DNA of 64,000 nt. Origin: Bryobacterales bacterium. Lineage in GTDB: Bacteria > Acidobacteriota > Terriglobia > Bryobacterales > UBA6623. Below the pieces are notes generated by a model. The model was not told the origin of the DNA. It ran no database searches and was given only the letters and a program-made list of their open reading frames with translations. Each line of letters begins with the position of its first letter. The stretch's first letter is position 1. The stretch is taken from NCBI GenBank assembly GCA_965226215.1, contig CBDDCH010000002.1, forward strand, positions 1,342,282 through 1,406,281, in the 5' to 3' direction. Shown piece by piece: positions 1-64,000 of the stretch. The position numbers were made by a program, and so were the translations under genes.

Positions 1-1951
1 GTCGATGGAATCCGGGACGTCGGGGCGCAATTCCCTGGAATCGATGCGGACACCACGCCGGCATTCACCATCGGGCGAGCTTCTTGGTACGACGGCTACT
101 ACCTGAACGCAGAGATTGACGAAACGGAAATCTATCCCTGGCTACAGAGCACCACCGAGATCGCCGCGCACTTTCAATCCTTCTCGCCTCCGCCTCCGAC
201 CGTCAACATGTCGACTGTCGCGGAATGGGATTTCGAAAGCGGCGCCCAGGACGTTTCTGGCAACGGCCACCACGGCGCCACCACGGGCACACAGCTCATC
301 ACGGCCGTAAGCGGGCAGGGCCGGAGCTTCAACGGTGCAACGGATTCCATCTCGGTCCCCGGCTCAACGGACCTGACGCCGGCTAGCTTTACGCTGCGAA
401 CTTGGGTCAAGTTGCTTTCTTACCCGACGGATTGGGGCGCTGTGGCAGCGAACCACGGAGGCGCAGCCGACGGCTGGTTCGTGGGGATCGATTCCAGCGG
501 GCGAGTCCTGTGCAACATGGGCAGTCTGCCGGATAGCGCGCCGTCCATCACCTCCAACACATCGGTCTCGCTCAATCGTTGGCAGCACCTCACCGTTACC
601 TACGACGGTGTGCGCAGATGGGTCAATCTCTATCTCGACGGTGTTGCTGTCGGACAGGGTTATGTGCCGGGGTTGACCCCGCAGACGTCCGGCGTCCTCA
701 GCATGGGTAAGGCGTCTTGGACGAACGATTTTCACCTCCACATGGACCTCGACGAGATGCTTCTCGTCCCTGGCCGCTGGACCTCAACGCAAGTCCAGGG
801 CGACTTCGCCACCTTCCAAGCGGACCTCGGGCTGCAGCCGGTTGCCGAGTGGCGCCTTAATGAGACAGCCTCGGGACCCGGGACCGTCCTGGCTGATAGC
901 TCCGGGAACGGCCACGATGCGGTCACGGCGGGCCTGGGTACGCAGCCCGTACCTGCCGTTTCAAGCAACGGGCGCAGCTTTGCCGGTAGGCCGGACTATG
1001 CCTACATGAACCCGGCACCCGACCTGAGCACATCCAGCTTCAGCTTCACCACCTGGGTTAAATTGGACACGTACCCAGGTAATTGGGGGGTTATCTACTC
1101 CACCTACGGCGGTGACTACCAAGGATGGTATGTCGGTGTCTATAACGACGGCCGCGTCATACTTTCGGTCTCGGGACTTCCTTCCCACAACCCTTGGCTG
1201 CTTTCGACTAGCAGCCTCGAGGTCGGCCATTGGCACCACCTAGCGGTTACCTTTGACGGCGGCACGCGCCGCAGTCTGATCTACATCGACGGAAGACTCG
1301 ATCGGGGCGCAACATTCCCCGCCTTCACACCGCAGACCGCCGTTTCACCGACTTTCGGACGCGCTTCCTGGTACGACGGCTACTACCTCGAATGCAAACT
1401 CGATGAGGCGCGGCTTTACCCAGGAAATCTCTCAGCAACAGAGATCACCACCCTGATCAGCAGCTTTCCGCCACCCCCGCTGCCGGACCTTCCGGACCCG
1501 GTGGCCTTCTGGAAGTTTGATGACGTGGGAACCGGACCGGGATTGATTCTGGCCGACAGTTCGGGCGGTGGCCACGACGCCGTGACGGAGGGGTTGGGGA
1601 CGACTTCCGTCGGCGGGGTGGCGGGGAGCGCTCGTAGCTTTGACGGTTACCCCGACTACGCTCACGTCACGCCCCACTCCGAGTTGAGCACCGCCGGCTT
1701 CAGCTTCTCTACGTGGGTCAAGCTCGACGACCTGCCCAACAACTGGGGGGGGTTCTATTCGCCAACTACGGCGGTGATTTCCAGGGATGGTACGTGGGTG
1801 TCTTCAACGACGGACGGGTGATCCTCTCCGTCTCGGGTCTGCCATCGTCCAACCCCTGGCTCCTTTCCGCCGGTAGCCTCACGGCCGGTAACTGGCACCA
1901 CGTCGCGGTTACGTTCGATGGCCCGAGTCGCCGCGGGCTGATCTATATCGA
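1..1951 (+). pseudogene. Tandem LamG/concanavalin-A-like lectin repeat protein; 5' end lies outside the window, frameshifted at a G8 tract and 3'-truncated by IS1595
   Basis: Frame 1 is open from base 1, with no stop before the ATG at 208. There are at least four ~170-aa repeats of the type FSF(T/S)TWVKL..(Y/L)P.NWG...(Y)GGD(Y/F)QGWYVGV(Y/F)NDGRVILSVSGLPS.NPWLLS...L..G.WHH(L/V)AVTFDG..RR.LIYIDG. The repeat reading jumps from frame 1 to frame 3 at GGGGGGGG 1745-1752. The last repeat stops at ...LIYIDG, exactly where the IS1595 end begins. Confidence 0.75.
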
Positions 1952-2987
1952 CGGAATGGGGTATCCACTTGACTCAGGTAACCCCAACATCTTGTGGTTG
2001 GGCTCACGGGGCCTCAGCGTCCCAGTCGGCGACGATCGATCGATACGGCGTTGGGTCCACGGCGACTGCCTGCTGCACAAGGCGGTAGAAGAGTTTTCCC
2101 CGGCTGCGTGAGTTGCGCCGGTTGAAGCGGAACACAAACTCGTCGAGGTAGTAGTCCAGATGCTCGTGGCTAACCGCGCCTTGGTGCGTGCCCAGCAGCC
2201 AGCGCTTGAGCAACGAGATCGCTTGGTGCACCCTCGGCAATAATTCCGAGGCCTGCTTGCGGCGGCCCGACAGAAAGACGATGCGATGCTGGTAGCCCTT
2301 CTTCTCCAGCGGCTCGTAGCCCAGCCAGCCGTCGGTGTGCACCACGCTTCCCGGCTCGACCGACTCCTCCACGAAGGGCATCAAACTGGCCGCCGATGCG
2401 TTCCGCACGCGCTGCATGCGGATCCGTCCTAGCCCGCGGCCTCTCTCTTCCGCGGCTACTGCAATCAAGGCTTTACGCTCGGTCTGCCGGCCGCTCACAC
2501 CCTCTTCCTCAGCGCCCCAATAGGTCTCATCGACCTCGACTACGCCCGCCAATCGCTCCCGCCCCGGACGCACCATCGCTCGCCGCAGCTTGTGCATCCA
2601 GGTCCACGCGGTTTGATAGCTGCCCAACCCGAGAACGCGCTGCAGACCCAGCGCGCTGACCCCGTTCTTTTGCGAAGTGACGTGCCAGATCGCCCGGAAC
2701 CACAGCCGCAGCGGCTTACGTGTGTCTTGGAAGATCGTGCCCGAGGTCACCGACGTCTGCCGCCCGCAGCGAGCGCATTCGAACCACACTTTGCGCACCG
2801 GCCAAGCCCGCTCATGCCCGCATCCCGGACAGCGGAAACCCTCCGGCCAGCGCAACGCGGACAGATAGTCGCGACAGGCCTCTTCGCTGGCGAAGCGTAC
2901 CTCGAACTCGAGCAGGTCGCCTGGATAATCCTCCACGAAGGCGCATACTACATCTTGGGGTCACCTGAGTCAAGTGGATACCCCATT
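1952..2987 (-). mobile_element. IS1595-family insertion sequence, copy 1 (no target-site duplication)
   Basis: This 1036-bp block is near-identical to 41229-42264. Terminal inverted repeats are GGGGTATCCACTTGACTCAGGTAACCCCAA (1958-) and its inverse ...TTGGGGTCACCTGAGTCAAGTGGATACCCC (-2984). The flanking 8-mers differ (..TATATCGAC / TTAGATTT..). Boundaries are +/-5 bp. Confidence 0.85.
2004..2936 (-). CDS. IS1595-family transposase (N-terminal zinc ribbon plus DDE domain)
   Basis: 310-aa ORF. The N-terminus has RWPEGFRCPGCGHERAW...FECARCGRQTSVTSGTIFQDTRKPLRLWF, typical of IS1595 transposases. It lies inside the inverted-repeat-bounded element. The second copy differs by 1 aa. Confidence 0.85.
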   Translation of the reverse strand: MEDYPGDLLEFEVRFASEEACRDYLSALRWPEGFRCPGCGHERAWPVRKVWFECARCGRQTSVTSGTIFQDTRKPLRLWFRAIWHVTSQKNGVSALGLQRVLGLGSYQTAWTWMHKLRRAMVRPGRERLAGVVEVDETYWGAEEEGVSGRQTERKALIAVAAEERGRGLGRIRMQRVRNASAASLMPFVEESVEPGSVVHTDGWLGYEPLEKKGYQHRIVFLSGRRKQASELLPRVHQAISLLKRWLLGTHQGAVSHEHLDYYLDEFVFRFNRRNSRSRGKLFYRLVQQAVAVDPTPYRSIVADWDAEAP

Positions 2988-3156
2988 AGATTTATTTTGC
3001 TATTTACCTTTTGACGAATGGCGCTGCAGGCGAAGAGGCTTCCAAGGGGCAGACTGAAAGGGCTTTAATAAGACAATCCGCTAAGAGTTTAATACAGGAG
3101 CCCTAAATACCACGGGAGCTGATGGTGCCAGGCAGTCATAATTGTGTACTTCAAAA

Positions 3157-4534
3157 GGCTCTTCCGGGTTTTCCCGGACAGCGGAAAGAGCGCAGTGCAG
3201 CGCGAAGGACAACTAGAACCACAGATCGTGGGGAAAAGGGAATAGATTTAGTTTTACTCAGGCAACCCCAACAGTGGGCTCAGTAGAGTCGGGCGATCGA
3301 TGAACGGCGTTTCTGTTGATTGCGGAAACCGCGCGCCGTGGCCTTGACCCATTGAATCCTTGAGTTCAACCCCTCGCTGACCGCGTTCGTAATGCGGTGT
3401 TTCAGATACGTGAGTATGTTTTCGAGGCGAGCCGTCAACATCCGCGCTACGGTGACCATCGGCGTCAGCCGGCTGCGACTCGCCCAGCCGCGCCATTGCT
3501 CGAAGAAAGCTCGCGCCGCCGATTCGCGACGATAGTCGAACAGCCGCATCGCCGTTTCCTTCAACGCCCACGCCCGCGCCGTCTTCAAGTCGCTTTCGCG
3601 CAGCGCGCGGAACTCGCGCCAGGCGTCCTCGGAAAAGTTCGCCGGATGCCGCAGCCAAGCGTACTTCGTGCCTGTCAAACGCTCGTCGCCGAGGGCCAGT
3701 AAACGCTTGTTCTCCGCCCGCCGCACCTGGTCCACCGCCTTCGCCAGATGCGCCGCGATGTGATATTTGTCGTAAACGATCTTTTTCTCCGATTCGTCGA
3801 GATGCTCCCGGGTCGAGGCGACGTAAGGATCCCACATGTCCATCGCGACGGCCTCGACTCGGGCGAGTTGCTCTGCGCTCAACGTCTTCCAAAAGCCGTC
3901 CAGGCTGGCCTGGCGGCGTCCCTCGGCGACGAACAACACGCGCGAGCGGTTGAGATCGTTGACGACGGTGAGATAGCGATGGCGCTTGCGGAAGCTCTTC
4001 TCGTCGACGCCCAGGTAGGGAATCGGCTCTGCCGCGCGACGTTCGAGCCCACGTTGCACGGCGCGTTCCAGGATGCCGTGAATCTCGTCCCAGCTCAGCG
4101 CCAGCAACTCGGCGATGCCTTGCTGGCTGGCTTCCTTCAGCCACGAGATCGCGAGAGCTTCAAACAGCGCGGTGAAGCGGCTGGAAGCCTCGGCCCAGGG
4201 CAGTCGCACGACGCGCGGCCCGTGCTCGGAGCAGTCGCTGCGTGGCGGCCGGGCGTGCAGGATCGTGCGGTACTGACAGGTGTCGAGGTGACGCCAGCGG
4301 CGTTCGGGCTGATGATCGTGGAGTGCGCACACGGCGCTGCATTGGCGGCACGGCCAGCGGACTTGCTCGTCGTGTTCGAGGAAGACGTGGACTTCGCCGT
4401 CGGCTCGGCGCAGCTCCACTCGCACGACTTTCCAGGGACTTTCGATGCCCAGAATCTGGCGGTATAGCTCGCGGTCTTGCATCCCGCGAGACTACCACCG
4501 AGCCTCACTCGCCCACTAGAAACCCGGAAGAACC
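3157..4534 (-). mobile_element. ISL3-family insertion sequence, copy 1 (long variant, 1378 bp) with 8-bp TSD CTTCAAAA
   Basis: Ends are GGCTCTTCCGGGTTTT (3157-) and ...CTAGAAACCCGGAAGAACC (-4534), which form the inverted repeat. CTTCAAAA occurs at 3149-3156 and again at 4535-4542. Confidence 0.85.
3280..4482 (-). CDS. ISL3-family transposase (variant C-terminus)
   Basis: 400-aa ORF with a zf-ISL3-like motif (WPCRQCSAVCALHDHQPERRWRHLDTCQY) and an ISL3 DDE region (YLGVDEKSFRKRHRYLTVVNDL). The last ~10 aa differ from copies 2 and 3. Confidence 0.85.
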   Translation of the reverse strand: MQDRELYRQILGIESPWKVVRVELRRADGEVHVFLEHDEQVRWPCRQCSAVCALHDHQPERRWRHLDTCQYRTILHARPPRSDCSEHGPRVVRLPWAEASSRFTALFEALAISWLKEASQQGIAELLALSWDEIHGILERAVQRGLERRAAEPIPYLGVDEKSFRKRHRYLTVVNDLNRSRVLFVAEGRRQASLDGFWKTLSAEQLARVEAVAMDMWDPYVASTREHLDESEKKIVYDKYHIAAHLAKAVDQVRRAENKRLLALGDERLTGTKYAWLRHPANFSEDAWREFRALRESDLKTARAWALKETAMRLFDYRRESAARAFFEQWRGWASRSRLTPMVTVARMLTARLENILTYLKHRITNAVSEGLNSRIQWVKATARGFRNQQKRRSSIARLY

Positions 4535-4729
4535 CTTCAAAAATCCGTGGGCGGAGCCATGCTCGGTGGTGTGTGCGGAAGAGGCCAAGATCGCCGCGAT
4601 CATGAGAATGACACTGGGTGTAGCGTGGACCCGCCAATATAGACGAAGGTATAGGAATGCGGGCGTCTGTGTCAGGGGTCACTTGGCGCTTCGGATTCAA
4701 GATTCTAGCCCTTGGAGGTTGAAGGAGCT

Positions 4730-5242
4730 ATGAGCGAACAGAAATCTTTCTTTTCCACTCTCCCTGGAATCCTTACTGGAATTGCTGGACTCGTTACGGC
4801 TGTAGCTGGTCTGATCTACGCGTTGTCTGAAAGCGGGCTCATTGGGCCTCATGGAACGGACAAAACTCAGCAGGTAGCTTTGGCGCCCATTCAACCCGCA
4901 ACGACCAACCAGCCCGTAGCTATCGCGTCTAAGACGTCTAAAGAGCCAACCACTGATGGCTGGGCCATTATCGGTCACTATAAACGAGGAAAATTCTTCG
5001 ATCTCAAGCTCATGGTCCACGGCGACAGCCCGGCCATCGGGCGAAGCTATGACGTGGTCGACAGCTTCCGGTTGGTTCAAAAGAAAGCCGCGGGAGGTCA
5101 GGCGGTCATTACCCTCGGAGTGGTCCACCGTGGAGACTCGGTCGAGGTGCTTGACATCGAGATCGAGCCCGGTACCCGCAAGGTTCCGGTTTATGCAAAG
5201 CTGCGCGCTGTGGTCCATCACGTCCAGCGGCCTTCGAGATGA
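4730..5242 (+). CDS. Hypothetical N-terminally membrane-anchored protein
   Basis: ATG at 4730 is preceded by GAAGGAG. One hydrophobic helix (LPGILTGIAGLVTAVAGLIYAL) is followed by a Pro/Thr/Gln linker and a ~90-aa C-terminal domain. No family recognised. The local sequence is visibly more AT-rich than its neighbours. Confidence 0.5.
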   Translation: MSEQKSFFSTLPGILTGIAGLVTAVAGLIYALSESGLIGPHGTDKTQQVALAPIQPATTNQPVAIASKTSKEPTTDGWAIIGHYKRGKFFDLKLMVHGDSPAIGRSYDVVDSFRLVQKKAAGGQAVITLGVVHRGDSVEVLDIEIEPGTRKVPVYAKLRAVVHHVQRPSR

Positions 5243-5258
5243 TCATTACGTCTAGTTC

Positions 5259-5690
5259 CTAGGCGTATTCCAGGAGTCGAATCATCGGGAAAGCGCGGTG
5301 AACGGCCAAAAAAAACTTCTCGTCGGCCGTAATGAGATCGCATCGCCGCTCCATTGCCAACGCTAGGTAGAGGCAGTCGTAATAGGTGCAACCATGAGCC
5401 ACAGCTAGTTGCAAAGCGACCTCGGAAACCGTCTCGGATTCCTCGAGGATGGGGAGGTTTCCCAGCACGAAACGGAACGCCGTTGCAGCCCGGTCGCGAT
5501 CGAGGCTGCCTCTTTGAACGTGTTTCCAGAGTGCGTTGCCCACCTCAGCCACGACCAGAGGCGGCGCCAGCAGGTGAGCGTGGGCACTACGATAGTCTTC
5601 CAGCAACCGCAGTGCCGCCGGGCGCCCTCTCTCCTTGAGGACCCATTTGACAACGACGCTAGCGTCCACTACAGAGGTAGTCGCGGTCAT
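5259..5690 (-). CDS. vapC: PIN-domain toxin (VapC family), TA pair 1
   Basis: 143 aa. The N-terminal VVDASVVVKW and the later ...DCLYLALA...LITADEKF are typical of PIN/VapC. It has a 4-nt ATGA overlap with the upstream antitoxin ORF. Confidence 0.8.
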   Translation of the reverse strand: MTATTSVVDASVVVKWVLKERGRPAALRLLEDYRSAHAHLLAPPLVVAEVGNALWKHVQRGSLDRDRAATAFRFVLGNLPILEESETVSEVALQLAVAHGCTYYDCLYLALAMERRCDLITADEKFFLAVHRAFPMIRLLEYA

Positions 5691-5929
5691 CTTTCCCGCC
5701 GGGCCTCGCGGATAAGTTCCGTGCTATCGGTTGTGGAGGGCAATGAATTGACAAATTCCTCGAGATCCCTTCTTCTCCGCCGCATTTCGCTGCGCCTGGC
5801 CTGCTCGGCTGTGGCAAGCTCCAACAGATGGATGGCGTGAGCGTTCAGGCTGCGGCCCTGCTCCTTTGCGTCCTGCTTCAGACTGTGGTGCAGAGACTCA
5901 GGGAGGTTCTTGAGTGTTAGGGTAGGCAT
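5687..5929 (-). CDS. Ribbon-helix-helix (FitA/Arc-like) antitoxin, TA pair 1
   Basis: MPTLTLKNLPESLHHSLKQDAKEQGRSLNAHAIHLLE is an RHH N-terminus. The ATG at 5929 is preferred over the TTG at 5944. A TATAAT box lies about 6 nt upstream of that ATG, so the transcript may be leaderless. Confidence 0.7.
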   Translation of the reverse strand: MPTLTLKNLPESLHHSLKQDAKEQGRSLNAHAIHLLELATAEQARRSEMRRRRRDLEEFVNSLPSTTDSTELIREARRER

Positions 5930-5951
5930 GAATCCATTATACAACCGTTTA

Positions 5952-5970
5952 TGGAATCATTATGATTCCA
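5952..5970. promoter_or_regulatory. Perfect 9-1-9 palindrome TGGAATCAT-T-ATGATTCCA, putative operator of TA pair 1
   Basis: Read directly from the sequence. It lies about 20 bp upstream of the antitoxin start and next to a TATAAT box. TA operons are typically autoregulated through such palindromes. Confidence 0.5.
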
Positions 5971-6084
5971 AACATCCAAATCCAAGACAACACTGAAACC
6001 GGTTCTGCTCTTTCCGTGGTTGTCCTCGCACACCTCATACGGGTGGAATGATGGAAACAACGAATCTTTTCGCGCATCGCGCCC

Positions 6085-6182
6085 TGGACAAGCGGGATCG
6101 CTTGTCCCTACTTGAGTCGTCACAAGCTGCGGCAGTAGGGACCGGCGAGATCGCCGGTCCAGGGGTCCGACATGTCGCCCCC
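6085..6182. repeat. REP-like element with two 9-bp-stem hairpins (family D), copy 1
   Basis: TGGACAAGCGGGATCGCTTGTCCCTACTTGAGTCGTCACAAGCTGCGGCAGTAGGGACCGGCGAGATCGCCGGTCCA recurs at 62169-62246 with 4 differences (3 substitutions plus a 1-nt indel). Hairpins are GGACAAGCG/CGCTTGTCC and GGACCGGCG/CGCCGGTCC, with an alternative GTCCCTAC/GTAGGGAC pairing. Confidence 0.7.
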
Positions 6183-6209
6183 GCCTTGGGGCGAACCCAA
6201 GGCAGCTAC

Positions 6210-6842
6210 TTACGACCCCAAGGGCAAAAAATACTGTGTTCCGCGAACCGGGCGACTTAACTCTTCGAGGAGCTCGTCTAGGTCTGCTTGCTTGTGAACG
6301 AAATCAACTTTCGTGGTATCGACCACCAGCACATCTGAGCCCTTGTAATGCTCAAAAAAGTGCTCGTAGGCCCGGACGACCTCGTGAAGATACTCGTCCG
6401 AAATCCGTGCTTCGGCGGCGACGTTCTTGCGGAGAATCCGGCTTCGAAGGACCTGCGGGGAGGCCTTGAGGTAGACCACCAGGTCAGGCGCTGCCAACTG
6501 CTCCTTGAAGTGGCGATAGTAGCGGTCGTAAACGGACACTTCGGTGTCGTCGAGGTTGATGTACGCAAAAAGCTTGTCTTTTTCGAACAAGAAGTCAGCC
6601 ACGACGGGGGTGTGCGAGTTTTCGGTCCCGGCCTCTTGCAGTTGGCGGAAGCGCGACATCAAGAAATACATTTGTGTCCGAAAGGCGGCCCCTTTTTCTC
6701 CCCGGTAAAATTCTTCAAGAAAGGGGTTCTTTTCGGAGTCGAGCAGGGTGTGCGCACGTAGCCGCTCGGCCAAAGCGAGTGCCAAGCTCGATTTGCCGAC
6801 CCGCAAGGGTCCTTCAATCGCAATGTAGTGTGCTGGACTCAT
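6210..6842 (-). CDS. Deoxynucleoside kinase family protein
   Basis: 210 aa. It has a P-loop (IAIEGPLRVGKSSLA) and the dNK-like pattern ...NPFLEEFY...FRTQMYFLMSRF... Confidence 0.7.
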   Translation of the reverse strand: MSPAHYIAIEGPLRVGKSSLALALAERLRAHTLLDSEKNPFLEEFYRGEKGAAFRTQMYFLMSRFRQLQEAGTENSHTPVVADFLFEKDKLFAYINLDDTEVSVYDRYYRHFKEQLAAPDLVVYLKASPQVLRSRILRKNVAAEARISDEYLHEVVRAYEHFFEHYKGSDVLVVDTTKVDFVHKQADLDELLEELSRPVRGTQYFLPLGS

Positions 6843-6862
6843 GGTTCGGCTGGCTCACCCCT

Positions 6863-7888
6863 TCAAAATTTCAAGTTCGACTGCGGGCCGTGCGGGATCT
6901 CGATCTGGAAGTAATCGAAAGCCAGCCGCGTGCCGACGCGTCCGCGGGGCGTGCGGTCCAGAAACCCCAATTGCATCAGGTACGGCTCGTAGACTTCCTC
7001 GATCGTGTTGGCGTCCTCACCGATCGATGCCGCGATCGTGTTCAGACCCACCGGCCCACCGCTGTATTTACCCAGGATTGTCCGCATCACCTTCTGATCC
7101 ACCTCATCGAGCCCATAGGGGTCGACTTCAAGCAGGTCCAGGGCGATCCGCGCCACTGGTCGCGTAACCCTGCCGTCGACGCGCACCTGCGAATAGTCGC
7201 GCACTCGGCGCAACAGCCGGTTGGCGATACGCGGCGTGCCCCGGCTGCGCTTGGCGATCTCTTCGGCCCCGTCGTTGTCTATTTCCAGTTCCAGAAGTCG
7301 TGCCGAGCGAAAGACGATGGCCTTCAGATCCGCGGCTTCATAAGGATTCAGCCGCAGGGTCAACCCGAAGCGGCTGCGCAGCGGGCCGCTGATCAGGCCG
7401 GCTCGGGTCGTCGCCCCGACGGCGGTAAACGCCGCCAGCGGGATCGAATGGGTTCGCGCCCCGGGGCCGGCTCCAACCATCAAGTCCACCCGGAAGTCTT
7501 CGAGCGCGGAGTAGAGCATCTCTTCCACGTCGGGGAGCAGCCGGTGAATTTCGTCGACAAAGAAGACCTGCTTCGGCTCGAGTGTGGTCAGGGTGCCTGT
7601 CAAGTCCAATTTCTTCTGTAACACGGGCCCCGAGGTGACATCAATCCGGACACCCAACTCGTTGGCGATAATCGTGGCTAGGGTCGTTTTCCCCAGTCCG
7701 GGCGGCCCGTAGACCAGCACGTGATCCATCGCTTCACCTCGCCCCCTGGCCGCTTCAATGGCAATCGTCAGGATCTCTTTGACCTTGGACTGACCCACGA
7801 ATTCGCTCAGCTTCTTCGGCCGAAGGCTGAGGTCGAGTTGGTGGTCTTCCTCCTGCGGCGCGGGGGAGATGACATGATCTTTCGACAT
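6863..7888 (-). CDS. ruvB: Holliday junction branch migration helicase RuvB
   Basis: 341 aa with LRPKKLSEFVGQ, Walker A (GPPGLGKTTLA), FVDEIHRL and a C-terminal ...EPYLMQLGFLDRTPRGR. Confidence 0.95.
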   Translation of the reverse strand: MSKDHVISPAPQEEDHQLDLSLRPKKLSEFVGQSKVKEILTIAIEAARGRGEAMDHVLVYGPPGLGKTTLATIIANELGVRIDVTSGPVLQKKLDLTGTLTTLEPKQVFFVDEIHRLLPDVEEMLYSALEDFRVDLMVGAGPGARTHSIPLAAFTAVGATTRAGLISGPLRSRFGLTLRLNPYEAADLKAIVFRSARLLELEIDNDGAEEIAKRSRGTPRIANRLLRRVRDYSQVRVDGRVTRPVARIALDLLEVDPYGLDEVDQKVMRTILGKYSGGPVGLNTIAASIGEDANTIEEVYEPYLMQLGFLDRTPRGRVGTRLAFDYFQIEIPHGPQSNLKF

Positions 7889-7895
7889 CCTGCAC

Positions 7896-8492
7896 CTAGC
7901 GGCTAATCAACTCCAGCGACCGTCTGAACAGCGGTTCGAAATCGCCGGAATCGCTTTCGTTCAAGGCTTTCCGTACCGCCTTCTCGGCGGCGGGGCGCGC
8001 GCATCCCAGGTTCAGCAAAGCGGAAACGACATCGCGCTCGATCGTTGACACTCCCGACCCCAGCTCGGCACCTTCCTCGCCGTCACCCACCGAAATGAGC
8101 TTTTCGCGTAGCTCGAGAACCATCCGCTCACCCGTCTTGCGACCGACCCCGGGTATGCGCGTCAGTGTCGCCACATCCCCTTCTCGAATGGCCGTCGCGA
8201 GGTCTTCCGCCGGCAGGCCGGAAAGGACGGTCACAGCCAGCCGAGGGCCGATGCCGCTGACCGTGATGAGCTTCTCGAAGATGCTCTTCTCATGACGTGT
8301 CACGAAGCCAAACAAGGCCAACGCGTCTTCGCGAACGTGAGTGTGGGTGTGGAGCGCGACCTCCTCACCGGCGTTTCCGAGTTGTAAATAAGTGGAAACG
8401 GGGATCGTCAGCTCGTACCCCACTCCGTCGACGTCGACGACAACGAGGTTCGGCTGTTTTTCGACCAGTTTCCCCCGTAGATGGGCGATCAT
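7896..8492 (-). CDS. ruvA: Holliday junction DNA-binding protein RuvA
   Basis: 198 aa with MIAHLRGKL...VVVDVDGVGYEL and GFVTRHEKSIFEKLITVSGIGPRLA. It lies directly upstream of ruvB. Confidence 0.95.
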   Translation of the reverse strand: MIAHLRGKLVEKQPNLVVVDVDGVGYELTIPVSTYLQLGNAGEEVALHTHTHVREDALALFGFVTRHEKSIFEKLITVSGIGPRLAVTVLSGLPAEDLATAIREGDVATLTRIPGVGRKTGERMVLELREKLISVGDGEEGAELGSGVSTIERDVVSALLNLGCARPAAEKAVRKALNESDSGDFEPLFRRSLELISR

Positions 8493-8692
8493 CGAGGCCT
8501 GCTCGATTGGGAGGTAACCAGAGCCAAATTATGGCGAACCGCCGGCGATAGTGTCAAGAAAGGCCATGGACCTAGGTGGCATCCTGGGCGTGGAGACCGG
8601 CGTGGGAAACGCTGCCAACAAGAAGTCTCGTCCTCGCGGGAAGTTATCATAGAGGAATTTCGGAGATCCCCCGCGCAAACGGGAATTTGATC

Positions 8693-9240
8693 GTGGCGCT
8701 TCGCAGAGTCTTCGTAGAGTCCATCCGAGGGGCGAGGGCAAAGGTCCGTGGCCCGTGGGCCCATCATTCGCGCCGCGTCGTCCGGCTGCGGGTGGGCGAA
8801 TTGGTGGAGATCTCCAAACCACGAAAGACTTTTCCTGGCCGCGGTAAACTGCTCGACCGGGGAAGAAGTAGAGTTCGAGAGCAGGGAAACCCTGGCCCAG
8901 CCCGCGAGTGCTCCCAGGATCGTGCTGATGATGGCCGTCATCAAGTTTGCCCGGCTGGAATGGGCGATCGAGAAGGCAACCGAACTGGGTGTTTCTTCCA
9001 TTGTCCCCGTGGCGGCCGCCCGCTGTGAGGCTAGACTGATCCAGGCCGGGGGCAAACGCCGCGGGCGCTGGCAGCGGATAGCGGAAGAAGCTGCCCAGCA
9101 GTCGCGACGCTTGGCGCCTCCGAGCATAGAGCCTCCAATGCCATTGATAGAGGCGCTTCCGAAGCATGACGCTCGGCTGCCGATCATCCTCGACACTGAT
9201 TGCCCTCCGTTGAAAAAGCTTGCCGCCGGCTTTCGGCGAA
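8693..9240 (+). pseudogene. rsmE: 16S rRNA (uracil1498-N3)-methyltransferase RsmE remnant (frameshifted; GPEGG-containing C-terminus not found)
   Basis: The N-terminal part (RRVFVE...AHHSRRVVRLRVGELVEIS) is in frame 2. The continuation (NHERLFLAAV...PRIVLMMAVIKFARLEWAIEKATELGVSSIVP...RWQRIAEEAAQQSRR) is in frame 3. The switch is at CCAAACC near 8816. I could not find the GPEGG...LRxETA C-terminal motifs in any frame. Confidence 0.55.
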
Positions 9241-9333
9241 AGACCAAGCGCGGTCTACGGTCCACGTTCGAATCCGGCTTATACGTCATCGATCAACGTT
9301 GGATGAAATCCCGGCGGTCTCAGACGCCGGTAA

Positions 9334-9353
9334 CACAGGCAATCCTGCCTGTG
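9334..9353. repeat. Short REP-like hairpin CACAGGCA-ATCC-TGCCTGTG, copy 1
   Basis: 8-bp stem with a 4-nt loop. About 27 nt of context recur at 11543-11568, with a compensatory stem change. Confidence 0.6.
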
Positions 9354-9475
9354 GACTTCCCACTTGCAACGAAGCCTCGCCCGCTTTGCTCAACAAATGG
9401 GGCGCCAAGTGGCGCGCGCCTCGTACCGACCAGCCTCTCACGCACTTCGCCTCGCCACCTGGTGAGGAAAGGGGG

Positions 9476-10117
9476 CTAGACTCCCCGCGCGTCTGCTCCC
9501 CAGATTATTTTGTGGAGCTGGTAGCCCAAGCGGACCTCGGCCAAACTGTCCCTAAGCATCCACTCCGCCAGTTCCTTGGGGTCGAGCTCACCGTGGACGG
9601 GTGAAAAAATAACCGCGTTCACTCGCTCGGCAAGGCGATGTTCCCTGGTGAAGTCGCGCGAAAACTCATAGTCGCGCCGCGTCAAAATCACAAACTTGAT
9701 TTGGTCGTGCCGGGCCAGGTGCTCCAGATTCTCGATCGCAAAGCTGTTCGCCTCGCCCGAGTCGGGACACTTGACGTCTACGATCTTGACGACCTCAGGT
9801 GGGACGCGGCCGATCTTCCGTTCGCCGCTTGTTTCGAGCATCACGTCGTAACCCTTCTGCAATAGGCGGTCCATCAGCGGGTAGACTTCCTCCTGCAGCA
9901 AGGGCTCGCCGCCCGTAATCTCCACCAACTTTCCCGGGAACGACTCAACCCTCTTGATGACCTCCTCGAGGCTCAGGCCTTCGCCCCCGAAAAAGGCATA
10001 GTCGGTGTCACACCAGGTGCAGCGCAGGTTGCAGCCTGTCAGGCGGATGAAAATGCAGGGCACGCCGGCGTAGGTGGACTCGCCCTGTATGGACTTGAAG
10101 ATTTCCGTGATTTGCAT
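9476..10117 (-). CDS. queE: 7-carboxy-7-deazaguanine synthase QueE (radical SAM)
   Basis: MQITEIFKSIQGESTYAGVPCIFIRLTGCNLRCTWCDT matches the QueE N-terminus and its CxxxCxxC cluster. The ATG at 10117 is preferred to the upstream TTG at 10177. Confidence 0.9.
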   Translation of the reverse strand: MQITEIFKSIQGESTYAGVPCIFIRLTGCNLRCTWCDTDYAFFGGEGLSLEEVIKRVESFPGKLVEITGGEPLLQEEVYPLMDRLLQKGYDVMLETSGERKIGRVPPEVVKIVDVKCPDSGEANSFAIENLEHLARHDQIKFVILTRRDYEFSRDFTREHRLAERVNAVIFSPVHGELDPKELAEWMLRDSLAEVRLGYQLHKIIWGADARGV

Positions 10118-10409
10118 CGGAGGTGGAGGGCTTTTCGGCCGCCCGCCGAAGAATGACAATACTCGATCACTGTCCAAGGTAGCAGAAGCCGGCCGTCAGA
10201 CGGCTCGTCCCAGCACCGCGCGGTCGAGACCGTCTTGACGGCTTCCTGACACTCCGAAAGTGATACCTTGAACGGTACAACCCTGAGCCGAAAAAGCTAG
10301 GCAGGCACTGTTCAAGTTTGGAGTGGATCCAGGCCTCCTGCCCGGCCTGAATCGTGAATCTGGGCCGCTTTCTATTGTTGGTTGAGTGTCGTACGCCATT
10401 AGGTCGCCG

Positions 10410-11183
10410 ATGAAAAGAGACGAACGAGTCCTGTCAGTTATGGCGCATCCCGACGACGCGGAAATCTTCTGCGCGGGCACTCTGGCAAGGCTGCAGGAAA
10501 TGGGATTCGATATTCACATCGCTACCATGACACCGGGTGACTGTGGAAGCAAACACCAAAGCCCTTCCGACATCTCCCGCGTTCGCCTCGAGGAAGCTCG
10601 CGCGGCGGCCTCACGAATTCGCGCCGGCTATTCCTGCCTTGACTGCCGCGACTTGCAGATCGCCTACGATCCGCCAACCATCCGGAAAGCGGTCGAACTG
10701 CTGCGTCAAATCGACCCGGCGATCGTTATCACCCACTCGCCCCGAGATTATCTGCTCGACCACGAGATCACGAGCCTCGTCGTCCGCAATGCTTGCTTCG
10801 CCGCGCCGGTGCCGAATTTCCAAACCGCACGACTCCCCAGCCGCCCACCGACCGGCGGCATCCCGCACCTCTACTACGCCTCTCCCGCGGCCGGCATGGA
10901 CATCTTTGGGGAACCGGTCCCAGCAACCGTCTATATCGACATCTCCGATGTCATGGGTCTGAAAAGCGATATGCTCGCCTGCCACAAAAGCCAGCACGCT
11001 TGGCTTCGCGCGCAGCACGGGATGGAGGAGTATCTCAATGAGATGCGCAAGTGGAACGCTGATCTTGGAAAGCAGATCGGGGTAGAGTACGCCGAGGGCT
11101 TCCGTCAGCATCTTGGGTACCCCTATCCCAAGGATGACCGTCTAGCCAAGCTACTCGGTGGGACGGCGAAACGCGCGCACTAG
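10410..11183 (+). CDS. PIG-L/LmbE family deacetylase
   Basis: RVLSVMAHPDDAEIFCAGTLARL and ...VITHSPRDYLLDHE are PIG-L signatures. The stop TAG (11181-11183) lies inside the terminal CTAG of MITE-A1. Confidence 0.8.
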   Translation: MKRDERVLSVMAHPDDAEIFCAGTLARLQEMGFDIHIATMTPGDCGSKHQSPSDISRVRLEEARAAASRIRAGYSCLDCRDLQIAYDPPTIRKAVELLRQIDPAIVITHSPRDYLLDHEITSLVVRNACFAAPVPNFQTARLPSRPPTGGIPHLYYASPAAGMDIFGEPVPATVYIDISDVMGLKSDMLACHKSQHAWLRAQHGMEEYLNEMRKWNADLGKQIGVEYAEGFRQHLGYPYPKDDRLAKLLGGTAKRAH

Positions 11184-11490
11184 TGCTGGGTTGCATAAGT
11201 TCCCGATCGTTTATAGGCCGGAAATCTCTGGACCGCTCGGTCGAAAACCCGGGGGTTTTGATCCCCTTGGGTGGGCCTGAGGCTGGTGGCAGGACCGGAC
11301 TCTTGAGGGGGACTGACCGCTCCCTGACGGTCGCGGCTCCGTTTATCTTGGCCAAGGCCCATGTACACTCCCTCACGGTCGCGGCTTGGAAGGCTCTGCG
11401 AACAAACCACTTCCGGGCCAGACGGACGATCGTATGATCCTTCCGGAAAGGGCTTTTTTCAATACGCGAACTTTTGCAACCAAGCACTAG
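11180..11490. repeat. MITE-like element, family A, copy A1 (long form, 311 bp)
   Basis: Terminal inverted repeats are CTAGTGCTGGGTTGCATAAGTTC... and ...GAACTTTTGCAACCAAGCACTAG. Short forms are at 27819-27995 and 21555-21732. A1 carries an extra internal segment of about 134 bp that also occurs alone at 24135-24295. Confidence 0.8.
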
Positions 11491-11546
11491 CCGGGACTGC
11501 TCGATCTTCCTGAACCAACCCGTCCGCGAGAAAACTGATCGGGTAA

Positions 11547-11566
11547 CACAGACAATCCTGTCTGTG
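11547..11566. repeat. Short REP-like hairpin CACAGACA-ATCC-TGTCTGTG, copy 2
   Basis: Same element as 9334-9353. G to A on the 5' arm is matched by C to T on the 3' arm. Confidence 0.6.
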
Positions 11567-11575
11567 GAACGACCA

Positions 11576-11962
11576 CTACCAGACAGTGCGAAGCTTCTTG
11601 TAATCCCTCATCCTCCGATCTTTCGTAACAAGCTGTGCTCGATGACGTAGTGCGGTCGCGGCGATGATGCGGTCCGCGGGGTTGCCGCTAAGTTCCCCCA
11701 CTAGACCCGCCGCCCCTACAGCAACCTCTGGGGAAAGAGGAAGCAGGTTCATACGAGGTCTGGCCAGGGCCTGCTTGATCCACACCAAGACATCCCGATC
11801 CAAGCCCAAGCGCCCCTTGGCGACAAGCATTCCCAGCTCCCAACAGCTAATGGCGCAGATTCCGATCTCAGGCGCCGATTCCAGGGCCCGGCGTGCCCGC
11901 ACGCTTAGCTTGCTCGGTGAGCTGATCCACCAGATCCAGCTATGGGTATCGGCTATGATCAC
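11576..11962 (-). CDS. vapC: PIN-domain toxin (VapC family), TA pair 2
   Basis: The GTG start at 11962 gives VIIADTHSWIWW..., and ...ICAISCWELGML...DRIIAATALRHRAQLVTKD is PIN-like. It lies 10 nt downstream of the antitoxin stop. Confidence 0.75.
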   Translation of the reverse strand: MIIADTHSWIWWISSPSKLSVRARRALESAPEIGICAISCWELGMLVAKGRLGLDRDVLVWIKQALARPRMNLLPLSPEVAVGAAGLVGELSGNPADRIIAATALRHRAQLVTKDRRMRDYKKLRTVW

Positions 11963-11972
11963 TTGTCCGCTT

Positions 11973-12194
11973 TCAATCTTCGTCCACGGGGGAAACGATG
12001 TCTTTCTCCCAGCGAACACTGCCGATTAGGGTCGGAGGCTCCGCAGTCTCCACCGCCGCCACTTTGGCGACCGGTTTACCGCGCTTTGTAACGATCAATT
12101 CTTCCCCGGTGATAGAGACCTCATCCAGTAGCGCCAGGCATTTAGCTTTGAACTCACCCGCCGGCACGTGTCGAGTCTTTGTGTTCATAGTCAT
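11973..12194 (-). CDS. Phd/YefM-family antitoxin, TA pair 2
   Basis: MTMNTKTRHVPAGEFKAKCLALLDEVSITGEELIVTKRGKPVAKV is a Phd/YefM-type N-terminus. The longer ORF reaching 12287 is Gly/Arg-rich and unlikely to be translated. Confidence 0.75.
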   Translation of the reverse strand: MTMNTKTRHVPAGEFKAKCLALLDEVSITGEELIVTKRGKPVAKVAAVETAEPPTLIGSVRWEKDIVSPVDED

Positions 12195-12330
12195 TAGTCT
12201 ATAGTCATGAACGTAATCGTGTCTACTCCCACTTCTCCCGCCAACTTGGCCTGGGCCGCCTCCCTGACGCCCAGGCCCTTGCTGCAATCACACTCTTGCC
12301 ACACCAGGAAAAAAGGAGGATGATCGGACT

Positions 12331-12927
12331 ATGACGGCCAATCGAATTCTCTTTCAGCTTCTTTTTCTTCTCTTTCTAGCCGGCGCTCTGGCACACGCGA
12401 CGCTCGTCCCCCGCATGACGCTCGAACAAGCGGTCGATGACTCCGAGCTTATCGTCCAGGGCACCGTCGTGCGGACCTGGTCGGCCTGGGGTGACAAGCG
12501 GCAGTTCATATGGACTCACTACGAACTCAAAGTGTCGGACGCCCTCAAGGGTCTTGCGACCCGCAGCATTGTTGTAAGCGAGCCGGGCGGCAAGGTCGGT
12601 GACACCGGTATGCAGATTGCCGGCGCGCCTCGCTACTCCGTGGGGGAAGAAGTGGTACTGTTTGCCACTCGGACGCCCATCGGATACTTGCGGACCGCCG
12701 GTTGGGGTCAGGGGAAATATGTGGTCGTGGACTCCAGAGACTCCGACCGTCGGGTCGTCCGCACTTCCGTGCGGGATATCACCTTGGTCGATCCGATTTC
12801 CAAGCCGGGGTCGCCGCCGGGGCGGGCGCAAACCGTCCTGGGCCGACTCGATGGCACGGAGTTGAGCGCATTCAAGGAACGCGTGAGACAGTTGGTCGTT
12901 TCTCGCGCCGCGAAGGAGGTTCGCTGA
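12331..12927 (+). CDS. Hypothetical secreted protein, probably co-transcribed with the downstream metalloprotease gene
   Basis: Signal peptide ILFQLLFLLFLAGALAHA. Its stop (TGA 12925-12927) lies 1 nt before the ATG at 12929 (TGAAATG). No family recognised. Confidence 0.6.
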   Translation: MTANRILFQLLFLLFLAGALAHATLVPRMTLEQAVDDSELIVQGTVVRTWSAWGDKRQFIWTHYELKVSDALKGLATRSIVVSEPGGKVGDTGMQIAGAPRYSVGEEVVLFATRTPIGYLRTAGWGQGKYVVVDSRDSDRRVVRTSVRDITLVDPISKPGSPPGRAQTVLGRLDGTELSAFKERVRQLVVSRAAKEVR

Positions 12928-14235
12928 AATGACGTCTCGAGCCCTCCTCACCCTGCTGCTCGCAGTTGCCGTTCCCTCTGCTGAAGCCTATGTCCGCGTC
13001 AGAACCGCGGGGGGAACTTTTCTCTTTCGGACCGACAACCAAAACATCGTCTATCTGATGAACGATCAGAGGGCCGCCGGGATGACCAACGCGGACGGCG
13101 AAGTGTTGATCACCGCGGACAGGGATCCCTTCGCCGCGCTTCAAGCTTCCCTGGCCGCCTGGGATGCTGTGTCGTCCGCGGACGTGAACTTCGCACCGCT
13201 CACGACAACGACGCTTGTCAATGATCCTGCCGATGGTAACCACGTTTTCGTTTTTCTTGACACGCCCGAGATCCGGGCAACTGTGGGTGGAGCGCTGGCG
13301 ATCACAAACCTGCGTTTCAACCCTGTAAACGGACAGATTTCCGACACCGACATCATCTTCAACCCGAACAACACGAACCCCTCCAGCGGCGACTTCGCGC
13401 CATATTCGACGACCCTGGAACCCGGCACATACGACATCCAGTCGATTGGCACCCACGAAGTCGGCCATGCGCTGGGATCAGACCACACCGTGGTTACCGG
13501 AGCCTCCATGTTCCCCACCCTCGGGATCGGGACAGATTTCTCGTCATTCATCTCGGCCGACGACGCCTGCTTTTTGACCTCGGCCTACCCGGCGCCAGGA
13601 TCAGCTAATGACTTCGGCGCCATTTCAGGGACCGTTACAGTAGACGGACAGCCTGCCACCGGCGTGTTCGTAACAGCCATCGACTCTGCGGCCGGTGTCA
13701 CGGTCGGGGCGCTCACCGATCTCAACGACGGCACGTATCGCATTCCGCTTCCGCCGGGAACGTATGTCGTTACCGCCGAGGCGCTTGACGGCCCCGTCAC
13801 GCCGGGCAACCTTAACATCCCCGGTCAGTTCACTCAGGACGCGCAGGCCGACTTCGTCGGTGGGGGCCAGAACCCGACGCAGTTTCCGGTCATCGCCGGG
13901 GGTGAGGACACCGTGGACATTGCGATGGAGGCTGGGCCGTCGCCGCTGGATATTGACGTTATAGGTTCCGGGCCGCCGGACCGCAGTTCCATTAGCCTCG
14001 GACGAGGCCCGATTCTCCTGACACCCGGCGAGGCAATCGACCTGGTGATGGCCGGGCCAGGCATCGACGGCACCCTGACCGACGCCAACATCCGGGTGCT
14101 GGTCCCGGGTGTGACGATCAGGCCAGGCTCGGTTGGCGCGGGCCCATTTACTACCTCGGGAATGCCAATTGTCCACGCGACAGTTGACGTCACTGACCCC
14201 GGACAGAGAGCCATCGGCACCTTCGTGGTCGTTAC

Positions 14236-15649
14236 GAGATATTGTCAAATGTTGTGGATGGGCGAGGTCAGGCGGCGTTTTCCTGAACCATCAATCCATC
14301 CTTGAAAACCTTTCCCTCTAAGACATGAACAATCACTTCCGAACCGTTCAGGCGTCGCCAGTGGCGCTCGGCTTGGCGGGCCAGCATGAAGACCATCGTT
14401 AACGACGCTTCGCGGCTGCCACAACCCTTCGTTCGTCGCTGCCGCAAACGGACCGTCGCAAAGGTGGACTCGATCGGGTTCGTCGTCCGCAAGTGCCCCC
14501 AGTGCTCGGCCGGAAAGTCGTAGAAAGCCAGCAGCACTTGGCGGTCTTTTTCCAGGCACTCGACCGCTTTGGGGAACTTCTTCTCGTATAGGTTCTTGAA
14601 ACGGTCCAGAGCGGCCTCCGCCGTCTGCCGACTCTCGGCAAGATAGATGTCGCGCAGCGCCTGCTTGGCTTTGCCCTGCATGCTCTGCGGCAGCTTATTG
14701 AGCACGTTGGCCGTCTTGTGGAGCCAGCAGCGTTGCTCACCGGTCGCCGGATAGACTTTCCGCAGTGCCGCCCAAAACCCCATCGCTCCGTCGCCCACCG
14801 CCAACTTCGGCGGCAGCTCGAGCCCCTGCCGTTTCAAGTCCTCCAGCAACTCCTGCCACGACAGTTCGCTTTCGCGAAAGCCGTCGTGCACCGCCAGCAG
14901 TTGCTTGCGACCGTCTTCGAGTGCTCCCATCACAACCAGCAAACACTGCCGTTCATCGTCCAGACGAACATTCGAGTAGATGCCATCGGCCCAAATGTAA
15001 ACAAACCGCTGGCCGCTGAGGTCACGCTTTGACCAAGCCTCGTACTCGCGGCGCCAGACGTCTTTGAGACGCACCACCGTCGTCGCCGACAGGCCCGGAG
15101 CGTCGGGCCCCAGCAAGGCCTCGAGCGCTTCGCTGAAATCGCCCGTCGAGATCCCTTTCAGGTACAACCAGGGGATCAACTCCTCCACACTCTTCGTGCG
15201 CCGCAGATACGGCGGCAGGATCTGGGAAGTGAAACGAAAGCGCCGGCCCTGCTCATCGACTCGGCGATCGTCGACCCGCGGCGCCTGGATCTTCAGCTGA
15301 CCCACGCCGCTGACGATGGTGCGCTCGCGGGCGTGACCGTTGCGCACCACCAGCCGCCGGCCGTCCTGGTCGACTTCGTGCTGATGCGTTTCGATGTAGG
15401 CGGTCACTTCGGCTTCCACGGCCTTGACCAGCATCTGGCGCGCTCCTTGGCGCAGCACCTCATCCAAGGGCGAGCGTTCCTTTCCATCAATGACTTGGGG
15501 GTTGACTTGACTGCTGCTCTCAGCAGCTTCACACTGACTCATGGCGTATCCTCCTTGTTCCTTTCCAGAAAACGATTGAGTTGCTTCCTCAATCGTCAGG
15601 ATACGCCGCCTCCCCTCAGAGGCTCATCCACAACTTCTGGTTATAGCTC
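14236..15649 (-). mobile_element. IS256-family insertion sequence, copy 1 (1414 bp) with 9-bp TSD GGTCGTTAC
   Basis: Ends are GAGATATTGTCAAATGTTGTGGATGGG and (inverse) GAGCTATAACCAGAAGTTGTGGATGAG. GGTCGTTAC occurs at 14227-14235 and at 15650-15658. The element is near-identical to 47930-49343. Confidence 0.9.
14268..15542 (-). CDS. IS256-family transposase (Transposase_mut)
   Basis: 424 aa with ...YLRRTKSVEELIPWLYLKGISTGDF...VYIWADGIY...LAVGDGAMGFW...CWLHKTANVLNKLP...TTNPIESTF, the classic IS256 pattern. Confidence 0.9.
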   Translation of the reverse strand: MSQCEAAESSSQVNPQVIDGKERSPLDEVLRQGARQMLVKAVEAEVTAYIETHQHEVDQDGRRLVVRNGHARERTIVSGVGQLKIQAPRVDDRRVDEQGRRFRFTSQILPPYLRRTKSVEELIPWLYLKGISTGDFSEALEALLGPDAPGLSATTVVRLKDVWRREYEAWSKRDLSGQRFVYIWADGIYSNVRLDDERQCLLVVMGALEDGRKQLLAVHDGFRESELSWQELLEDLKRQGLELPPKLAVGDGAMGFWAALRKVYPATGEQRCWLHKTANVLNKLPQSMQGKAKQALRDIYLAESRQTAEAALDRFKNLYEKKFPKAVECLEKDRQVLLAFYDFPAEHWGHLRTTNPIESTFATVRLRQRRTKGCGSREASLTMVFMLARQAERHWRRLNGSEVIVHVLEGKVFKDGLMVQENAA

Positions 15650-16656
15650 GGTCGTTACCAACCCGACCGCAGTGTATACCGGCGCCTTGGTCGTTGCCGG
15701 CACGCAAGCCGCGCCGGCAATCCCAGTGATTGGCGGCATCGTCAGCAGCGCCAGTTTTGCCCCGAACACACCGGCGGCGCCTGGTTCCATCCTGGCCGTT
15801 TTCGGCCAGAACTTCGGCATGACCAACCGGAACTTTCTGTTCCCGTCCACTCGATTTGAGAACGAGGGCGTATCGGTTCTGTTTGACGGCACGGCCGCGC
15901 CGCTGTTTGGCGTGTTTGGAGCAACTCCCTTCTCGCAGATCAACGTCCTGGCGCCGACCGATCTGCCCGAAATGGGCCAGGTTCAAGTGAAGGTCACCAA
16001 TTCGGCCGGAACCAGCGATATGTTCATGCTGGCGATGGCGCCGGCGAGCACGGGTATTTATCGCGCCGACCCGGTGGGCCGCTTGTACGCGGCGGCTTTG
16101 GTTGCCTTCGACCCCGACGTCCCGAATCGTGGGCCGACCAGGCATCTGGTCATTCCCGCTTCGACAGCGGCCACGCTGGGCATCCCGACGAACTGCAAGG
16201 CGGACGGGGTGGCTCCTTTAGCCGATTGCGGGGAGCCGGTGTCTCCGGGCGTGATCCTACAGATCTTCGTTACGGGTCTGGGCAAGGCCACGCCGGGTGG
16301 CGATCCGGCGGGCGATCCCTTGCCGGCGGGAATGGTAGCCCCCGGCGTCCCTGCGTACAACACGGTTGAGACGCCCGAGGTGACGATCGGAGGAATGCCG
16401 GCGAGAGTTGATTTCTCCGGGCTAGCGCCCGGCTTTTCAGGGTTGTATCAGATCAACGCGCTGGTGCCTTTAGGGGCGCAGGCGGGCGATCAGGTTCCGC
16501 TTACCATCCGCATGCCCAGCGAGGCCACGGGGGATACGTCGAACATAGCGATTGCCGCCCCGTAAGGTCGGTGAGAAGTCGTTCGTCTGCAGACTGATTC
16601 GGCGCCAGCCAAGAGATCGCTCCCTACAGAGCTGGAGTTATTTCCTTTTCGCCAAG

Positions 16657-16797
16657 GGCTTGGGACCCACTTTCGCCGGGCTATACCAAATCAACATTAT
16701 CGTTCCCGCCGGCGTGCCGGTGGGCGATAGTGTGATCATGGTGCTTTCGATGCCCAATGGCCTGAGTCATCAGTTGCCCATCGCTATCCGGCCGTGA
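16657..16797 (+). pseudogene. Orphan 3' remnant of a Soli_cterm-type domain
   Basis: GLGPTFAGLYQINIIVPAGVPVGDSVIMVLSMPNGLSHQLPIAIRP* aligns with the last ~46 aa of the preceding gene (GLAPGFSGLYQINALVPLGAQAGDQVPLTIRMPSEATGDTSNIAIAAP*). Nothing upstream in the same frame looks like the rest of the domain. Confidence 0.6.
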
Positions 16798-16881
16798 GGG
16801 TCTGGGCTTAAAACCCGCGCTCAACAATCGAACGCACTTGCAAGCTACAAACGCCGCCAAGGAGCACGCTCACCCGAGGCC

Positions 16882-17760
16882 GTGACCATTCTCAGTAAGA
16901 TCCGCACGGTGCTCGAGATGATCAAGTTCGAGCACTCGGTGTTCGCCTTGCCGTTTGCTTTGACGGGTGGGCTACTGGCGGTGAGGGGCAGCGGTCTGGG
17001 TTGGGGAGAGCTGGGGGCGAAATTCGCCTGGATTATTGTCGCCATGGTAGCAGCACGATCGGCGGCGATGGCCTTTAACCGCGTCGCCGACGCCGAGCTG
17101 GATGCCCGCAACCCGCGCACCAAAATGCGAGCGATCCCGGCCGGGGTTGTCTCGAAGTCTTTTACCTGGGGCTTTATCGTTTTTTGGTCGGCGGTCCTGT
17201 TGTTGGCTGCTTACATGCTCAACCCGCTGTGCCTCAAGCTGGCTCCGGTTGCCTTGGCCGTGGTTTTCGGTTACTCCTTCACCAAGCGGTTCACGTCGCT
17301 TTCCCATCTCGTGCTGGGGTTCGCACTGGGGATCGCCCCTGCCGCCGCTTGGATCGCCATCCGGGGAACGCTCGATTGGCCCATCTTGCTGCTCACAGCC
17401 GCCGTCATGTTCTGGACAGCGGGTTTCGACATCATCTATTCCTGCCAGGACTACGATTTCGACCGCGAAGCGGGAGTCTTCAGCCTGCCCCGCTCGCTGG
17501 GCATTGGCCGGGCACTGCTGGTTTCGCGCCTGCTACACCTGGGAATGGTCGCGCTGCTGGTTTGGCTTGCCCGGCTCTTCGAACTCGGCTGGTTCAGCTT
17601 GGCGGGCATCGTCGTCGTCGCTGCTTTGTTGGTCTACGAGCACAGCTTGGTCAAGCCGACCGATCTCTCGCGGGTCGACGCCGCCTTTTTCGCCGTCAAC
17701 GGCTACGTCAGCGTGCTTTTCTTTTTGTTCTGGGGCGCGGACGTAATCTGGTCGGCGTAA
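16882..17760 (+). CDS. UbiA-family polyprenyltransferase (4-hydroxybenzoate polyprenyltransferase-like; possibly quinone biosynthesis)
   Basis: 292 aa and multi-pass hydrophobic, with IKFEHSVFALPFAL and NRVADAELDARNPRT (the NxxxDxxxD motif). Confidence 0.8.
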   Translation: MTILSKIRTVLEMIKFEHSVFALPFALTGGLLAVRGSGLGWGELGAKFAWIIVAMVAARSAAMAFNRVADAELDARNPRTKMRAIPAGVVSKSFTWGFIVFWSAVLLLAAYMLNPLCLKLAPVALAVVFGYSFTKRFTSLSHLVLGFALGIAPAAAWIAIRGTLDWPILLLTAAVMFWTAGFDIIYSCQDYDFDREAGVFSLPRSLGIGRALLVSRLLHLGMVALLVWLARLFELGWFSLAGIVVVAALLVYEHSLVKPTDLSRVDAAFFAVNGYVSVLFFLFWGADVIWSA

Positions 17761-17825
17761 TTTCAGCGCGTATGCCGATTGATTGCAGGGCAACCCCCCG
17801 CCACACCTCGGGCTGGTCCTCTAGG

Positions 17826-17857
17826 AATGTGTATAATAAAATAGATATGTACACATT
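17826..17857. promoter_or_regulatory. Inverted repeat AATGTGTA-N16-TACACATT enclosing a TATAAT box, putative promoter/operator of TA pair 3
   Basis: Read directly from the sequence. It ends 14 bp upstream of the vapB ATG (17872), in an AT-rich patch. Confidence 0.45.
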
Positions 17858-17871
17858 AGGAAGGCTCTTCG

Positions 17872-18066
17872 ATGAGAACCAATATCGTCATTGATGACCA
17901 ACTGATGCGCGCCGTCTTGAAAGCCACGGGCCTGCGGACGAAACGTGAGGCGGTCGAGACGGGCCTCAGGACGCTCCTTCAACTTAAGCGCCAGGAACGC
18001 ATCAGGAAATACCGCGGCAAACTGGCCTGGGTCGGCGACCTTGACGCTATGAGAAGGGATTCGTGA
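17872..18066 (+). CDS. vapB: VapB-type antitoxin (small RHH-like, MRTNIVIDD... family), TA pair 3
   Basis: 64 aa. MRTNIVIDDQLMRAVLKATGLRTKREAVETGLRTLL is typical of antitoxins paired with VapC. It has a GTGA overlap with the next ORF. Confidence 0.75.
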   Translation: MRTNIVIDDQLMRAVLKATGLRTKREAVETGLRTLLQLKRQERIRKYRGKLAWVGDLDAMRRDS

Positions 18067-18458
18067 TTGTCGTCGATTCGAGCGTCTGGATTAGTTATTT
18101 TTCAAGTTCTGCTCAAACGCCCCAAACCCGGGTGCTGGACGATCTCCTCGGTCGCGAGAGAGTTGTTGTTGGAGATCTCATTCTTGCGGAGGTACTGCAT
18201 GGTTTTCGCTCAGACCGCGACTATCGGGACGCCAAGTCGCTGCTGGCATCACTCGACTACCGCAGCATGATCGGGCGCGAGATCGCCTTGATGAGCGCCG
18301 CCAATTACCGACGACTGCGAAAGAAGGGGATCACGGTCAGAAAGAGCATCGACTGCCTCATCGCGACCTTTTGCATCACCGAGAGGCTGCCCCTGCTGCA
18401 TGCCGACGACGACTTTCGAGCGTTTGAGAAGCACTTAGGCTTGGTTTCGCTGACTTAG
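18063..18458 (+). CDS. vapC: PIN-domain toxin VapC, TA pair 3
   Basis: MIVVDSSVWISYF..., ...DLILAEVLHGF..., ...IDCLIATFCITERLPLLHADDDF. Confidence 0.8.
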   Translation: MIVVDSSVWISYFSSSAQTPQTRVLDDLLGRERVVVGDLILAEVLHGFRSDRDYRDAKSLLASLDYRSMIGREIALMSAANYRRLRKKGITVRKSIDCLIATFCITERLPLLHADDDFRAFEKHLGLVSLT

Positions 18459-18519
18459 CGAATCCTTTGATATGCTTTCTAATGCAGGCGCCGATAACGT
18501 AGGCGGGGCCTGATCTGCC

Positions 18520-19638
18520 ATGCTGCCCCACATTGACGATCGCCGGCTTCGGCCCGTAGCGGAGAAGGTAGAGGCCGGCGAGCGCCTGGACTATCGCGAC
18601 GGGCTGGTTCTTTACCGCTCGCCCGATCTTCTGACCGTTGGCTACCTGGCCAATCACAGACGGGAGAAGCTAAACGGAAACATCACCTATTTCAACGTCA
18701 ATCGCCACATTAACCCGACAGATGTGTGCGTTGCGGCCTGTAAGTTGTGCGCTTTTGGTAAGCAGGTGCGCGACCCGCGGGCCTACACCATGTCCTTAGA
18801 GCAGGTCTGGCACGTTGCCGGGCAGGGTTACACGGAGGCGGTCTCGGAGTTTCACATCGTCGGAGGACTTCACCCGGAGCTGACCCTCGACTGGTACTGC
18901 GAGATGATTGGCGGTCTTCGGGAGCGCTATCCCCAGGTGCACTTGAAGGTCTTCACGATGGTCGAAATCGGCTATCTAGCGCGGCGCGCGAAGATCTCGG
19001 CCGAGGAGACGTTACGGCGGCTCAAGGGGGCGGGCGTGCAGTCGCTTCCCGGCGGAGGCGCGGAGATCTTCCACGAGCGAGTGCGCCGCATCATCTGCGA
19101 TCACAAGATCAACGGCGAGGAATGGCTGGCAACCGCGCGGACGGCTCACCAAATGGGCTTGCGCTCGAACGCGACCATGCTTTACGGTCACATCGAGACG
19201 GAGGAAGATCGTGTCGACCACCTACTGAAGTTGCGGGATTTACAGGACGAGACCGGTGGCTTCCAGACATTCATCCCGCTCGCGTTTCATCCCGAAAACA
19301 CAGCGATGCGGCATCTGCCGACAACGAGCGGGTTCGAGGACATCAAAAACATCGCCATTGCAAGGCTGCTGCTCGACAATTTCCCGCACATCAAAGCCTA
19401 CTGGATCATGATGACGCCGAAAATCGCCCAGGTTGCCCAACGCTTCGGCGCAGATGACCTCGACGGCACGGTGGTCGAGGAAAAGATTTACCACGACGCC
19501 GGAGCCACCACTTCACAGTCGTTGCGCCGGGACGAGTTGCTGCGACTCATCCGGCACGCAGGCCGCGAACCCGTTGAGCGCGACACTCTCTACCGCCCTG
19601 TCACGCGTGACGAAGCCACCTTCACGGTAGTCGTCTAG
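18520..19638 (+). CDS. MqnE/MqnC-family radical SAM enzyme (futalosine pathway of menaquinone biosynthesis)
   Basis: 372 aa with INPTDVCVAACKLCAF (CxxxCxxC), ...FHIVGGLHPE..., ...GAEIF..., ...ATMLYGHIET...R..HL..LR.LQD.TGGF..FIPL. I cannot separate MqnE from MqnC by eye. Confidence 0.75.
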   Translation: MLPHIDDRRLRPVAEKVEAGERLDYRDGLVLYRSPDLLTVGYLANHRREKLNGNITYFNVNRHINPTDVCVAACKLCAFGKQVRDPRAYTMSLEQVWHVAGQGYTEAVSEFHIVGGLHPELTLDWYCEMIGGLRERYPQVHLKVFTMVEIGYLARRAKISAEETLRRLKGAGVQSLPGGGAEIFHERVRRIICDHKINGEEWLATARTAHQMGLRSNATMLYGHIETEEDRVDHLLKLRDLQDETGGFQTFIPLAFHPENTAMRHLPTTSGFEDIKNIAIARLLLDNFPHIKAYWIMMTPKIAQVAQRFGADDLDGTVVEEKIYHDAGATTSQSLRRDELLRLIRHAGREPVERDTLYRPVTRDEATFTVVV

Positions 19639-19753
19639 ATCGCATTCTCGACAGCCTGCCTTCCGGGAGCCTATCTCATCGATCCCTCAGCGCTGTCGTA
19701 AGGAATGCAGGTATGGCGGAAGTGGCCGGAGGCGTCGCCGACAGAAGCATCGA

Positions 19754-20560
19754 ATGGTTTCCGAATCCGAGACAAACCTGAACGAGCTGGAGGAGCTCAC
19801 GGAGTCCGGTGTGGCTTACCGGATGCACGCCTACTATCTGCCAAAGTTTCAAGAGTTCCTCGACCGCAATCACGTAGCCCTCTCGGAGGCCCGGGTGCTG
19901 GACTGCGGTTGCGGAAATGGGGTCTCCATCCAGCTGCTCGCCGAAGCCGGCATTCAAGGGTTCGGCATCGACAGCTGGCCCCTCAGAAAGCAGCAATGGA
20001 AGCAGCGCGGGTTCGGCTCGCGCACAAGCTGTCTTTTCGGCGACGCGACACGTTTGCCCTTCGACGATCGAAGTTTCAACATCGTCTTCAGCTGCGGACT
20101 GCTGGAACATATCGGTGTCTACGAGGAATGGGAGCCTGCCTACCCGCGCCAGGCCGTCGCCGAATCAGTTCGAGGAGCGCAAAGGCTTCCTCGCCGAATG
20201 CCTCAGGGTCCTGCGCCGGCCTGGAGTCTTGTATATCGACCACCTGAATGGAGCTTCCCGCTCGACTTCTGGCACTATACGGGACACACCGGCTTTCGTC
20301 CGCACTCACCGTCCGAGGGATTCCTGCCCGACTTCGACGAACTCGTCCAACTGCTACGCGCAGCGGGATGGAAGGGATCGATTGAAGCGATCAGTCCGGC
20401 CGGCCGATTCGAGTTCAAGCAGGTCGGTCGACGCTGGTGGGGGCGATTCCTCACTTGGCCGGCAAAAGGACTACTGAATCTAATCAGCCAGCCCGGATTC
20501 GCTCGACTGGCTCGCTCACCCTTAAATCCGTATTTGGTGGTCCGCGTCGAAAACTTGTAG
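19754..20560 (+). CDS. Class I SAM-dependent methyltransferase (central ~35 codons apparently out of frame)
   Basis: VLDCGCGNGVSIQLLA (motif I) and LPFDDRSFNIVFSCGLLEHI. The expected post-motif segment NQFEERKGFLAECLRVLRRPGVLYIDH is encoded in the +1 frame across about 20160-20245, although the annotated frame stays open. Confidence 0.7.
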   Translation: MVSESETNLNELEELTESGVAYRMHAYYLPKFQEFLDRNHVALSEARVLDCGCGNGVSIQLLAEAGIQGFGIDSWPLRKQQWKQRGFGSRTSCLFGDATRLPFDDRSFNIVFSCGLLEHIGVYEEWEPAYPRQAVAESVRGAQRLPRRMPQGPAPAWSLVYRPPEWSFPLDFWHYTGHTGFRPHSPSEGFLPDFDELVQLLRAAGWKGSIEAISPAGRFEFKQVGRRWWGRFLTWPAKGLLNLISQPGFARLARSPLNPYLVVRVENL

Positions 20561-20889
20561 CGCAATGCGAGGCGAAATCCTTGCCCTCATCCGGCGCGGC
20601 TCATGCCCGGGGTTCCGGACCTGCCGCGGCTATTCTTTTTGACGGCTGAAGATGCACGATTCCATCCAAGAGAGGATCCAGGAGTAAAAGAGCGGGAAAT
20701 CCTGCGGGGATTGGCGGAGATGGAGCAGCCCGAGCGCCGCGGGCAGGCGGCGCCGGGACTCGACAACAAGCCCAAGGCCGGACGATCAGCAAGCGTGGGC
20801 TGGATCAGTGCTGTCCGCGCCCTCGCTGAAACAGCGGCCTCGAACCTTCGCCCGCCGGCCGCAACGGCCTGTCGCCCCGCCGCTTTGTG

Positions 20890-20908
20890 TGCTAGCATAA
20901 TGCTAGCA
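20890..20908. promoter_or_regulatory. Two tandem 8-bp palindromes TGCTAGCA-TAA-TGCTAGCA (overall GCTAGCAT-A-ATGCTAGC), putative operator of TA pair 4
   Basis: Read directly from the sequence. It lies about 12 bp upstream of the antitoxin ATG (20921) and contains CATAAT. The half-site centres are 11 bp apart. Confidence 0.5.
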
Positions 20909-20920
20909 TGAGGAATCAAT

Positions 20921-21148
20921 ATGGCTACTCTTACCATCCGGAACGTCCCGGCGAGCGTGGTCAAGTTGCTGAAGGCGCTCGCGCGGAGAAGCCGGCGATC
21001 CATGGAGCAAGAGGTTCGGGAACTCCTGGAAAGCTACGTCGCTGAGCGCCGCTCAGTCATCGAACAGATTGAGGCGGGGTGGGCGACACAGCTTCGTCGG
21101 CCGACGGCTGAACAGGTGGAGGCCTGGATCGGCGTAGGGCGCAAGTGA
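20921..21148 (+). CDS. Ribbon-helix-helix (FitA/Arc-like) antitoxin, TA pair 4
   Basis: MATLTIRNVPASVVKLLKALARRSRRSMEQEVRELLE is homologous in pattern to the antitoxin at 5687-5929. It has a GTGA overlap with the toxin ORF. Confidence 0.75.
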   Translation: MATLTIRNVPASVVKLLKALARRSRRSMEQEVRELLESYVAERRSVIEQIEAGWATQLRRPTAEQVEAWIGVGRK

Positions 21149-21558
21149 GAGCCGTTGTCGATACGAACGTTGTAGCGTACTTTCTGTTCGGTACCGAGCC
21201 CTTCGTGGATGAGGTGCGCGGGTTCTGGAACGTGGTGCGCGAGCCGATCGCGCCGGCGCTTTGGGAGGCCGAGATCGTGAACGTCGTATGGATGGCGATT
21301 CGCAGCGGCATCGTAGAGGCCCACGACGGACTGCGGAGGCTGGACCTGGCAGCTCGTCTCGGCGTCTACTCGGTCCCGAGCAGGAAGCTTTGGCAGGGGG
21401 CCCTGACCCGCTCCGTGCGATCAGGCGTGGCCGTTTACGACACTCTATTCGTCGAGCTTGCCGGTCGCCAACGTCTTCCCTTGGCAACCTTCGATACGAG
21501 AGTGCTCACCGCCTTTCCCCGGATCGCCAGACGCCCGGGCGCTCTTGCTTCGCACTAG
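21145..21558 (+). CDS. vapC: PIN-domain toxin VapC, TA pair 4
   Basis: MRAVVDTNVVAYFL... and ...VAVYDTLFVELA...LATFD. The stop TAG (21556-21558) lies inside the terminal CTAG of MITE-A2. Confidence 0.8.
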   Translation: MRAVVDTNVVAYFLFGTEPFVDEVRGFWNVVREPIAPALWEAEIVNVVWMAIRSGIVEAHDGLRRLDLAARLGVYSVPSRKLWQGALTRSVRSGVAVYDTLFVELAGRQRLPLATFDTRVLTAFPRIARRPGALASH

Positions 21559-21732
21559 CTACTTTCCATAAGTTCGCGTATTTAAAAAGGCCTTTCCCGA
21601 AGGATCATACGGCCCCTCTGTCTGGCCCGGAAGTGCTTCGCTCACAAAGTCTTCTGAGCCGCGACCGCGAGGGAGCGGTCCCCGCATTGCCGACCCATAA
21701 ACGATCGCTAACTGTATGATAGTAGGCACTAG
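21555..21732. repeat. MITE-like element, family A, copy A2 (short form, inverted relative to A1)
   Basis: The reverse complement aligns with 27819-27995 over its whole length (..AAGTTCGCGTAT.TAAAA.GGCC.TT.CCGAAG...GAGCCGCGACCG.GAGGGAGCGGTCCC..). It has CTAG at both ends. Confidence 0.75.
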
Positions 21733-21768
21733 CCCGCATTTCTACCCACCTGCCGGCCCCGCGGGCGT

Positions 21769-24129
21769 TCAGCGCTCGCGGGACAGTTTGGCCAACCCGC
21801 TCGGTGCGTTATCGGCTTTCAACCCGGATTTCCCATAAAGCTCTCGGTAGATGGCAGTGTTGCGAATCACGGCTTGAACGTAGCCGCGGGTTTCCGTGAA
21901 GGGAATGAGTTCGACGAATTCTGTAGGGTCGTTGAAACCGTTCGAGGCCAACCATGCCTCTACACGGTGCTCGCCGGCGTTATAAGCGGCTAACGCCGGC
22001 ACCGTCCGATTCTCGAACTGGTCGAACAGGTCGCGCAGATAGCGCGTGCCCAACCTTAGACTGAGATCGGGCGAATTGAGACTGTGTGTCGAATAGCCGG
22101 ACACCCCCAGTCTACGCGCCAGCCGACGGCCCGTCGCCGGCATGATCTGCATCAGCCCCCGCGCCCCGGCGCGCGAGCGGGCTTGAGGGTTGAATTCCGA
22201 TTCTTGCCGGATGAGACCGGCCACCAGATAGGGGTCCAAGCGGTGAGGTCGTGCGCGGGCGCGCAACTGTTTCTCCCAGCGCATGGGAAATAGCGATTCC
22301 CAGAACTCCCGTGGCATCGAGTCGAAGGGGAAGCGCAAGTAGCCGAACCCGTAGCGCTTCATGTAGCGCAGTCCACGGTGGAACTCTCCGCGCTCGCGTG
22401 TTTGTCGAGCGAGTTCGAGGCCAATCCAATAGGAATCGGCGGCTCGATAGTCCGCCGTACGAAGCTCGCTTTCGGCCAGATCGGGCAGCGACAACTGATA
22501 GAGCAGCCGTCCTCGGCGTAGACGCCGCTCGGTCTGAGCCGACCTTTGCTTCACGAGGCGCCGAGGTGCGGGTACGGACGCAAGGTACGCCGGCCCTTCC
22601 GGCTTCTCAGCGTCTTCCGCCTGGCCCAGCAGAACGAGCCGTTGCCTGGCTTGTTGTACGTAGTAGTAGTGGGGGTATCGAGAAGCCAGTTCGGAGTAAA
22701 TCACCCGGGCTAGCGGAGGATTCCCGCCCTTTTCGGCGATTCGGGCGAGCCAGTAGGCGGCGCCGGCCACTCGGGGGGAGCGAGCATAAAGGCGGACGTG
22801 TTCTTCCAGCAGCGACTTGGCGGCGGGGTCACGATCCAAATAGGCCCGCCAACACACTTTCCAGTGAGCCAAGGGGCCGCGCTTACCGTTGGGGAAGGCC
22901 CGCGCCGTGCGCTCATAGTAGCGACGGGAGGTTTGGGGCTCGTCCTGAAGAAGATAGTAGTTTCCGAGCGAAAACAGCGCTTCTTCGTACCACGGGGAGC
23001 CGGGATACTTCTTGCCTAGCTCTTCCGCGCGCTGGGCGAACTCTTTCCGGCGACCGAGACGGCGGGCGCACTCTCCAAGATAGTAGAGGCGCTCGGCGGC
23101 GGCCTTCGGGTCTTGGACTTTCAAACGGGTGAGCCGGCCGTACGCCGCGCTCGTGCGAAGCCTGCGGTAATCGCAGGCCCCGATTCTTACCTGGGTCCGG
23201 TCACGATCGGCGGCTTTCAGGCCGGCAACCGCACGTCGATACTCCGCCCAGGCTTGGGGGTACTTCGAGGCCCGGAAAAGGGCATCAGCCCTGCCGAGTC
23301 TCCAAGTGAACGGAGCCGGCGGATAGCGCTTGCCTAACTTTCGCCGCAGTGTATCAAGTCGCTTCTCGGCTTCTTCAGCTTGTGGTGAGAGTGGGTACTT
23401 GTAGTAGGCTTGCCGGTACGTCCGCACAGCCTTGAGCAGTTGACCGTCAAGTTCCTCGATGCGGCCCAACAGCCAGAGTCGAACGGGTGCGGAGATCGGG
23501 GACTTCTCGGTCTCGAGTAGATTTTTTGCTTGGTCTCTTTGCGCAGAGCGGATCAAGCATTCCGCCTGCAGGCGTGCGGCGCCTGCAACCAGGCGGCTTT
23601 CCGCAAAGCTTTTCTGAAAGTCGGCCAGCGACTGGGCAGCTTCGCGAAACTGCTCGGCGGAAGCCAGGCTGCGAGCCTGATAGTACCGCGCGTAATCCGG
23701 CAGCTCGGCCGTTTCGCCGGCTGCTTTTTCAAGCTCCTCGGCGGCCTGGGCGTAGTTCTCGGCTTCGTGGTCGCCCATGCCCAGGGCGAACCGTGCTAGG
23801 CCCTTTGTATCTCGGGAAGAGGACTTGCGGAGGTAGGCGAGAAGCCGATCACGCTCAACTTTGTCGCCGGAATCGAGGTACTCGCGAGCGAGCCGCTGGA
23901 GCTCGTCGGGGATGAGGGCCGCGCTGACACGGACCGCCGCTGCCGGGAGTAAAACTAGCAGCAACAGGGCGGCGAGAATCACACGCTTGTCGATATGGCG
24001 CTCTAGCAGAAGAATTGGTCGCTTACTCTTGATTCTATCGCCACCGGACGCACCTGAGCGACTCTTTTTCGTGGTCAGGTATTCTTTTGTCGGCCCCGGG
24101 TGGATGATATCGTAGCTAAGGTCATCCAA
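21769..24129 (-). CDS. slt: Soluble lytic murein transglycosylase (Slt family: superhelical N-domain plus SLT catalytic domain)
   Basis: The C-terminal SLT motifs are LVAGLIRQESEFNPQARSRAGARGLMQIMPATG and ALAAYNAGEHRV, preceded by a long helical repeat region. The start is uncertain: TTG at 24129 or GTG at 23982, which would begin directly at the hydrophobic signal segment ILAALLLLVLLPAAA. Confidence 0.85.
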   Translation of the reverse strand: MDDLSYDIIHPGPTKEYLTTKKSRSGASGGDRIKSKRPILLLERHIDKRVILAALLLLVLLPAAAVRVSAALIPDELQRLAREYLDSGDKVERDRLLAYLRKSSSRDTKGLARFALGMGDHEAENYAQAAEELEKAAGETAELPDYARYYQARSLASAEQFREAAQSLADFQKSFAESRLVAGAARLQAECLIRSAQRDQAKNLLETEKSPISAPVRLWLLGRIEELDGQLLKAVRTYRQAYYKYPLSPQAEEAEKRLDTLRRKLGKRYPPAPFTWRLGRADALFRASKYPQAWAEYRRAVAGLKAADRDRTQVRIGACDYRRLRTSAAYGRLTRLKVQDPKAAAERLYYLGECARRLGRRKEFAQRAEELGKKYPGSPWYEEALFSLGNYYLLQDEPQTSRRYYERTARAFPNGKRGPLAHWKVCWRAYLDRDPAAKSLLEEHVRLYARSPRVAGAAYWLARIAEKGGNPPLARVIYSELASRYPHYYYVQQARQRLVLLGQAEDAEKPEGPAYLASVPAPRRLVKQRSAQTERRLRRGRLLYQLSLPDLAESELRTADYRAADSYWIGLELARQTRERGEFHRGLRYMKRYGFGYLRFPFDSMPREFWESLFPMRWEKQLRARARPHRLDPYLVAGLIRQESEFNPQARSRAGARGLMQIMPATGRRLARRLGVSGYSTHSLNSPDLSLRLGTRYLRDLFDQFENRTVPALAAYNAGEHRVEAWLASNGFNDPTEFVELIPFTETRGYVQAVIRNTAIYRELYGKSGLKADNAPSGLAKLSRER

Positions 24130-24134
24130 CCGGA

Positions 24135-24295
24135 ATTTTCGCCGGGGGAGTGCCCATGAGCCTTCGCCAAAATAAACGGAGCCGCGACCGTCAGGGAACG
24201 GTCAGTCCCCTTCAAGAGTCTGGTCCTGTCACCAGCCTCAGGCCCACTCAAGGGAATCAAAACCCCCGGGTTTTCGACCGAGCGAAAGCCTAATC
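24135..24295. repeat. Solo copy of the ~150-bp segment found nested inside MITE-A1
   Basis: The reverse complement matches 11240-11385 (GGTCGAAAACCCGGGGGTTTTGAT.CCCTTG.GTGGGCCTGAGGCTGGTG.CAGGACC.GACTCTTGA.GGGGACTGACCG.TCCCTGACGGTCGCGGCTCCGTTTAT). Confidence 0.7.
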
Positions 24296-24338
24296 GCCAA
24301 CGTTACGTATTGAGGGGCAGCGCGGTTGCGGTAACCAG

Positions 24339-25121
24339 CTACGGTGTAGTTTCGACGTTATTGACCGACGTGCACCCAGCTCCGCTAAGGTCTATGTCGA
24401 CGCCGGCAACCTGCGCGTTGTCCGTGGCGACATTGCCGCTAACAAGTGACTCACAAGTGACAGCTATTCCGTCTCCGTCATTAGACACGGCGACGTTTCC
24501 GGTTACGACGGAACCCGCGTCCGCAAATATCCCAACGCCCCCGTTCCCGTTCGCGATGTTGTTCTTAACGATGCTCCTGAGCGAAACACGCATGCCAGCC
24601 ACCCCATTCGAGACGGCGTTGTTGTTCAAGACTCGATTGGTTTGCCCGCTGTGGATGGTTATGCCATGGTTGACGCTGCTAACCACAGACACGTTCTCGA
24701 TGACGGAGAAAAACGCGCCTTCCAAGTCAACCCCCCGGTAAAAGTCCGCAATGTTCAGATTGCGGATTTCAATGTACTCGTTCTTAGAGCCGGCGGAGTT
24801 GACACGAACACCGTCACCCGTGGTGGCGTTGCCGGTCATCGCAAAACCCTGCCCGTCAATGGAGACGTGTTCTGCATCGATCGCTAAACAGTCGCCGGCA
24901 TCGACCCAGTCCGCTTCTGCGCCTGTAAGGAGCCCACCGGTTCCGGGCAAGGGGTTGAGGACGATGTAGGGACCCGGCTCGTCGATAACCTGACAATCCG
25001 TAATCACCTGGGGGTCTGTTGCATCAGGTGGCAAAGCTTGCACACAGCTGCTTACTGAAAGGGTCAGTGCCAAAATCGCTATTACTGTGAAGTGTGTCAC
25101 GATTCCCTCCTTGAGTCGCAA
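24339..25121 (-). CDS. Right-handed parallel beta-helix repeat protein, probable lipoprotein or secreted
   Basis: 260 aa with signal/lipobox-like ILALTLSVSSC. It has repeated N/G/V-rich ~22-aa units (VLNNNAVSNGVAGMRV, IVKNNIANGNGGVGIF, VVTGNVAVSNDGDGIA, LVSGNVATDN) typical of PbH1 repeats. GC is lower than the surroundings by eye. Confidence 0.65.
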   Translation of the reverse strand: MRLKEGIVTHFTVIAILALTLSVSSCVQALPPDATDPQVITDCQVIDEPGPYIVLNPLPGTGGLLTGAEADWVDAGDCLAIDAEHVSIDGQGFAMTGNATTGDGVRVNSAGSKNEYIEIRNLNIADFYRGVDLEGAFFSVIENVSVVSSVNHGITIHSGQTNRVLNNNAVSNGVAGMRVSLRSIVKNNIANGNGGVGIFADAGSVVTGNVAVSNDGDGIAVTCESLVSGNVATDNAQVAGVDIDLSGAGCTSVNNVETTP

Positions 25122-25930
25122 CTATAGTCCCTCATCTTGGGTTCTGGCCGGAGCGCCAGGGCGCGCCAAGTATAACCCAATGGCGTGGGATTTACAACTA
25201 TATTCGTGTGGCACGGGTGCGCACTGGCATGCGACTGGGATGATATCGTAACTAGTGTCGACGAGTCGAGAATCCGCTTCGAGCCCCTAGGGCCGGGCCA
25301 CATACCAACCCGTCCCCACACTGCACAAACTCTGCTGGGGAAAGCCACCTTTGAGGCGCCCGTAAAGTGATCTTGCGTGGCCGGGGAAATTGCTTGGCAG
25401 CCTGTGAATTACGAGATGACAGGTGCGTGGTCAGAGTTGTCAGCTTACCTCTGGGGATGCAAACCCCTCGATCACGGCCTATTGTGGTGAGGTGTGTAAA
25501 GGACCCGAACGCTCGGTGACACCGGCTTCCTCCTCATCCTGCCTGTGTGTATAGGTAGGAATTCTTGAGGAATGTCTTCTGAGACACCCAAGGAATCGCG
25601 GTCGCCAAATCGGACAAATGGCCCATCAAGGTCAAGTCCCGAGATGCGGGCTTGTGGGAAGGCATCCCGGCGATACTTATTCATTTATCAACACAGCGTC
25701 GAGGATGGCCGGGAAAAGAATCACTTCTCCGGTGTCGAAGACCGAAGCGACGCAGGGAGCTGGTTGATTTTTTGTCGGGTCGAAGCCCGACGGTAACCCC
25801 ACGGGCATGCCTTTCCCGCGGTACATTCTGTAAGATAATTTTGTAGCTGTAGAAAGCACTCTAAACCACGAATCTCAACAAGTTTCAGCACGCACGCCGT
25901 AAGTCGCTGAAATGTAAGTGCTTGAAATAA

Positions 25931-26004
25931 AGGCGGTTGCGAAGAGTGGCGGAATCTGTCTTACAAGCGGGAGGCCGCAGGTTCGAGTCCAGTGCCGCCC
26001 ACCA
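25931..26004 (+). tRNA. tRNA-Val(UAC)-like sequence, probably a decayed pseudogene
   Basis: The 3' half is canonical: anticodon loop CTTACAA, T-arm GCAGG-TTCGAGT-CCAGT (one A-A mismatch), acceptor 3' strand GCCGCCC, discriminator A and an encoded CCA. The 5' half (AGGCGGTTGCGAAGAGTGGCGGAA) gives an A1-C72 mismatch and no D-stem. Confidence 0.5.
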
Positions 26005-26142
26005 ATTTTTCAATAAGTTAGGGCCAATCCGGCCCTCTAGACAGGAGCTGCTGTAGAGAGATTCTGTAATGAACGCCTGGGATTTACCCACTAGCGCCGC
26101 GCGGAGTCGGACAGCAGCGTCGGCGTTCGAGAGGACTCGCAG

Positions 26143-27762
26143 ATGCCTGGAATGATAGTGGCTCCGCAACCGCGGGCCGTGGAAGACGGCGCCAAGGTAC
26201 TCGCGCAAGGGGGGAACGCCTTCGATGCCGCTCTCGCTTGTGCGTTCACCCAGGGTGTCATCGATCCGCATTCGTGTGGCGTGGGCGGCTATTTGCTGCT
26301 GACGTGCCAGCCGGCCGACAGCACCGAGCGGCAGCCGATTCTCGATGCCCCGGCACTGGCCGGATCAAGAGTTTGTCCCGAGATGTGGGAGGACATCGTT
26401 ATCGGTCCGAATCCGGGCGGCTGGGGCTTCTTCCTCAAAAACCGGGTGAATGAAGACGGCTATCTCTCGATTTGTACACCCGGGGCCGTCCGGGGCTTCG
26501 AGGCGATCCACTCTCGTTGGTGCACCAAGAGCTGGGCGGATCTGATCGCTCCGGCTATCGAACTCGCGGCGGAAGGCTGGAGGGTCGGCGCGCACCAAGC
26601 CGGTCGCTGGAAGGAAAAGGCTCTCTACTACGAGGGCGCGCCGCTCAGCGAGAAATTGCGGGTCACGCCTGAGGCGGAACGGATCTACTTGAAGCCAGAC
26701 GGCTCGACGTACGAAGCCGGCGAGATGATTCGCAACCCCGGCTATGCACGAACTCTCGAACGACTTTCAAAACATGGCGCCGAGGATTTCTATTCCGGGG
26801 ATCTGGCGGTCGAGATTACTTCCGATCTGGCGACCAACGGCAGCTTTGTCACTGCGGATGATTACGCGGAATACGCGATCCGCGAAGAACCTCCGGTCGT
26901 CATTCACTATCGCGATTACGTGGTCCAGACAACGCAGCCGCCGCACGGCGGGCCGACGCTAGCGGCCGTTCTCAACATCCTCGAGGGGCATGATCTAGCG
27001 AGGTTAGGCCACAACTCGCCCGAGTACATCTACTTGGTTTCGATGGCGATGAAGGCGGCATTTGCCGACCGCAACTCGAACCTTGCCGATCCGCGCTTCG
27101 TGGATGTACCGCTTGATTGGATGATCTCCAAAGAAAGAGCGAGCGAGTGGCGGGCCATCATCGATTCGGGCAAACCCCTCAGCGTCCCCGTCGTTCCCAC
27201 CGGGGCGCCCGACACCACGCACGTCAGCGTCGTTGATCGCTGGGGCAACTGCGTCTCGCTGACCCATTCGCTGGGCTCGTCCTCGGGCGTGATTCCTCCC
27301 GGGCTCGGCTTCATGCACAATAATTCGATGCTCAACTTCTATCCTTATGCCGGGCACGCCAACAGCATGGCTCCGCGCAAAGGACGCACCACGGGCATGA
27401 CCCCCACGATCGTCTCAAAGAACGACCAACCGGTGCTTGTAATCGGCGCGCCGGGGGCGACGCGCATCATTACCGCCGTCGTTTCGGTCATCTTGAATCG
27501 GATTGACTTCGGCATGTCGATTACCGATGCCGTTTTGGCGCCTCGCTTCGACTGCCAAGGAGATACGATTTACTGTCAGGCACGCATTCCGGACTATGTT
27601 TGTGCCGAGGTCCGAAAGAAACACAACATGGTTCGATTGCCGCAGAGTCACGGCGGCCTGGCCCTGGTTCACGCGGTCGCAGTCGATGGAGAAGGAGGAA
27701 AGCTCACCGGCGCCGCCGACGCGGGCGCCGAGGGGATGGCGCTCCGGGTCGACGAGGCTTAA
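26143..27762 (+). CDS. ggt: Gamma-glutamyltranspeptidase family protein (no signal peptide seen)
   Basis: 539 aa with ...VAPQPRAVEDGAKVLAQGGNAFDAA..., the autoprocessing/nucleophile region GAPDTTHVSVVDRWGN, and ...GAPGATRI... Confidence 0.85.
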   Translation: MPGMIVAPQPRAVEDGAKVLAQGGNAFDAALACAFTQGVIDPHSCGVGGYLLLTCQPADSTERQPILDAPALAGSRVCPEMWEDIVIGPNPGGWGFFLKNRVNEDGYLSICTPGAVRGFEAIHSRWCTKSWADLIAPAIELAAEGWRVGAHQAGRWKEKALYYEGAPLSEKLRVTPEAERIYLKPDGSTYEAGEMIRNPGYARTLERLSKHGAEDFYSGDLAVEITSDLATNGSFVTADDYAEYAIREEPPVVIHYRDYVVQTTQPPHGGPTLAAVLNILEGHDLARLGHNSPEYIYLVSMAMKAAFADRNSNLADPRFVDVPLDWMISKERASEWRAIIDSGKPLSVPVVPTGAPDTTHVSVVDRWGNCVSLTHSLGSSSGVIPPGLGFMHNNSMLNFYPYAGHANSMAPRKGRTTGMTPTIVSKNDQPVLVIGAPGATRIITAVVSVILNRIDFGMSITDAVLAPRFDCQGDTIYCQARIPDYVCAEVRKKHNMVRLPQSHGGLALVHAVAVDGEGGKLTGAADAGAEGMALRVDEA

Positions 27763-27818
27763 GAGGCGCTGATCGACGACCTTGCTTCGGCGAACGCCTC
27801 ATTATGGCTAGTCCATGG

Positions 27819-27995
27819 CTAGTGCTTAGTTGCATAAGTTCACGATCGTTTGTGGGCCGGCAATCCCGGGACCGCTCCCTCACGGTCGCGGCTCGGAAGC
27901 CTCTGTGAACAAACCACTTCTGGGCCAGACAGATGGCTGTCTGATACTTCGGAAAAGGCCTTTTATATACGCGAACTTTTGATACCAAGAACTAG
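27819..27995. repeat. MITE-like element, family A, copy A3 (short form, 177 bp)
   Basis: CTAGTGCTTAGTTGCATAAGTTCACG...CGCGAACTTTTGATACCAAGAACTAG, with ~25-bp terminal inverted repeats and CTAG at both ends. Confidence 0.8.
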
Positions 27996-28014
27996 TCCGC
28001 GTTTCTCACCAGCA

Positions 28015-29313
28015 GGTTCTTCCGGGTTTCTAGTGGGCGAGTGAGGCTCGGTGGTAGTCTCGCGGGATGCAAGACCGCGAGCTATACCGCCAGATTCTGG
28101 GCATCGAAAGTCCCTGGAAAGTCGTGCGAGTGGAGCTGCGCCGAGCCGACGGCGAAGTCCACGTCTTCCTCGAACACGACGAGCAAGTCCGCTGGCCGTG
28201 CCGCCAATGCAGCGCCGTGTGCGCACTCCACGATCATCAGCCCGAACGCCGCTGGCGTCACCTCGACACCTGTCAGTACCGCACGATCCTGCACGCCCGG
28301 CCGCCGCGCAGCGACTGCTCCGAGCACGGGCCGCGCGTCGTGCGACTGCCCTGGGCCGAGGCTTCCAGCCGCTTCACCGCGCTGTTTGAAGCTCTCGCGA
28401 TCTCGTGGCTGAAGGAAGCCAGCCAGCAAGGCATCGCCGAGTTGCTGGCGCTGAGCTGGGACGAGATTCACGGCATCCTGGAACGCGCCGTGCAACGTGG
28501 GCTCGAACGTCGCGCGGCAGAGCCGATTCCCTACCTGGGCGTCGACGAGAAGAGCTTCCGCAAGCGCCATCGCTATCTCACCGTCGTCAACGATCTCAAC
28601 CGCTCGCGCGTGTTGTTCGTCGCCGAGGGACGCAGCCAGGCCAGCCTGGACGGCTTTTGGAAGACGTTGAGCGCAGAGCAACTCGCCCGAGTCGAGGCCG
28701 TCGCGATGGACATGTGGGATCCTTACGTCGCCTCGACCCGGGAGCATCTCGACGAATCGGAGAAAAAGATCGTTTACGACAAATATCACATCGCGGCGCA
28801 TCTGGCGAAGGCGGTGGACCAGGTGCGGCAGGCGGAGAACAAGCGTTTACTGGCCCTCGGCGACGAGCGTTTGACAGGCACGAAGTACGCTTGGCTGCGG
28901 CATCCGGCGAACTTTTCCGAGGACGCCTGGCGCGAGTTCCGCGCGCTGCGCGAAAGCGACTTGAAGACGGCGCGGGCGTGGGCGTTGAAGGAAACGGCGA
29001 TGCGGCTGTTCGACTATCGTCGCGAATCGGCGGCGCGAGCTTTCTTCGAGCAATGGCGCGACTGGGCGAGTCGCAGCCGGCTGACGCCGATGGTCACCGT
29101 AGCGCGGATGTTGACGGCTCGCCTCGAAAACATACTCACGTATCTGAAACACCGCATTACGAACGCGGTCAGCTAGGGGTTGAACTCAAGGATTCAATGG
29201 GTCAAGGCCACGGCGCGCGGTTTCCGCAATCAACAGAACTTCATCAACGCCATCTACTTCCACTGTGGGAAACTCGATCTGGCTCCTTCGCCCACTTAAA
29301 ACCCGGAAGAGTC
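28015..29313 (+). mobile_element. ISL3-family insertion sequence, copy 2 (1299 bp), TSD 7/8 (CACCAGCA / CACCAGCG)
   Basis: Same ends as copy 3, but one terminus reads GACTCTTCC instead of GGCTCTTCC. Flanking octamers at 28007-28014 and 29314-29321 differ at one base. Confidence 0.85.
28067..29176 (+). pseudogene. ISL3-family transposase with a premature TAG
   Basis: TAG at 29174-29176 stands where copies 1 and 3 have GAG (..NAVS*GLNSRIQW vs ..NAVSEGLNSRIQW). There are three further amino-acid differences from the other copies. Confidence 0.8.
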
Positions 29314-29462
29314 CACCAGCGGTCGGCAGCAGCGGAGCAAAGCCTCGCTCTTCGAGATGTAGGGGCGCGATTCATCGCGCCCGCTTGCCCTACAAACTGT
29401 AAGCCGGACCCGCGAGGCCCGGGCCACGAAGGCGGCGGCGGCGGACGTACCGGGGCGGTACA

Positions 29463-30449
29463 ATGAGCCGCATGAGCCATCAACCCTTCGGCGCGGCGAT
29501 CATCGGGACCGCTCATGCGCACGCTGTCGGCCACCTCGACGCCATCCGCAAGTCGAAGACGTGGGACCTCATTGCCGCGGCAGAACCGAATCCCGAACTG
29601 CTGGCCAAAGCGAAAGCCAATGCCCGCTGGGACGGCGTCGCATGGACTTCCGTCGATGCGCTGCTTTCCGACGACCGTGTTCAAATGGTCTGCGTCGAGA
29701 CCGACCCTTTGGAGTGCCTGCCTTATGCGCTGCGCTCGATCGAAGCCGGCAAGCACACCAAGATTGACAAGCCGCCGGGCATCGACTTTCAGCTATTGAA
29801 AAAGATCTTCGACGAAGCCGAGCGGAAGCACCTGCTCGTCCAAATGGGGTACGTCTACCGTTACAACCCGGCCTTCCGTCTTGCTTATCGCGCGATTCAA
29901 GAAGGCTGGCTCGGGCCGATTCGCTCGGCTGTCTGCCAGATAAACGACATGCTGGGGCCGCCAGGCCGGCGGCGTCTCGACCGTTACCCCGGAGGGCAAT
30001 TCTACGAGATCTGTTGCCACATGCTCGATGCGCTCGTCTGGTTGCTCGGGGAACCGAAACGCGTCACCTCCGTCCTGCGCCATAGCGACCCGGTCGACGA
30101 CGAGCTGGAGGACGACGTCCAGGCCACGCTCGAGTTCGAACCGGCGCTGGCGGTTCTCAAGAGCAACACTCGGGATGGCGAACGTTACTTTTACCTATTC
30201 GGCGAGGCCGCCTCGATTCAAATCGACGACCCAGACCGTCCGAAGGTGCGACTGGTTTTAACGTCCCCGCACGGAGAGTTTTCCGCCGGCTTGCACCAAG
30301 TGCCGGTGGGCCCATCAGTCCGCTACGTCCCAGACCTGGATGACCTAGCGGGAGCCATTCGTGAGCGACGCTTGGTGGAGCACTTCACTCCGGAACACGA
30401 TCTGGCCGTCCAGCGAGTGTTGTTGGATGCTTGCCGGGTGAAGCTTTAG
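29463..30449 (+). CDS. Gfo/Idh/MocA-family oxidoreductase
   Basis: 328 aa with an N-terminal Rossmann-type AAIIGTAHAHAVGHL..., ...VCVETDP...ALRSIEAGKHTKIDKPPG (the EKP-like motif). Confidence 0.75.
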   Translation: MSRMSHQPFGAAIIGTAHAHAVGHLDAIRKSKTWDLIAAAEPNPELLAKAKANARWDGVAWTSVDALLSDDRVQMVCVETDPLECLPYALRSIEAGKHTKIDKPPGIDFQLLKKIFDEAERKHLLVQMGYVYRYNPAFRLAYRAIQEGWLGPIRSAVCQINDMLGPPGRRRLDRYPGGQFYEICCHMLDALVWLLGEPKRVTSVLRHSDPVDDELEDDVQATLEFEPALAVLKSNTRDGERYFYLFGEAASIQIDDPDRPKVRLVLTSPHGEFSAGLHQVPVGPSVRYVPDLDDLAGAIRERRLVEHFTPEHDLAVQRVLLDACRVKL

Positions 30450-30499
30450 CCCGCATTTCTCACAAGTTTTGCCCGTTAGTCATAAAGACCCGTTATTCT

Positions 30500-30615
30500 C
30501 GTAGGGGCCGACCACCGTGTCGGCCCATTACCGATCCGTGCACATTGTTCCGTCTGAATTTGTGCAAAAGATCGTACATCGACGCTACGGGGCGGCACAG
30601 TAGCTCGCCCCTACG
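30500..30615. repeat. REP/MITE-like element bounded by CGTAGGGGC...GCCCCTACG
   Basis: The left end hairpin is GGGGCCGAC-ACCGT-GTCGGCCC. The right end is CTACGGGGCGGCACAGTAGCTCGCCCCTACG. The GTAGGGGC-hairpin motif also occurs at 29359-29393, 36646-36669 and 58085-58108. Confidence 0.55.
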
Positions 30616-30746
30616 CTTCCCTCGTGAGAAAAGCGGGTTAGAGATCCCGGGGCGAGCCTTGACCTCGGCCGGCGCCTACTTTCACGCGGGAAACCCATTG
30701 CGTCCCGACAGTGGGAGGCGTACAATCCCCTCGGTAGGTGAGCGAA

Positions 30747-31970
30747 ATGGAAAATCCCGAGCAAGACAACAACCCCCGGTCCGCCGGCGTCAGCCGCAGG
30801 GCGTTCCTTAGCAGTGCACTTTCTCTGACCGCCGCGGCGGGGGGCAGCGCCGCGGCGGCCGCGCAGCGGCCGACACCGAGTGCGGGAGGCAAGAAGATCG
30901 GATTTCCCCTGTGGTGCGACAAAGGCGGGCTCATTGACCCCACCGAGCCCGGGGACGAAACGAAGGTCAGGGATTTCGTCCGCAAGTGCGCCGACCACGG
31001 AGTGACGAGGCTCTTCCCGTGGACCGGGTCGCGCGTCCTGGTAGAAGCCGCTCACGAAAAGAACATCGAAGTCCATCCGTACCTGGCTTTTAATTCTCAT
31101 GGTCGAAAGACCGTGAGGTACACGTGGTCCGTGAACTACGTTGGGCCGCCTATAGGGACGCCCGAGGCCAAGGAGATCCTAGACCACCATCGCCCCATTT
31201 GGGCCCATCGGCGCTATTCAGCAAAGGTGAGCGAATTCGCAAAGCAGCATCCCGAATGGTGGGCTCTCGACCGTCAGCTGACCAAGGAGTTGAACGTCGG
31301 CCGAAAGCGCGTCATGAGCCTAGCCGTGCCGGACGTGCGGGCTTATGAAAACAAACAATACTCGTCGTTGCTCGAAGACACCGGCGGAGACGGTGTTCAA
31401 GTAGAGTTCATTTCCGAGAATAGAGACGAGCACGGTGTCGCCATCTTCGGTTACGAGCAGCCGATGGTCGGGGCGTATCGGGAGAAGTTCGGGAAGAGTC
31501 CCTTCGAGCTGGCCAACAACGATCCCAGTTGGGTGCAGTTCCGCGCGGACCGGGTCACGACGTGCCTAAGGGAGCTGCGGCAGAAGCTGAAGGATAAGTT
31601 TCCGCGGGCGCTCCTATCGGTAACGATCATTGACCGCGACCAAGAGGATTACATCAAAGTCGGTCAGGACTTGCCCCGCTGGGTCGAGGAGGGCTTGATC
31701 GACGAGTTATACGTGTGGTTCCGCACCACCTCGGACTTGGGAACGCTAGAGCGCCACGTCAGGCAGGCCGCGGATATCGTAGCCGGTCGCGTCCCTCTGA
31801 TTGCCGAGATTTCCTGCTATCACCCGGGGAGCATCCAGGACCCGAAACGGATGGTCGAGGCCGCCCGCCGGGCCAGAGCCAGCGGAGCCGACGCGGTCGG
31901 AATCTACCGCAGCCACGCGGTCGATCAGCTGGATTTGTGGCCCGTTATCGAGCAAATCGCCCAACTTTGA
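30747..31970 (+). CDS. Tat-signal hypothetical protein (possible TIM-barrel glycosidase-like fold; family not recognised)
   Basis: Twin-arginine signal NPRSAGVSRRAFLSSALSLTAAAGGSAAAAAQ. ATG at 30747 (GTG at 30738 also possible). The mature part has no motif I can name. Confidence 0.6.
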   Translation: MENPEQDNNPRSAGVSRRAFLSSALSLTAAAGGSAAAAAQRPTPSAGGKKIGFPLWCDKGGLIDPTEPGDETKVRDFVRKCADHGVTRLFPWTGSRVLVEAAHEKNIEVHPYLAFNSHGRKTVRYTWSVNYVGPPIGTPEAKEILDHHRPIWAHRRYSAKVSEFAKQHPEWWALDRQLTKELNVGRKRVMSLAVPDVRAYENKQYSSLLEDTGGDGVQVEFISENRDEHGVAIFGYEQPMVGAYREKFGKSPFELANNDPSWVQFRADRVTTCLRELRQKLKDKFPRALLSVTIIDRDQEDYIKVGQDLPRWVEEGLIDELYVWFRTTSDLGTLERHVRQAADIVAGRVPLIAEISCYHPGSIQDPKRMVEAARRARASGADAVGIYRSHAVDQLDLWPVIEQIAQL

Positions 31971-32026
31971 TCGGCGACGGGCGAGGTCTTTGGTTTTCAG
32001 TTCGGCAACCCCAAGCGCGGAACTGC

Positions 32027-32830
32027 TCAGAGCTCGAGCTTGCCGTCGAAAAGCATGTCTTTCAGCTTGAACTTGCGCTTCACGGTCATCGGCCCGAGCT
32101 TCATCTCGAACTCCACGTTCTTGTCTTCAAGAACGATCTGATCCGTGCGCGGAAACCCGACAAACAAGGTGACAGACTCCTCCTGCTTAAGCGTTTCGAT
32201 GACCTCAGGCCGAATGGGATCCTTATTCTTGCGCTTCAGGGAGGTGGTTTCCTTGAGGCGATCCGTGTCTTGCGACATGCCGGCCATACGGCCCGAGAAC
32301 CCAGCCACCGATACGACGTAGTGCGTCTCGCTCCTTTGAAGGAACTGCTTTGCTTCCGCGGCTGTGTGGGCCTCGTTGCCGAAACGGCCTCTCATGAGGG
32401 CCTGTTTGATGGGTAAGGCGCTGGACCACTGAATCGTGAGTTCAAGCCCGGGAAGGCTCCGGCCTCCACCGGCGCGGCCATAGCCGCCGCCACCACCGCC
32501 ACCGGGGATTCCTCCGCCACCGCCACCTCCGCCGCCACCGCCACCGGGGATTCCTCCGCCACCGCCACCTCCGCCGCCGGGAAAGCCTCCGCCGCCCGGG
32601 CCCCCGCCGGCTCCGCCGCCGTACCCGCCAGGAGACCCTTGTCCGCCAGGGCCACCCATGCCCCCGAAGCTGAGGCTGACCTTCTTTGCCCAGGGAGAAT
32701 TATTAAGGATTTTGCGGACTTCCTTCGCGCTCCACTCGGTGTAATCCTTCGTCTCCCAAAAGCTCGCGGCCGAAAGGATTGCCACCCCAACCAGACCAAG
32801 TCCAAAAAGTTTAAATTCGGGTTTCATCAT
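32027..32830 (-). CDS. Secreted protein with an extreme poly-glycine tract
   Basis: Signal/anchor FKLFGLGLVGVAILSAASF is followed by ~75 residues that are almost all Gly with two IPG punctuations, then an ordinary ~140-aa C-terminal domain ending ...FDGKLEL. Confidence 0.65.
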   Translation of the reverse strand: MMKPEFKLFGLGLVGVAILSAASFWETKDYTEWSAKEVRKILNNSPWAKKVSLSFGGMGGPGGQGSPGGYGGGAGGGPGGGGFPGGGGGGGGGIPGGGGGGGGGGGGIPGGGGGGGYGRAGGGRSLPGLELTIQWSSALPIKQALMRGRFGNEAHTAAEAKQFLQRSETHYVVSVAGFSGRMAGMSQDTDRLKETTSLKRKNKDPIRPEVIETLKQEESVTLFVGFPRTDQIVLEDKNVEFEMKLGPMTVKRKFKLKDMLFDGKLEL

Positions 32831-32843
32831 TCACGTATACCTC

Positions 32844-33051
32844 CTAGCCCCAATACCGTTCACTTAAGCTGTGACGGGACCGACGAATCTTTCCCTGCAT
32901 GGCGCCGTTCGTCACGTACGGGCACGACGTGTCGCGCCCTGGCGACCGCCTGTTGCCACCTTCCGTGTCTCTATAACCTTTGCGTCCAGCTCGCAATTGC
33001 AGGGAGCAATTCGAGCATCCGTTGCCGCTAAGTGAACGGTATTGCTCCTAG
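32844..33051. repeat. MITE-like element, family B (208 bp)
   Basis: Terminal inverted repeats are CTAGCCCCAATACCGTTCACTTAAGC and (inverse) CTAGGAGCAATACCGTTCACTTAGCGG. The internal and right-end sequence recurs at about 62290-62394. Confidence 0.7.
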
Positions 33052-33203
33052 CCCGCTTTTCTCGCGAGCTGACGGTCGCAGCCCGCGGCGCGGCGACCGT
33101 GACATCAGTTCACCACGCTTGATCCCGTTCCCGGCTACCCTGTTTCTGGGCGCTTCGAACTTTGGTTTCCTCATGCGAGGGGACCTGAGGCCCCTCAACG
33201 ATT

Positions 33204-34511
33204 CTACGAAGCCGTCCCCGAATCCGGCAAGAGTCCGGGCAGCTGCATTTCCACCGTTAGTCCCGGACTCGAATTCCGCGCCCGGAGATCACCCTGGTGA
33301 AGCTCCACAGCTCGCCGCGCAATGGAAAGTCCCAGTCCAGTACCACTACTGGACCGATCGCGATCCCCATTGACGCGATAGAAAGGATCGAAGATTCTAT
33401 CGAGATCTTCTGCCGGAACGCCCGGCCCGTGATCGCGAACGGAAATCACGGCGGTCTCGTCTCGACGATCCAGCATGACCTCCACCGAGGTGCCTTCCGC
33501 CGCATAGCGAATAGCATTGCGAACTAAGTTTTCGACGGCCCGACGAAGAAGTTCCGGATCACCAAGAACCGCGATGCCGGAAGGGGCCCGCAGATCCAAC
33601 TTGCAGTCTCGCGCCTGGGCCTCGATAGAACAGTCGTCCGCCACCTCCGCAAGCAGAGAGTGCAAGTCGACCGACACTTTTTGGAGATTGCCTCCTTCAC
33701 CTTCCGCGCGGGTCAGTTGAAGCAATTCTCCGATCAAAGCGTTGAGGCGTTCGCACTCCTTGCGAATCTGCTCCAAAGCAGCGGGCCGATCCGTGTCCGA
33801 TTCTGTGAGAGCGGCGGCGACATTCAGCCTTGCCAGGGGCGAGCGCAATTCATGCGATACGTCTTGCAAGAGTCGCCGTTCCGCGGCCAGCAAGACCTGG
33901 GTGCGTTCCGCCATGCGGTCGAAAGATCGGGCCAGCTTACCCAGCTCGTCTCCTCGCTTCGACCGGGTACGGGCGGAAAGATCACCTTGCCCGAATCGTT
34001 CCACCGTCTTCTCCAAATCCCGTAGTGGTGAGGTGAGATAAAACGCCAGCGCGGAGGAGAGCAAAATGCTTACCGCCAAAACCCAAAGATGCTGCGGATG
34101 GAAGAACCAGAAAGCCGAGTCTTGCCGGGGAATGCGTACGATGAAACGATATTCGCCGTCGGTTGAAACGCGGGTCCAAGCTCCGCCCGTTCGAAAAAGA
34201 AACCGCCAGGGATTCGGTCCGGTCGACTCCAGATGAGACAAGTCTTCCCCTGTCAGCAGATCTTGCCCATCGGAGCCCGTGAGACTGTAGTCCGCCCCTG
34301 TGCCGGCCTTGCGGCGAGTCAGGAAAGCGGCAAGAGCTGCCTCACCGCCGGTTTCGTAAGCATGCCGCGCTTCCTGCAGAAGGAAGCTCGACCAGCGGGG
34401 CCGACGTGAAGAGGAGTCGATGGTCATCGCGGTAATCACGAAAAAACCGACGAACGTGATGGCTATGGTGGCCGCGAACCAGAGCAAGATCCGGCTGAAA
34501 AGGGATTTCAT
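33204..34511 (-). CDS. Sensor histidine kinase (two TM segments, HAMP, HisKA, HATPase_c), CpxA/EnvZ-like architecture
   Basis: H-box LLQDVSHELRSPLARL, N-box VENLVRNAIRYA, G-boxes DHGPGVP and GTGLGLSIA. The ATG at 34511 overlaps the regulator stop (ATGA). Confidence 0.85.
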   Translation of the reverse strand: MKSLFSRILLWFAATIAITFVGFFVITAMTIDSSSRRPRWSSFLLQEARHAYETGGEAALAAFLTRRKAGTGADYSLTGSDGQDLLTGEDLSHLESTGPNPWRFLFRTGGAWTRVSTDGEYRFIVRIPRQDSAFWFFHPQHLWVLAVSILLSSALAFYLTSPLRDLEKTVERFGQGDLSARTRSKRGDELGKLARSFDRMAERTQVLLAAERRLLQDVSHELRSPLARLNVAAALTESDTDRPAALEQIRKECERLNALIGELLQLTRAEGEGGNLQKVSVDLHSLLAEVADDCSIEAQARDCKLDLRAPSGIAVLGDPELLRRAVENLVRNAIRYAAEGTSVEVMLDRRDETAVISVRDHGPGVPAEDLDRIFDPFYRVNGDRDRSSSGTGLGLSIARRAVELHQGDLRARNSSPGLTVEMQLPGLLPDSGTAS

Positions 34512-35197
34512 CGAACCGCTTCCTCGACGGGTAAGCAAAACTGATAACCCACGCCGCGGATCGTCTTGATCAGTGTTCGATCCGCCTCCAGTTTCTTCCG
34601 CAGGTGACTGATGTGGACGTCGATCGAACGGTCGAACGCCGAGGCTTTCCGGTCGTAGAGGTGTTCGGTGATGGCGTCACGCGAGACCACCTCGCCGGCC
34701 GAGCGCATGAGCATCTCAAGGATGTCGAACTCCAGCGTGGTTAGGGTGACCGTCCGGCTGTCGACGAACCCCTGCCGAGCGGCGAAGTCCAACATAACCC
34801 CGTTGACTTCCAAGTGGCGGGAGGCGGCAACCGGCTGCGATTTGACCCGTCGAAGGATGGCTCGTATGCGGGCGGCCAACTCATGCGGGTTAAACGGCTT
34901 CAACAAATAGTCGTCGGCACCGAGTTCCAAGCCTACGATTCGATCCACATCCTCCCCGCGAGCGGTCAGCATCAGAATGGGAATTTGGCTTTCTTGGCGA
35001 ACCTGACGCAGTATCTCAAAACCGTCCAGGCCCGGCAGCATGACATCAAGCACCACAAGGTCATGACCGCCCTCCAGAGCCCGGCGTAAGCCGCGAGTCC
35101 CCTCGTATTCATGGTCAAGATGGTAGCCCTCCTGTTTCAGAAACTTCTCCAGGAGGCCGCCCAACTCCACGTCGTCATCGATCAGCAATACCTGCAC
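34508..35197 (-). CDS. OmpR/PhoB-family response regulator (CpxR-like)
   Basis: MQVLLIDDDVEL..., DLVVLDVMLPGLDG, ...MLTARGE..., LGADDYLLKPF, and a C-terminal winged helix ...IKTIRGVGYQF. Confidence 0.9.
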   Translation of the reverse strand: MQVLLIDDDVELGGLLEKFLKQEGYHLDHEYEGTRGLRRALEGGHDLVVLDVMLPGLDGFEILRQVRQESQIPILMLTARGEDVDRIVGLELGADDYLLKPFNPHELAARIRAILRRVKSQPVAASRHLEVNGVMLDFAARQGFVDSRTVTLTTLEFDILEMLMRSAGEVVSRDAITEHLYDRKASAFDRSIDVHISHLRKKLEADRTLIKTIRGVGYQFCLPVEEAVR

Positions 35198-35327
35198 TAT
35201 CTCGAATGTAGCAGGGCAGGCAAGTGCGGACCGTAAAGTTTTCTAAACAAAGCTTCACAAAGCTTAATCTTGCAGTAACATCGTCTTCGCGTTACCCCGC
35301 TATCCTGAAGAGGTTAGGGGTAGCCTG

Positions 35328-36545
35328 ATGAGAAGTTGTGTGGTTAGACTCTCCACAGTTGCAGCGACGGGCCTGTCGGTGATTCTGGGAACCCTCCTTG
35401 CCGCTCAATCGACAACGCAAGGGACTGCAACTGCCGAGAGTCGCTTGGTCGGACAAGTGACCTCAACGGACGTCGAGCGGGGGCGGCTCACCGTCGAAAC
35501 CGACCAAGGGGAAGCGGTAACCGTCGGGATCGACAGCTCTACTCGATGTATGCGCGTGCCTCCCGGCGAAAAGGACCTAGCGAACGCGGTCCCCACTGCG
35601 ATCGCTGACATCAACGTCGGAGACCGCGTGCTTGCCCGGGTTCCAACCTCTACAAGTAGTTCACCCGCCGCGGCGAGTTTGGTTCTGGTCATGCCCCGAG
35701 CCGACTTGGAGCAGAAGCGGCAGCAGGAACTGGCGGACTGGAAAGCCCGCGGCACGGTCGGCAGAATCGCCTCTGTTGACGCCTCTGCAAGAGAAGTCAC
35801 GCTCGTAGCGCAGTCTCTTCGGGAAACCAAGACGACGATTGTTGCCGTTCAGAGTGAGACCGGCATCCGTCGCTATGCACCAGGATCGATTCGCTTCCAG
35901 GACGCCCGGCCCAGCTCGTTCGAGGAACTCAAAGTTGGCGACCAACTCTGGGTGCTCGGCGAAAGCCAAGAGAATTCCGAAGGGGCGCGAATCGAGGCGG
36001 AGCAGCTTGTAGCCGGGGCGTTCCGCAACTTCGCGGCGACGGTTCGAGGCGTCGAGGCGGGCGAAGGCACGGTGAGAGTCAAGGACCTCGAGACGGGCAA
36101 GACCTTCTCGGTCCACATTGTCGAAGAATCTGTCCTGCGGCGGCTCCCTGAGCGGATGGCGTGGTTTCTAGGCATGGCGCTCGAGCGATCGAAGGCCGGG
36201 GAGGGAAGTCCCCCGCGGAACTTCCGCCGAGGCGGATCGGGGCGCGGCGGACGGCCCCCGGGCGGCGGGTTCGGTGGCGCGGGCGGGGGATCCAGGCCAG
36301 GCGCGATGGGCGGGCGGCGTCCGAACATGAGCTTTCAAGAGGTTCTTCAGCGGGCGCCGCGATTCTCGATTGAAGAGTTGAAACCGGGAGAACCACTCAT
36401 CGTGTCAAGCACGACGGGCGAGGGCGATACCCCGATCAAGGCCATCACGGTGGTAGCCGGCGTCGAGCCACTACTCGCCGCTGGCCCCGGGGGACTGGGT
36501 CCGCTGGGCGGTTCCTGGAGCATGAGTATCAACGTACCCCAGTAA
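35328..36545 (+). CDS. Hypothetical secreted protein with repeated small beta-domains and a Gly/Arg-rich insert
   Basis: Signal peptide LSTVAATGLSVILGTLLAAQS. There are recurring (I/L)xVGD(R/Q)(V/L)xV motifs. The low-complexity insert is RRGGSGRGGRPPGGGFGGAGGGSRPGAMGGRRP. Confidence 0.6.
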   Translation: MRSCVVRLSTVAATGLSVILGTLLAAQSTTQGTATAESRLVGQVTSTDVERGRLTVETDQGEAVTVGIDSSTRCMRVPPGEKDLANAVPTAIADINVGDRVLARVPTSTSSSPAAASLVLVMPRADLEQKRQQELADWKARGTVGRIASVDASAREVTLVAQSLRETKTTIVAVQSETGIRRYAPGSIRFQDARPSSFEELKVGDQLWVLGESQENSEGARIEAEQLVAGAFRNFAATVRGVEAGEGTVRVKDLETGKTFSVHIVEESVLRRLPERMAWFLGMALERSKAGEGSPPRNFRRGGSGRGGRPPGGGFGGAGGGSRPGAMGGRRPNMSFQEVLQRAPRFSIEELKPGEPLIVSSTTGEGDTPIKAITVVAGVEPLLAAGPGGLGPLGGSWSMSINVPQ

Positions 36546-36604
36546 AGCTATGCCTGAATCAAAACCTCGAGCACAGAACCTGGATTGGATATCGAGACTC
36601 TTCG

Positions 36605-36706
36605 TGAGTCTCGCAAATTATGGTCACAGGGCCCGTGTTCAGACTGTAGGGGCACAGCATGCTGTGCCCGTGTTCCAAAGCCGCTGTATTTTGCGAGCCT
36701 CGATAG
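36605..36706. repeat. 102-bp MITE/REP-like element, family C, copy 1
   Basis: TGAGTCTCGCAAATTATGG...GTAGGGGCACAGCATGCTGTGCCC...TATTTTGCGAGCCTCGATAG; ~15-bp terminal inverted repeats plus a central hairpin. The second copy at 58044-58145 is also 102 bp. Confidence 0.75.
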
Positions 36707-39648
36707 TGCGGGCCGCCGTTTGCTTGGCGCTCAGCCTGCCCTGCTCAGCGGCCGACGAAACTGCCAAACCCGGCACGATCAGCGGACGTGTTCTCGACGA
36801 GACAGGAGCAGTAATTCCCGCCGCCACGGTCTTCGTCAGGACCCCGGCGGGCGATACCCGCACCACTGCCGCGGACAGTCTGGGCGCCTACGAGGTTAGC
36901 GGTCTTGCTCCCGGGCGCTACTCCGTACGCGCGGTTGCCCAAGGCTATGTGCCCTATGAGCAAGTATGGGTGGAAATCGAAGCCGGCGCCGGCCGGACCA
37001 TCGATCTGCCCTTGCGCGTGTCTTTTGAGAAGCAAGAGTTAACTGTGCAAGATGAGTCGTCAGAGGGCATTAGTGTCGATCCTCAAAGCAATGTGGGAGC
37101 CATCATCCTGCGGGGAGCGGATCTGGACGCCCTTTCCGATGATCCGGACGATCTCGCTGCTGACCTCCAGGCCCTCGCCGGGCCCTCCGCCGGCCCGAGC
37201 GGCGGCCAGATTTTCGTCGATGGGTTTTCCGGAGCCCGCCTGCCTCCTAAACACTCGATTCGGGAGATCCGCATAAATTCCGATCCCTTCTCCGCTCAAT
37301 ACGATCAGCTGGGCTTCGGCCGGATCGAGGTGTTCACCAAACCGGGCAGCGACAAGTTCCGAGGTAACACGTTCCTCACCTTTAGCGACGAGAGTCTCAA
37401 TTCCAGGAACCCGTTCGCCCCGAACCGCGCACCCTACCAATCAAGGCTCTACGGAGGTGATCTCAGCGGCCCGATCAACAAAAAGTCCTCCTTCTTTTTT
37501 GATTTCGAGCGGCGGGAAATTGACGATAACGCGGTTATCAATGCAACCATCCTGGATCCAAGCCTGTCGATCGTCCCGTTTAGTCTGGCGGTGGTCACGC
37601 CGCGGCGCCGCACGTCCGTCGGCCCGCGCCTCGACTACCAACTGGGCCAAAAACACACCTTGGTGATGCGCTACCGTCACTTCCGAGATGATCTCGACGA
37701 CAGGGGAGTCGGACAGTTTTCCTTGCCGTCTCTCGCCTACGACACCCTCCGATCAGGGCACACGGTCCAGGTGACCGAGACGGCCGTGCTCAGTGCGGAG
37801 ACGGTGAACGAGACCCGACTTCAGTTCAGGAGAAACCGGTTTGATCGGTCGGGAGACAACTCCATCCCTACGACGAACGTCCTGCAGGCGTTTCAGGACG
37901 GCGGCGCGCAGGTGGGGTTATCCGAAAACACGGTCGATAGCTGGGAGATCCAAAACTATACGACCCGTTCACTGGGCGCGCACACCCTGAAGTTCGGCGC
38001 GCGCGTGCGAACAGCCGATGTTTCGGACCTTTCGCCGCAGAACTTCGGTGGTACGTTCACCTTTGGCGGTGGCTTCGCGCCTGAACTCGATGCAACTAAC
38101 CGGGTCGTGGTCGACGCCTCGGGACAACCCGTGATGATCCCGATCACCTCCGTCGAGCGCTATCGCCGAACGGTTCTCTTCGAGCAGCAGGGGCTGAGCG
38201 GCGAGCAGATTCGTAGTCTTGGCGGGGGCGCCACCCAATTCTCCATCGCCGGCGGAAACCCTGATGCCGGCGTCAATCAGGTGGATCTTGGTGTCTTCGT
38301 ACTCGATGACTGGCGCGCGCGCCCCAACCTTTCCTTGAGCTTGGGCCTGCGTTACGAGATCCAAACGAATATCAGTCAGGGGACGAATTTTGCGCCGCGG
38401 ATCGGGGTGGCCTGGTCCCCGCGAGCGGGGACGTCAGGCCGCGGCAAGACGGTTATCCGCGGGGGCTTCGGGATGTTCTACGACCGCGTCTCCGAGGACC
38501 TGACCTTGCAGTCGCTCCGTTTCAATGGGCTTACCCAACAGCAATACATTGTTCGCAACCCCGACTTCTACCCTTTCGTTCCATCCACCGACACCCTCGC
38601 CGATCTGCTGGCGCCGCAGACCATCCGGCGGCTGGCCGCGGATGCGCGGGCCCCTTATCTGATGCAGACGGCCATCGGCATCGAACGGCAGCTGCCGCGC
38701 CGCACGACGGTGGCTACCACCTATACGCACACGCGCGGCGTGAATTTGCTGCGCAGCCGCAACATCAATGCACCCCTGCCGGGGACTGGTGAGCGCCCGT
38801 TCGGCGGCGACGACTTGTTCCAGTTCGAGACGACCGGCTTGATGCGCCAGAATCAATTGATCGCCAATGTCCGAACCCGCTTTCACTCCCGCGTGTCGCT
38901 GTTCGGCTTCTACTCCCTGAACAAGGCCAAGAGCGACACCGACGGCGTGGGAAGCTTCCCGGCTAACCAATACGACCTCAGCACGGAATATGGTCGTTCC
39001 GCCCTGGACATACGGCATCGCTTCGGAATGGGTGGATCGATCACCGGGCCCGGCGGCCTGCGATTCAGCCCGTTCATCATCCTGCGCTCCGGAGTACCCT
39101 TCAATATCACCACCGGCGGGGACAACAACGCCGACCTGATGTTCACCGACCGTCCGGCACTGGCGACCGACCTGAACGACCCCAACGTGATTGCCACCCG
39201 CTTCGGCGTTTTCGACCCCACTCCCGAGCCGGGAACCCCGGTCATTGCGCGGAACTTCGCTCAGGGGCCTTCCTACTCCGCGATCAATTTTCGCATCAGC
39301 AGGACGTTCGGCTTGGGAAAGAAAGCGGCCGCCTCGGCGGACGCTTCCGGAGGTCGCAGGCCTGGCGACGGGATCAGGATTGGAGGCCGTTGGCGCGGCC
39401 GGCGCGGCGGTCGCCACAGTAGAGGACGCGGCGGGCCCTTCTTCGGAGGCGGCAGTTCCGAGCACCGCTACAGCCTTACGTTTTCCCTCTCCGTTCGGAA
39501 CCTTTTCAACACAACCAACCCGGCCGCCCCGATCGGAAACCTGACTTCACAGCTGTTCGGACAGTCCAACGCTTCTGCGGGATTTGGCCGAGGCAGCTCG
39601 GGCGCCGGGAACCGTACCGTTCGTCTGCAGATGCGCTTCGGTTTCTGA
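36706..39648 (+). CDS. CarboxypepD_reg-domain TonB-dependent-receptor-like outer-membrane beta-barrel protein
   Basis: The GTG at 36706 gives signal peptide (M)RAAVCLALSLPCSAA. GTISGRVLDETGAVIPAATVFV...GAYEVSGLAPGRYSV is CarboxypepD_reg-like. A long beta-rich region ends in ...RTVRLQMRFGF, a terminal Phe typical of OM barrels. The upstream part of the tracked ORF (36550-) is the family C repeat. Confidence 0.8.
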   Translation: MRAAVCLALSLPCSAADETAKPGTISGRVLDETGAVIPAATVFVRTPAGDTRTTAADSLGAYEVSGLAPGRYSVRAVAQGYVPYEQVWVEIEAGAGRTIDLPLRVSFEKQELTVQDESSEGISVDPQSNVGAIILRGADLDALSDDPDDLAADLQALAGPSAGPSGGQIFVDGFSGARLPPKHSIREIRINSDPFSAQYDQLGFGRIEVFTKPGSDKFRGNTFLTFSDESLNSRNPFAPNRAPYQSRLYGGDLSGPINKKSSFFFDFERREIDDNAVINATILDPSLSIVPFSLAVVTPRRRTSVGPRLDYQLGQKHTLVMRYRHFRDDLDDRGVGQFSLPSLAYDTLRSGHTVQVTETAVLSAETVNETRLQFRRNRFDRSGDNSIPTTNVLQAFQDGGAQVGLSENTVDSWEIQNYTTRSLGAHTLKFGARVRTADVSDLSPQNFGGTFTFGGGFAPELDATNRVVVDASGQPVMIPITSVERYRRTVLFEQQGLSGEQIRSLGGGATQFSIAGGNPDAGVNQVDLGVFVLDDWRARPNLSLSLGLRYEIQTNISQGTNFAPRIGVAWSPRAGTSGRGKTVIRGGFGMFYDRVSEDLTLQSLRFNGLTQQQYIVRNPDFYPFVPSTDTLADLLAPQTIRRLAADARAPYLMQTAIGIERQLPRRTTVATTYTHTRGVNLLRSRNINAPLPGTGERPFGGDDLFQFETTGLMRQNQLIANVRTRFHSRVSLFGFYSLNKAKSDTDGVGSFPANQYDLSTEYGRSALDIRHRFGMGGSITGPGGLRFSPFIILRSGVPFNITTGGDNNADLMFTDRPALATDLNDPNVIATRFGVFDPTPEPGTPVIARNFAQGPSYSAINFRISRTFGLGKKAAASADASGGRRPGDGIRIGGRWRGRRGGRHSRGRGGPFFGGGSSEHRYSLTFSLSVRNLFNTTNPAAPIGNLTSQLFGQSNASAGFGRGSSGAGNRTVRLQMRFGF

Positions 39649-40418
39649 ATCGTGAACCGTACCGAGACGTCTACCTGGGTCGAGCGTCTTCGGCGGCAAG
39701 CACGGGATTGCACTGACTCTGCAGGCGCCAGCCCCAAGCGCCCGTTTCCCGTTGCTCAGAGTGCGAACTTCGCCAGCCGCTGAACTCGCTCGTGGTTAGC
39801 GCGGAGGGGTGGCCGCTCCTACGCTGCGCTGGCGAGAAACGCGTACTAACTGGTGGACTCCGGGCTACCTCGCATAGCTTACGAGCGAGCCCTCAGCGGG
39901 CTAGGGATCGTATTGTAAATGATTGAAATCGTTCTGTTTATCTTCCAATTGGCTTTGTTTGGTAATTTTTTTGAGTCGGCCGCTTCCGCGGGCGAAAAAA
40001 ACCATTGGAAGGTGTGAAAAAACGCCGCGGACACCCGACCGTGACACCACGCTCGCCGGCACTACCAATACTGGCACTCTAAAAGAAGTTTAGTGATAAC
40101 CGGCTTGCGGCGTTCCCCGGTCTTGTCGCCTGTCTGGCACAGCCTCCTGCGTCTATCTTATCGCGGGCAACGAGGATTTCCCCGGATAAGGGCCAAGAAG
40201 TTACAGAAAACAAACGATGTTCCCGCCCGTGACTGGCGGATTGGAGTCACGGTTCTCAATGGGATTGAGGGTTGAGCAGGGTTGAGGAGTTGTGCTCGGA
40301 GTTCCTTGGAGGCTCTATCTTGGACGTGGTTGGGGGTACCCAGGCAACGGCCGGTTTTTGGCTGCTCGCACGCTCTCTGGCGTTGCGCGCTTCGTGCCGG
40401 GCCGCCTATCCTCGGACT

Positions 40419-40938
40419 ATGGCAAAGAACAAAGTATCAAGGCGCAAGCTCTTGGCGGGCTCGTTGGCAGCTGCGGGCTTCGGGCATGGCGGCGCCCGGC
40501 GCGGCGCAGGGTAGCCCGGATCGTGCTGAGCAACCCCAAGGCGGGATCTGGGAAAGACCGCCTTCCCAGCTCAACCGGGGGAACCGCCGGAACGTGATCC
40601 TGCTCAACGTCGATACCTTCCGGGCGGACAATCTGCAGTGCTACGGAGGGAATGGGCTGGTCCAGTGCCCTCGCCTGGACCGGTTTGCCGAAGACAGCGT
40701 CATCTTTGACGACGTCTACCCAGAGGGCATGCCGACGATCCCAACTCGCCGCGTGTTGTGGACGGGCCGCGGTATCCTCCCCTTTTCCTACTACCACCAA
40801 CATGAGCCGTCCGGAAAGCCTTCCGGGTTGCGCTTCACCCACGACAGGACGGCCCCCAGTACTCCGAACCCCTCCATGCCGGCGATACACAGTCTCTCAC
40901 CATTTACCGCTACTTCAAAACGCATCCTTCCATGGTAG
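40419..40938 (+). pseudogene. Sulfatase/alkaline-phosphatase-superfamily gene remnant (frameshift after the Tat signal, truncated)
   Basis: The Tat signal MAKNKVSRRKLLAGSLAAAGFG is in frame 3 and stops at 40514. The mature N-terminus NVILLNVDTFRADNLQCYGGNGLVQCPRLDRFAEDSVIFDDVYPEGMPTIPTRRVLWTGR is in frame 1. That ORF ends at 40938, about 150 aa into what is normally a >=450-aa enzyme. Confidence 0.6.
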
Positions 40939-41008
40939 AAGAGTGCGGCGACCCAACCCGGTAGTATAGACTTTCGACATATATCCCTAAGACTCTCGGG
41001 GGGAAACG

Positions 41009-41212
41009 GTGAAGAAAGCCAAGCTCTTCAAAAACGGCCAGAGTCAAGCCGTTACGCTGCCCAAGGAATTTCGCCTGCCGGGTACCGAGGTGGGGGTGCG
41101 GAAGGTCGGCACGGCAGTGTTGTTAGTGCCGCTTAAACGCGGCTGGGACAGTCTGTTTGAAAGCCTTGCGGAATTCTCCGACGACTTTCCGGGCGGAAGG
41201 AGGAAAGAGTAA
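41009..41212 (+). CDS. AbrB/SpoVT-fold antitoxin (VapB/MazE-like), no cognate toxin adjacent
   Basis: MKKAKLFKNGQSQAVTLPKEFRLPGTEVGVRKVGTAVLLVP is the classic swapped-hairpin antitoxin N-terminus. No PIN or MazF ORF follows. Confidence 0.75.
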   Translation: MKKAKLFKNGQSQAVTLPKEFRLPGTEVGVRKVGTAVLLVPLKRGWDSLFESLAEFSDDFPGGRRKE

Positions 41213-41228
41213 TGTTTACCCTTTTTAC

Positions 41229-42264
41229 CGGAATGGGGTATCCACTTGACTCAGGTAACCCCAACATCTTGTGGTTGGGCTCACGGGGCCTCAGCGTCCC
41301 AGTCGGCGACGATCGATCGATACGGCGTTGGGTCCACGGCGACTGCCTGCTGCACAAGGCGGTAGAAGAGTTTTCCCCGGCTGCGTGAGTTGCGCCGGTT
41401 GAAGCGGAACACAAACTCGTCGAGGTAGTAGTCCAGATGCTCGTGGCTAACCGCGCCTTGGTGCGTGCCCAGCAGCCAGCGCTTGAGCAACGAGATCGCT
41501 TGGTGCACCCTCGGCAATAATTCCGAGGCCTGCTTGCGGCGGCCCGACAGAAAGACGATGCGATGCTGGTAGCCCTTCTTCTCCAGCGGCTCGTAGCCCA
41601 GCCAGCCGTCGGTGTGCACAACGCTTCCCGGCTCGACCGACTCCTCCACGAAGGGCATCAAACTGGCCGCCGATGCGTTCCGCACGCGCTGCATGCGGAT
41701 CCGTCCTAGCCCGCGGCCTCTCTCTTCCGCGGCTACTGCAATCAAGGCTTTACGCTCGGTCTGCCGGCCGCTCACACCCTCTTCCTCAGCGCCCCAATAG
41801 GTCTCATCGACCTCGACTACGCCCGCCAATCGCTCCCGCCCCGGACGCACCATCGCTCGCCGCAGCTTGTGCATCCAGGTCCACGCGGTTTGATAGCTGC
41901 CCAACCCGAGAACGCGCTGCAGACCCAGCGCGCTGACCCCGTTCTTTTGCGAAGTGACGTGCCAGATCGCCCGGAACCACAGCCGCAGCGGCTTACGTGT
42001 GTCTTGGAAGATCGTGCCCGAGGTCACCGACGTCTGCCGCCCGCAGCGAGCGCATTCGAACCACACTTTGCGCACCGGCCAAGCCCGCTCATGCCCGCAT
42101 CCCGGACAGCGGAAACCCTCCGGCCAGCGCAACGCGGACAGATAGTCGCGACAGGCCTCTTCGCTGGCGAAGCGTACCTCGAACTCGAGCAGGTCGCGTG
42201 GATAATCCTCCACGAAGGCGCATACTACATCTTGGGGTCACCTGAGTCAAGTGGATACCCCATT
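41229..42264 (-). mobile_element. IS1595-family insertion sequence, copy 2, with 8-bp TSD TTTTTACC
   Basis: The same 1036-bp block as 1952-2987. TTTTTACC occurs at 41222-41229 and 42263-42270. The exact end/TSD register is ambiguous by a few bp; net inserted length is 1041 bp. Confidence 0.85.
41281..42213 (-). CDS. IS1595-family transposase
   Basis: 310 aa, 1 aa different from 2004-2936 (R6 vs G6). Confidence 0.85.
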   Translation of the reverse strand: MEDYPRDLLEFEVRFASEEACRDYLSALRWPEGFRCPGCGHERAWPVRKVWFECARCGRQTSVTSGTIFQDTRKPLRLWFRAIWHVTSQKNGVSALGLQRVLGLGSYQTAWTWMHKLRRAMVRPGRERLAGVVEVDETYWGAEEEGVSGRQTERKALIAVAAEERGRGLGRIRMQRVRNASAASLMPFVEESVEPGSVVHTDGWLGYEPLEKKGYQHRIVFLSGRRKQASELLPRVHQAISLLKRWLLGTHQGAVSHEHLDYYLDEFVFRFNRRNSRSRGKLFYRLVQQAVAVDPTPYRSIVADWDAEAP

Positions 42265-42280
42265 TTTACCGTACTTTTAG

Positions 42281-43941
42281 CCAGGATTTCCGATTTGGCT
42301 CCTCTGACGGCACGAGTCTACACCCTCACCCGGCGAAGCGCAACCATTTCTCCACCCGAAAGAGGCGGCGGCTGAGGCGGGACCGATCGAGCCCCCTTCT
42401 TGCCCCTCATTGGGGCTGATCCGCCGCTGCGAAGTCAATTTCGCAGACACCCTTCCGAGCTTCCGTCCTCAGTACTCAGGTTTCGCATTCGGCAAGTCGC
42501 GTGCTACCCGCCCGGCACAGGCAGCGCCCAGATCCTCCGCAGCATGTCGCCAAACAGGCGCCGGTTCAGATGTCCCTCCGCGAACAAGAGCCAGTAATAC
42601 CGCGCGTGTTTAATTAACCGTCCGCCCGTCTTCATCAGCCGGTGCTGGAAGCTCGTCAGCGACCAGCTCTTGATCCGTTGCGGCAGCCCCAGCCGCCGCC
42701 ACAAGTTGCCCAGGTTATAGGCCAGCACGCTGAGCTGCAAGCGCACCTCGTTCGCCCGGAAGCGATGGCACGACAGCCGCGTCCAGTGCGTCGCTTGCTT
42801 ACCTTCTTTGATCCACTGCTCCGCCGTGCCGCGCTTGTTGTAGAAACGCACCACCGACCGGCTTGGCAAGCTCATGTTCGTCACGATAAAACCGACGCGC
42901 GCGAATAGCTCGCCCTGGTGGTGCTCGACCTTGGCGACAACTCGTCTGGGCCCCTTCCAGCTCTCCGCCTGATAGCGAAAGCTCTTGTAGCGCACTAGCG
43001 GCTTGCGGCCGGGCCTCCCCGGCGGACGAAACAGGATGTCTTCGATCTCCAGCTCCAGGCTCTTATTGGCCGGAATGCGGATCGCGTAGTCCGCGCCGCG
43101 CTCCTCCAGTGCTTCGTAGATCTCGGGCTTGGCGAAGGCGGCATCGGCGCGAAAGGTGACCTGTTTGCCTTCGGCCAGTTGGCGCTCGATCTCCGGCAAC
43201 AATAGCTCATCCCAGTCCTCGGCGCTGTGCACGTTGCCGGGACGCAGCTTGGCAGCGAGGCAATCACCATGACCGTTGAACAAAAGCAACGGGTGGTAGC
43301 AGACCGACTCGAAGTGTCCGTTGTAGGCACTGCCTTCCTGTTGGCCATGGACCGGACTCTCGGTGGAGTCCATGTCCAGAACGACCCGCTCGGAGTCGTC
43401 GAACGCCTCCGCTTGCCCGACCAGCTCTCGGTTCAGCGCCATCAGCCCCAGCAGGTTCTCTTCGCTCGCCAGCATCTCCGTCTCGAAGCCGTGCAGCGTC
43501 GAGGTCAAGGCCGCACCGCGATCCCAGATCTTCTGCGAGCCGATCAAGCGAAACGTCGGGTCAGCCGACACTCGGACGGCGTCGTTGACGTCCTCGTAGC
43601 CTGCCAAGCGGCTGTAGACCGACTGCCGCAACAGATCAGCGAACGTGAACTGCTTGTTTGTGCCTTGCCGGGAGTCGGTGAGATGCTCGCCGATCAGTTT
43701 CCCGAGTCCGAGTCGCTCATCCAACTCCCGAACCAGGATCAAGCCACCGTCGGAAGTGACGTGCGATCCCTGGAAATCGACTTTCAACGAGCCGTTGAAA
43801 CTTAGCTGGAATGGCTTGGTTTGTTTTTCACCCATTGGGTGTTGGCCTCCATGGCGTCCTCATCGGGCTCTAGCCCCTATGAATAAAGACGCTCAAGCCC
43901 GCCGGAAGGTAGAGAGGTCTGAATCAAATTGGAAATGCGGG
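42281..43941 (-). mobile_element. IS1380-family insertion sequence, copy A (1661 bp) with 5-bp TSD TTTAG
   Basis: Ends are CCAGGATTTCCGATTTGGCT and (inverse) CCCGCATTTCCAATTTGATT. TTTAG occurs at 42276-42280 and 43942-43946. Confidence 0.85.
42504..43835 (-). CDS. IS1380-family transposase (DDE_Tnp_1-like)
   Basis: 443 aa. The N-terminus ...VTSDGGLILVRELDERLGLGKLIGEHLTDSR is characteristic of IS1380 transposases. Confidence 0.8.
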   Translation of the reverse strand: MGEKQTKPFQLSFNGSLKVDFQGSHVTSDGGLILVRELDERLGLGKLIGEHLTDSRQGTNKQFTFADLLRQSVYSRLAGYEDVNDAVRVSADPTFRLIGSQKIWDRGAALTSTLHGFETEMLASEENLLGLMALNRELVGQAEAFDDSERVVLDMDSTESPVHGQQEGSAYNGHFESVCYHPLLLFNGHGDCLAAKLRPGNVHSAEDWDELLLPEIERQLAEGKQVTFRADAAFAKPEIYEALEERGADYAIRIPANKSLELEIEDILFRPPGRPGRKPLVRYKSFRYQAESWKGPRRVVAKVEHHQGELFARVGFIVTNMSLPSRSVVRFYNKRGTAEQWIKEGKQATHWTRLSCHRFRANEVRLQLSVLAYNLGNLWRRLGLPQRIKSWSLTSFQHRLMKTGGRLIKHARYYWLLFAEGHLNRRLFGDMLRRIWALPVPGG

Positions 43942-44324
43942 TTTAGCACTCCTCTTTTTACCCGGCTCTCTTGTCGCAGATTCCGTTGACGTTTCGCTAT
44001 TCCCGATTGCCATGGCGATGTCCAAAGACAAACAGACGCTATTTGTGATTGGTACAGACCCGGCCGAAAGTGAGGATACTCTGCATGTGATCGACATTCC
44101 GTCCAGGCAGGCTACTCGAATCAAACTACCCAACAGCACTACGAGCGATGTGAGAAGTTTGTGCGTTGGCCCGTCGAGCGTCGCAATACCTTCCCCAGGT
44201 GGCGTGATTCTCGTGCTTGACCCTGACACCTTGCAAATTCGATCCGTTACCACTGGCAACATTCTCTTTCCACATTCCTGTACTTTCGGACCCGACGGCT
44301 CGCTGTATGTTGGCGCAGACTCAA

Positions 44325-45985
44325 CCAGGATTTCCGATTTGGCTCCTCTGACGGCACGAGTCTACACCCTCACCCGGCGAAGCGCAACCATTTCTCCACC
44401 CGAAAGAGGCGGCGGCTGAGGCGGGACCGATCGAGCCCCCTTCTTGCCCCTCATGGGGGCTGATCCGCCGCTGCGAAGTCAATTTCGCAGACACCCTTCC
44501 GAGCTTCCGTCCTCAGTACTCAGGTTTCGCATTCGGCAAGTCGCGTGCTACCCGCCCGGCACAGGCAGCGCCCAGATCCTCCGCAGCATGTCGCCAAACA
44601 GGCGCCGGTTCAGATGTCCCTCCGCGAACAAGAGCCAGTAATACCGCGCGTGTTTAATTAGCCGTCCGCCCGTCTTCATCAGCCGGTGCTGCAAGCTCGT
44701 CAGCGACCAGCTCTTGATCCGTTGCGGCAGCCCCAGCCGCCGCCACAAGTTGCCCAGGTTATAGGCCAGCACGCTGAGCTGCAAGCGCACCTCGTTCGCC
44801 CGGAAGCGATGGCACGACAGCCGCGTCCAGTGCGTCGCTTGCTTACCTTCTTTGATCCACTGCTCCGCCGTGCCGCGCTTGTTGTAGAAACGCACCACCG
44901 ACCGGCTTGGCAAGTTCATGTTCGTCACGATAAAACCGACGCGCGCGAATAGCTCGCCCTGGTGGTGCTCGACCTTGGCGACAACTCGTCTGGGCCCCTT
45001 CCAGCTCTCCGCCTGATAGCGAAAGCTCTTGTAGCGCACTAGCGGCTTGCGGCCGGGCCTCCCCGGCGGACGAAACAGGATGTCTTCGATCTCCAGCTCC
45101 AGGCTCTTATTGGCCGGAATGCGGATCGCGTAGTCCGCGCCGCGCTCCTCCAGTGCTTCGTAGATCTCGGGCTTGGCGAAGGCGGCATCGGCGCGAAAGG
45201 TGACCTGTTTGCCTTCGGCCAGTTGGCGCTCGATCTCCGGCAACAATAGCTCATCCCAGTCCTCGGCGCTGTGCACGTTGCCGGGACGCAGCTTGGCAGC
45301 GAGGCAATCACCATGACCGTTGAACAAAAGCAACGGGTGGTAGCAGACCGACTCGAAGTGTCCGTTGTAGGCACTGCCTTCCTGTTGGCCATGGACCGGA
45401 CTCTCGGTGGAGTCCATGTCCAGAACGACCCGCTCGGAGTCGTCGAACGCCTCCGCTTGCCCGACCAGCTCTCGGTTCAGCGCCATCAGCCCCAGCAGGT
45501 TCTCTTCGCTCGCCAGCATCTCCGTCTCGAAGCCGTGCAGCGTCGAGGTCAAGGCCGCACCGCGATCCCAGATCTTCTGCGAGCCGATCAAGCGAAACGT
45601 CGGGTCAGCCGACACTCGGACGGCGTCGTTGACGTCCTCGTAGCCTGCCAAGCGGCTGTAGACCGACTGCCGCAACAGATCAGCGAACGTGAACTGCTTG
45701 TTTGTGCCTTGCCGGGAGTCGGTGAGATGCTCGCCGATCAGTTTCCCGAGTCCGAGTCGCTCGTCCAACTCCCGAACCAGGATCAAGCCACCGTCGGAAG
45801 TGACGTGCGATCCCTGGAAATCGACTTTCAACGAGCCGTTGAAACTTAGCTGGAATGGCTTGGTTTGTTTTTCACCCATTGGGTGTTGGCCTCCATGGCG
45901 TCCTCATCGGGCTCTAGCCCCTATGAATAAAGACGCTCAAGGCCGCCGGAAGGTCGAGAGGTCTGAATCAAATTGGAAATGCGGG
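44325..45985 (-). mobile_element. IS1380-family insertion sequence, copy B (1661 bp) with 5-bp TSD CTCAA
   Basis: Same ends as copy A. CTCAA occurs at 44320-44324 and 45986-45990. Confidence 0.85.
44548..45879 (-). CDS. IS1380-family transposase
   Basis: 443 aa, 2 aa different from 42504-43835. Confidence 0.8.
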   Translation of the reverse strand: MGEKQTKPFQLSFNGSLKVDFQGSHVTSDGGLILVRELDERLGLGKLIGEHLTDSRQGTNKQFTFADLLRQSVYSRLAGYEDVNDAVRVSADPTFRLIGSQKIWDRGAALTSTLHGFETEMLASEENLLGLMALNRELVGQAEAFDDSERVVLDMDSTESPVHGQQEGSAYNGHFESVCYHPLLLFNGHGDCLAAKLRPGNVHSAEDWDELLLPEIERQLAEGKQVTFRADAAFAKPEIYEALEERGADYAIRIPANKSLELEIEDILFRPPGRPGRKPLVRYKSFRYQAESWKGPRRVVAKVEHHQGELFARVGFIVTNMNLPSRSVVRFYNKRGTAEQWIKEGKQATHWTRLSCHRFRANEVRLQLSVLAYNLGNLWRRLGLPQRIKSWSLTSLQHRLMKTGGRLIKHARYYWLLFAEGHLNRRLFGDMLRRIWALPVPGG

Positions 45986-46289
45986 CTCAAACGGAGGAGG
46001 ACTCACCCCAGAAGTCGAGGTCTTCTCGCCTCAACTGAATCTCATGGCAGAATTTGAACTGGGAACAGGGTCAGTGTCTGCCATGGCCGCTGCTGACAAC
46101 GGCAAAGTCTTATTCGTATTTGGAGCAAGTGTGCAGAGGCCCCTGGCAGTAATTGAAAACATGGGAGTCAGGTGGCTGCAAGGCGACCGGGTTGACAAGC
46201 CAAACTCTATGAGAAGTCCAAACGGCAAGGATATCTACATGTCCTCCTGGTGGGGTCCCGGAATAGATCGTTGGGACTCAATTACAGAA

Positions 46290-47588
46290 GGCTCTTCCGG
46301 GTTTTAAGTGGGCGAAGGAGCCAGATCGAGTTTCCCACAGTGGAAGTAGATGGCGTTGATGAAGTTCTGTTGATTGCGGAAACCGCGCGCCGTGGCCTTG
46401 ACCCATTGAATCCTTGAGTTCAACCCCTCGCTGACCGCGTTCGTAATGCGGTGTTTCAGATACGCGAGTATGTTTTCGAGGCGAGCCGTCAACATCCGCG
46501 CTACGGTGACCATCGGCGTCAGCCGGCTGCGACTCGCCCAGCCGCGCCATTGCTCGAAGAAAGCTCGCGCCGCCGATTCGCGACGATAGTCGAACAGCCG
46601 CATCGCCGTTTCCTTCAACGCCCACGCCCGCGCCGTCTTCAAGTCGCTTTCGCGCAGCGCGCGGAACTCGCGCCAGGCGTCCTCGGAAAAGTTCGCCGGA
46701 TGCCGCAGCCAAGCGTACTTCGTGCCTGTCAAACGCTCGTCGCCGAGGGCCAGTAAACGCTTGTTCTCCGCCCGCCGCACCTGGTCCACCGCCTTCGCCA
46801 GATGCGCCGCGATGTGATATTTGTCGTAAACGATCTTTTTCTCCGATTCGTCGAGATGCTCCCGGGTCGAGGCGACGTAAGGATCCCACATGTCCATCGC
46901 GACGGCCTCGACTCGGGCGAGTTGCTCTGCGCTCAACGTCTTCCAAAAGCCGTCCAGGCTGGCCTGGCGGCGTCCCTCGGCGACGAACAACACGCGCGAG
47001 CGGTTGAGATCGTTGACGACGGTGAGATAGCGATGGCGCTTGCGGAAGCTCTTCTCGTCGACGCCCAGGTAGGGAATCGGCTCTGCCGCGCGACGTTCGA
47101 GCCCACGTTGCACGGCGCGTTCCAGGATGCCGTGAATCTCGTCCCAGCTCAGCGCCAGCAACTCGGCGATGCCTTGCTGGCTGGCTTCCTTCAGCCACGA
47201 GATCGCGAGAGCTTCAAACAGCACGGTGAAGCGGCTGGAAGCCTCGGCCCAGGGCAGTCGCACGACGCGCGGCCCGTGCTCGGAGCAGTCGCTGCGCGGC
47301 GGCCGGGCGTGCAGGATCGTGCGGTACTGACAGGTGTCGAGGTGACGCCAGCGGCGTTCGGGCTGATGATCGTGGAGTGCGCACACGGCGCTGCATTGGC
47401 GGCACGGCCAGCGGACTTGCTCGTCGTGTTCGAGGAAGACGTGGACTTCGCCGTCGGCTCGGCGCAGCTCCACTCGCACGACTTTCCAGGGACTTTCGAT
47501 GCCCAGAATCTGGCGGTATAGCTCGCGGTCTTGCATCCCGCGAGACTACCACCGAGCCTCACTCGCCCACTAGAAACCCGGAAGAACC
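46290..47588 (-). mobile_element. ISL3-family insertion sequence, copy 3 (1299 bp) with 8-bp TSD TTACAGAA
   Basis: Ends are GGCTCTTCCGGGTTTTAAGTGGGCGA and (inverse) GGTTCTTCCGGGTTTCTAGTGGGCGA. TTACAGAA occurs at 46282-46289 and 47589-47596. Confidence 0.9.
46304..47536 (-). CDS. ISL3-family transposase (apparently full length)
   Basis: 410 aa. Same protein as 3280-4482 apart from the C-terminal tail (...RGFRNQQNFINAIYFHCGKLDLAPSPT). Confidence 0.85.
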   Translation of the reverse strand: MQDRELYRQILGIESPWKVVRVELRRADGEVHVFLEHDEQVRWPCRQCSAVCALHDHQPERRWRHLDTCQYRTILHARPPRSDCSEHGPRVVRLPWAEASSRFTVLFEALAISWLKEASQQGIAELLALSWDEIHGILERAVQRGLERRAAEPIPYLGVDEKSFRKRHRYLTVVNDLNRSRVLFVAEGRRQASLDGFWKTLSAEQLARVEAVAMDMWDPYVASTREHLDESEKKIVYDKYHIAAHLAKAVDQVRRAENKRLLALGDERLTGTKYAWLRHPANFSEDAWREFRALRESDLKTARAWALKETAMRLFDYRRESAARAFFEQWRGWASRSRLTPMVTVARMLTARLENILAYLKHRITNAVSEGLNSRIQWVKATARGFRNQQNFINAIYFHCGKLDLAPSPT

Positions 47589-47929
47589 TTACAGAAAAAC
47601 TGACCTCTTGGCCAAACTTGCCCGCGCTTGGGTACCTGGGATTCCCTTCTGAAGATGTTAGCCTGGCTTACGGAGTTGATTCTTGCGAAGGTATCTTCGT
47701 GTTGGACCTTACTGTCCCCAACGCCACATTTTTCACACGGACAGCTGTCAAAGGATGCGGAAAAATACACCAACTAATCCGTGGTTTTGCGGCGGTGACG
47801 CTAGCGAACGGTAATCACCTCCTGATGATTCTGAAGGGTGGCCAAGTGGAGTTCCTTGAGGTTGACCCAAACAACTTGCCAGGCTCTACCCCTAATCCAC
47901 CAGGCTCTACCCCCAACCCAAAGTTTTCG

Positions 47930-49343
47930 GAGCTATAACCAGAAGTTGTGGATGAGCCTCTGAGGGGAGGCGGCGTATCCTGACGATTGAGGAAGCAACT
48001 CAATCGTTTTCTGGAAAGGAACAAGGAGGATACGCCATGAGTCAGTGTGAAGCTGCTGAGAGCAGCAGTCAAGTCAACCCCCAAGTCATTGATGGAAAGG
48101 AACGCTCGCCCTTGGATGAGGTGCTGCGCCAAGGAGCGCGCCAGATGCTCGTCAAGGCCGTGGAAGCCGAAGTGACCGCCTACATCGAAACGCATCAGCA
48201 CGAAGTCGACCAGGACGGCCGGCGGCTGGTGGTGCGCAACGGTCACGCCCGCGAGCGCACCATCGTCAGCGGCGTGGGTCAGCTGAAGATCCAGGCGCCG
48301 CGGGTCGACGATCGCCGAGTCGATGAGCAGGGCCGGCGCTTTCGTTTCACTTCCCAGATCCTGCCGCCGTATCTGCGGCGCACGAAGAGTGTGGAGGAGT
48401 TGATCCCCTGGTTGTACCTGAAAGGGATCTCGACGGGCGATTTCAGCGAAGCGCTGGAGGCCTTGCTGGGGCCCGACGCTCCGGGCCTGTCGGCGACGAC
48501 GGTGGTGCGTCTCAAAGACGTCTGGCGCCGCGAGTACGAGGCTTGGTCAAAGCGTGACCTCAGCGGCCAGCGGTTTGTTTACATTTGGGCCGATGGCATC
48601 TACTCGAATGTTCGTCTGGACGATGAACGGCAGTGTTTGCTGGTTGTGATGGGAGCACTCGAAGACGGTCGCAAGCAACTGCTGGCGGTGCACGACGGCT
48701 TTCGCGAAAGCGAACTGTCGTGGCAGGAGTTGCTGGAGGACTTGAAACGGCAGGGGCTCGAGCTGCCGCCGAAGTTGGCGGTGGGCGACGGAGCGATGGG
48801 GTTTTGGGCGGCACTGCGGAAAGTCTATCCGGCGACCGGTGAGCAACGCTGCTGGCTCCACAAGACGGCCAACGTGCTCAATAAGCTGCCGCAGAGCATG
48901 CAGGGCAAAGCCAAGCAGGCGCTGCGCGACATCTATCTTGCCCAGAGTCGGCAGACGGCGGAGGCCGCTCTGGACCGTTTCAAGAACCTATACGAGAAGA
49001 AGTTCCCCAAAGCGGTCGAGTGCCTGGAAAAAGACCGCCAAGTGCTGCTGGCTTTCTACGACTTTCCGGCCGAGCACTGGGGGCACTTGCGGACGACGAA
49101 CCCGATCGAGTCCACCTTTGCGACGGTCCGTTTGCGGCAGCGACGAACGAAGGGTTGTGGCAGCCGCGAAGCGTCGTTAACGATGGTCTTCATGCTGGCC
49201 CGCCAAGCCGAGCGCCACTGGCGACGCCTGAACGGTTCGGAAGTGATTGTTCATGTCTTAGAGGGAAAGGTTTTCAAGGATGGATTGATGGTTCAGGAAA
49301 ACGCCGCCTGACCTCGCCCATCCACAACATTTGACAATATCTC
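47930..49343 (+). mobile_element. IS256-family insertion sequence, copy 2 (1414 bp) with 9-bp TSD AAGTTTTCG
   Basis: Same ends as copy 1. AAGTTTTCG occurs at 47921-47929 and 49344-49352. Confidence 0.9.
48037..49311 (+). CDS. IS256-family transposase
   Basis: 424 aa, 1 aa different from 14268-15542 (Q vs E). Confidence 0.9.
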   Translation: MSQCEAAESSSQVNPQVIDGKERSPLDEVLRQGARQMLVKAVEAEVTAYIETHQHEVDQDGRRLVVRNGHARERTIVSGVGQLKIQAPRVDDRRVDEQGRRFRFTSQILPPYLRRTKSVEELIPWLYLKGISTGDFSEALEALLGPDAPGLSATTVVRLKDVWRREYEAWSKRDLSGQRFVYIWADGIYSNVRLDDERQCLLVVMGALEDGRKQLLAVHDGFRESELSWQELLEDLKRQGLELPPKLAVGDGAMGFWAALRKVYPATGEQRCWLHKTANVLNKLPQSMQGKAKQALRDIYLAQSRQTAEAALDRFKNLYEKKFPKAVECLEKDRQVLLAFYDFPAEHWGHLRTTNPIESTFATVRLRQRRTKGCGSREASLTMVFMLARQAERHWRRLNGSEVIVHVLEGKVFKDGLMVQENAA

Positions 49344-50351
49344 AAGTTTTCGGTAGAAGGTGTAGTCAATGCCGCCAACTTTGAACCTGTGCCTCGGCCT
49401 GATGGTCCTCTGGCTCGCGGAGCGATCATCTCGATCTTTGGTACGAATCTGGCCAAAACTGCTGCTGGCGCTAATGTTCTGCCCTTGCCCACGAACTTAG
49501 GCGGAACCCGGGTGGTGGCAACTGACAACGTTGGGACAGAACACGAATGCCCGCTGTACTATGCGTCTCCGGGTCAACTGAACGTGCTGGTGCCCTATGA
49601 GATCCCCAAAGGGTCCTGGGCCAGACTACAGGTCCGTGTTGGTGACCTGTCAAGCGGTACATTTGGTTTATCGGTGGTTGATCTGGCTCCTGCTTTGTTC
49701 CGCATGCCAGACGGGGAACCTATAGTTACGCACGCCTGCGACGGGGCCTTGGTAACCGCAGCGAACCCGTTGCGGGCGCAACCAGTAGATTCGTGCGGCC
49801 CCCTCTTTACACTCTATGCCACCGGGCTTGGTCCGACTGTCCCGAGTGTCAAAAGCGGCGACCCGGCACCATCAGATCCCCTGGCCTGGACAGTTCCAGA
49901 GACCCGGGTAAAACTGTCGATCTCGGGCCAAACGGCGGAGATACTCTATTCTGGCTTGACCCCTGACCTTGCATCCTTGTACCAGGTCAACGCAGCATTA
50001 CCGCCTGGCTTGAGTTCTGGCCAACACCAAGGGAACTTAGTTGTTGACGACTCCACAGCAGACACTTTTTCGCTCCATGTCGAATAGCCCGGCAGTCCCG
50101 TAGCGCAGCCATCTGAGTTGAGCTGTCAAGAAAAAAGTAGCTGCAGGGTTGAGTTTGTTGCACAGGTAATGCAGTTCGGATTTACAGCCGCTGGCAGCTG
50201 TCGCCCCAGGGGTGGCGAAGAGTCTCGACGCGGCACACTGAGAGCGTGAGCTACCACAGGACTCGATGTCGCCAGGAATGGCGACTCGGCACGCCGGGAA
50301 GCGTGCGCCACAAAAGCAAAAGCCGCGCCGGCGGGGTATTTTTCTGGAACC

Positions 50352-51803
50352 CTACTTGCGCCAGAAAGCCGGGGTGAAGATGACCAGCACGGTGTAGAAT
50401 TCCAGCCGTCCGGCGATCATGCAGCCGGCGAGAACCCATTTCGCCAACAGCGGCAGATGTCCGTAGTTTTCCGCGGGGCCCACCCCGCCCAGACCCGGGC
50501 CGACATTGAACATCGAGGCCGCCACGGCCGCGATCGACGTGAAAACGTCAACACCCATCGCCGCCAGCAATACGCAAGAGACAAAGTTCACGACGAAGGC
50601 GAGATAGATCAGGTTGAGAAGACTCTGAATCGTTGACTCACGAATCACTTGACTACCCAGCCGCACGGCGAACACACCGTGCCGCTCGACCATCCGTTTG
50701 AACTCGCGGTCCACTACGCGCGCCAGCAATAGGATGCGCGAGGTCTTTAGACCTCCGGTGGTGGACCCCGTGCAGCCGCCGATGAACATGAGCGCCAGAA
50801 GCAGCAATTGCGGGAGCGGATGCCAAACTTCGAAATTGTCGGTCACAAGACCCGTCCCCGTTAGAATGGCACTAACCTGAAACCAGGCACGCCGGAAAGC
50901 CAGTGACGGGCTGTAGCCGCTATCGATGACTAGCGTGATGAAGATGACAGCCGTCGCCGCGGCGACCAGCAGAAGGTAATATCGGACCTCGACATCCGAG
51001 AAGAAGCTGCGAGGCCGCCTCTCTACCCACAGCCGGTAATGCTGCACGAAGCTGATCCCGCCCAGTAGCATGAACCCGATGACGATGTACTCGATCAGGG
51101 GACTTTCAAACGCGCCAATGCTGGCCGTGCGGGTAGAAAACCCGCCAGTGGCAACCGAGGAAAACGTGTGACAGATCGCGTCGAAACTATTCATGCCGGC
51201 CGATAGCAGGGCGACAAACTCGGCTACGGTCAAGGCGGCGTAGATCTTCCATAACGACAGGGCCGTTTCGGTAATCCGCGGTTGCAGCTTTTCCGACTTC
51301 GCCCCCGAGAACTCGGCGCGGTAAAGTTGCATGCCGCCGTGACCCACCAACGGTAAAACGGCAATTCCCAACAACACGATGCCCATGCCGCCGAGCCAGT
51401 GGGAGAAGCAGCGCCACAACTGCAAGGGGTTGGGCAAGACCTCGACCTTGTCCAATACCGTGGCGCCGGTCGTTGTAAACCCGGAGGTCGCCTCAAAGAA
51501 GGCGTCCGTGAAGGTCGGGAAGACGGGAGAGAAATAGAAAGGAAGACAGCCGAAAAACGCGACACTCACCCAAACGGCAACGACCATGAGCAGACCTTCG
51601 CGCTGAGTCAAGTCGCGAGCCGGCCGCGACCCCAAGCCCCATAGCAAGCCGCCGCTGACAGCGGTGATCGCAATAGCGGGTCCGAACAATTCGAGATGGG
51701 GATCCCCGACCACCAGGCCGTAGACGACGGGGACGAGCATCGTGCCGGCCAGAGCTAACAGAAACTGCCCCAAGATGTAGGCGATCGCGCGAAAGCGAAT
51801 CAC
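50352..51803 (-). CDS. trkH: Trk-type potassium uptake protein TrkH
   Basis: 483 aa and polytopic, with ...TSGFTTTGATVL..., ...GGFSTR..., ...GCTGSTTGGLK... selectivity-filter-like repeats. It has a 4-nt overlap with trkA. Confidence 0.9.
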   Translation of the reverse strand: MIRFRAIAYILGQFLLALAGTMLVPVVYGLVVGDPHLELFGPAIAITAVSGGLLWGLGSRPARDLTQREGLLMVVAVWVSVAFFGCLPFYFSPVFPTFTDAFFEATSGFTTTGATVLDKVEVLPNPLQLWRCFSHWLGGMGIVLLGIAVLPLVGHGGMQLYRAEFSGAKSEKLQPRITETALSLWKIYAALTVAEFVALLSAGMNSFDAICHTFSSVATGGFSTRTASIGAFESPLIEYIVIGFMLLGGISFVQHYRLWVERRPRSFFSDVEVRYYLLLVAAATAVIFITLVIDSGYSPSLAFRRAWFQVSAILTGTGLVTDNFEVWHPLPQLLLLALMFIGGCTGSTTGGLKTSRILLLARVVDREFKRMVERHGVFAVRLGSQVIRESTIQSLLNLIYLAFVVNFVSCVLLAAMGVDVFTSIAAVAASMFNVGPGLGGVGPAENYGHLPLLAKWVLAGCMIAGRLEFYTVLVIFTPAFWRK

Positions 51804-53176
51804 ACGTATTCCTTCTTGGGCTCGACGAGAAAGGCCGACTCCAGTTTCGGCACGACACTTTCGAGTGTGAAGAAGATAACGCGGTCTCCCGCTTGAATCG
51901 AGGCGTTCCCGCGAGGAACGATGACCTCGCCGCCCGGCCGGGCGATCGCGCCGACGATCGCCTCGCGGGGGAAGCGGAGATCACAGAGTTTCGGGCCCAC
52001 GTATTTCGACCCTTCCGTGGCAATCAACTCGATGGCTTCCGCCTCTTCGACGCCAAAGGTCGTCACCGACAGCACGTGCCCCTTGCGCACAAATTGCAGG
52101 ATGCGATCGACCGTCGCCAACCGAGGGCTGACCGAGGTATTGATGCCCAGCCGCTGCACCATGGGTAAGTAATTCAGGCGGTTGATGAGGGCCACGACCT
52201 TCTTGGCTCCCAGGCGGCGGGCAAGAAGGGAGGCGATGATGTTGTCCTCATCGTCGTTCGTCAGCGCCAGGAAAGCATCGACGCCGTCGACGTTCTCTTC
52301 CTCGAGAGTCGCCTGGTCGGTTCCGTCGCCGTGGACGACGATCGTCTTGCTGAGAATGCTGGAAATCTTCTCGCAACGGCGGATGTCCCGCTCGATCAGC
52401 CTGACGTTGACGCCCTGCTTTTCAAGGGTTTCCGCTACCAAGATGCCGACCTGTTTGCCGCCGATGATCATCACGCGGTCGAAAGATTTCTCAACCGTGA
52501 GACCCATGAATCGCATCACGTCGTGGAGATTCGCGGCGGTGGCCACGATGTAGATATGATCTCCCGGGCGAAGGACTTCCGCCCCGTGGGGAATGATGAC
52601 CTGTTGGCCCCGAAAGATCATGGCGATCAGGGAGTCCCGAGGCGGGCCCGCCCGGTCCAGCTCCTCGAGAGTCTTGTCGACCACCCAGCTATCGGCTTCG
52701 ACGTTCATGCCGAACAGCTTTACCTCGCCGCCGGCGAAGTCAAGGATGTCGGAAACGCCGGGGACGCGCACCACGCGCATGATGCGCTCGGTGATGTCGG
52801 TCTCGGGGTGAATGATGAGGTCGATGTCCAAGCCGGCTTGGGCGGTAACGCGGCGCCAGTGCTCGACTTCGTGCGTGCGCACTCGCGCCACCTTCACCCG
52901 GACGTTCGATTCCGCTTGGGCGATGAGGCAGGCTAGGACGTTGATCTCGTCCGAACTCGTGACGGCAATCAGCATCTCCGCGCTGCCGAGGCCGGCTTCT
53001 CGCAAGGTGAGCACGCCGGCGCCGCTCCCTTGCACCACCTTGGCGTCGAGCGCCTCCTCGAGTTGGCTACAGCGCTCTTCGTCTTTTTCGACGATGACGA
53101 CTTCGTTGCCTTCTCGAGTCAGCCGGCCCGCGATGAGCGCGCCGACTTGGCCTCCGCCGGCGATGAGAATGCGCAT
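51800..53176 (-). CDS. trkA: Trk system NAD-binding regulatory protein TrkA (two RCK units)
   Basis: 458 aa with MRILIAGGGQVGALIAGRL and a second MIIGGKQVGILVAETL Rossmann start. Confidence 0.9.
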   Translation of the reverse strand: MRILIAGGGQVGALIAGRLTREGNEVVIVEKDEERCSQLEEALDAKVVQGSGAGVLTLREAGLGSAEMLIAVTSSDEINVLACLIAQAESNVRVKVARVRTHEVEHWRRVTAQAGLDIDLIIHPETDITERIMRVVRVPGVSDILDFAGGEVKLFGMNVEADSWVVDKTLEELDRAGPPRDSLIAMIFRGQQVIIPHGAEVLRPGDHIYIVATAANLHDVMRFMGLTVEKSFDRVMIIGGKQVGILVAETLEKQGVNVRLIERDIRRCEKISSILSKTIVVHGDGTDQATLEEENVDGVDAFLALTNDDEDNIIASLLARRLGAKKVVALINRLNYLPMVQRLGINTSVSPRLATVDRILQFVRKGHVLSVTTFGVEEAEAIELIATEGSKYVGPKLCDLRFPREAIVGAIARPGGEVIVPRGNASIQAGDRVIFFTLESVVPKLESAFLVEPKKEYV

Positions 53177-53366
53177 CAGATGCGAACCTCGAGTGGGTTC
53201 ATCTTTTGGCTCCGGAAACGGGGAAGAAATCCTCGTCTTTGTTGCGAACGGTGGAAACCTATCGGGGAGTCTTTTTGGCTCGAAGTCACAACCTAACCTG
53301 AGACTAACATAGGCCGCTGAGGAGTTCTCGAACGCGGTGGATACCCTGCCCGGGCCGGCTTTCTAG

Positions 53367-54644
53367 CTAGATCAACCCAATTTCGCACCGTAGCGCCGTT
53401 GACAGCAACAGATCCTCTTGGTCTCTGCCGGCGGCGAGTTGCATTCCCAGCGGCAGCCCGTCTCGGCTGAGAGCGAACGGCAGCGACACTGCGGGAACGC
53501 CGAGAGCGGTAAAGGGCGCGTTGCAACAAGGATCGCCGGTCGAAGCCAATCCCTCTGGAGCCGGACCCGGCGCTGCGGGCGTTACCCAGACCGGAAATTT
53601 CCGTGTCAGCGCGGCAAAATCCGCGCGAGCCCGAACCAGCGCTTCGAGCGACGATTCGTACTCGCCGCGCGTCGTCTTACGGCCTTCGGCGAGCAGCTCG
53701 AAAAGCTTGGCGCCGATTTCCGGCCCGTGCTGTTCGAACCTCTCGCGGTGCACCTGGGCGGCTTCGAATCTCATGACGCACTTCGCCGCCCGGGGCAGCT
53801 CGTTGAAGCTTTCAGGCAGCGAAACCGGGTCCACGGCGAAGCCGGCGGTGCGAAGACGTTCCAGGGCTTGGCCGAAAGCGCTTTGCATTTCGGGCTCCAG
53901 GCCGGCGTCAATCGGCCAAGGTGGAGCTGCCAGCCGATCCGCGGCCGGTCTCGTCCCAGCAGCCTCACCCATGGCGCGCCACAGGAACGCCATGTCGTCG
54001 ACCGTCGAGGTGAACAGCCCGACCTGGTCAAGGGTGGGGGCGAAGGGCAGGACACCTCCTGTCGGCAGTTGCCCAAAGGAAGGCTTGAGCCCCACAACTC
54101 CGCAAAACGATGCCGGGCGAATGACCGACCCTTGTGTTTGGCTCCCCAATGCGAACGGAATCATACTCTCGGCCACCGCCGCGGCCGAGCCGCTCGACGA
54201 ACCACCCGGCGTGTGCTCTGCATTGTGGGGATTCCTGGTCGGTCCGGGGTCAAAGTAAGCAAACGCCGTGGTATGCGTCTTGCCGAGAACGATGGCTCCC
54301 GCTTCTCGAAGCTGAGCCACCAGGGCCGCGTCTTTTGCGGGGACCCGCCCTCGATAGAGCGCTGATCCCCATTCGGTCGCCAGGCCGGCAGTGTCAAAAA
54401 TGTCCTTGACGCCAAAAGGGATGCCGTGTAGATCGCCGCGGGGTGGGCCGGTCTTGAGTTCGTCGGTGAGGCGGCTTGCTTCGCGGCGGGCGCGCTCGCT
54501 GTCGAGGTGGGCCCAAGCTTGCGTGACGTCATCTCTTTCTTCGATGCGCGCCAGACAGTATTCAACAACTTCGTTTGGGGTCGTCCGGCCGTCGCGAACT
54601 TGACGGCTTAGCTCCCGCAATGGGGCTAGAGTTCGAGCGCCCAT
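53367..54644 (-). CDS. Amidase-signature family amidase
   Basis: 425 aa with GIPFGVKDIFDTAG and GGSSSGSAAAVA (amidase signature with the Ser-cisSer-Lys context). Confidence 0.8.
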   Translation of the reverse strand: MGARTLAPLRELSRQVRDGRTTPNEVVEYCLARIEERDDVTQAWAHLDSERARREASRLTDELKTGPPRGDLHGIPFGVKDIFDTAGLATEWGSALYRGRVPAKDAALVAQLREAGAIVLGKTHTTAFAYFDPGPTRNPHNAEHTPGGSSSGSAAAVAESMIPFALGSQTQGSVIRPASFCGVVGLKPSFGQLPTGGVLPFAPTLDQVGLFTSTVDDMAFLWRAMGEAAGTRPAADRLAAPPWPIDAGLEPEMQSAFGQALERLRTAGFAVDPVSLPESFNELPRAAKCVMRFEAAQVHRERFEQHGPEIGAKLFELLAEGRKTTRGEYESSLEALVRARADFAALTRKFPVWVTPAAPGPAPEGLASTGDPCCNAPFTALGVPAVSLPFALSRDGLPLGMQLAAGRDQEDLLLSTALRCEIGLI

Positions 54645-54700
54645 CTCAGGGACTCATTGTAGGAACAAAGCCAGGCCGCCGCGGTTGCCCATGCACGCCG

Positions 54701-55735
54701 TCATGGGACTAGCGACTCGGCAGCGGCTCCTGTGGCGGTTCGCCGAGAAACCCGCTGATTCGGGGATCCACTCTCCAGCTCTTCGATTGCTAACCTGACC
54801 TTGCCCGTAATGGCGGAATCGGGATGGCGCGCCAGGAACTCGCGTAACTCAGCAATCGCTTCTTCTGATCTTCCCTGGATCGCGTACGCTTGGGCCAACA
54901 CGAGCTGAGGATTCGTAAAGTGCGATGGGTCGAGGCTTTTCGCCTTCAACAGGTGCCGCTCAGCCTCCTGGTACTTGCGAAGAAAGAAGTAGTTCACTCC
55001 GGCTTGTGCGTTTGCTAGGGCGTCGTCCGGGCGCATCTCGACGGCCGCCGTATTGTAGGGGAGGGCTTCGCTATGGCGACCCAAGGCCAGCAGCGTAGCA
55101 CCAAGGTTGACGGTAGGAGCGTGGGCCTCGGGGTCCTCTCCCCAGGCCCGACGAAAGTACTCCTCGGCCTTTCCGAACTGCCTTTCCCGATACGCGATCT
55201 TGCCCAGAAAATTCCAGGCGATCATGAACTGCGGGGAAATCTCGACTGCCTTTTCCAAGTGGGCGACTGCAGCGTCGACATTGTCTTTTGAAAGCTTGCG
55301 GCGTGCCTTGCGCAATTCATTCCAGGCCTTCGAAGAGATGCTCAATTGCTTGGCGGAAACAAGCGTCCGCCGCCGCAGCATGCGCTTGCGCCCCTCCTCG
55401 GAGCGGCGGAAGGGCACGGAGACGTCGATACGGCCTTGCTCATCAGCGAAGCTGCCCGTGACTTCGATGGTGCGGCGCGTCTCCCCCCAATAGGGATGGA
55501 AAAGCGTGAGGGCATAGGTCCCTGGTTTGAGCTTCTTGAATTTAAACCGGCCCTTGTAATTGCTGATCGCGCGGTCGGCGAACGAACCGTCGTGGGAAGT
55601 CAGGAAGACAAGCGTCCGCAAGGGCGGAAGGATCTGCCCCCGCAGCTTGAAGGCACGCTCCTTGGCTGTTGCGGAGGCGCCAAGTAACAGGGCGAGAAAG
55701 GTTACTTGTAGCCAGAGTCGAGCCACTGTTGGCAT
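54701..55735 (-). CDS. Secreted TPR-repeat protein with an N-terminal CarboxypepD_reg-like domain
   Basis: Signal peptide LWLQVTFLALLLGASATA; LRGQILP...KLKPGTYALTLFHP; several TPR-like units (AWNFLGKIAYRERQFGKAEEYFRRA...). Confidence 0.65.
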   Translation of the reverse strand: MPTVARLWLQVTFLALLLGASATAKERAFKLRGQILPPLRTLVFLTSHDGSFADRAISNYKGRFKFKKLKPGTYALTLFHPYWGETRRTIEVTGSFADEQGRIDVSVPFRRSEEGRKRMLRRRTLVSAKQLSISSKAWNELRKARRKLSKDNVDAAVAHLEKAVEISPQFMIAWNFLGKIAYRERQFGKAEEYFRRAWGEDPEAHAPTVNLGATLLALGRHSEALPYNTAAVEMRPDDALANAQAGVNYFFLRKYQEAERHLLKAKSLDPSHFTNPQLVLAQAYAIQGRSEEAIAELREFLARHPDSAITGKVRLAIEELESGSPNQRVSRRTATGAAAESLVP

Positions 55736-55850
55736 TGTAGCGCTCCGCCAACGGGCCGGTTACCGCGCCCCCTTATTTCTTCGCCCTTCTAGTATTTTTC
55801 GTTACTCTCGACTTGGCCAAAGACGCGGCGACGAGCCTCGTCGGCGAGGG

Positions 55851-56447
55851 CTATTTCCTGCAGTTGAAAACGTAGGCCGGGGGGATGTTTCGCCAGATCG
55901 TACGCGATTGGACAGTTCGAAAATACTGGCGCAGCAGATCGCCAACATCGTAATAGCGCAGGCGCCTTTCGTGTAGGTGCATCCGATGGACGTATTGAAA
56001 CTGAGTGAAGACGCTTTGCTCGCCGAGAAAAGGCATCAGCCCACTGAGGATCGTGTGCTGCCGCGAGTCGGGCATGAAACCAAGTCCCAGCGAGGAGACC
56101 ACGGCGTCAACGTGCTCCCAACCTCGGTCACGCAACGCTTCGGGGGCTGCTTCGGCTCCGGCGTGGACGATTTCCAGCCGGGGGTCCTCCAAGCTCTGAT
56201 GGAGGTACTCGACAAAGCGCGGGCTGACTTCAAACGCCAACACTTGCGCGTCCCGTGGGACTAGCCCAAGCAGCTCACGGGTCATCACGCCCGTACCGGG
56301 ACCGAGCTCGATGACGAATTTCGCGTCGCGTAGAGGAAGCGGCTCAACCATCGCCTGCGTCAGCATTCGGGAGCTGGGAACGACCGCCGCCGTCGACTGA
56401 AAGTCAGCGAGAACTTGCGTGGCAAAGGTGGTGAGGCTCAAACTCAT
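55851..56447 (-). CDS. Class I SAM-dependent methyltransferase (RrnaAD/phospholipid N-methyltransferase-like)
   Basis: The ATG at 56447 gives MSLSLTTFATQVLADFQSTAAVVPSS..., with VIELGPGTGVMTRELL (motif I). The longer tracked ORF reaching 56669 is not supported by composition. Confidence 0.65.
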   Translation of the reverse strand: MSLSLTTFATQVLADFQSTAAVVPSSRMLTQAMVEPLPLRDAKFVIELGPGTGVMTRELLGLVPRDAQVLAFEVSPRFVEYLHQSLEDPRLEIVHAGAEAAPEALRDRGWEHVDAVVSSLGLGFMPDSRQHTILSGLMPFLGEQSVFTQFQYVHRMHLHERRLRYYDVGDLLRQYFRTVQSRTIWRNIPPAYVFNCRK

Positions 56448-56719
56448 TCCCCGGTCGGACGAGGCGCACGCTAAAACGGGAGGTAAGCGAATGAAACGAC
56501 GATCATAACACACAAGAAGATGCCGACCCTTGCGGAGCCTGAGGGACGCGCTTGGAGGACGTAAGCATCTGTTTCCGACTAGTAAGCTGTCCCAGACAAC
56601 ACTTTCTGGTCGTCCTGGCGAAGTGGCGCACGCTTTCAGCGTGCTGTGCCGGGCTTTCGAGCCCGACATTTCCGAATCTATAGTGAACTCGTCTTAACTC
56701 GTCTCTAGGAAACAGTCCA

Positions 56720-57989
56720 CTAGTCTCGCTCTAAGTCACCCGTTATCAGACGAGCTGGGCGTTTCAACGTGAAATAGGACCACGCCCAGTTCAACATCAC
56801 GACAAGGCGGCTACGAAAACCGATCAGGTAAAGAATGTGGACCAACAGCCAGACCACCCATGCAAAGAAGCCGGAGATCCGCAGCCCACCGAGATCGGCC
56901 ACGGCGGCTTTCCTCCCAATGGTGGCCAGATTACCCTTGTCCCTGTAGTGGAAGGGATCACTGCTCCGGCCCGCGACGGCTTTGAGAATGTTCTTCGCGG
57001 CATGCTTTCCCTGCTGCATCGCTACGGGCGCGATTCCCGGCAACGGCGCTCCTGTCTGGTGGAGGAATGCAGCAAGGTCTCCTATGACGAACGCCTCCTT
57101 ATAGCCGGGCACGCTTAAATCAGGCTCGACGAGCACCCGCTCGGCACGGTCCAAGGGGATACCCAGCGAGCGGCCGAGTGAGGACGATTGAACACCGGCG
57201 GCCCACAAGGTCGTGGCTGTGGGAACTATTTGGTCTCCTAGTTGTACCTCGTCCTCGGTGATGCCGCTGACCGCTGAACCCTTCATCACCTTGACACCAA
57301 GCGCCCGGAGCGAAGCTTCGGCTCGAGTGGAGAGTTCTTCGGGAAATCCCGGGAGAATGCGAGGGCCGGCTTCCACCAAGATCACTCGTGCCTTGCGAGG
57401 ATCGATGGAGCGAAAGTCCCCGACCATGACATGGCAGGCAATCTCGGCGATGGCTCCGGCCAATTCCACACCGGTAGGGCCGCCTCCGATGACGACAAAA
57501 GTAAGCAGCCGTCGTCGCTCGTTCTCATCCGTCTCACGCTCGGCGCGTTCAAATGCCAGCAGGATGCGCCGGCGAATCTCCAGGGCGTCCTCTAGGCTCT
57601 TGAGACCAGGCGCCCGCCGGCTCCAGTCGTCGTGCCCAAAGTACGCGTAGCGCGAGCCCGTTGCCAGGATCAAGAAATCATAGTTCAGCTCGCCGCTCCG
57701 CAATATCACCTTGCGGGTTGCCGGATCGATCGATCGCAACAGCTTCATCCAGCAGGACGCGTGTGTTGCGGTGCTTCCGCAATACCGATCGAATCGGGTA
57801 GGTAATGTCACCCGGCGATAGAGCCGCGGCGGCGACCTGATAAAGCAACGGCTGAAACAGGTGATGATTGCGGCGGTCCACGACCGTCACGCGAACATTG
57901 CCTCGCCGCAGGGCCTTGGCCGCGTACAGTCCGCCGAAGCCGGCCCCGACAATCACCACGTGGGGTTTGCGATCATGGGTTGCGGGCAT
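56720..57989 (-). pseudogene. ndh: Type II NADH dehydrogenase (NDH-2) split by a 4-nt frameshift in an (ATCG)3 run
   Basis: The N-terminal ORF (57678-57989) has HVVIVGAGFGGLYAAKAL...FQPLLYQVA. The C-terminal ORF (56720-57811) has the second GGGPTGVELAG dinucleotide fold. The two frames meet at ATCGATCGATCG 57725-57736. Removing one ATCG gives ...LLDEAVAIDPATRKVILRSGELNYD.... Confidence 0.8.
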
Positions 57990-58043
57990 GAGGGGGGGCG
58001 GAAGGTGTGAAAAAATCGGGGGCTGTTACACGCAGCGTCCTAC

Positions 58044-58145
58044 TGAGTCTCGCGAATTATGGTGACATGACCCATGTTCAGATTGTAGGGGCACGGCATG
58101 CCGTGCCCGTTTTCCAAGGTCACTGTATTTTGCGAGCTTCAATAG
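58044..58145. repeat. 102-bp MITE/REP-like element, family C, copy 2
   Basis: Collinear with 36605-36706. The central hairpin GGGGCACGGCATGCCGTGCCC differs from copy 1 (GGGGCACAGCATGCTGTGCCC) by a compensatory pair. Confidence 0.75.
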
Positions 58146-58269
58146 AAAGCACGTAGAATCAATGACATCTTCAGCCGCGCTTGACTGTCCCAAGCATTTT
58201 TTCACTCCTTCCTGCTCCTAAGAAGAGCTTGGGAGCGGGTCTCGACATCGGCTCTTGCAACTGCAACTA

Positions 58270-58830
58270 ATGATACTCACTGACGAGGATCGCGAAAAGC
58301 TCAAGTCGCTGCTGAAGACTCATTCCGTGATGCGGGGCGATTTCGTGTTGGCGTCCGGCAAACGAAGCAACCTCTATGTGGACGCGAAGTTGACGACGCT
58401 GCGGGCCAACGCTCTCCCACTCGTGGGTCGGGCGCTGCTGGCCAAGATCCAAGAACGAGGCTGGAATCCCTACGCGGTGGGCGGACTGACGATGGGCGCC
58501 GATCCGCTCGTCACGGCGATTTCCCGCGAAGGCCTTGAATATGGATTCGTGATCCACTCTTTCTTAGTTCGTAAAGAGCCCAAAAAACACGGCCGCCAGC
58601 GGTTTCTCGAAGGCCTGGCGGACACGGACGGCCACCAAGTCGTCATCGTCGAGGACGTTTGCACCACCGGCGGCTCGGCCATCAAAGCCATCGAGCACTC
58701 ACGCGACGCCGGACTGGACGTCATCGGCGCCGTTTCCATCGTTGACCGCGAACAAGGCGGCCGGGAAGCGATCGAGGGCGAGCACGGCTGCCCCTTCGAC
58801 CGGGTGTTCACGATGAAAGAGCTGCTGTAG
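58270..58830 (+). CDS. pyrE: Orotate phosphoribosyltransferase
   Basis: GDFVLASGKRSNLYVDAKL and the PRPP loop VVIVEDVCTTGGSA. The ATG at 58270 is preferred to the TTG at 58255. Confidence 0.85.
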   Translation: MILTDEDREKLKSLLKTHSVMRGDFVLASGKRSNLYVDAKLTTLRANALPLVGRALLAKIQERGWNPYAVGGLTMGADPLVTAISREGLEYGFVIHSFLVRKEPKKHGRQRFLEGLADTDGHQVVIVEDVCTTGGSAIKAIEHSRDAGLDVIGAVSIVDREQGGREAIEGEHGCPFDRVFTMKELL

Positions 58831-59132
58831 GATGCCCCTGGCACGACAGCCCCCACCTCAGCCGCCCCTGGGCGACGGGCTGCGACTCAGTCACCTATCA
58901 GCCATGCTCGAAGTCGCTTCGGGGCATGGGGTGGGGGCCAGCCGTCCGCCCAGCGGACGGCCTTCTTCTCCACCGACCAACACCAAAACCGACCCCCGTC
59001 CCGCAGCAGCGTCACAACACTCCCAATCCCAAAGAATCAATAACATGCCTCCTCTCGGACCCCGAAAGACTTGACTTCGTGGCTTAGAATGGAGGTAGAA
59101 AAGGGGTGGTGGGCCTAGGGGGGGGGAGAATT

Positions 59133-59180
59133 TTAGCGGGAATCCGCTCAGATCCGCTCAAATCCGCTCAAATCCGCTAA
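59133..59180. repeat. Four phased 10-bp direct repeats (A/G)ATCCGCT(C/A)A preceded by one inverted half-site TTAGCGG
   Basis: AATCCGCTCA GATCCGCTCA AATCCGCTCA AATCCGCTAA occupies 59141-59180. TTAGCGG at 59133-59139 is the inverse of the terminal CCGCTAA. Confidence 0.8.
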
Positions 59181-59228
59181 GTAGCAGGCATCGCGGCAAT
59201 GCACCGTCACAAGTTCGTGCAGATTTTT

Positions 59229-59248
59229 GGCGCGGAAGCCGCGTTTTT
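59229..59248 (+). terminator. Candidate intrinsic terminator (GC hairpin plus T5) with no annotated upstream gene
   Basis: CGCGG-AAG-CCGCG is followed by TTTTT; G-U pairs could extend the stem. The stem is short and the loop is only 3 nt, so this is tentative. Confidence 0.35.
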
Positions 59249-59442
59249 CTAACCCCACGCTTTCGTATCGCTGCGGCCTTCAAACCAGGGGGGGGAATGG
59301 AGCTGCCGCAAGGGTGCGGTTGAGGCCTCGTGAACGCACCGGGTTTGTCGCATCGACGAGGTCATTCGTAGCCTTGAGCGCAGCCTCTCGGCTGTGGCGC
59401 GGGCCTCCGGCCCGCTGGGTCGACCTCAGGTCGGCCACCAGC

Positions 59443-60996
59443 CTAATGCCGAAAGTGCCGCACGCCGGTGAACACCATCGCCAGGCCCAGGCGGTTGGCG
59501 GTATCGATGACTTCCTGATCGCGGCGCGAGCCACCGGGCTGTATGACGGCGGTGACGCCGTGGCGGGCGACCTCTTCCACACCGTCGGGGAAGGAAAAAA
59601 AGGCGTCCGAACCGACGACCGTTCCCTTGAGCGGCAGCAGGGCGTTCGATGCTCCGATACGGGCCGCATCCACACGGCTCATCTGGCCGGCCCCGACGCC
59701 GGCGGTCTGACCGGGCCGGGCGTACACGATTGCGTTTGACTTGACGTGCTTAACGACTTTCCAGGCAAACTCGAGGGCTTTCCCCTCGTCATCAGTCGGT
59801 GGGCGCTCGGTGACGACCTTCCGTTCTTCGTCCTCAGGGGTTGGGTCGTCTAGGGTTTGAGCGAGAAAGCCCCCGGAGACGCTCTGCACCGCCAGGTCTA
59901 ATCCGGTTCCCCCTACTTCGAGCAGGCGGATGTTCTTTTTCTGAGTAAGAACCGTCAGGGCTTCGGCGGAATATCCGGGCGCAGCGACGGCCTCAACGAA
60001 TAACTCCGAGACGGCTCGGGCCGCTTCAGCGTCCACCTCTTGGTTGAACGCCAAGACAGACCCAAACGCCGAGACAGGGTCACACTCGAGCGCCTGGCGA
60101 AAGGCTTCAGCCGGGGTTTCCTGCTCCGCGCAGCCGCAGGGGTTGGTGTGCTTGATGATGGCGGCCGCTGGGCGGCTGAACTCCTGAATCAACTGCCAGG
60201 CGGCATCGAGGTCGACGATGTTATTGAACGAAAGCTCCTTTCCGTGGAGCTTCCGCGCGCCGGCAATACCGGCATCACCCGAAGCGTAAAGAGCGCCTAG
60301 CTGATGGGGGTTCTCACCATAGCGCAGGGTCAACTTTCGGGGAACTGAAACGTTCAGCGTCGGCGGAAGCGGCTCAGCCTCTTCTTCGGCGGCAACGTCA
60401 GCGGAGGGGGAAAGCCGAGGAAGGGTCGTGCTGATCGCGCGGTCGTAGGCGGCGGTCAGCTGGAACGCCTTTTGCGCCAGCCTCCAGTGCGTTTCTAGAG
60501 ATAGCTCCCCATCGCGATCTTCGAGCTCCTTGGCGATTTCTCCGTAGTCGGCCGGGTCGGTGACGACGGCGACGTCGGGAAAATTCTTTGCCGCGGCACG
60601 GATCATCGTCGGGCCGCCGATGTCGATGTTCTCGATGATTTCCTCAAAAGTCGCGTCGTCTTGACCGGCGACCTTCTCAAAGGCGTAAAGGTTTACGACG
60701 ATCATGTCGATAAGGCGTATGTGGTGTTTGGAAAGCGCCTGTATGTGTTCAGGGTTGGATCGCACAGCCAGGATTCCGCCGGCGATCGTCGGATGCAGTG
60801 TTTTTACGCGCCCATCGAGCATTTCCGGAAAGCCGGTAAGCTCAGACACTTCCTTGACGGCAAGACCGGACTCACGCAGCAGTCGCGCCGTCCCGCCCGT
60901 CGAGACCAGCTCCACGCCGCGGCCGGCCAACTGGCGCGCGAACTCGACGAGTCCCCTTTTGTCGGTGACGCTGAGAAGTGCTCGGCTGACCTTGCT
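59443..60996 (-). CDS. purH: Bifunctional AICAR transformylase / IMP cyclohydrolase PurH
   Basis: The ATG at 60996 gives [24 protein letters not shown]...[10 protein letters not shown]...GRVKTLHP, with a C-terminal ...[15 protein letters not shown]...[11 protein letters not shown]. Confidence 0.95.
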
Positions 60997-61259
60997 CATT
61001 CGGAGAGGAAGCTGCGGGGAAAAGTGATTCTCCCACTCCTTGCCGGCTCTTGGCAAATAGGCCGCATTTTTTGGCGTAATTTCGGCGTAAGCGCGCGATT
61101 ATCATTGACGCCGATGGAGGTTCTGTCTCAAAATGAGATGAGGACTCCCGGTCACGCGTTGGGGCGAACTCTCAGCCGACCTAAGGTGAGTGATCAAAAC
61201 CTAATAAACGTCCTGGATCGCGTCTCGGAGCCTGCTCATTCCAATTCGGGGAGGGCGGC

Positions 61260-61703
61260 ATGAAAACCGAAGCGATGGCCTTGGTGGTCATGAACCAGGA
61301 GCGCCGCCTGCCGCTTCTTGCGAATCTCAAAAAACTGAATTTGGACGTCCTGACGGTGGCCAACTGTCAGGAGGCGCGAGCCCTGCTTGCCACCCGTCCG
61401 CCTGTCGAGGTGATCATCACGGACGTAACCTTGCCGGACGGAAACTGGTGTGACATTTTCAAATACTTGGCGGACTACAATGTCCAGGCCAGCGTAGTTG
61501 TGAGCTCGGCGCTCGCAGACGAGAACCTGTGGTCTGAGATCCTGTGGCGAGGCGCGTACGACCTGTTGGTTGAGCCGTACGAAGACCGTGAGCTGCGCCG
61601 GGTTGTCGAGGGCGCTTTGCGAGCGGCTAAGGCTCGTCGCGCCGCGACCCGGCGCCGGCAGTGGGCAGCCGCCGGGGGCGGGGCCTGGACAAGCTCAGCG
61701 TAA
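61260..61703 (+). CDS. Stand-alone atypical receiver (CheY-like) domain protein
   Basis: 147 aa with a beta-alpha pattern. The phospho-acceptor-like Asp is in VIITDVTLPDGN and Ser is in VVVSS. However, the N-terminal acidic pair is NQ/E and the conserved Lys position reads LLVEPY. Confidence 0.55.
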   Translation: MKTEAMALVVMNQERRLPLLANLKKLNLDVLTVANCQEARALLATRPPVEVIITDVTLPDGNWCDIFKYLADYNVQASVVVSSALADENLWSEILWRGAYDLLVEPYEDRELRRVVEGALRAAKARRAATRRRQWAAAGGGAWTSSA

Positions 61704-61912
61704 ACCCCAGGCTGTGCCGCGTAGGTCTTCGGAGACCTGAATTCCTGCCAGTAGAAGCTGTTAGCTGAGCCGGCTTCTCTGCTGCCGGCAAGCAGCGGCG
61801 AGTATACCACCATCCAACATTCTTGGTGCACCGCGAGGGCGCCCTCACGCTATGCTTTACCCTTGAGCCGGGAGCAAGTGCGCCAAGAGCGATTCACCCT
61901 CGGGAAGCCTGT

Positions 61913-62394
61913 CTAGTGCTTGGTTGCATGAATTCACGATAGATTATCGGCCGACATTTCCTGGACCGCTCCCTCACGGGCCTGTGAAAAAACCTCTTCC
62001 ATTGGGAAACCAAAAGGGATTTTGTGAACTTACCGCTCGCTCACGCGCACGGCTCCGCAACCATCGGTTTCCGTCTGCCGGCGCCACGACCGTTACGGTC
62101 GCGGCTCGGAAGACTCTGGTGATGGTCGCACTCGTCCTCAGGCTCGAGGCGGCGACCTCTGCTCGCCGTGGACAAGCGAGATCGCTTGTCCCTACTTTGA
62201 GTCGTCACAAGCTGTGGCAGTAGGGACCGGCGGGATCGCCGGTCCACAGCGCCCAGAGGTCCGCCGCTGGAACGGCATGGCCCGACATGTCGCCCCCTGG
62301 AGACCGCCTGTTCGCCACCTTCTGTCTCCTTTGCGCCAGCCAATCTCAGGGAGCAGTCCGAGGATCCGTGGTCGCTAAGTAAACGGTATTGGGG
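61913..62394. repeat. Mosaic of interspersed repeats (family A left end, family D core, family B right end)
   Basis: It starts CTAGTGCTTGGTTGCATGAATTCACG (family A TIR). It contains ..GGTCGCGGCTCGGAAG.., then the family D double hairpin (62169-62246). It ends ..CAGGGAGCA.T.CGAG.ATCCGT.G.CGCTAAGTAAACGGTATTGGGG (family B end). Confidence 0.65.
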
Positions 62395-62400
62395 TCAAGG

Positions 62401-64000
62401 TCACTCCCCAACGATGCGGATGAAACCATCCTCGTCCACCGCCGCGGTGTCGCCGGTGACAAACCAGCCGTTGCGCATGACGGAACCAGTTTGGGCCGCG
62501 TCGCCGAGATATCCCCTCATCAGGCTGGGGCCTTTGACCAGCAGCATACCCTCGATATTGCTTGGGAGTGTCTCTCCGCTATCGGGATCGACGACCTTCG
62601 CGCTGACGGCCGGCAGGGGGTGGCCGACGGTCCCGGGTTTCGAGCCGATCTGACGCCTCCTGCCGTGGATGAAGTTGGGAACGTTGACCGCCACGACAGG
62701 CGACATCTCGGTGCAGCCATAGCCCTCGATCAGGGGCAGGAGAAACTTTTCTTCAAATTCAGCCGCTAGGGATTCCGGCGGCGCCTCGCCGCCGAGCAGC
62801 GCATAGCGCAGGGAAGCAAAGTCCTCCACCGAGCACTCCCTTACGTAGGTCGAATACATCGCCGGCGTGCCCACGATAATCGTCGCCCGTTGAGAGCGAG
62901 TCAGCTTCCCAACCGTGATTGAGTCAAAGGCGTCGTGGTGATAAATAGCCCCGCAACCGCTCAATAGGGGAAACCACAGGGTTACGGTGAACCCAAAGGC
63001 GTAGTGGAAGGGCAGAACGCCGACAACCCGGTCGGTATTCTCCACCCAGAAAAGCTGCGCCAGGGAATCAACATTGGCGAGGATGTTTCGATGGGAAAGG
63101 ATAACCGGTTTCGGAGGTCCGCCTGTACCTGCCGTGTAGACGACAGTGGCCATACTGTCAGGACTGACAGCTTTCTCACGATAGATCGCTTGCAGCAGGC
63201 GGTTCGGCAGCAGGAAAGTCGCCACAAACACGAGTGCCCTCAGCGCAGTGGAAGTACGCTCGAGGGCGTCTTCGAGGTAGAGGATCTGCCGCACGGGGGG
63301 AAGATCGCGCGGCGGGTGGCGTCGAGAGCAAACGATGGTTTCGATTTCACATTCCCGCACCGCCGCCGCGAGCTTCTCGGGGTCGCGGGCGTCGAGGTTG
63401 ATGGGAATCCGGTCCCCTAGCAGCACGGCAACGTTGGCAACCGCTCCCTGCACGGAGGGGGGAACAAGCAGGCCTACCCGCTCATGAGCCGGCTTTCCGC
63501 TGCCGAGCTGCGTGCGAAGCCACCCGGCAGTCAGCAGAGCTTCGACAAGCGCCCCGCCGTAGCTGAGCCGCACGCCGCTCGAATCCGTCGCGGCCAGGGA
63601 AAACCAGCGCCGCTTCGCGGTTCGTATGAGCCGCAGCTGGAGCTGATCTCGCGGCGCGACGCGGTAGGCCGCCGCCTCGCTTCCCAGCTCCATCACCGCC
63701 AGGCGCACATCCTGCGCCGTCGCCGTGGAAGCCAACGGGTCTCCGAACGAAACCGTGACGCGATAGGGAAACCGCTCCGGCCACCGAAGGAGGAAACGGC
63801 CATCTTTGAAGCTGAAGACGCTGCCCCAGACGCGGTCGAGGTTGACCGGGATGATCGGGGCGTCGAGTCCCTCGATGATTCGCTCAAACCCACGTTTGAA
63901 AGGCAACATGCCGCCGGTCCTAGTGATCGAGCCCTCGGCAAAGATGCAGACGACGTGTCCTTGGCGCAACTGCTCGCGGGCGAGTTCAATCGATTCTGCC
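62401..64000 (-). CDS. Aas-like bifunctional protein: PlsC-type acyltransferase domain plus AMP-binding acyl-(ACP) synthetase domain; 5' end lies outside the window
   Basis: The frame is open to the window edge (..AESIELAREQLRQGHVVCIFAEGSITRTG, the PlsC block III/IV region). The AMP-binding motifs are TVVYTAGTGGPPKPVILSHRN, GYGCTEMSP and GWFVTGDTAAVDEDGFIRIVGE. Confidence 0.8.
   Translation of the reverse strand, partial: AESIELAREQLRQGHVVCIFAEGSITRTGGMLPFKRGFERIIEGLDAPIIPVNLDRVWGSVFSFKDGRFLLRWPERFPYRVTVSFGDPLASTATAQDVRLAVMELGSEAAAYRVAPRDQLQLRLIRTAKRRWFSLAATDSSGVRLSYGGALVEALLTAGWLRTQLGSGKPAHERVGLLVPPSVQGAVANVAVLLGDRIPINLDARDPEKLAAAVRECEIETIVCSRRHPPRDLPPVRQILYLEDALERTSTALRALVFVATFLLPNRLLQAIYREKAVSPDSMATVVYTAGTGGPPKPVILSHRNILANVDSLAQLFWVENTDRVVGVLPFHYAFGFTVTLWFPLLSGCGAIYHHDAFDSITVGKLTRSQRATIIVGTPAMYSTYVRECSVEDFASLRYALLGGEAPPESLAAEFEEKFLLPLIEGYGCTEMSPVVAVNVPNFIHGRRRQIGSKPGTVGHPLPAVSAKVVDPDSGETLPSNIEGMLLVKGPSLMRGYLGDAAQTGSVMRNGWFVTGDTAAVDEDGFIRIVGE

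Follow-up and report, generated by a model that had tools for sequence, protein, structure and literature searches.

A single 590-codon gene within the 64,000-nt stretch of DNA analysed here (the window) is interrupted by five insertion sequences (IS) of four families, and alleles in sister strains record their stepwise arrival. Most likely, a pseudogene acted here as a neutral sink during a burst of several IS families, and AT-rich sites were modestly preferred at the local scale. The gene pieces, the elements and the adjacent upstream gene are:

41009..41212, plus strand: orphan vapB antitoxin gene (NF040493, 72.8 bits, cut-off 60; NF047862, 91 bits; Pfam MazE_antitoxin)
41212..41229, plus strand: target gene piece 1, 18 nt, encoding MFTLFT; contains the left TTTTTACC copy
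41230..42262, minus strand: IS1595-family element, 1033 bp, intact 310-aa transposase at 41281-42213; duplication TTTTTACC at 41222-41229 and 42263-42270
42271..42280, plus strand: target gene piece 2, 10 nt, with the left TTTAG copy inside; joined to piece 3 in L001, L002 and L033
42281..43941, minus strand: IS1380-family element A, 1661 bp, 443-aa transposase; duplication TTTAG, second copy 43942-43946
43947..44324, plus strand: target gene piece 3, 378 nt; one synonymous SNP private to the window
44325..45985, minus strand: IS1380-family element B, 1661 bp; duplication CTCAA, second copy 45986-45990
45991..46289, plus strand: target gene piece 4, 299 nt
46290..47588, minus strand: ISL3-family element, 1299 bp, 410-aa transposase; duplication TTACAGAA, second copy 47589-47596
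47597..47929, plus strand: target gene piece 5, 333 nt, with the PGSTPNPPGSTPNP linker; L281F private to the window; site of the L002 MITE at 47777-47785
47930..49343, plus strand: IS256-family element, 1414 bp, 424-aa transposase; duplication AAGTTTTCG, second copy 49344-49352
49353..50087, plus strand: target gene piece 6, 735 nt with the stop, encoding the Soli_cterm (TIGR03437) domain; E533K and N578D private to the window

Excision in silico of the five elements, each with one copy of its duplication, leaves six segments (18, 10, 378, 299, 333 and 735 nt in corrected coordinates) that join into a 1773-nt ORF with 590 codons and a single stop at its end, while the other two frames of the rebuilt sequence contain 24 and 27 stops. 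This restoration had been proposed in an earlier note on the same DNA, and it is reproduced on re-excision: the only stop is the terminal one, the predicted frame shifts (element plus duplication, modulo 3) recompute to identical values of 0, 1, 1, 2 and 1, and the listed fragment ORFs lie in the agreeing frames 2, 3, 2 and 3. Four of the five boundaries and duplications given there are exact, but IS1595 was displaced by 1-2 nt and occupies 41230-42262 rather than 41229-42264, its left end being confirmed by an independent copy (1953-2985) that starts with the identical GGAA. Whether the pieces belong to one gene had been set beforehand as a point on which the proposal could fail, and they do: the rebuilt protein is colinear with intact P0034 over residues 30-565 (E = 6e-56), the intact relatives with which it aligns colinearly being 589 and 578 aa long.

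The IS families assigned earlier also hold, with all five transposases scoring above the curated family cut-offs. The IS1380 family is characterised by a duplication of 4-5 bp, ends that start with CC and a length of about 1.6-2 kb, and both IS1380 elements follow this pattern (1661 bp; duplications TTTAG and CTCAA; ends CCAGG... and CCCGC...), their transposases reaching 364 and 363 bits for NF033539 (cut-off 180) and 391 and 393 bits for PF13701 in A and B, respectively. Terminal inverted repeats and an 8-bp target duplication are typical of the IS1595 family (ISfinder). The IS1595 element here has inverted repeats matching at 35 of 40 positions after a 4-nt offset, a perfect 8-bp duplication and a DDE_Tnp_IS1595 transposase with an N-terminal zinc ribbon (NF033547, 212.9 bits, cut-off 75; PF12762, 107 bits; PF12760, 48 bits). 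The ISL3 transposase (zinc ribbon, HTH and DDE_Tnp_ISL3) scores 298 bits for NF033550 (cut-off 180) and 232 bits for PF01610, and its element carries inverted repeats matching at ~23 of 26 positions and the 8-bp duplication of its family (PMC3469429). The IS256 transposase is of the Mutator type (Transposase_mut; NF033543, 313 bits, cut-off 150; PF00872, 215 bits), and the duplication of this element is 9 bp, within the 8-9 bp of the family and the same length as at three other copies. All the elements would have entered by ordinary DDE transposition, with family-typical duplications of 8, 5, 5, 8 and 9 bp.

The rebuilt protein is best explained, from its sequence, as a putative signal peptide, then an orphan domain of repeat-like character in the N-terminal part, a PGSTPNP linker and, at the C-terminus, a TIGR03437 domain. 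The Soli_cterm assignment made earlier is clear-cut (TIGR03437, 155.7 bits against a cut-off of 29.05, residues 350-588, profile positions 1-223 of 225; the intact relative P0034 scores 213 bits). The rebuilt N-terminus (MFTLFTVLLALLFLPGSLVA, followed by D) appears signal-like, being hydrophobic with an A-x-A-like end and no basic n-region, and comparable N-termini occur in relatives (MKLKTLLGILVLAAFGAYGE in P0060, MLTVLLMLLCVSTASSQ in L003); the first 31 codons, whose absence from orthologues had been set as another point on which the proposal could fail, have a putative signal-peptide equivalent in relatives. The ~330-aa domain preceding Soli_cterm is an orphan with weak propeller-repeat matches. 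The beta-propeller-like repeats described earlier find some echo in phmmer searches, where proteins with NHL, Vgb_lyase or SGL repeats match remotely (E = 1e-10 to 1e-4), centred on about residues 90-117 of a query starting at residue 21, but a Pfam search of residues 1-349 gave no match and a single-sequence AlphaFold model gave no usable fold (pLDDT 36), so that neither a curated profile nor a fold places the domain among NHL, YVTN or SGL-like propellers.

The TAA stop of vapB overlaps the ATG of the target gene (TAATG), a layout conserved in the sister strains. This vapB is not part of a VapBC module, as the ORF overlapping it downstream is the Soli_cterm gene and no PIN-domain vapC is found there; together with a truncated sulfatase remnant, the orphan vapB marks the neighbourhood as decayed too. 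The host belongs to the Bryobacterales, in keeping with the Acidobacteriota origin suggested earlier: an ORF for an AMP-binding enzyme (62401-63969) shares 96% identity with its counterpart in a Bryobacterales MAG.

The insertions can be ordered from contigs of sister strains, which come from other samples and are about 99.7% identical to the window. IS1595 is common to every contig that keeps the 5' end of the gene, and L001, L002 and L033 carry it at exactly the position seen in the window, with 2-6 SNPs; it thus inserted after codon 6, within the putative signal peptide, before any of the sampled strains diverged. IS1380-A, IS1380-B, ISL3 and IS256 are absent from these three independent assemblies, and for all four the empty sites correspond exactly to removal of the element plus one duplication copy. 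The right-hand junction of IS256 is shared by L031 and L032, which are colinear with the window from 49093 across the junction and lack the window-private SNPs of piece 6, so that IS256 is older than those SNPs and inserted before the window strain split from L031/L032. IS1380-A, IS1380-B and ISL3 occur in the gene only in the window lineage and assembly. The order is therefore IS1595 first, IS256 second, then IS1380-A, IS1380-B and ISL3, which upholds the earlier suggestion of serial capture after a first inactivating hit.

Each lineage gained its own further lesions after IS1595: a GGA>TGA nonsense codon in L001 and L033, a 276-bp IS1595-type MITE in L002 (site ATCCGTGGT), and an IS21-associated rearrangement that truncates IS256 in L031 and L032. 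Substitutions private to the window in the gene comprise three nonsynonymous and one synonymous change, and no intact allele was found among 5.8 billion protein clusters. IS1595 alone would have inactivated the gene, although a TTG at 42232 in its right end speaks against this by opening a hybrid ORF (MGSPESSGYPIFTVLLALLFLPGSLVA...) in frame with the gene, in which both the hydrophobic core and the cleavage site of the putative signal peptide are retained; a gene caller predicted this ORF in one sister contig (P0030).

The locus would be the wreck of a gene for a secreted protein, one of a large Soli_cterm paralogue family, in an uncultured Bryobacterales host in which several IS families are expanding. 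Once IS1595 had inserted, the gene would have been non-functional or dispensable, later insertions would have cost nothing and been retained, and those in surrounding functional genes would have been purged by selection, making the gene a neutral sink. Five of the nine IS copies of the window lie in this 1.77-kb gene (P = 5e-6 for five or more under uniform placement, calculated post hoc). Over the ~40.7 kb comparable with a 5.37-Mb sister strain, four of the five counted window-specific insertions fall in the gene (uniform placement, P = 1.7e-5) and none in the flanking functional genes, where substitution density is similar; the count leaves out a sixth, an intergenic ISL3 variant at about 3163 on the margin of the compared span. 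For about 5-6 insertion events after IS1595 there are 10 substitutions in the gene, a ratio similar in order of magnitude to the selection-free one of about 1 to 3 in E. coli (PMC5009759). Elsewhere in the window IS density is about 1 per 12.5 kb, or roughly 380 per genome when extrapolated from this single window, and a 1.8-kb target with five hits is expected somewhere in the genome if that density is representative and the tolerated fraction is about 10-20% or less.

Neutrality alone may not be the whole explanation, since all six insertions in the gene (MITE included) lie within its first 1038 nt, the ~1.5 kb of decayed, partly AT-rich sequence immediately upstream has none (0.53^5, about 0.04, for the five events after IS1595), and the five duplications contain only 10 G+C in 35 nt (P = 8e-4 for random gene sites that AT-rich or more; P = 0.003 with the MITE site included). 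The AT-richness of the gene reported earlier is evident, with a GC of 0.538 against a mean of 0.60, ranking it among the lowest 0.4% when the window, stripped of its IS, is scanned in segments of 1773 bp. It is the lowest-GC stretch of its length there, and a local preference for AT-rich sites has therefore probably biased landing within the tolerated DNA. A stronger version, in which the composition or the DNA or nucleoid structure of the 5' kilobase attracts unrelated transposases and target choice rather than tolerance accounts for the cluster, is unlikely. It would accommodate the restriction of insertions to the N-terminal part (51.5% GC) and their absence from the C-terminal part (57% GC), the position of IS1380-A only 18 bp from the end of IS1595, the AT-rich duplication CTTCAAAA of the ISL3 variant at about 3163, and the reported preference of the ISL3 family for AT-rich regions (PMC3469429). 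However, IS256 has GC-rich duplications elsewhere (GGTCGTTAC, CGCCTACGA and CATGGTCAA), the GC around the second copy, IS256_b, is 0.60-0.64, ISL3 likewise has a GC-rich target elsewhere (ISL3_b, CACCAGCA), and the MITE site does not fit such a preference. The ~1.5 kb just upstream, intergenic and equally decayed sequence that is AT-rich in part, is free of insertions in every strain; L001, L002 and L033, with the same sequence, gained none of the four later insertions; and the insertion-to-substitution ratio requires no raised local rate. The target-driven pile-up proposed earlier consequently stands as a secondary effect, visible in the AT-rich duplications, and not as the main cause.

Both Soli_cterm genes of the window are disrupted by IS, and all five counted insertions of the window lineage (IS1380-A, IS1380-B, ISL3, IS256 and IS256_b) lie in these two genes, the two IS256 copies being shortly upstream of the Soli_cterm domain boundary (4 codons and about 28). 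The second of these genes remains intact in a sister strain, and related genomes conserve it at 70-82% identity. That genes of this family, or the first, AT-rich kilobase of the gene studied here, are genuine multi-family insertion targets beyond mere tolerance is decidedly improbable; if true, a shared DNA-structural or nucleoid-associated feature would steer unrelated transposases, or selection would be shedding such secreted proteins. Selection for loss, with disrupted alleles of Soli_cterm-type secreted or surface proteins repeatedly favoured through escape from phages or predators or through cost saving, appears very unlikely. It would draw support from the disruption of both genes and, had the hybrid ORF kept function, from the nonsense codon, the MITE and IS256 as three independent inactivations, but two genes are too small a sample, a broken gene gains nothing from further insertions, leaving hits three to five unexplained, and members of a large paralogous family are expected to be dispensable and their loss tolerated without positive selection. 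Least probable, and hardly credible, is an assembly artefact in which repeated IS copies were misplaced or single-insertion haplotypes of several strains threaded into one chimeric path. The metagenome-assembled genome does contain many near-identical (>99.5%) IS copies, IS1380-A, IS1380-B and ISL3 are known in the gene from one assembly, and related strains occur together in public samples. Misplacement, however, would not yield a perfect duplication for each element together with exact empty sites elsewhere; the junctions of IS1595 and IS256 recur in 4 and 2 independent assemblies, respectively, so that the misassembly envisaged earlier is not upheld for two of the five junctions; the 7 positions that differ between IS1380-A and IS1380-B indicate that these copies were not collapsed; and window-private SNPs in pieces 3, 5 and 6, between and beside the private insertions, fit a single haplotype.

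Read as a neutral sink, the locus is a clean but ordinary case of stepwise gene decay and involves no new mechanism; its rarity had been overstated, as such decay is known biology in a transposon-active genome. IS accumulation in pseudogenes and IS nests are familiar from Shigella, Yersinia pestis, Bordetella pertussis, Orientia, Microcystis and Sulfolobus. As in those IS-expanded genomes, several families are present in many near-identical copies, decay is stepwise with duplications preserved, and insertions are kept where they are costless (in a dead gene, in an intergenic spacer or beside other IS). Unlike in those genomes, five intact elements of four families lie side by side rather than nested in one 1.8-kb gene, sister strains from other samples still carry intermediate alleles, and the host is an uncultured Bryobacterales lineage. 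The intergenic retrotransposon nests of maize, which are nested transposon clusters, offer an analogy in that mobile elements gather where insertion is harmless and their order can be reconstructed, but those are eukaryotic retroelements inserted inside each other, whereas here bacterial DDE transposons occupy the gene sequence itself. Neutral models of IS dynamics have been described (PMC4072520), as have high-identity transposase copies in Ca. Solibacter usitatus (PMC3469429). Repeated independent insertion into one gene also recalls the IS186 hotspots at GGGG(N6)CCCC, where menC and fimA took 11-16 independent hits in E. coli mutation-accumulation lines (PMC5009759); there, one element recognises one motif at the same nucleotide position, whereas here four unrelated families use six sites that share AT-richness and no motif.

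The locus is thus a well-resolved natural record of a knockout followed by serial transposon capture, and because intermediate alleles survive in other metagenomes, the event order and exact empty sites are read directly rather than inferred. It shows current activity of IS1595, IS1380, ISL3, IS256 and an IS1595-type MITE in an uncultured soil Bryobacterales lineage whose strains differ sharply in recent transposition, and it provides a rough calibration for neutral DNA, with about 5-6 insertions for every 10 base substitutions. In practical terms it is a caution: annotation pipelines will render loci of this kind as rows of short hypothetical ORFs.

We re-read positions 41000-50400 and repeated the in-silico excision of the five elements from the target gene (41212-50087). 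The earlier note had placed perfect direct repeats at the ends of every element; these lie where it put them for four of the elements, whereas for IS1595 its coordinates were 1-2 nt off. IS1595 occupies 41230-42262 (1033 bp) and is flanked by the duplication TTTTTACC at 41222-41229 and 42263-42270, its left end being fixed by a second copy at 1953-2985 that opens with the same GGAA. The boundaries first proposed for it were discarded, as they give an excision product of 1770 nt with mismatched flanks. With the corrected boundaries, pieces of 18, 10, 378, 299, 333 and 735 nt join into the 1773-nt ORF that had been proposed (590 codons plus a single terminal stop), while the remaining two frames of the rebuilt sequence contain 24 and 27 stops. 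The lengths of element plus duplication reproduce the predicted frame shifts of 0, 1, 1, 2 and 1, and the fragment ORFs lie in the frames that the note had listed. The assignment of the elements also held, the five transposase ORFs (IS1595, IS1380 twice, ISL3 and IS256) being full length and scoring above curated cut-offs. Inverted repeats were found at all five elements, which are new members of known families.

The rebuilt protein ends in the expected TIGR03437 Soli_cterm domain (155.7 bits; cut-off 29). When residues 21-329 were used as query in an exhaustive HMMER search, two intact relatives of near-equal length emerged, P0034 (589 aa) and P0060 (578 aa). Both share the architecture of the rebuilt protein: a Soli_cterm domain preceded by a signal peptide and an N-terminal domain of ~330 aa. 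The rebuilt protein aligns with P0034 by BLASTP in a single colinear alignment (residues 30-565, E = 6e-56) that spans the IS1380-B, ISL3 and IS256 junctions. Judged from these sequences, the pieces are parts of a single gene. On contig L003 lies a closer but non-syntenic homologue, 30-52% identical across residues 21-590, in which a separate signal-like N-terminus, MLTVLLMLLCVSTASSQ, stands immediately ahead of the conserved region; this makes the first codons, read across the IS1595 and IS1380-A junctions, credible. The alternative origin of the N-terminal MFTLFT... as a vapC remnant, suggested by the TAATG overlap with vapB, was rejected because the equivalent signal peptide of the relatives directly precedes the conserved region. 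This closest homologue (L003 6968-9270), in another genome and context, is itself broken over three frames; its cluster-mates P0031 and P0032 differ in reading through the frame breaks; either true decay or indel errors of long reads could explain this.

For the N-terminal domain, Pfam gave no match, remote repeat-type matches were to NHL, Vgb-lyase and SGL propeller proteins, and the AlphaFold single-sequence model of database protein P0002 was unusable (pLDDT 36), so that the description 'beta-propeller-like' is a weak lead. A word-index search with this domain as query returned the target gene's own alleles only. No orthologue of the rebuilt protein was found among GTDB species representatives by a pattern-based search, which reaches close relatives only and does not show absence.

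The nearest database proteins are pieces of the same gene in other ENA metagenome assemblies, and these sister contigs are ~99.7% identical to the window across ~27 kb of shared synteny; the comparison covers the window outside 1-4.5 kb and 26.6-32.9 kb, the latter containing ISL3_b, another ISL3 copy. The IS1595 hit is ancestral: three sister contigs, L001 (370 kb), L002 (45.6 kb) and L033 (5.37 Mb), share both its exact insertion point and its duplication. All three are free of IS1380-A, IS1380-B, ISL3 and IS256, and each empty site equals the window less the element and one duplication copy; these four arrived after IS1595. Colinearity with the window starts at 49093 in two further contigs, L031 (5.67 Mb) and L032, and takes in the terminal 251 bp of IS256 together with its junction with the gene. 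Both lack the window-private SNPs of piece 6 (the segment downstream of IS256), and in both an IS21-associated rearrangement cuts IS256 upstream. The junction common to L031 and L032 makes IS256 the second hit, and the resulting order is IS1595, then IS256, then, in any order, IS1380-A, IS1380-B and ISL3. This order comes from the comparison of strains; divergence between IS copies, proposed earlier as a clock, says nothing about it, since identities among all copies lie at 99.5-99.8%.

A strain-chimeric assembly path is formally possible for IS1380-A, IS1380-B and ISL3. Collapse or misplacement of repeated copies, the other way in which an assembler could produce such a locus, is argued against by the perfect duplication at every element, the exact empty sites in other assemblies, the independent recurrence of the IS1595 and IS256 junctions, the 7 positions that differ between IS1380-A and IS1380-B, and the window-private SNPs in the pieces between private insertions.

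In L031 (1-9704) the DNA upstream of the truncated IS256 has been replaced by an IS21 (IstA/IstB), two IS5-like transposase genes, a plasmid-type RepA/ParA/ParG module, a VapBC pair and hsdM, together with fragments of IS256 and of ISL3 (89% identical). The replacement resembles either the integration of a plasmid-like or IS-rich island or a rearrangement mediated by IS.

The sister alleles carry further lesions. L001 and L033 have a nonsense change (GGA>TGA) at codon 180, and L002 has a 276-bp non-autonomous MITE at 10802-11077 (window 47777-47785) with the duplication ATCCGTGGT; its ends match the IS1595 termini at 87-88% identity. This MITE is the sixth independent hit on the target gene and belongs to a separate lineage. 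The window has no copy of it; the protein calls P0030 and P0026 of a 448-kb contig indicate that this contig probably has it too. Among database proteins no intact allele of the gene is on record. The alleles vary at 10 of 1773 positions, and three nonsynonymous changes and one synonymous are private to the window lineage, at positions 108, 841, 1597 and 1732 of the rebuilt gene. An ORF that starts at a TTG (42232) in the right end of IS1595 continues in frame into the target gene (MGSPESSGYPIFTVLLALLFLPGSLVA..., region 42232-42280), and the gene caller called it in one sister contig (P0030). Since this hybrid ORF retains the signal peptide's hydrophobic core and its cleavage site, the IS1595 hit may not have fully inactivated the gene.

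Under uniform placement, chance would rarely put into the target gene at least 5 of the window's 9 IS copies (P = 5e-6), at least 5 of the 6 polymorphic insertions of the 27-kb colinear span (P = 3e-5), or at least 4 of the 5 window-specific insertions counted over 40.7 kb (P = 1.7e-5). These P values are post hoc and take no account of selection, since functional genes flank the locus: TrkH/TrkA, an amidase, a two-component system and an outer-membrane barrel protein. Two calculations speak for tolerance of insertion as a sufficient explanation of the pile-up. In E. coli selection-free lines the IS insertion rate is ~1/3 of the base-substitution rate (PMC5009759), and the ratio in the dead gene, ~5-6 insertion events to 10 substitutions, is comparable in order of magnitude. 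The rest of the window has an IS density of ~1 per 12.5 kb, or ~380 per genome if representative; at that density a 1.8-kb target with five hits is expected somewhere if no more than 10-20% of the genome tolerates insertion. We consider it likely that the target gene is a neutral sink, a dead gene keeping cost-free insertions. Still odd is the absence of any insertion from the 1.5 kb of decayed DNA upstream of it (probability ~0.04).

The earlier note had offered base composition as one of its two readings, and the duplications in the target gene are indeed AT-rich (10/35 G+C, P = 8e-4), within a gene whose GC is lower than that of any other stretch of the IS-free window. The same families nevertheless leave other duplications elsewhere (GGTCGTTAC, CGCCTACGA and CATGGTCAA for IS256; CACCAGCA for ISL3_b), and GC near IS256_b, the window's other IS256 copy, is locally 0.60-0.64. 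Composition contributes to the pile-up and is not its main cause. The window lineage gained at least 5 insertions over a comparable 40.7 kb in which the 5.37-Mb sister strain gained none, save for one IS1380 adjoining the IS-rich spacer at about 3.1 kb, so that the window lineage looks like the site of an insertion burst.

It is familiar from IS-expanded genomes that IS copies persist within dead genes and spacers and next to one another. Transposase copies of high identity are documented in Acidobacteria (PMC3469429), and IS dynamics have been treated in neutral models (PMC4072520). Unlike motif hotspots such as IS186 sites (PMC5009759), the target gene was hit at different sites by four unrelated families. 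The locus is a clean, well-dated example and not a new phenomenon.

IS256_b (14236-15649) interrupts a second Soli_cterm gene (12929-16565), whose 737-aa product has a signal peptide, a matrixin-like metalloprotease, a CarboxypepD_reg domain and TIGR03437 (127 bits). The 5.37-Mb sister strain has an intact allele (P0081, 99% identical) and a clean empty site, and related genomes hold full-length orthologues at 70-82% identity. IS256_b, with duplication GGTCGTTAC, lies ~28 codons upstream of the Soli_cterm domain and the target-gene IS256 4 codons upstream of its own; that IS256 sits just ahead of the domain in both such genes, the only two in the window, is an unexplained coincidence.

Other features of the window are as follows.

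Features outside the two Soli_cterm genes (window positions)
1953-2985: IS1595 copy, without target duplication
~3163-4534: ISL3 variant, duplication CTTCAAAA, divergent left end of ~150 bp
40282-40938: sulfatase remnant, profile positions 1-74 of 301 only
Upstream of the target gene: orphan vapB, stop overlapping the target-gene ATG
59443-61056: PurH
62401-63969: AMP-binding enzyme ORF

The first two occupy an AT-rich spacer (1953-4534; compare L035 1-1614) that is a second IS-tolerant spot; in the sister strain represented by L035 the ISL3-variant site is empty and an IS1380 copy lies 44 bp to its left. The sulfatase remnant lies in the decayed stretch 39649-41212, which includes a long non-coding part, and no vapC accompanies the orphan vapB in that neighbourhood. 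Identification of ORF 62401-63969 as PurH was rejected, which leaves the placement in the Bryobacterales unchanged. A strain-specific IS256 in L002 (1351-2764, window ~35110-35120; duplication CATGGTCAA) interrupts a two-component response-regulator gene and is missing from the window, L001 and L033. An inverted 139-bp repeat (11234-11372 and 24146-24284, 92% identity) has both copies in L035 as well. Around the second Soli_cterm gene, L035 2339-17207 (window ~5-21 kb) is unusually dense in toxin-antitoxin pairs, with several PIN/VapC genes beside FitA-like, Phd/YefM-like or VapB antitoxins.
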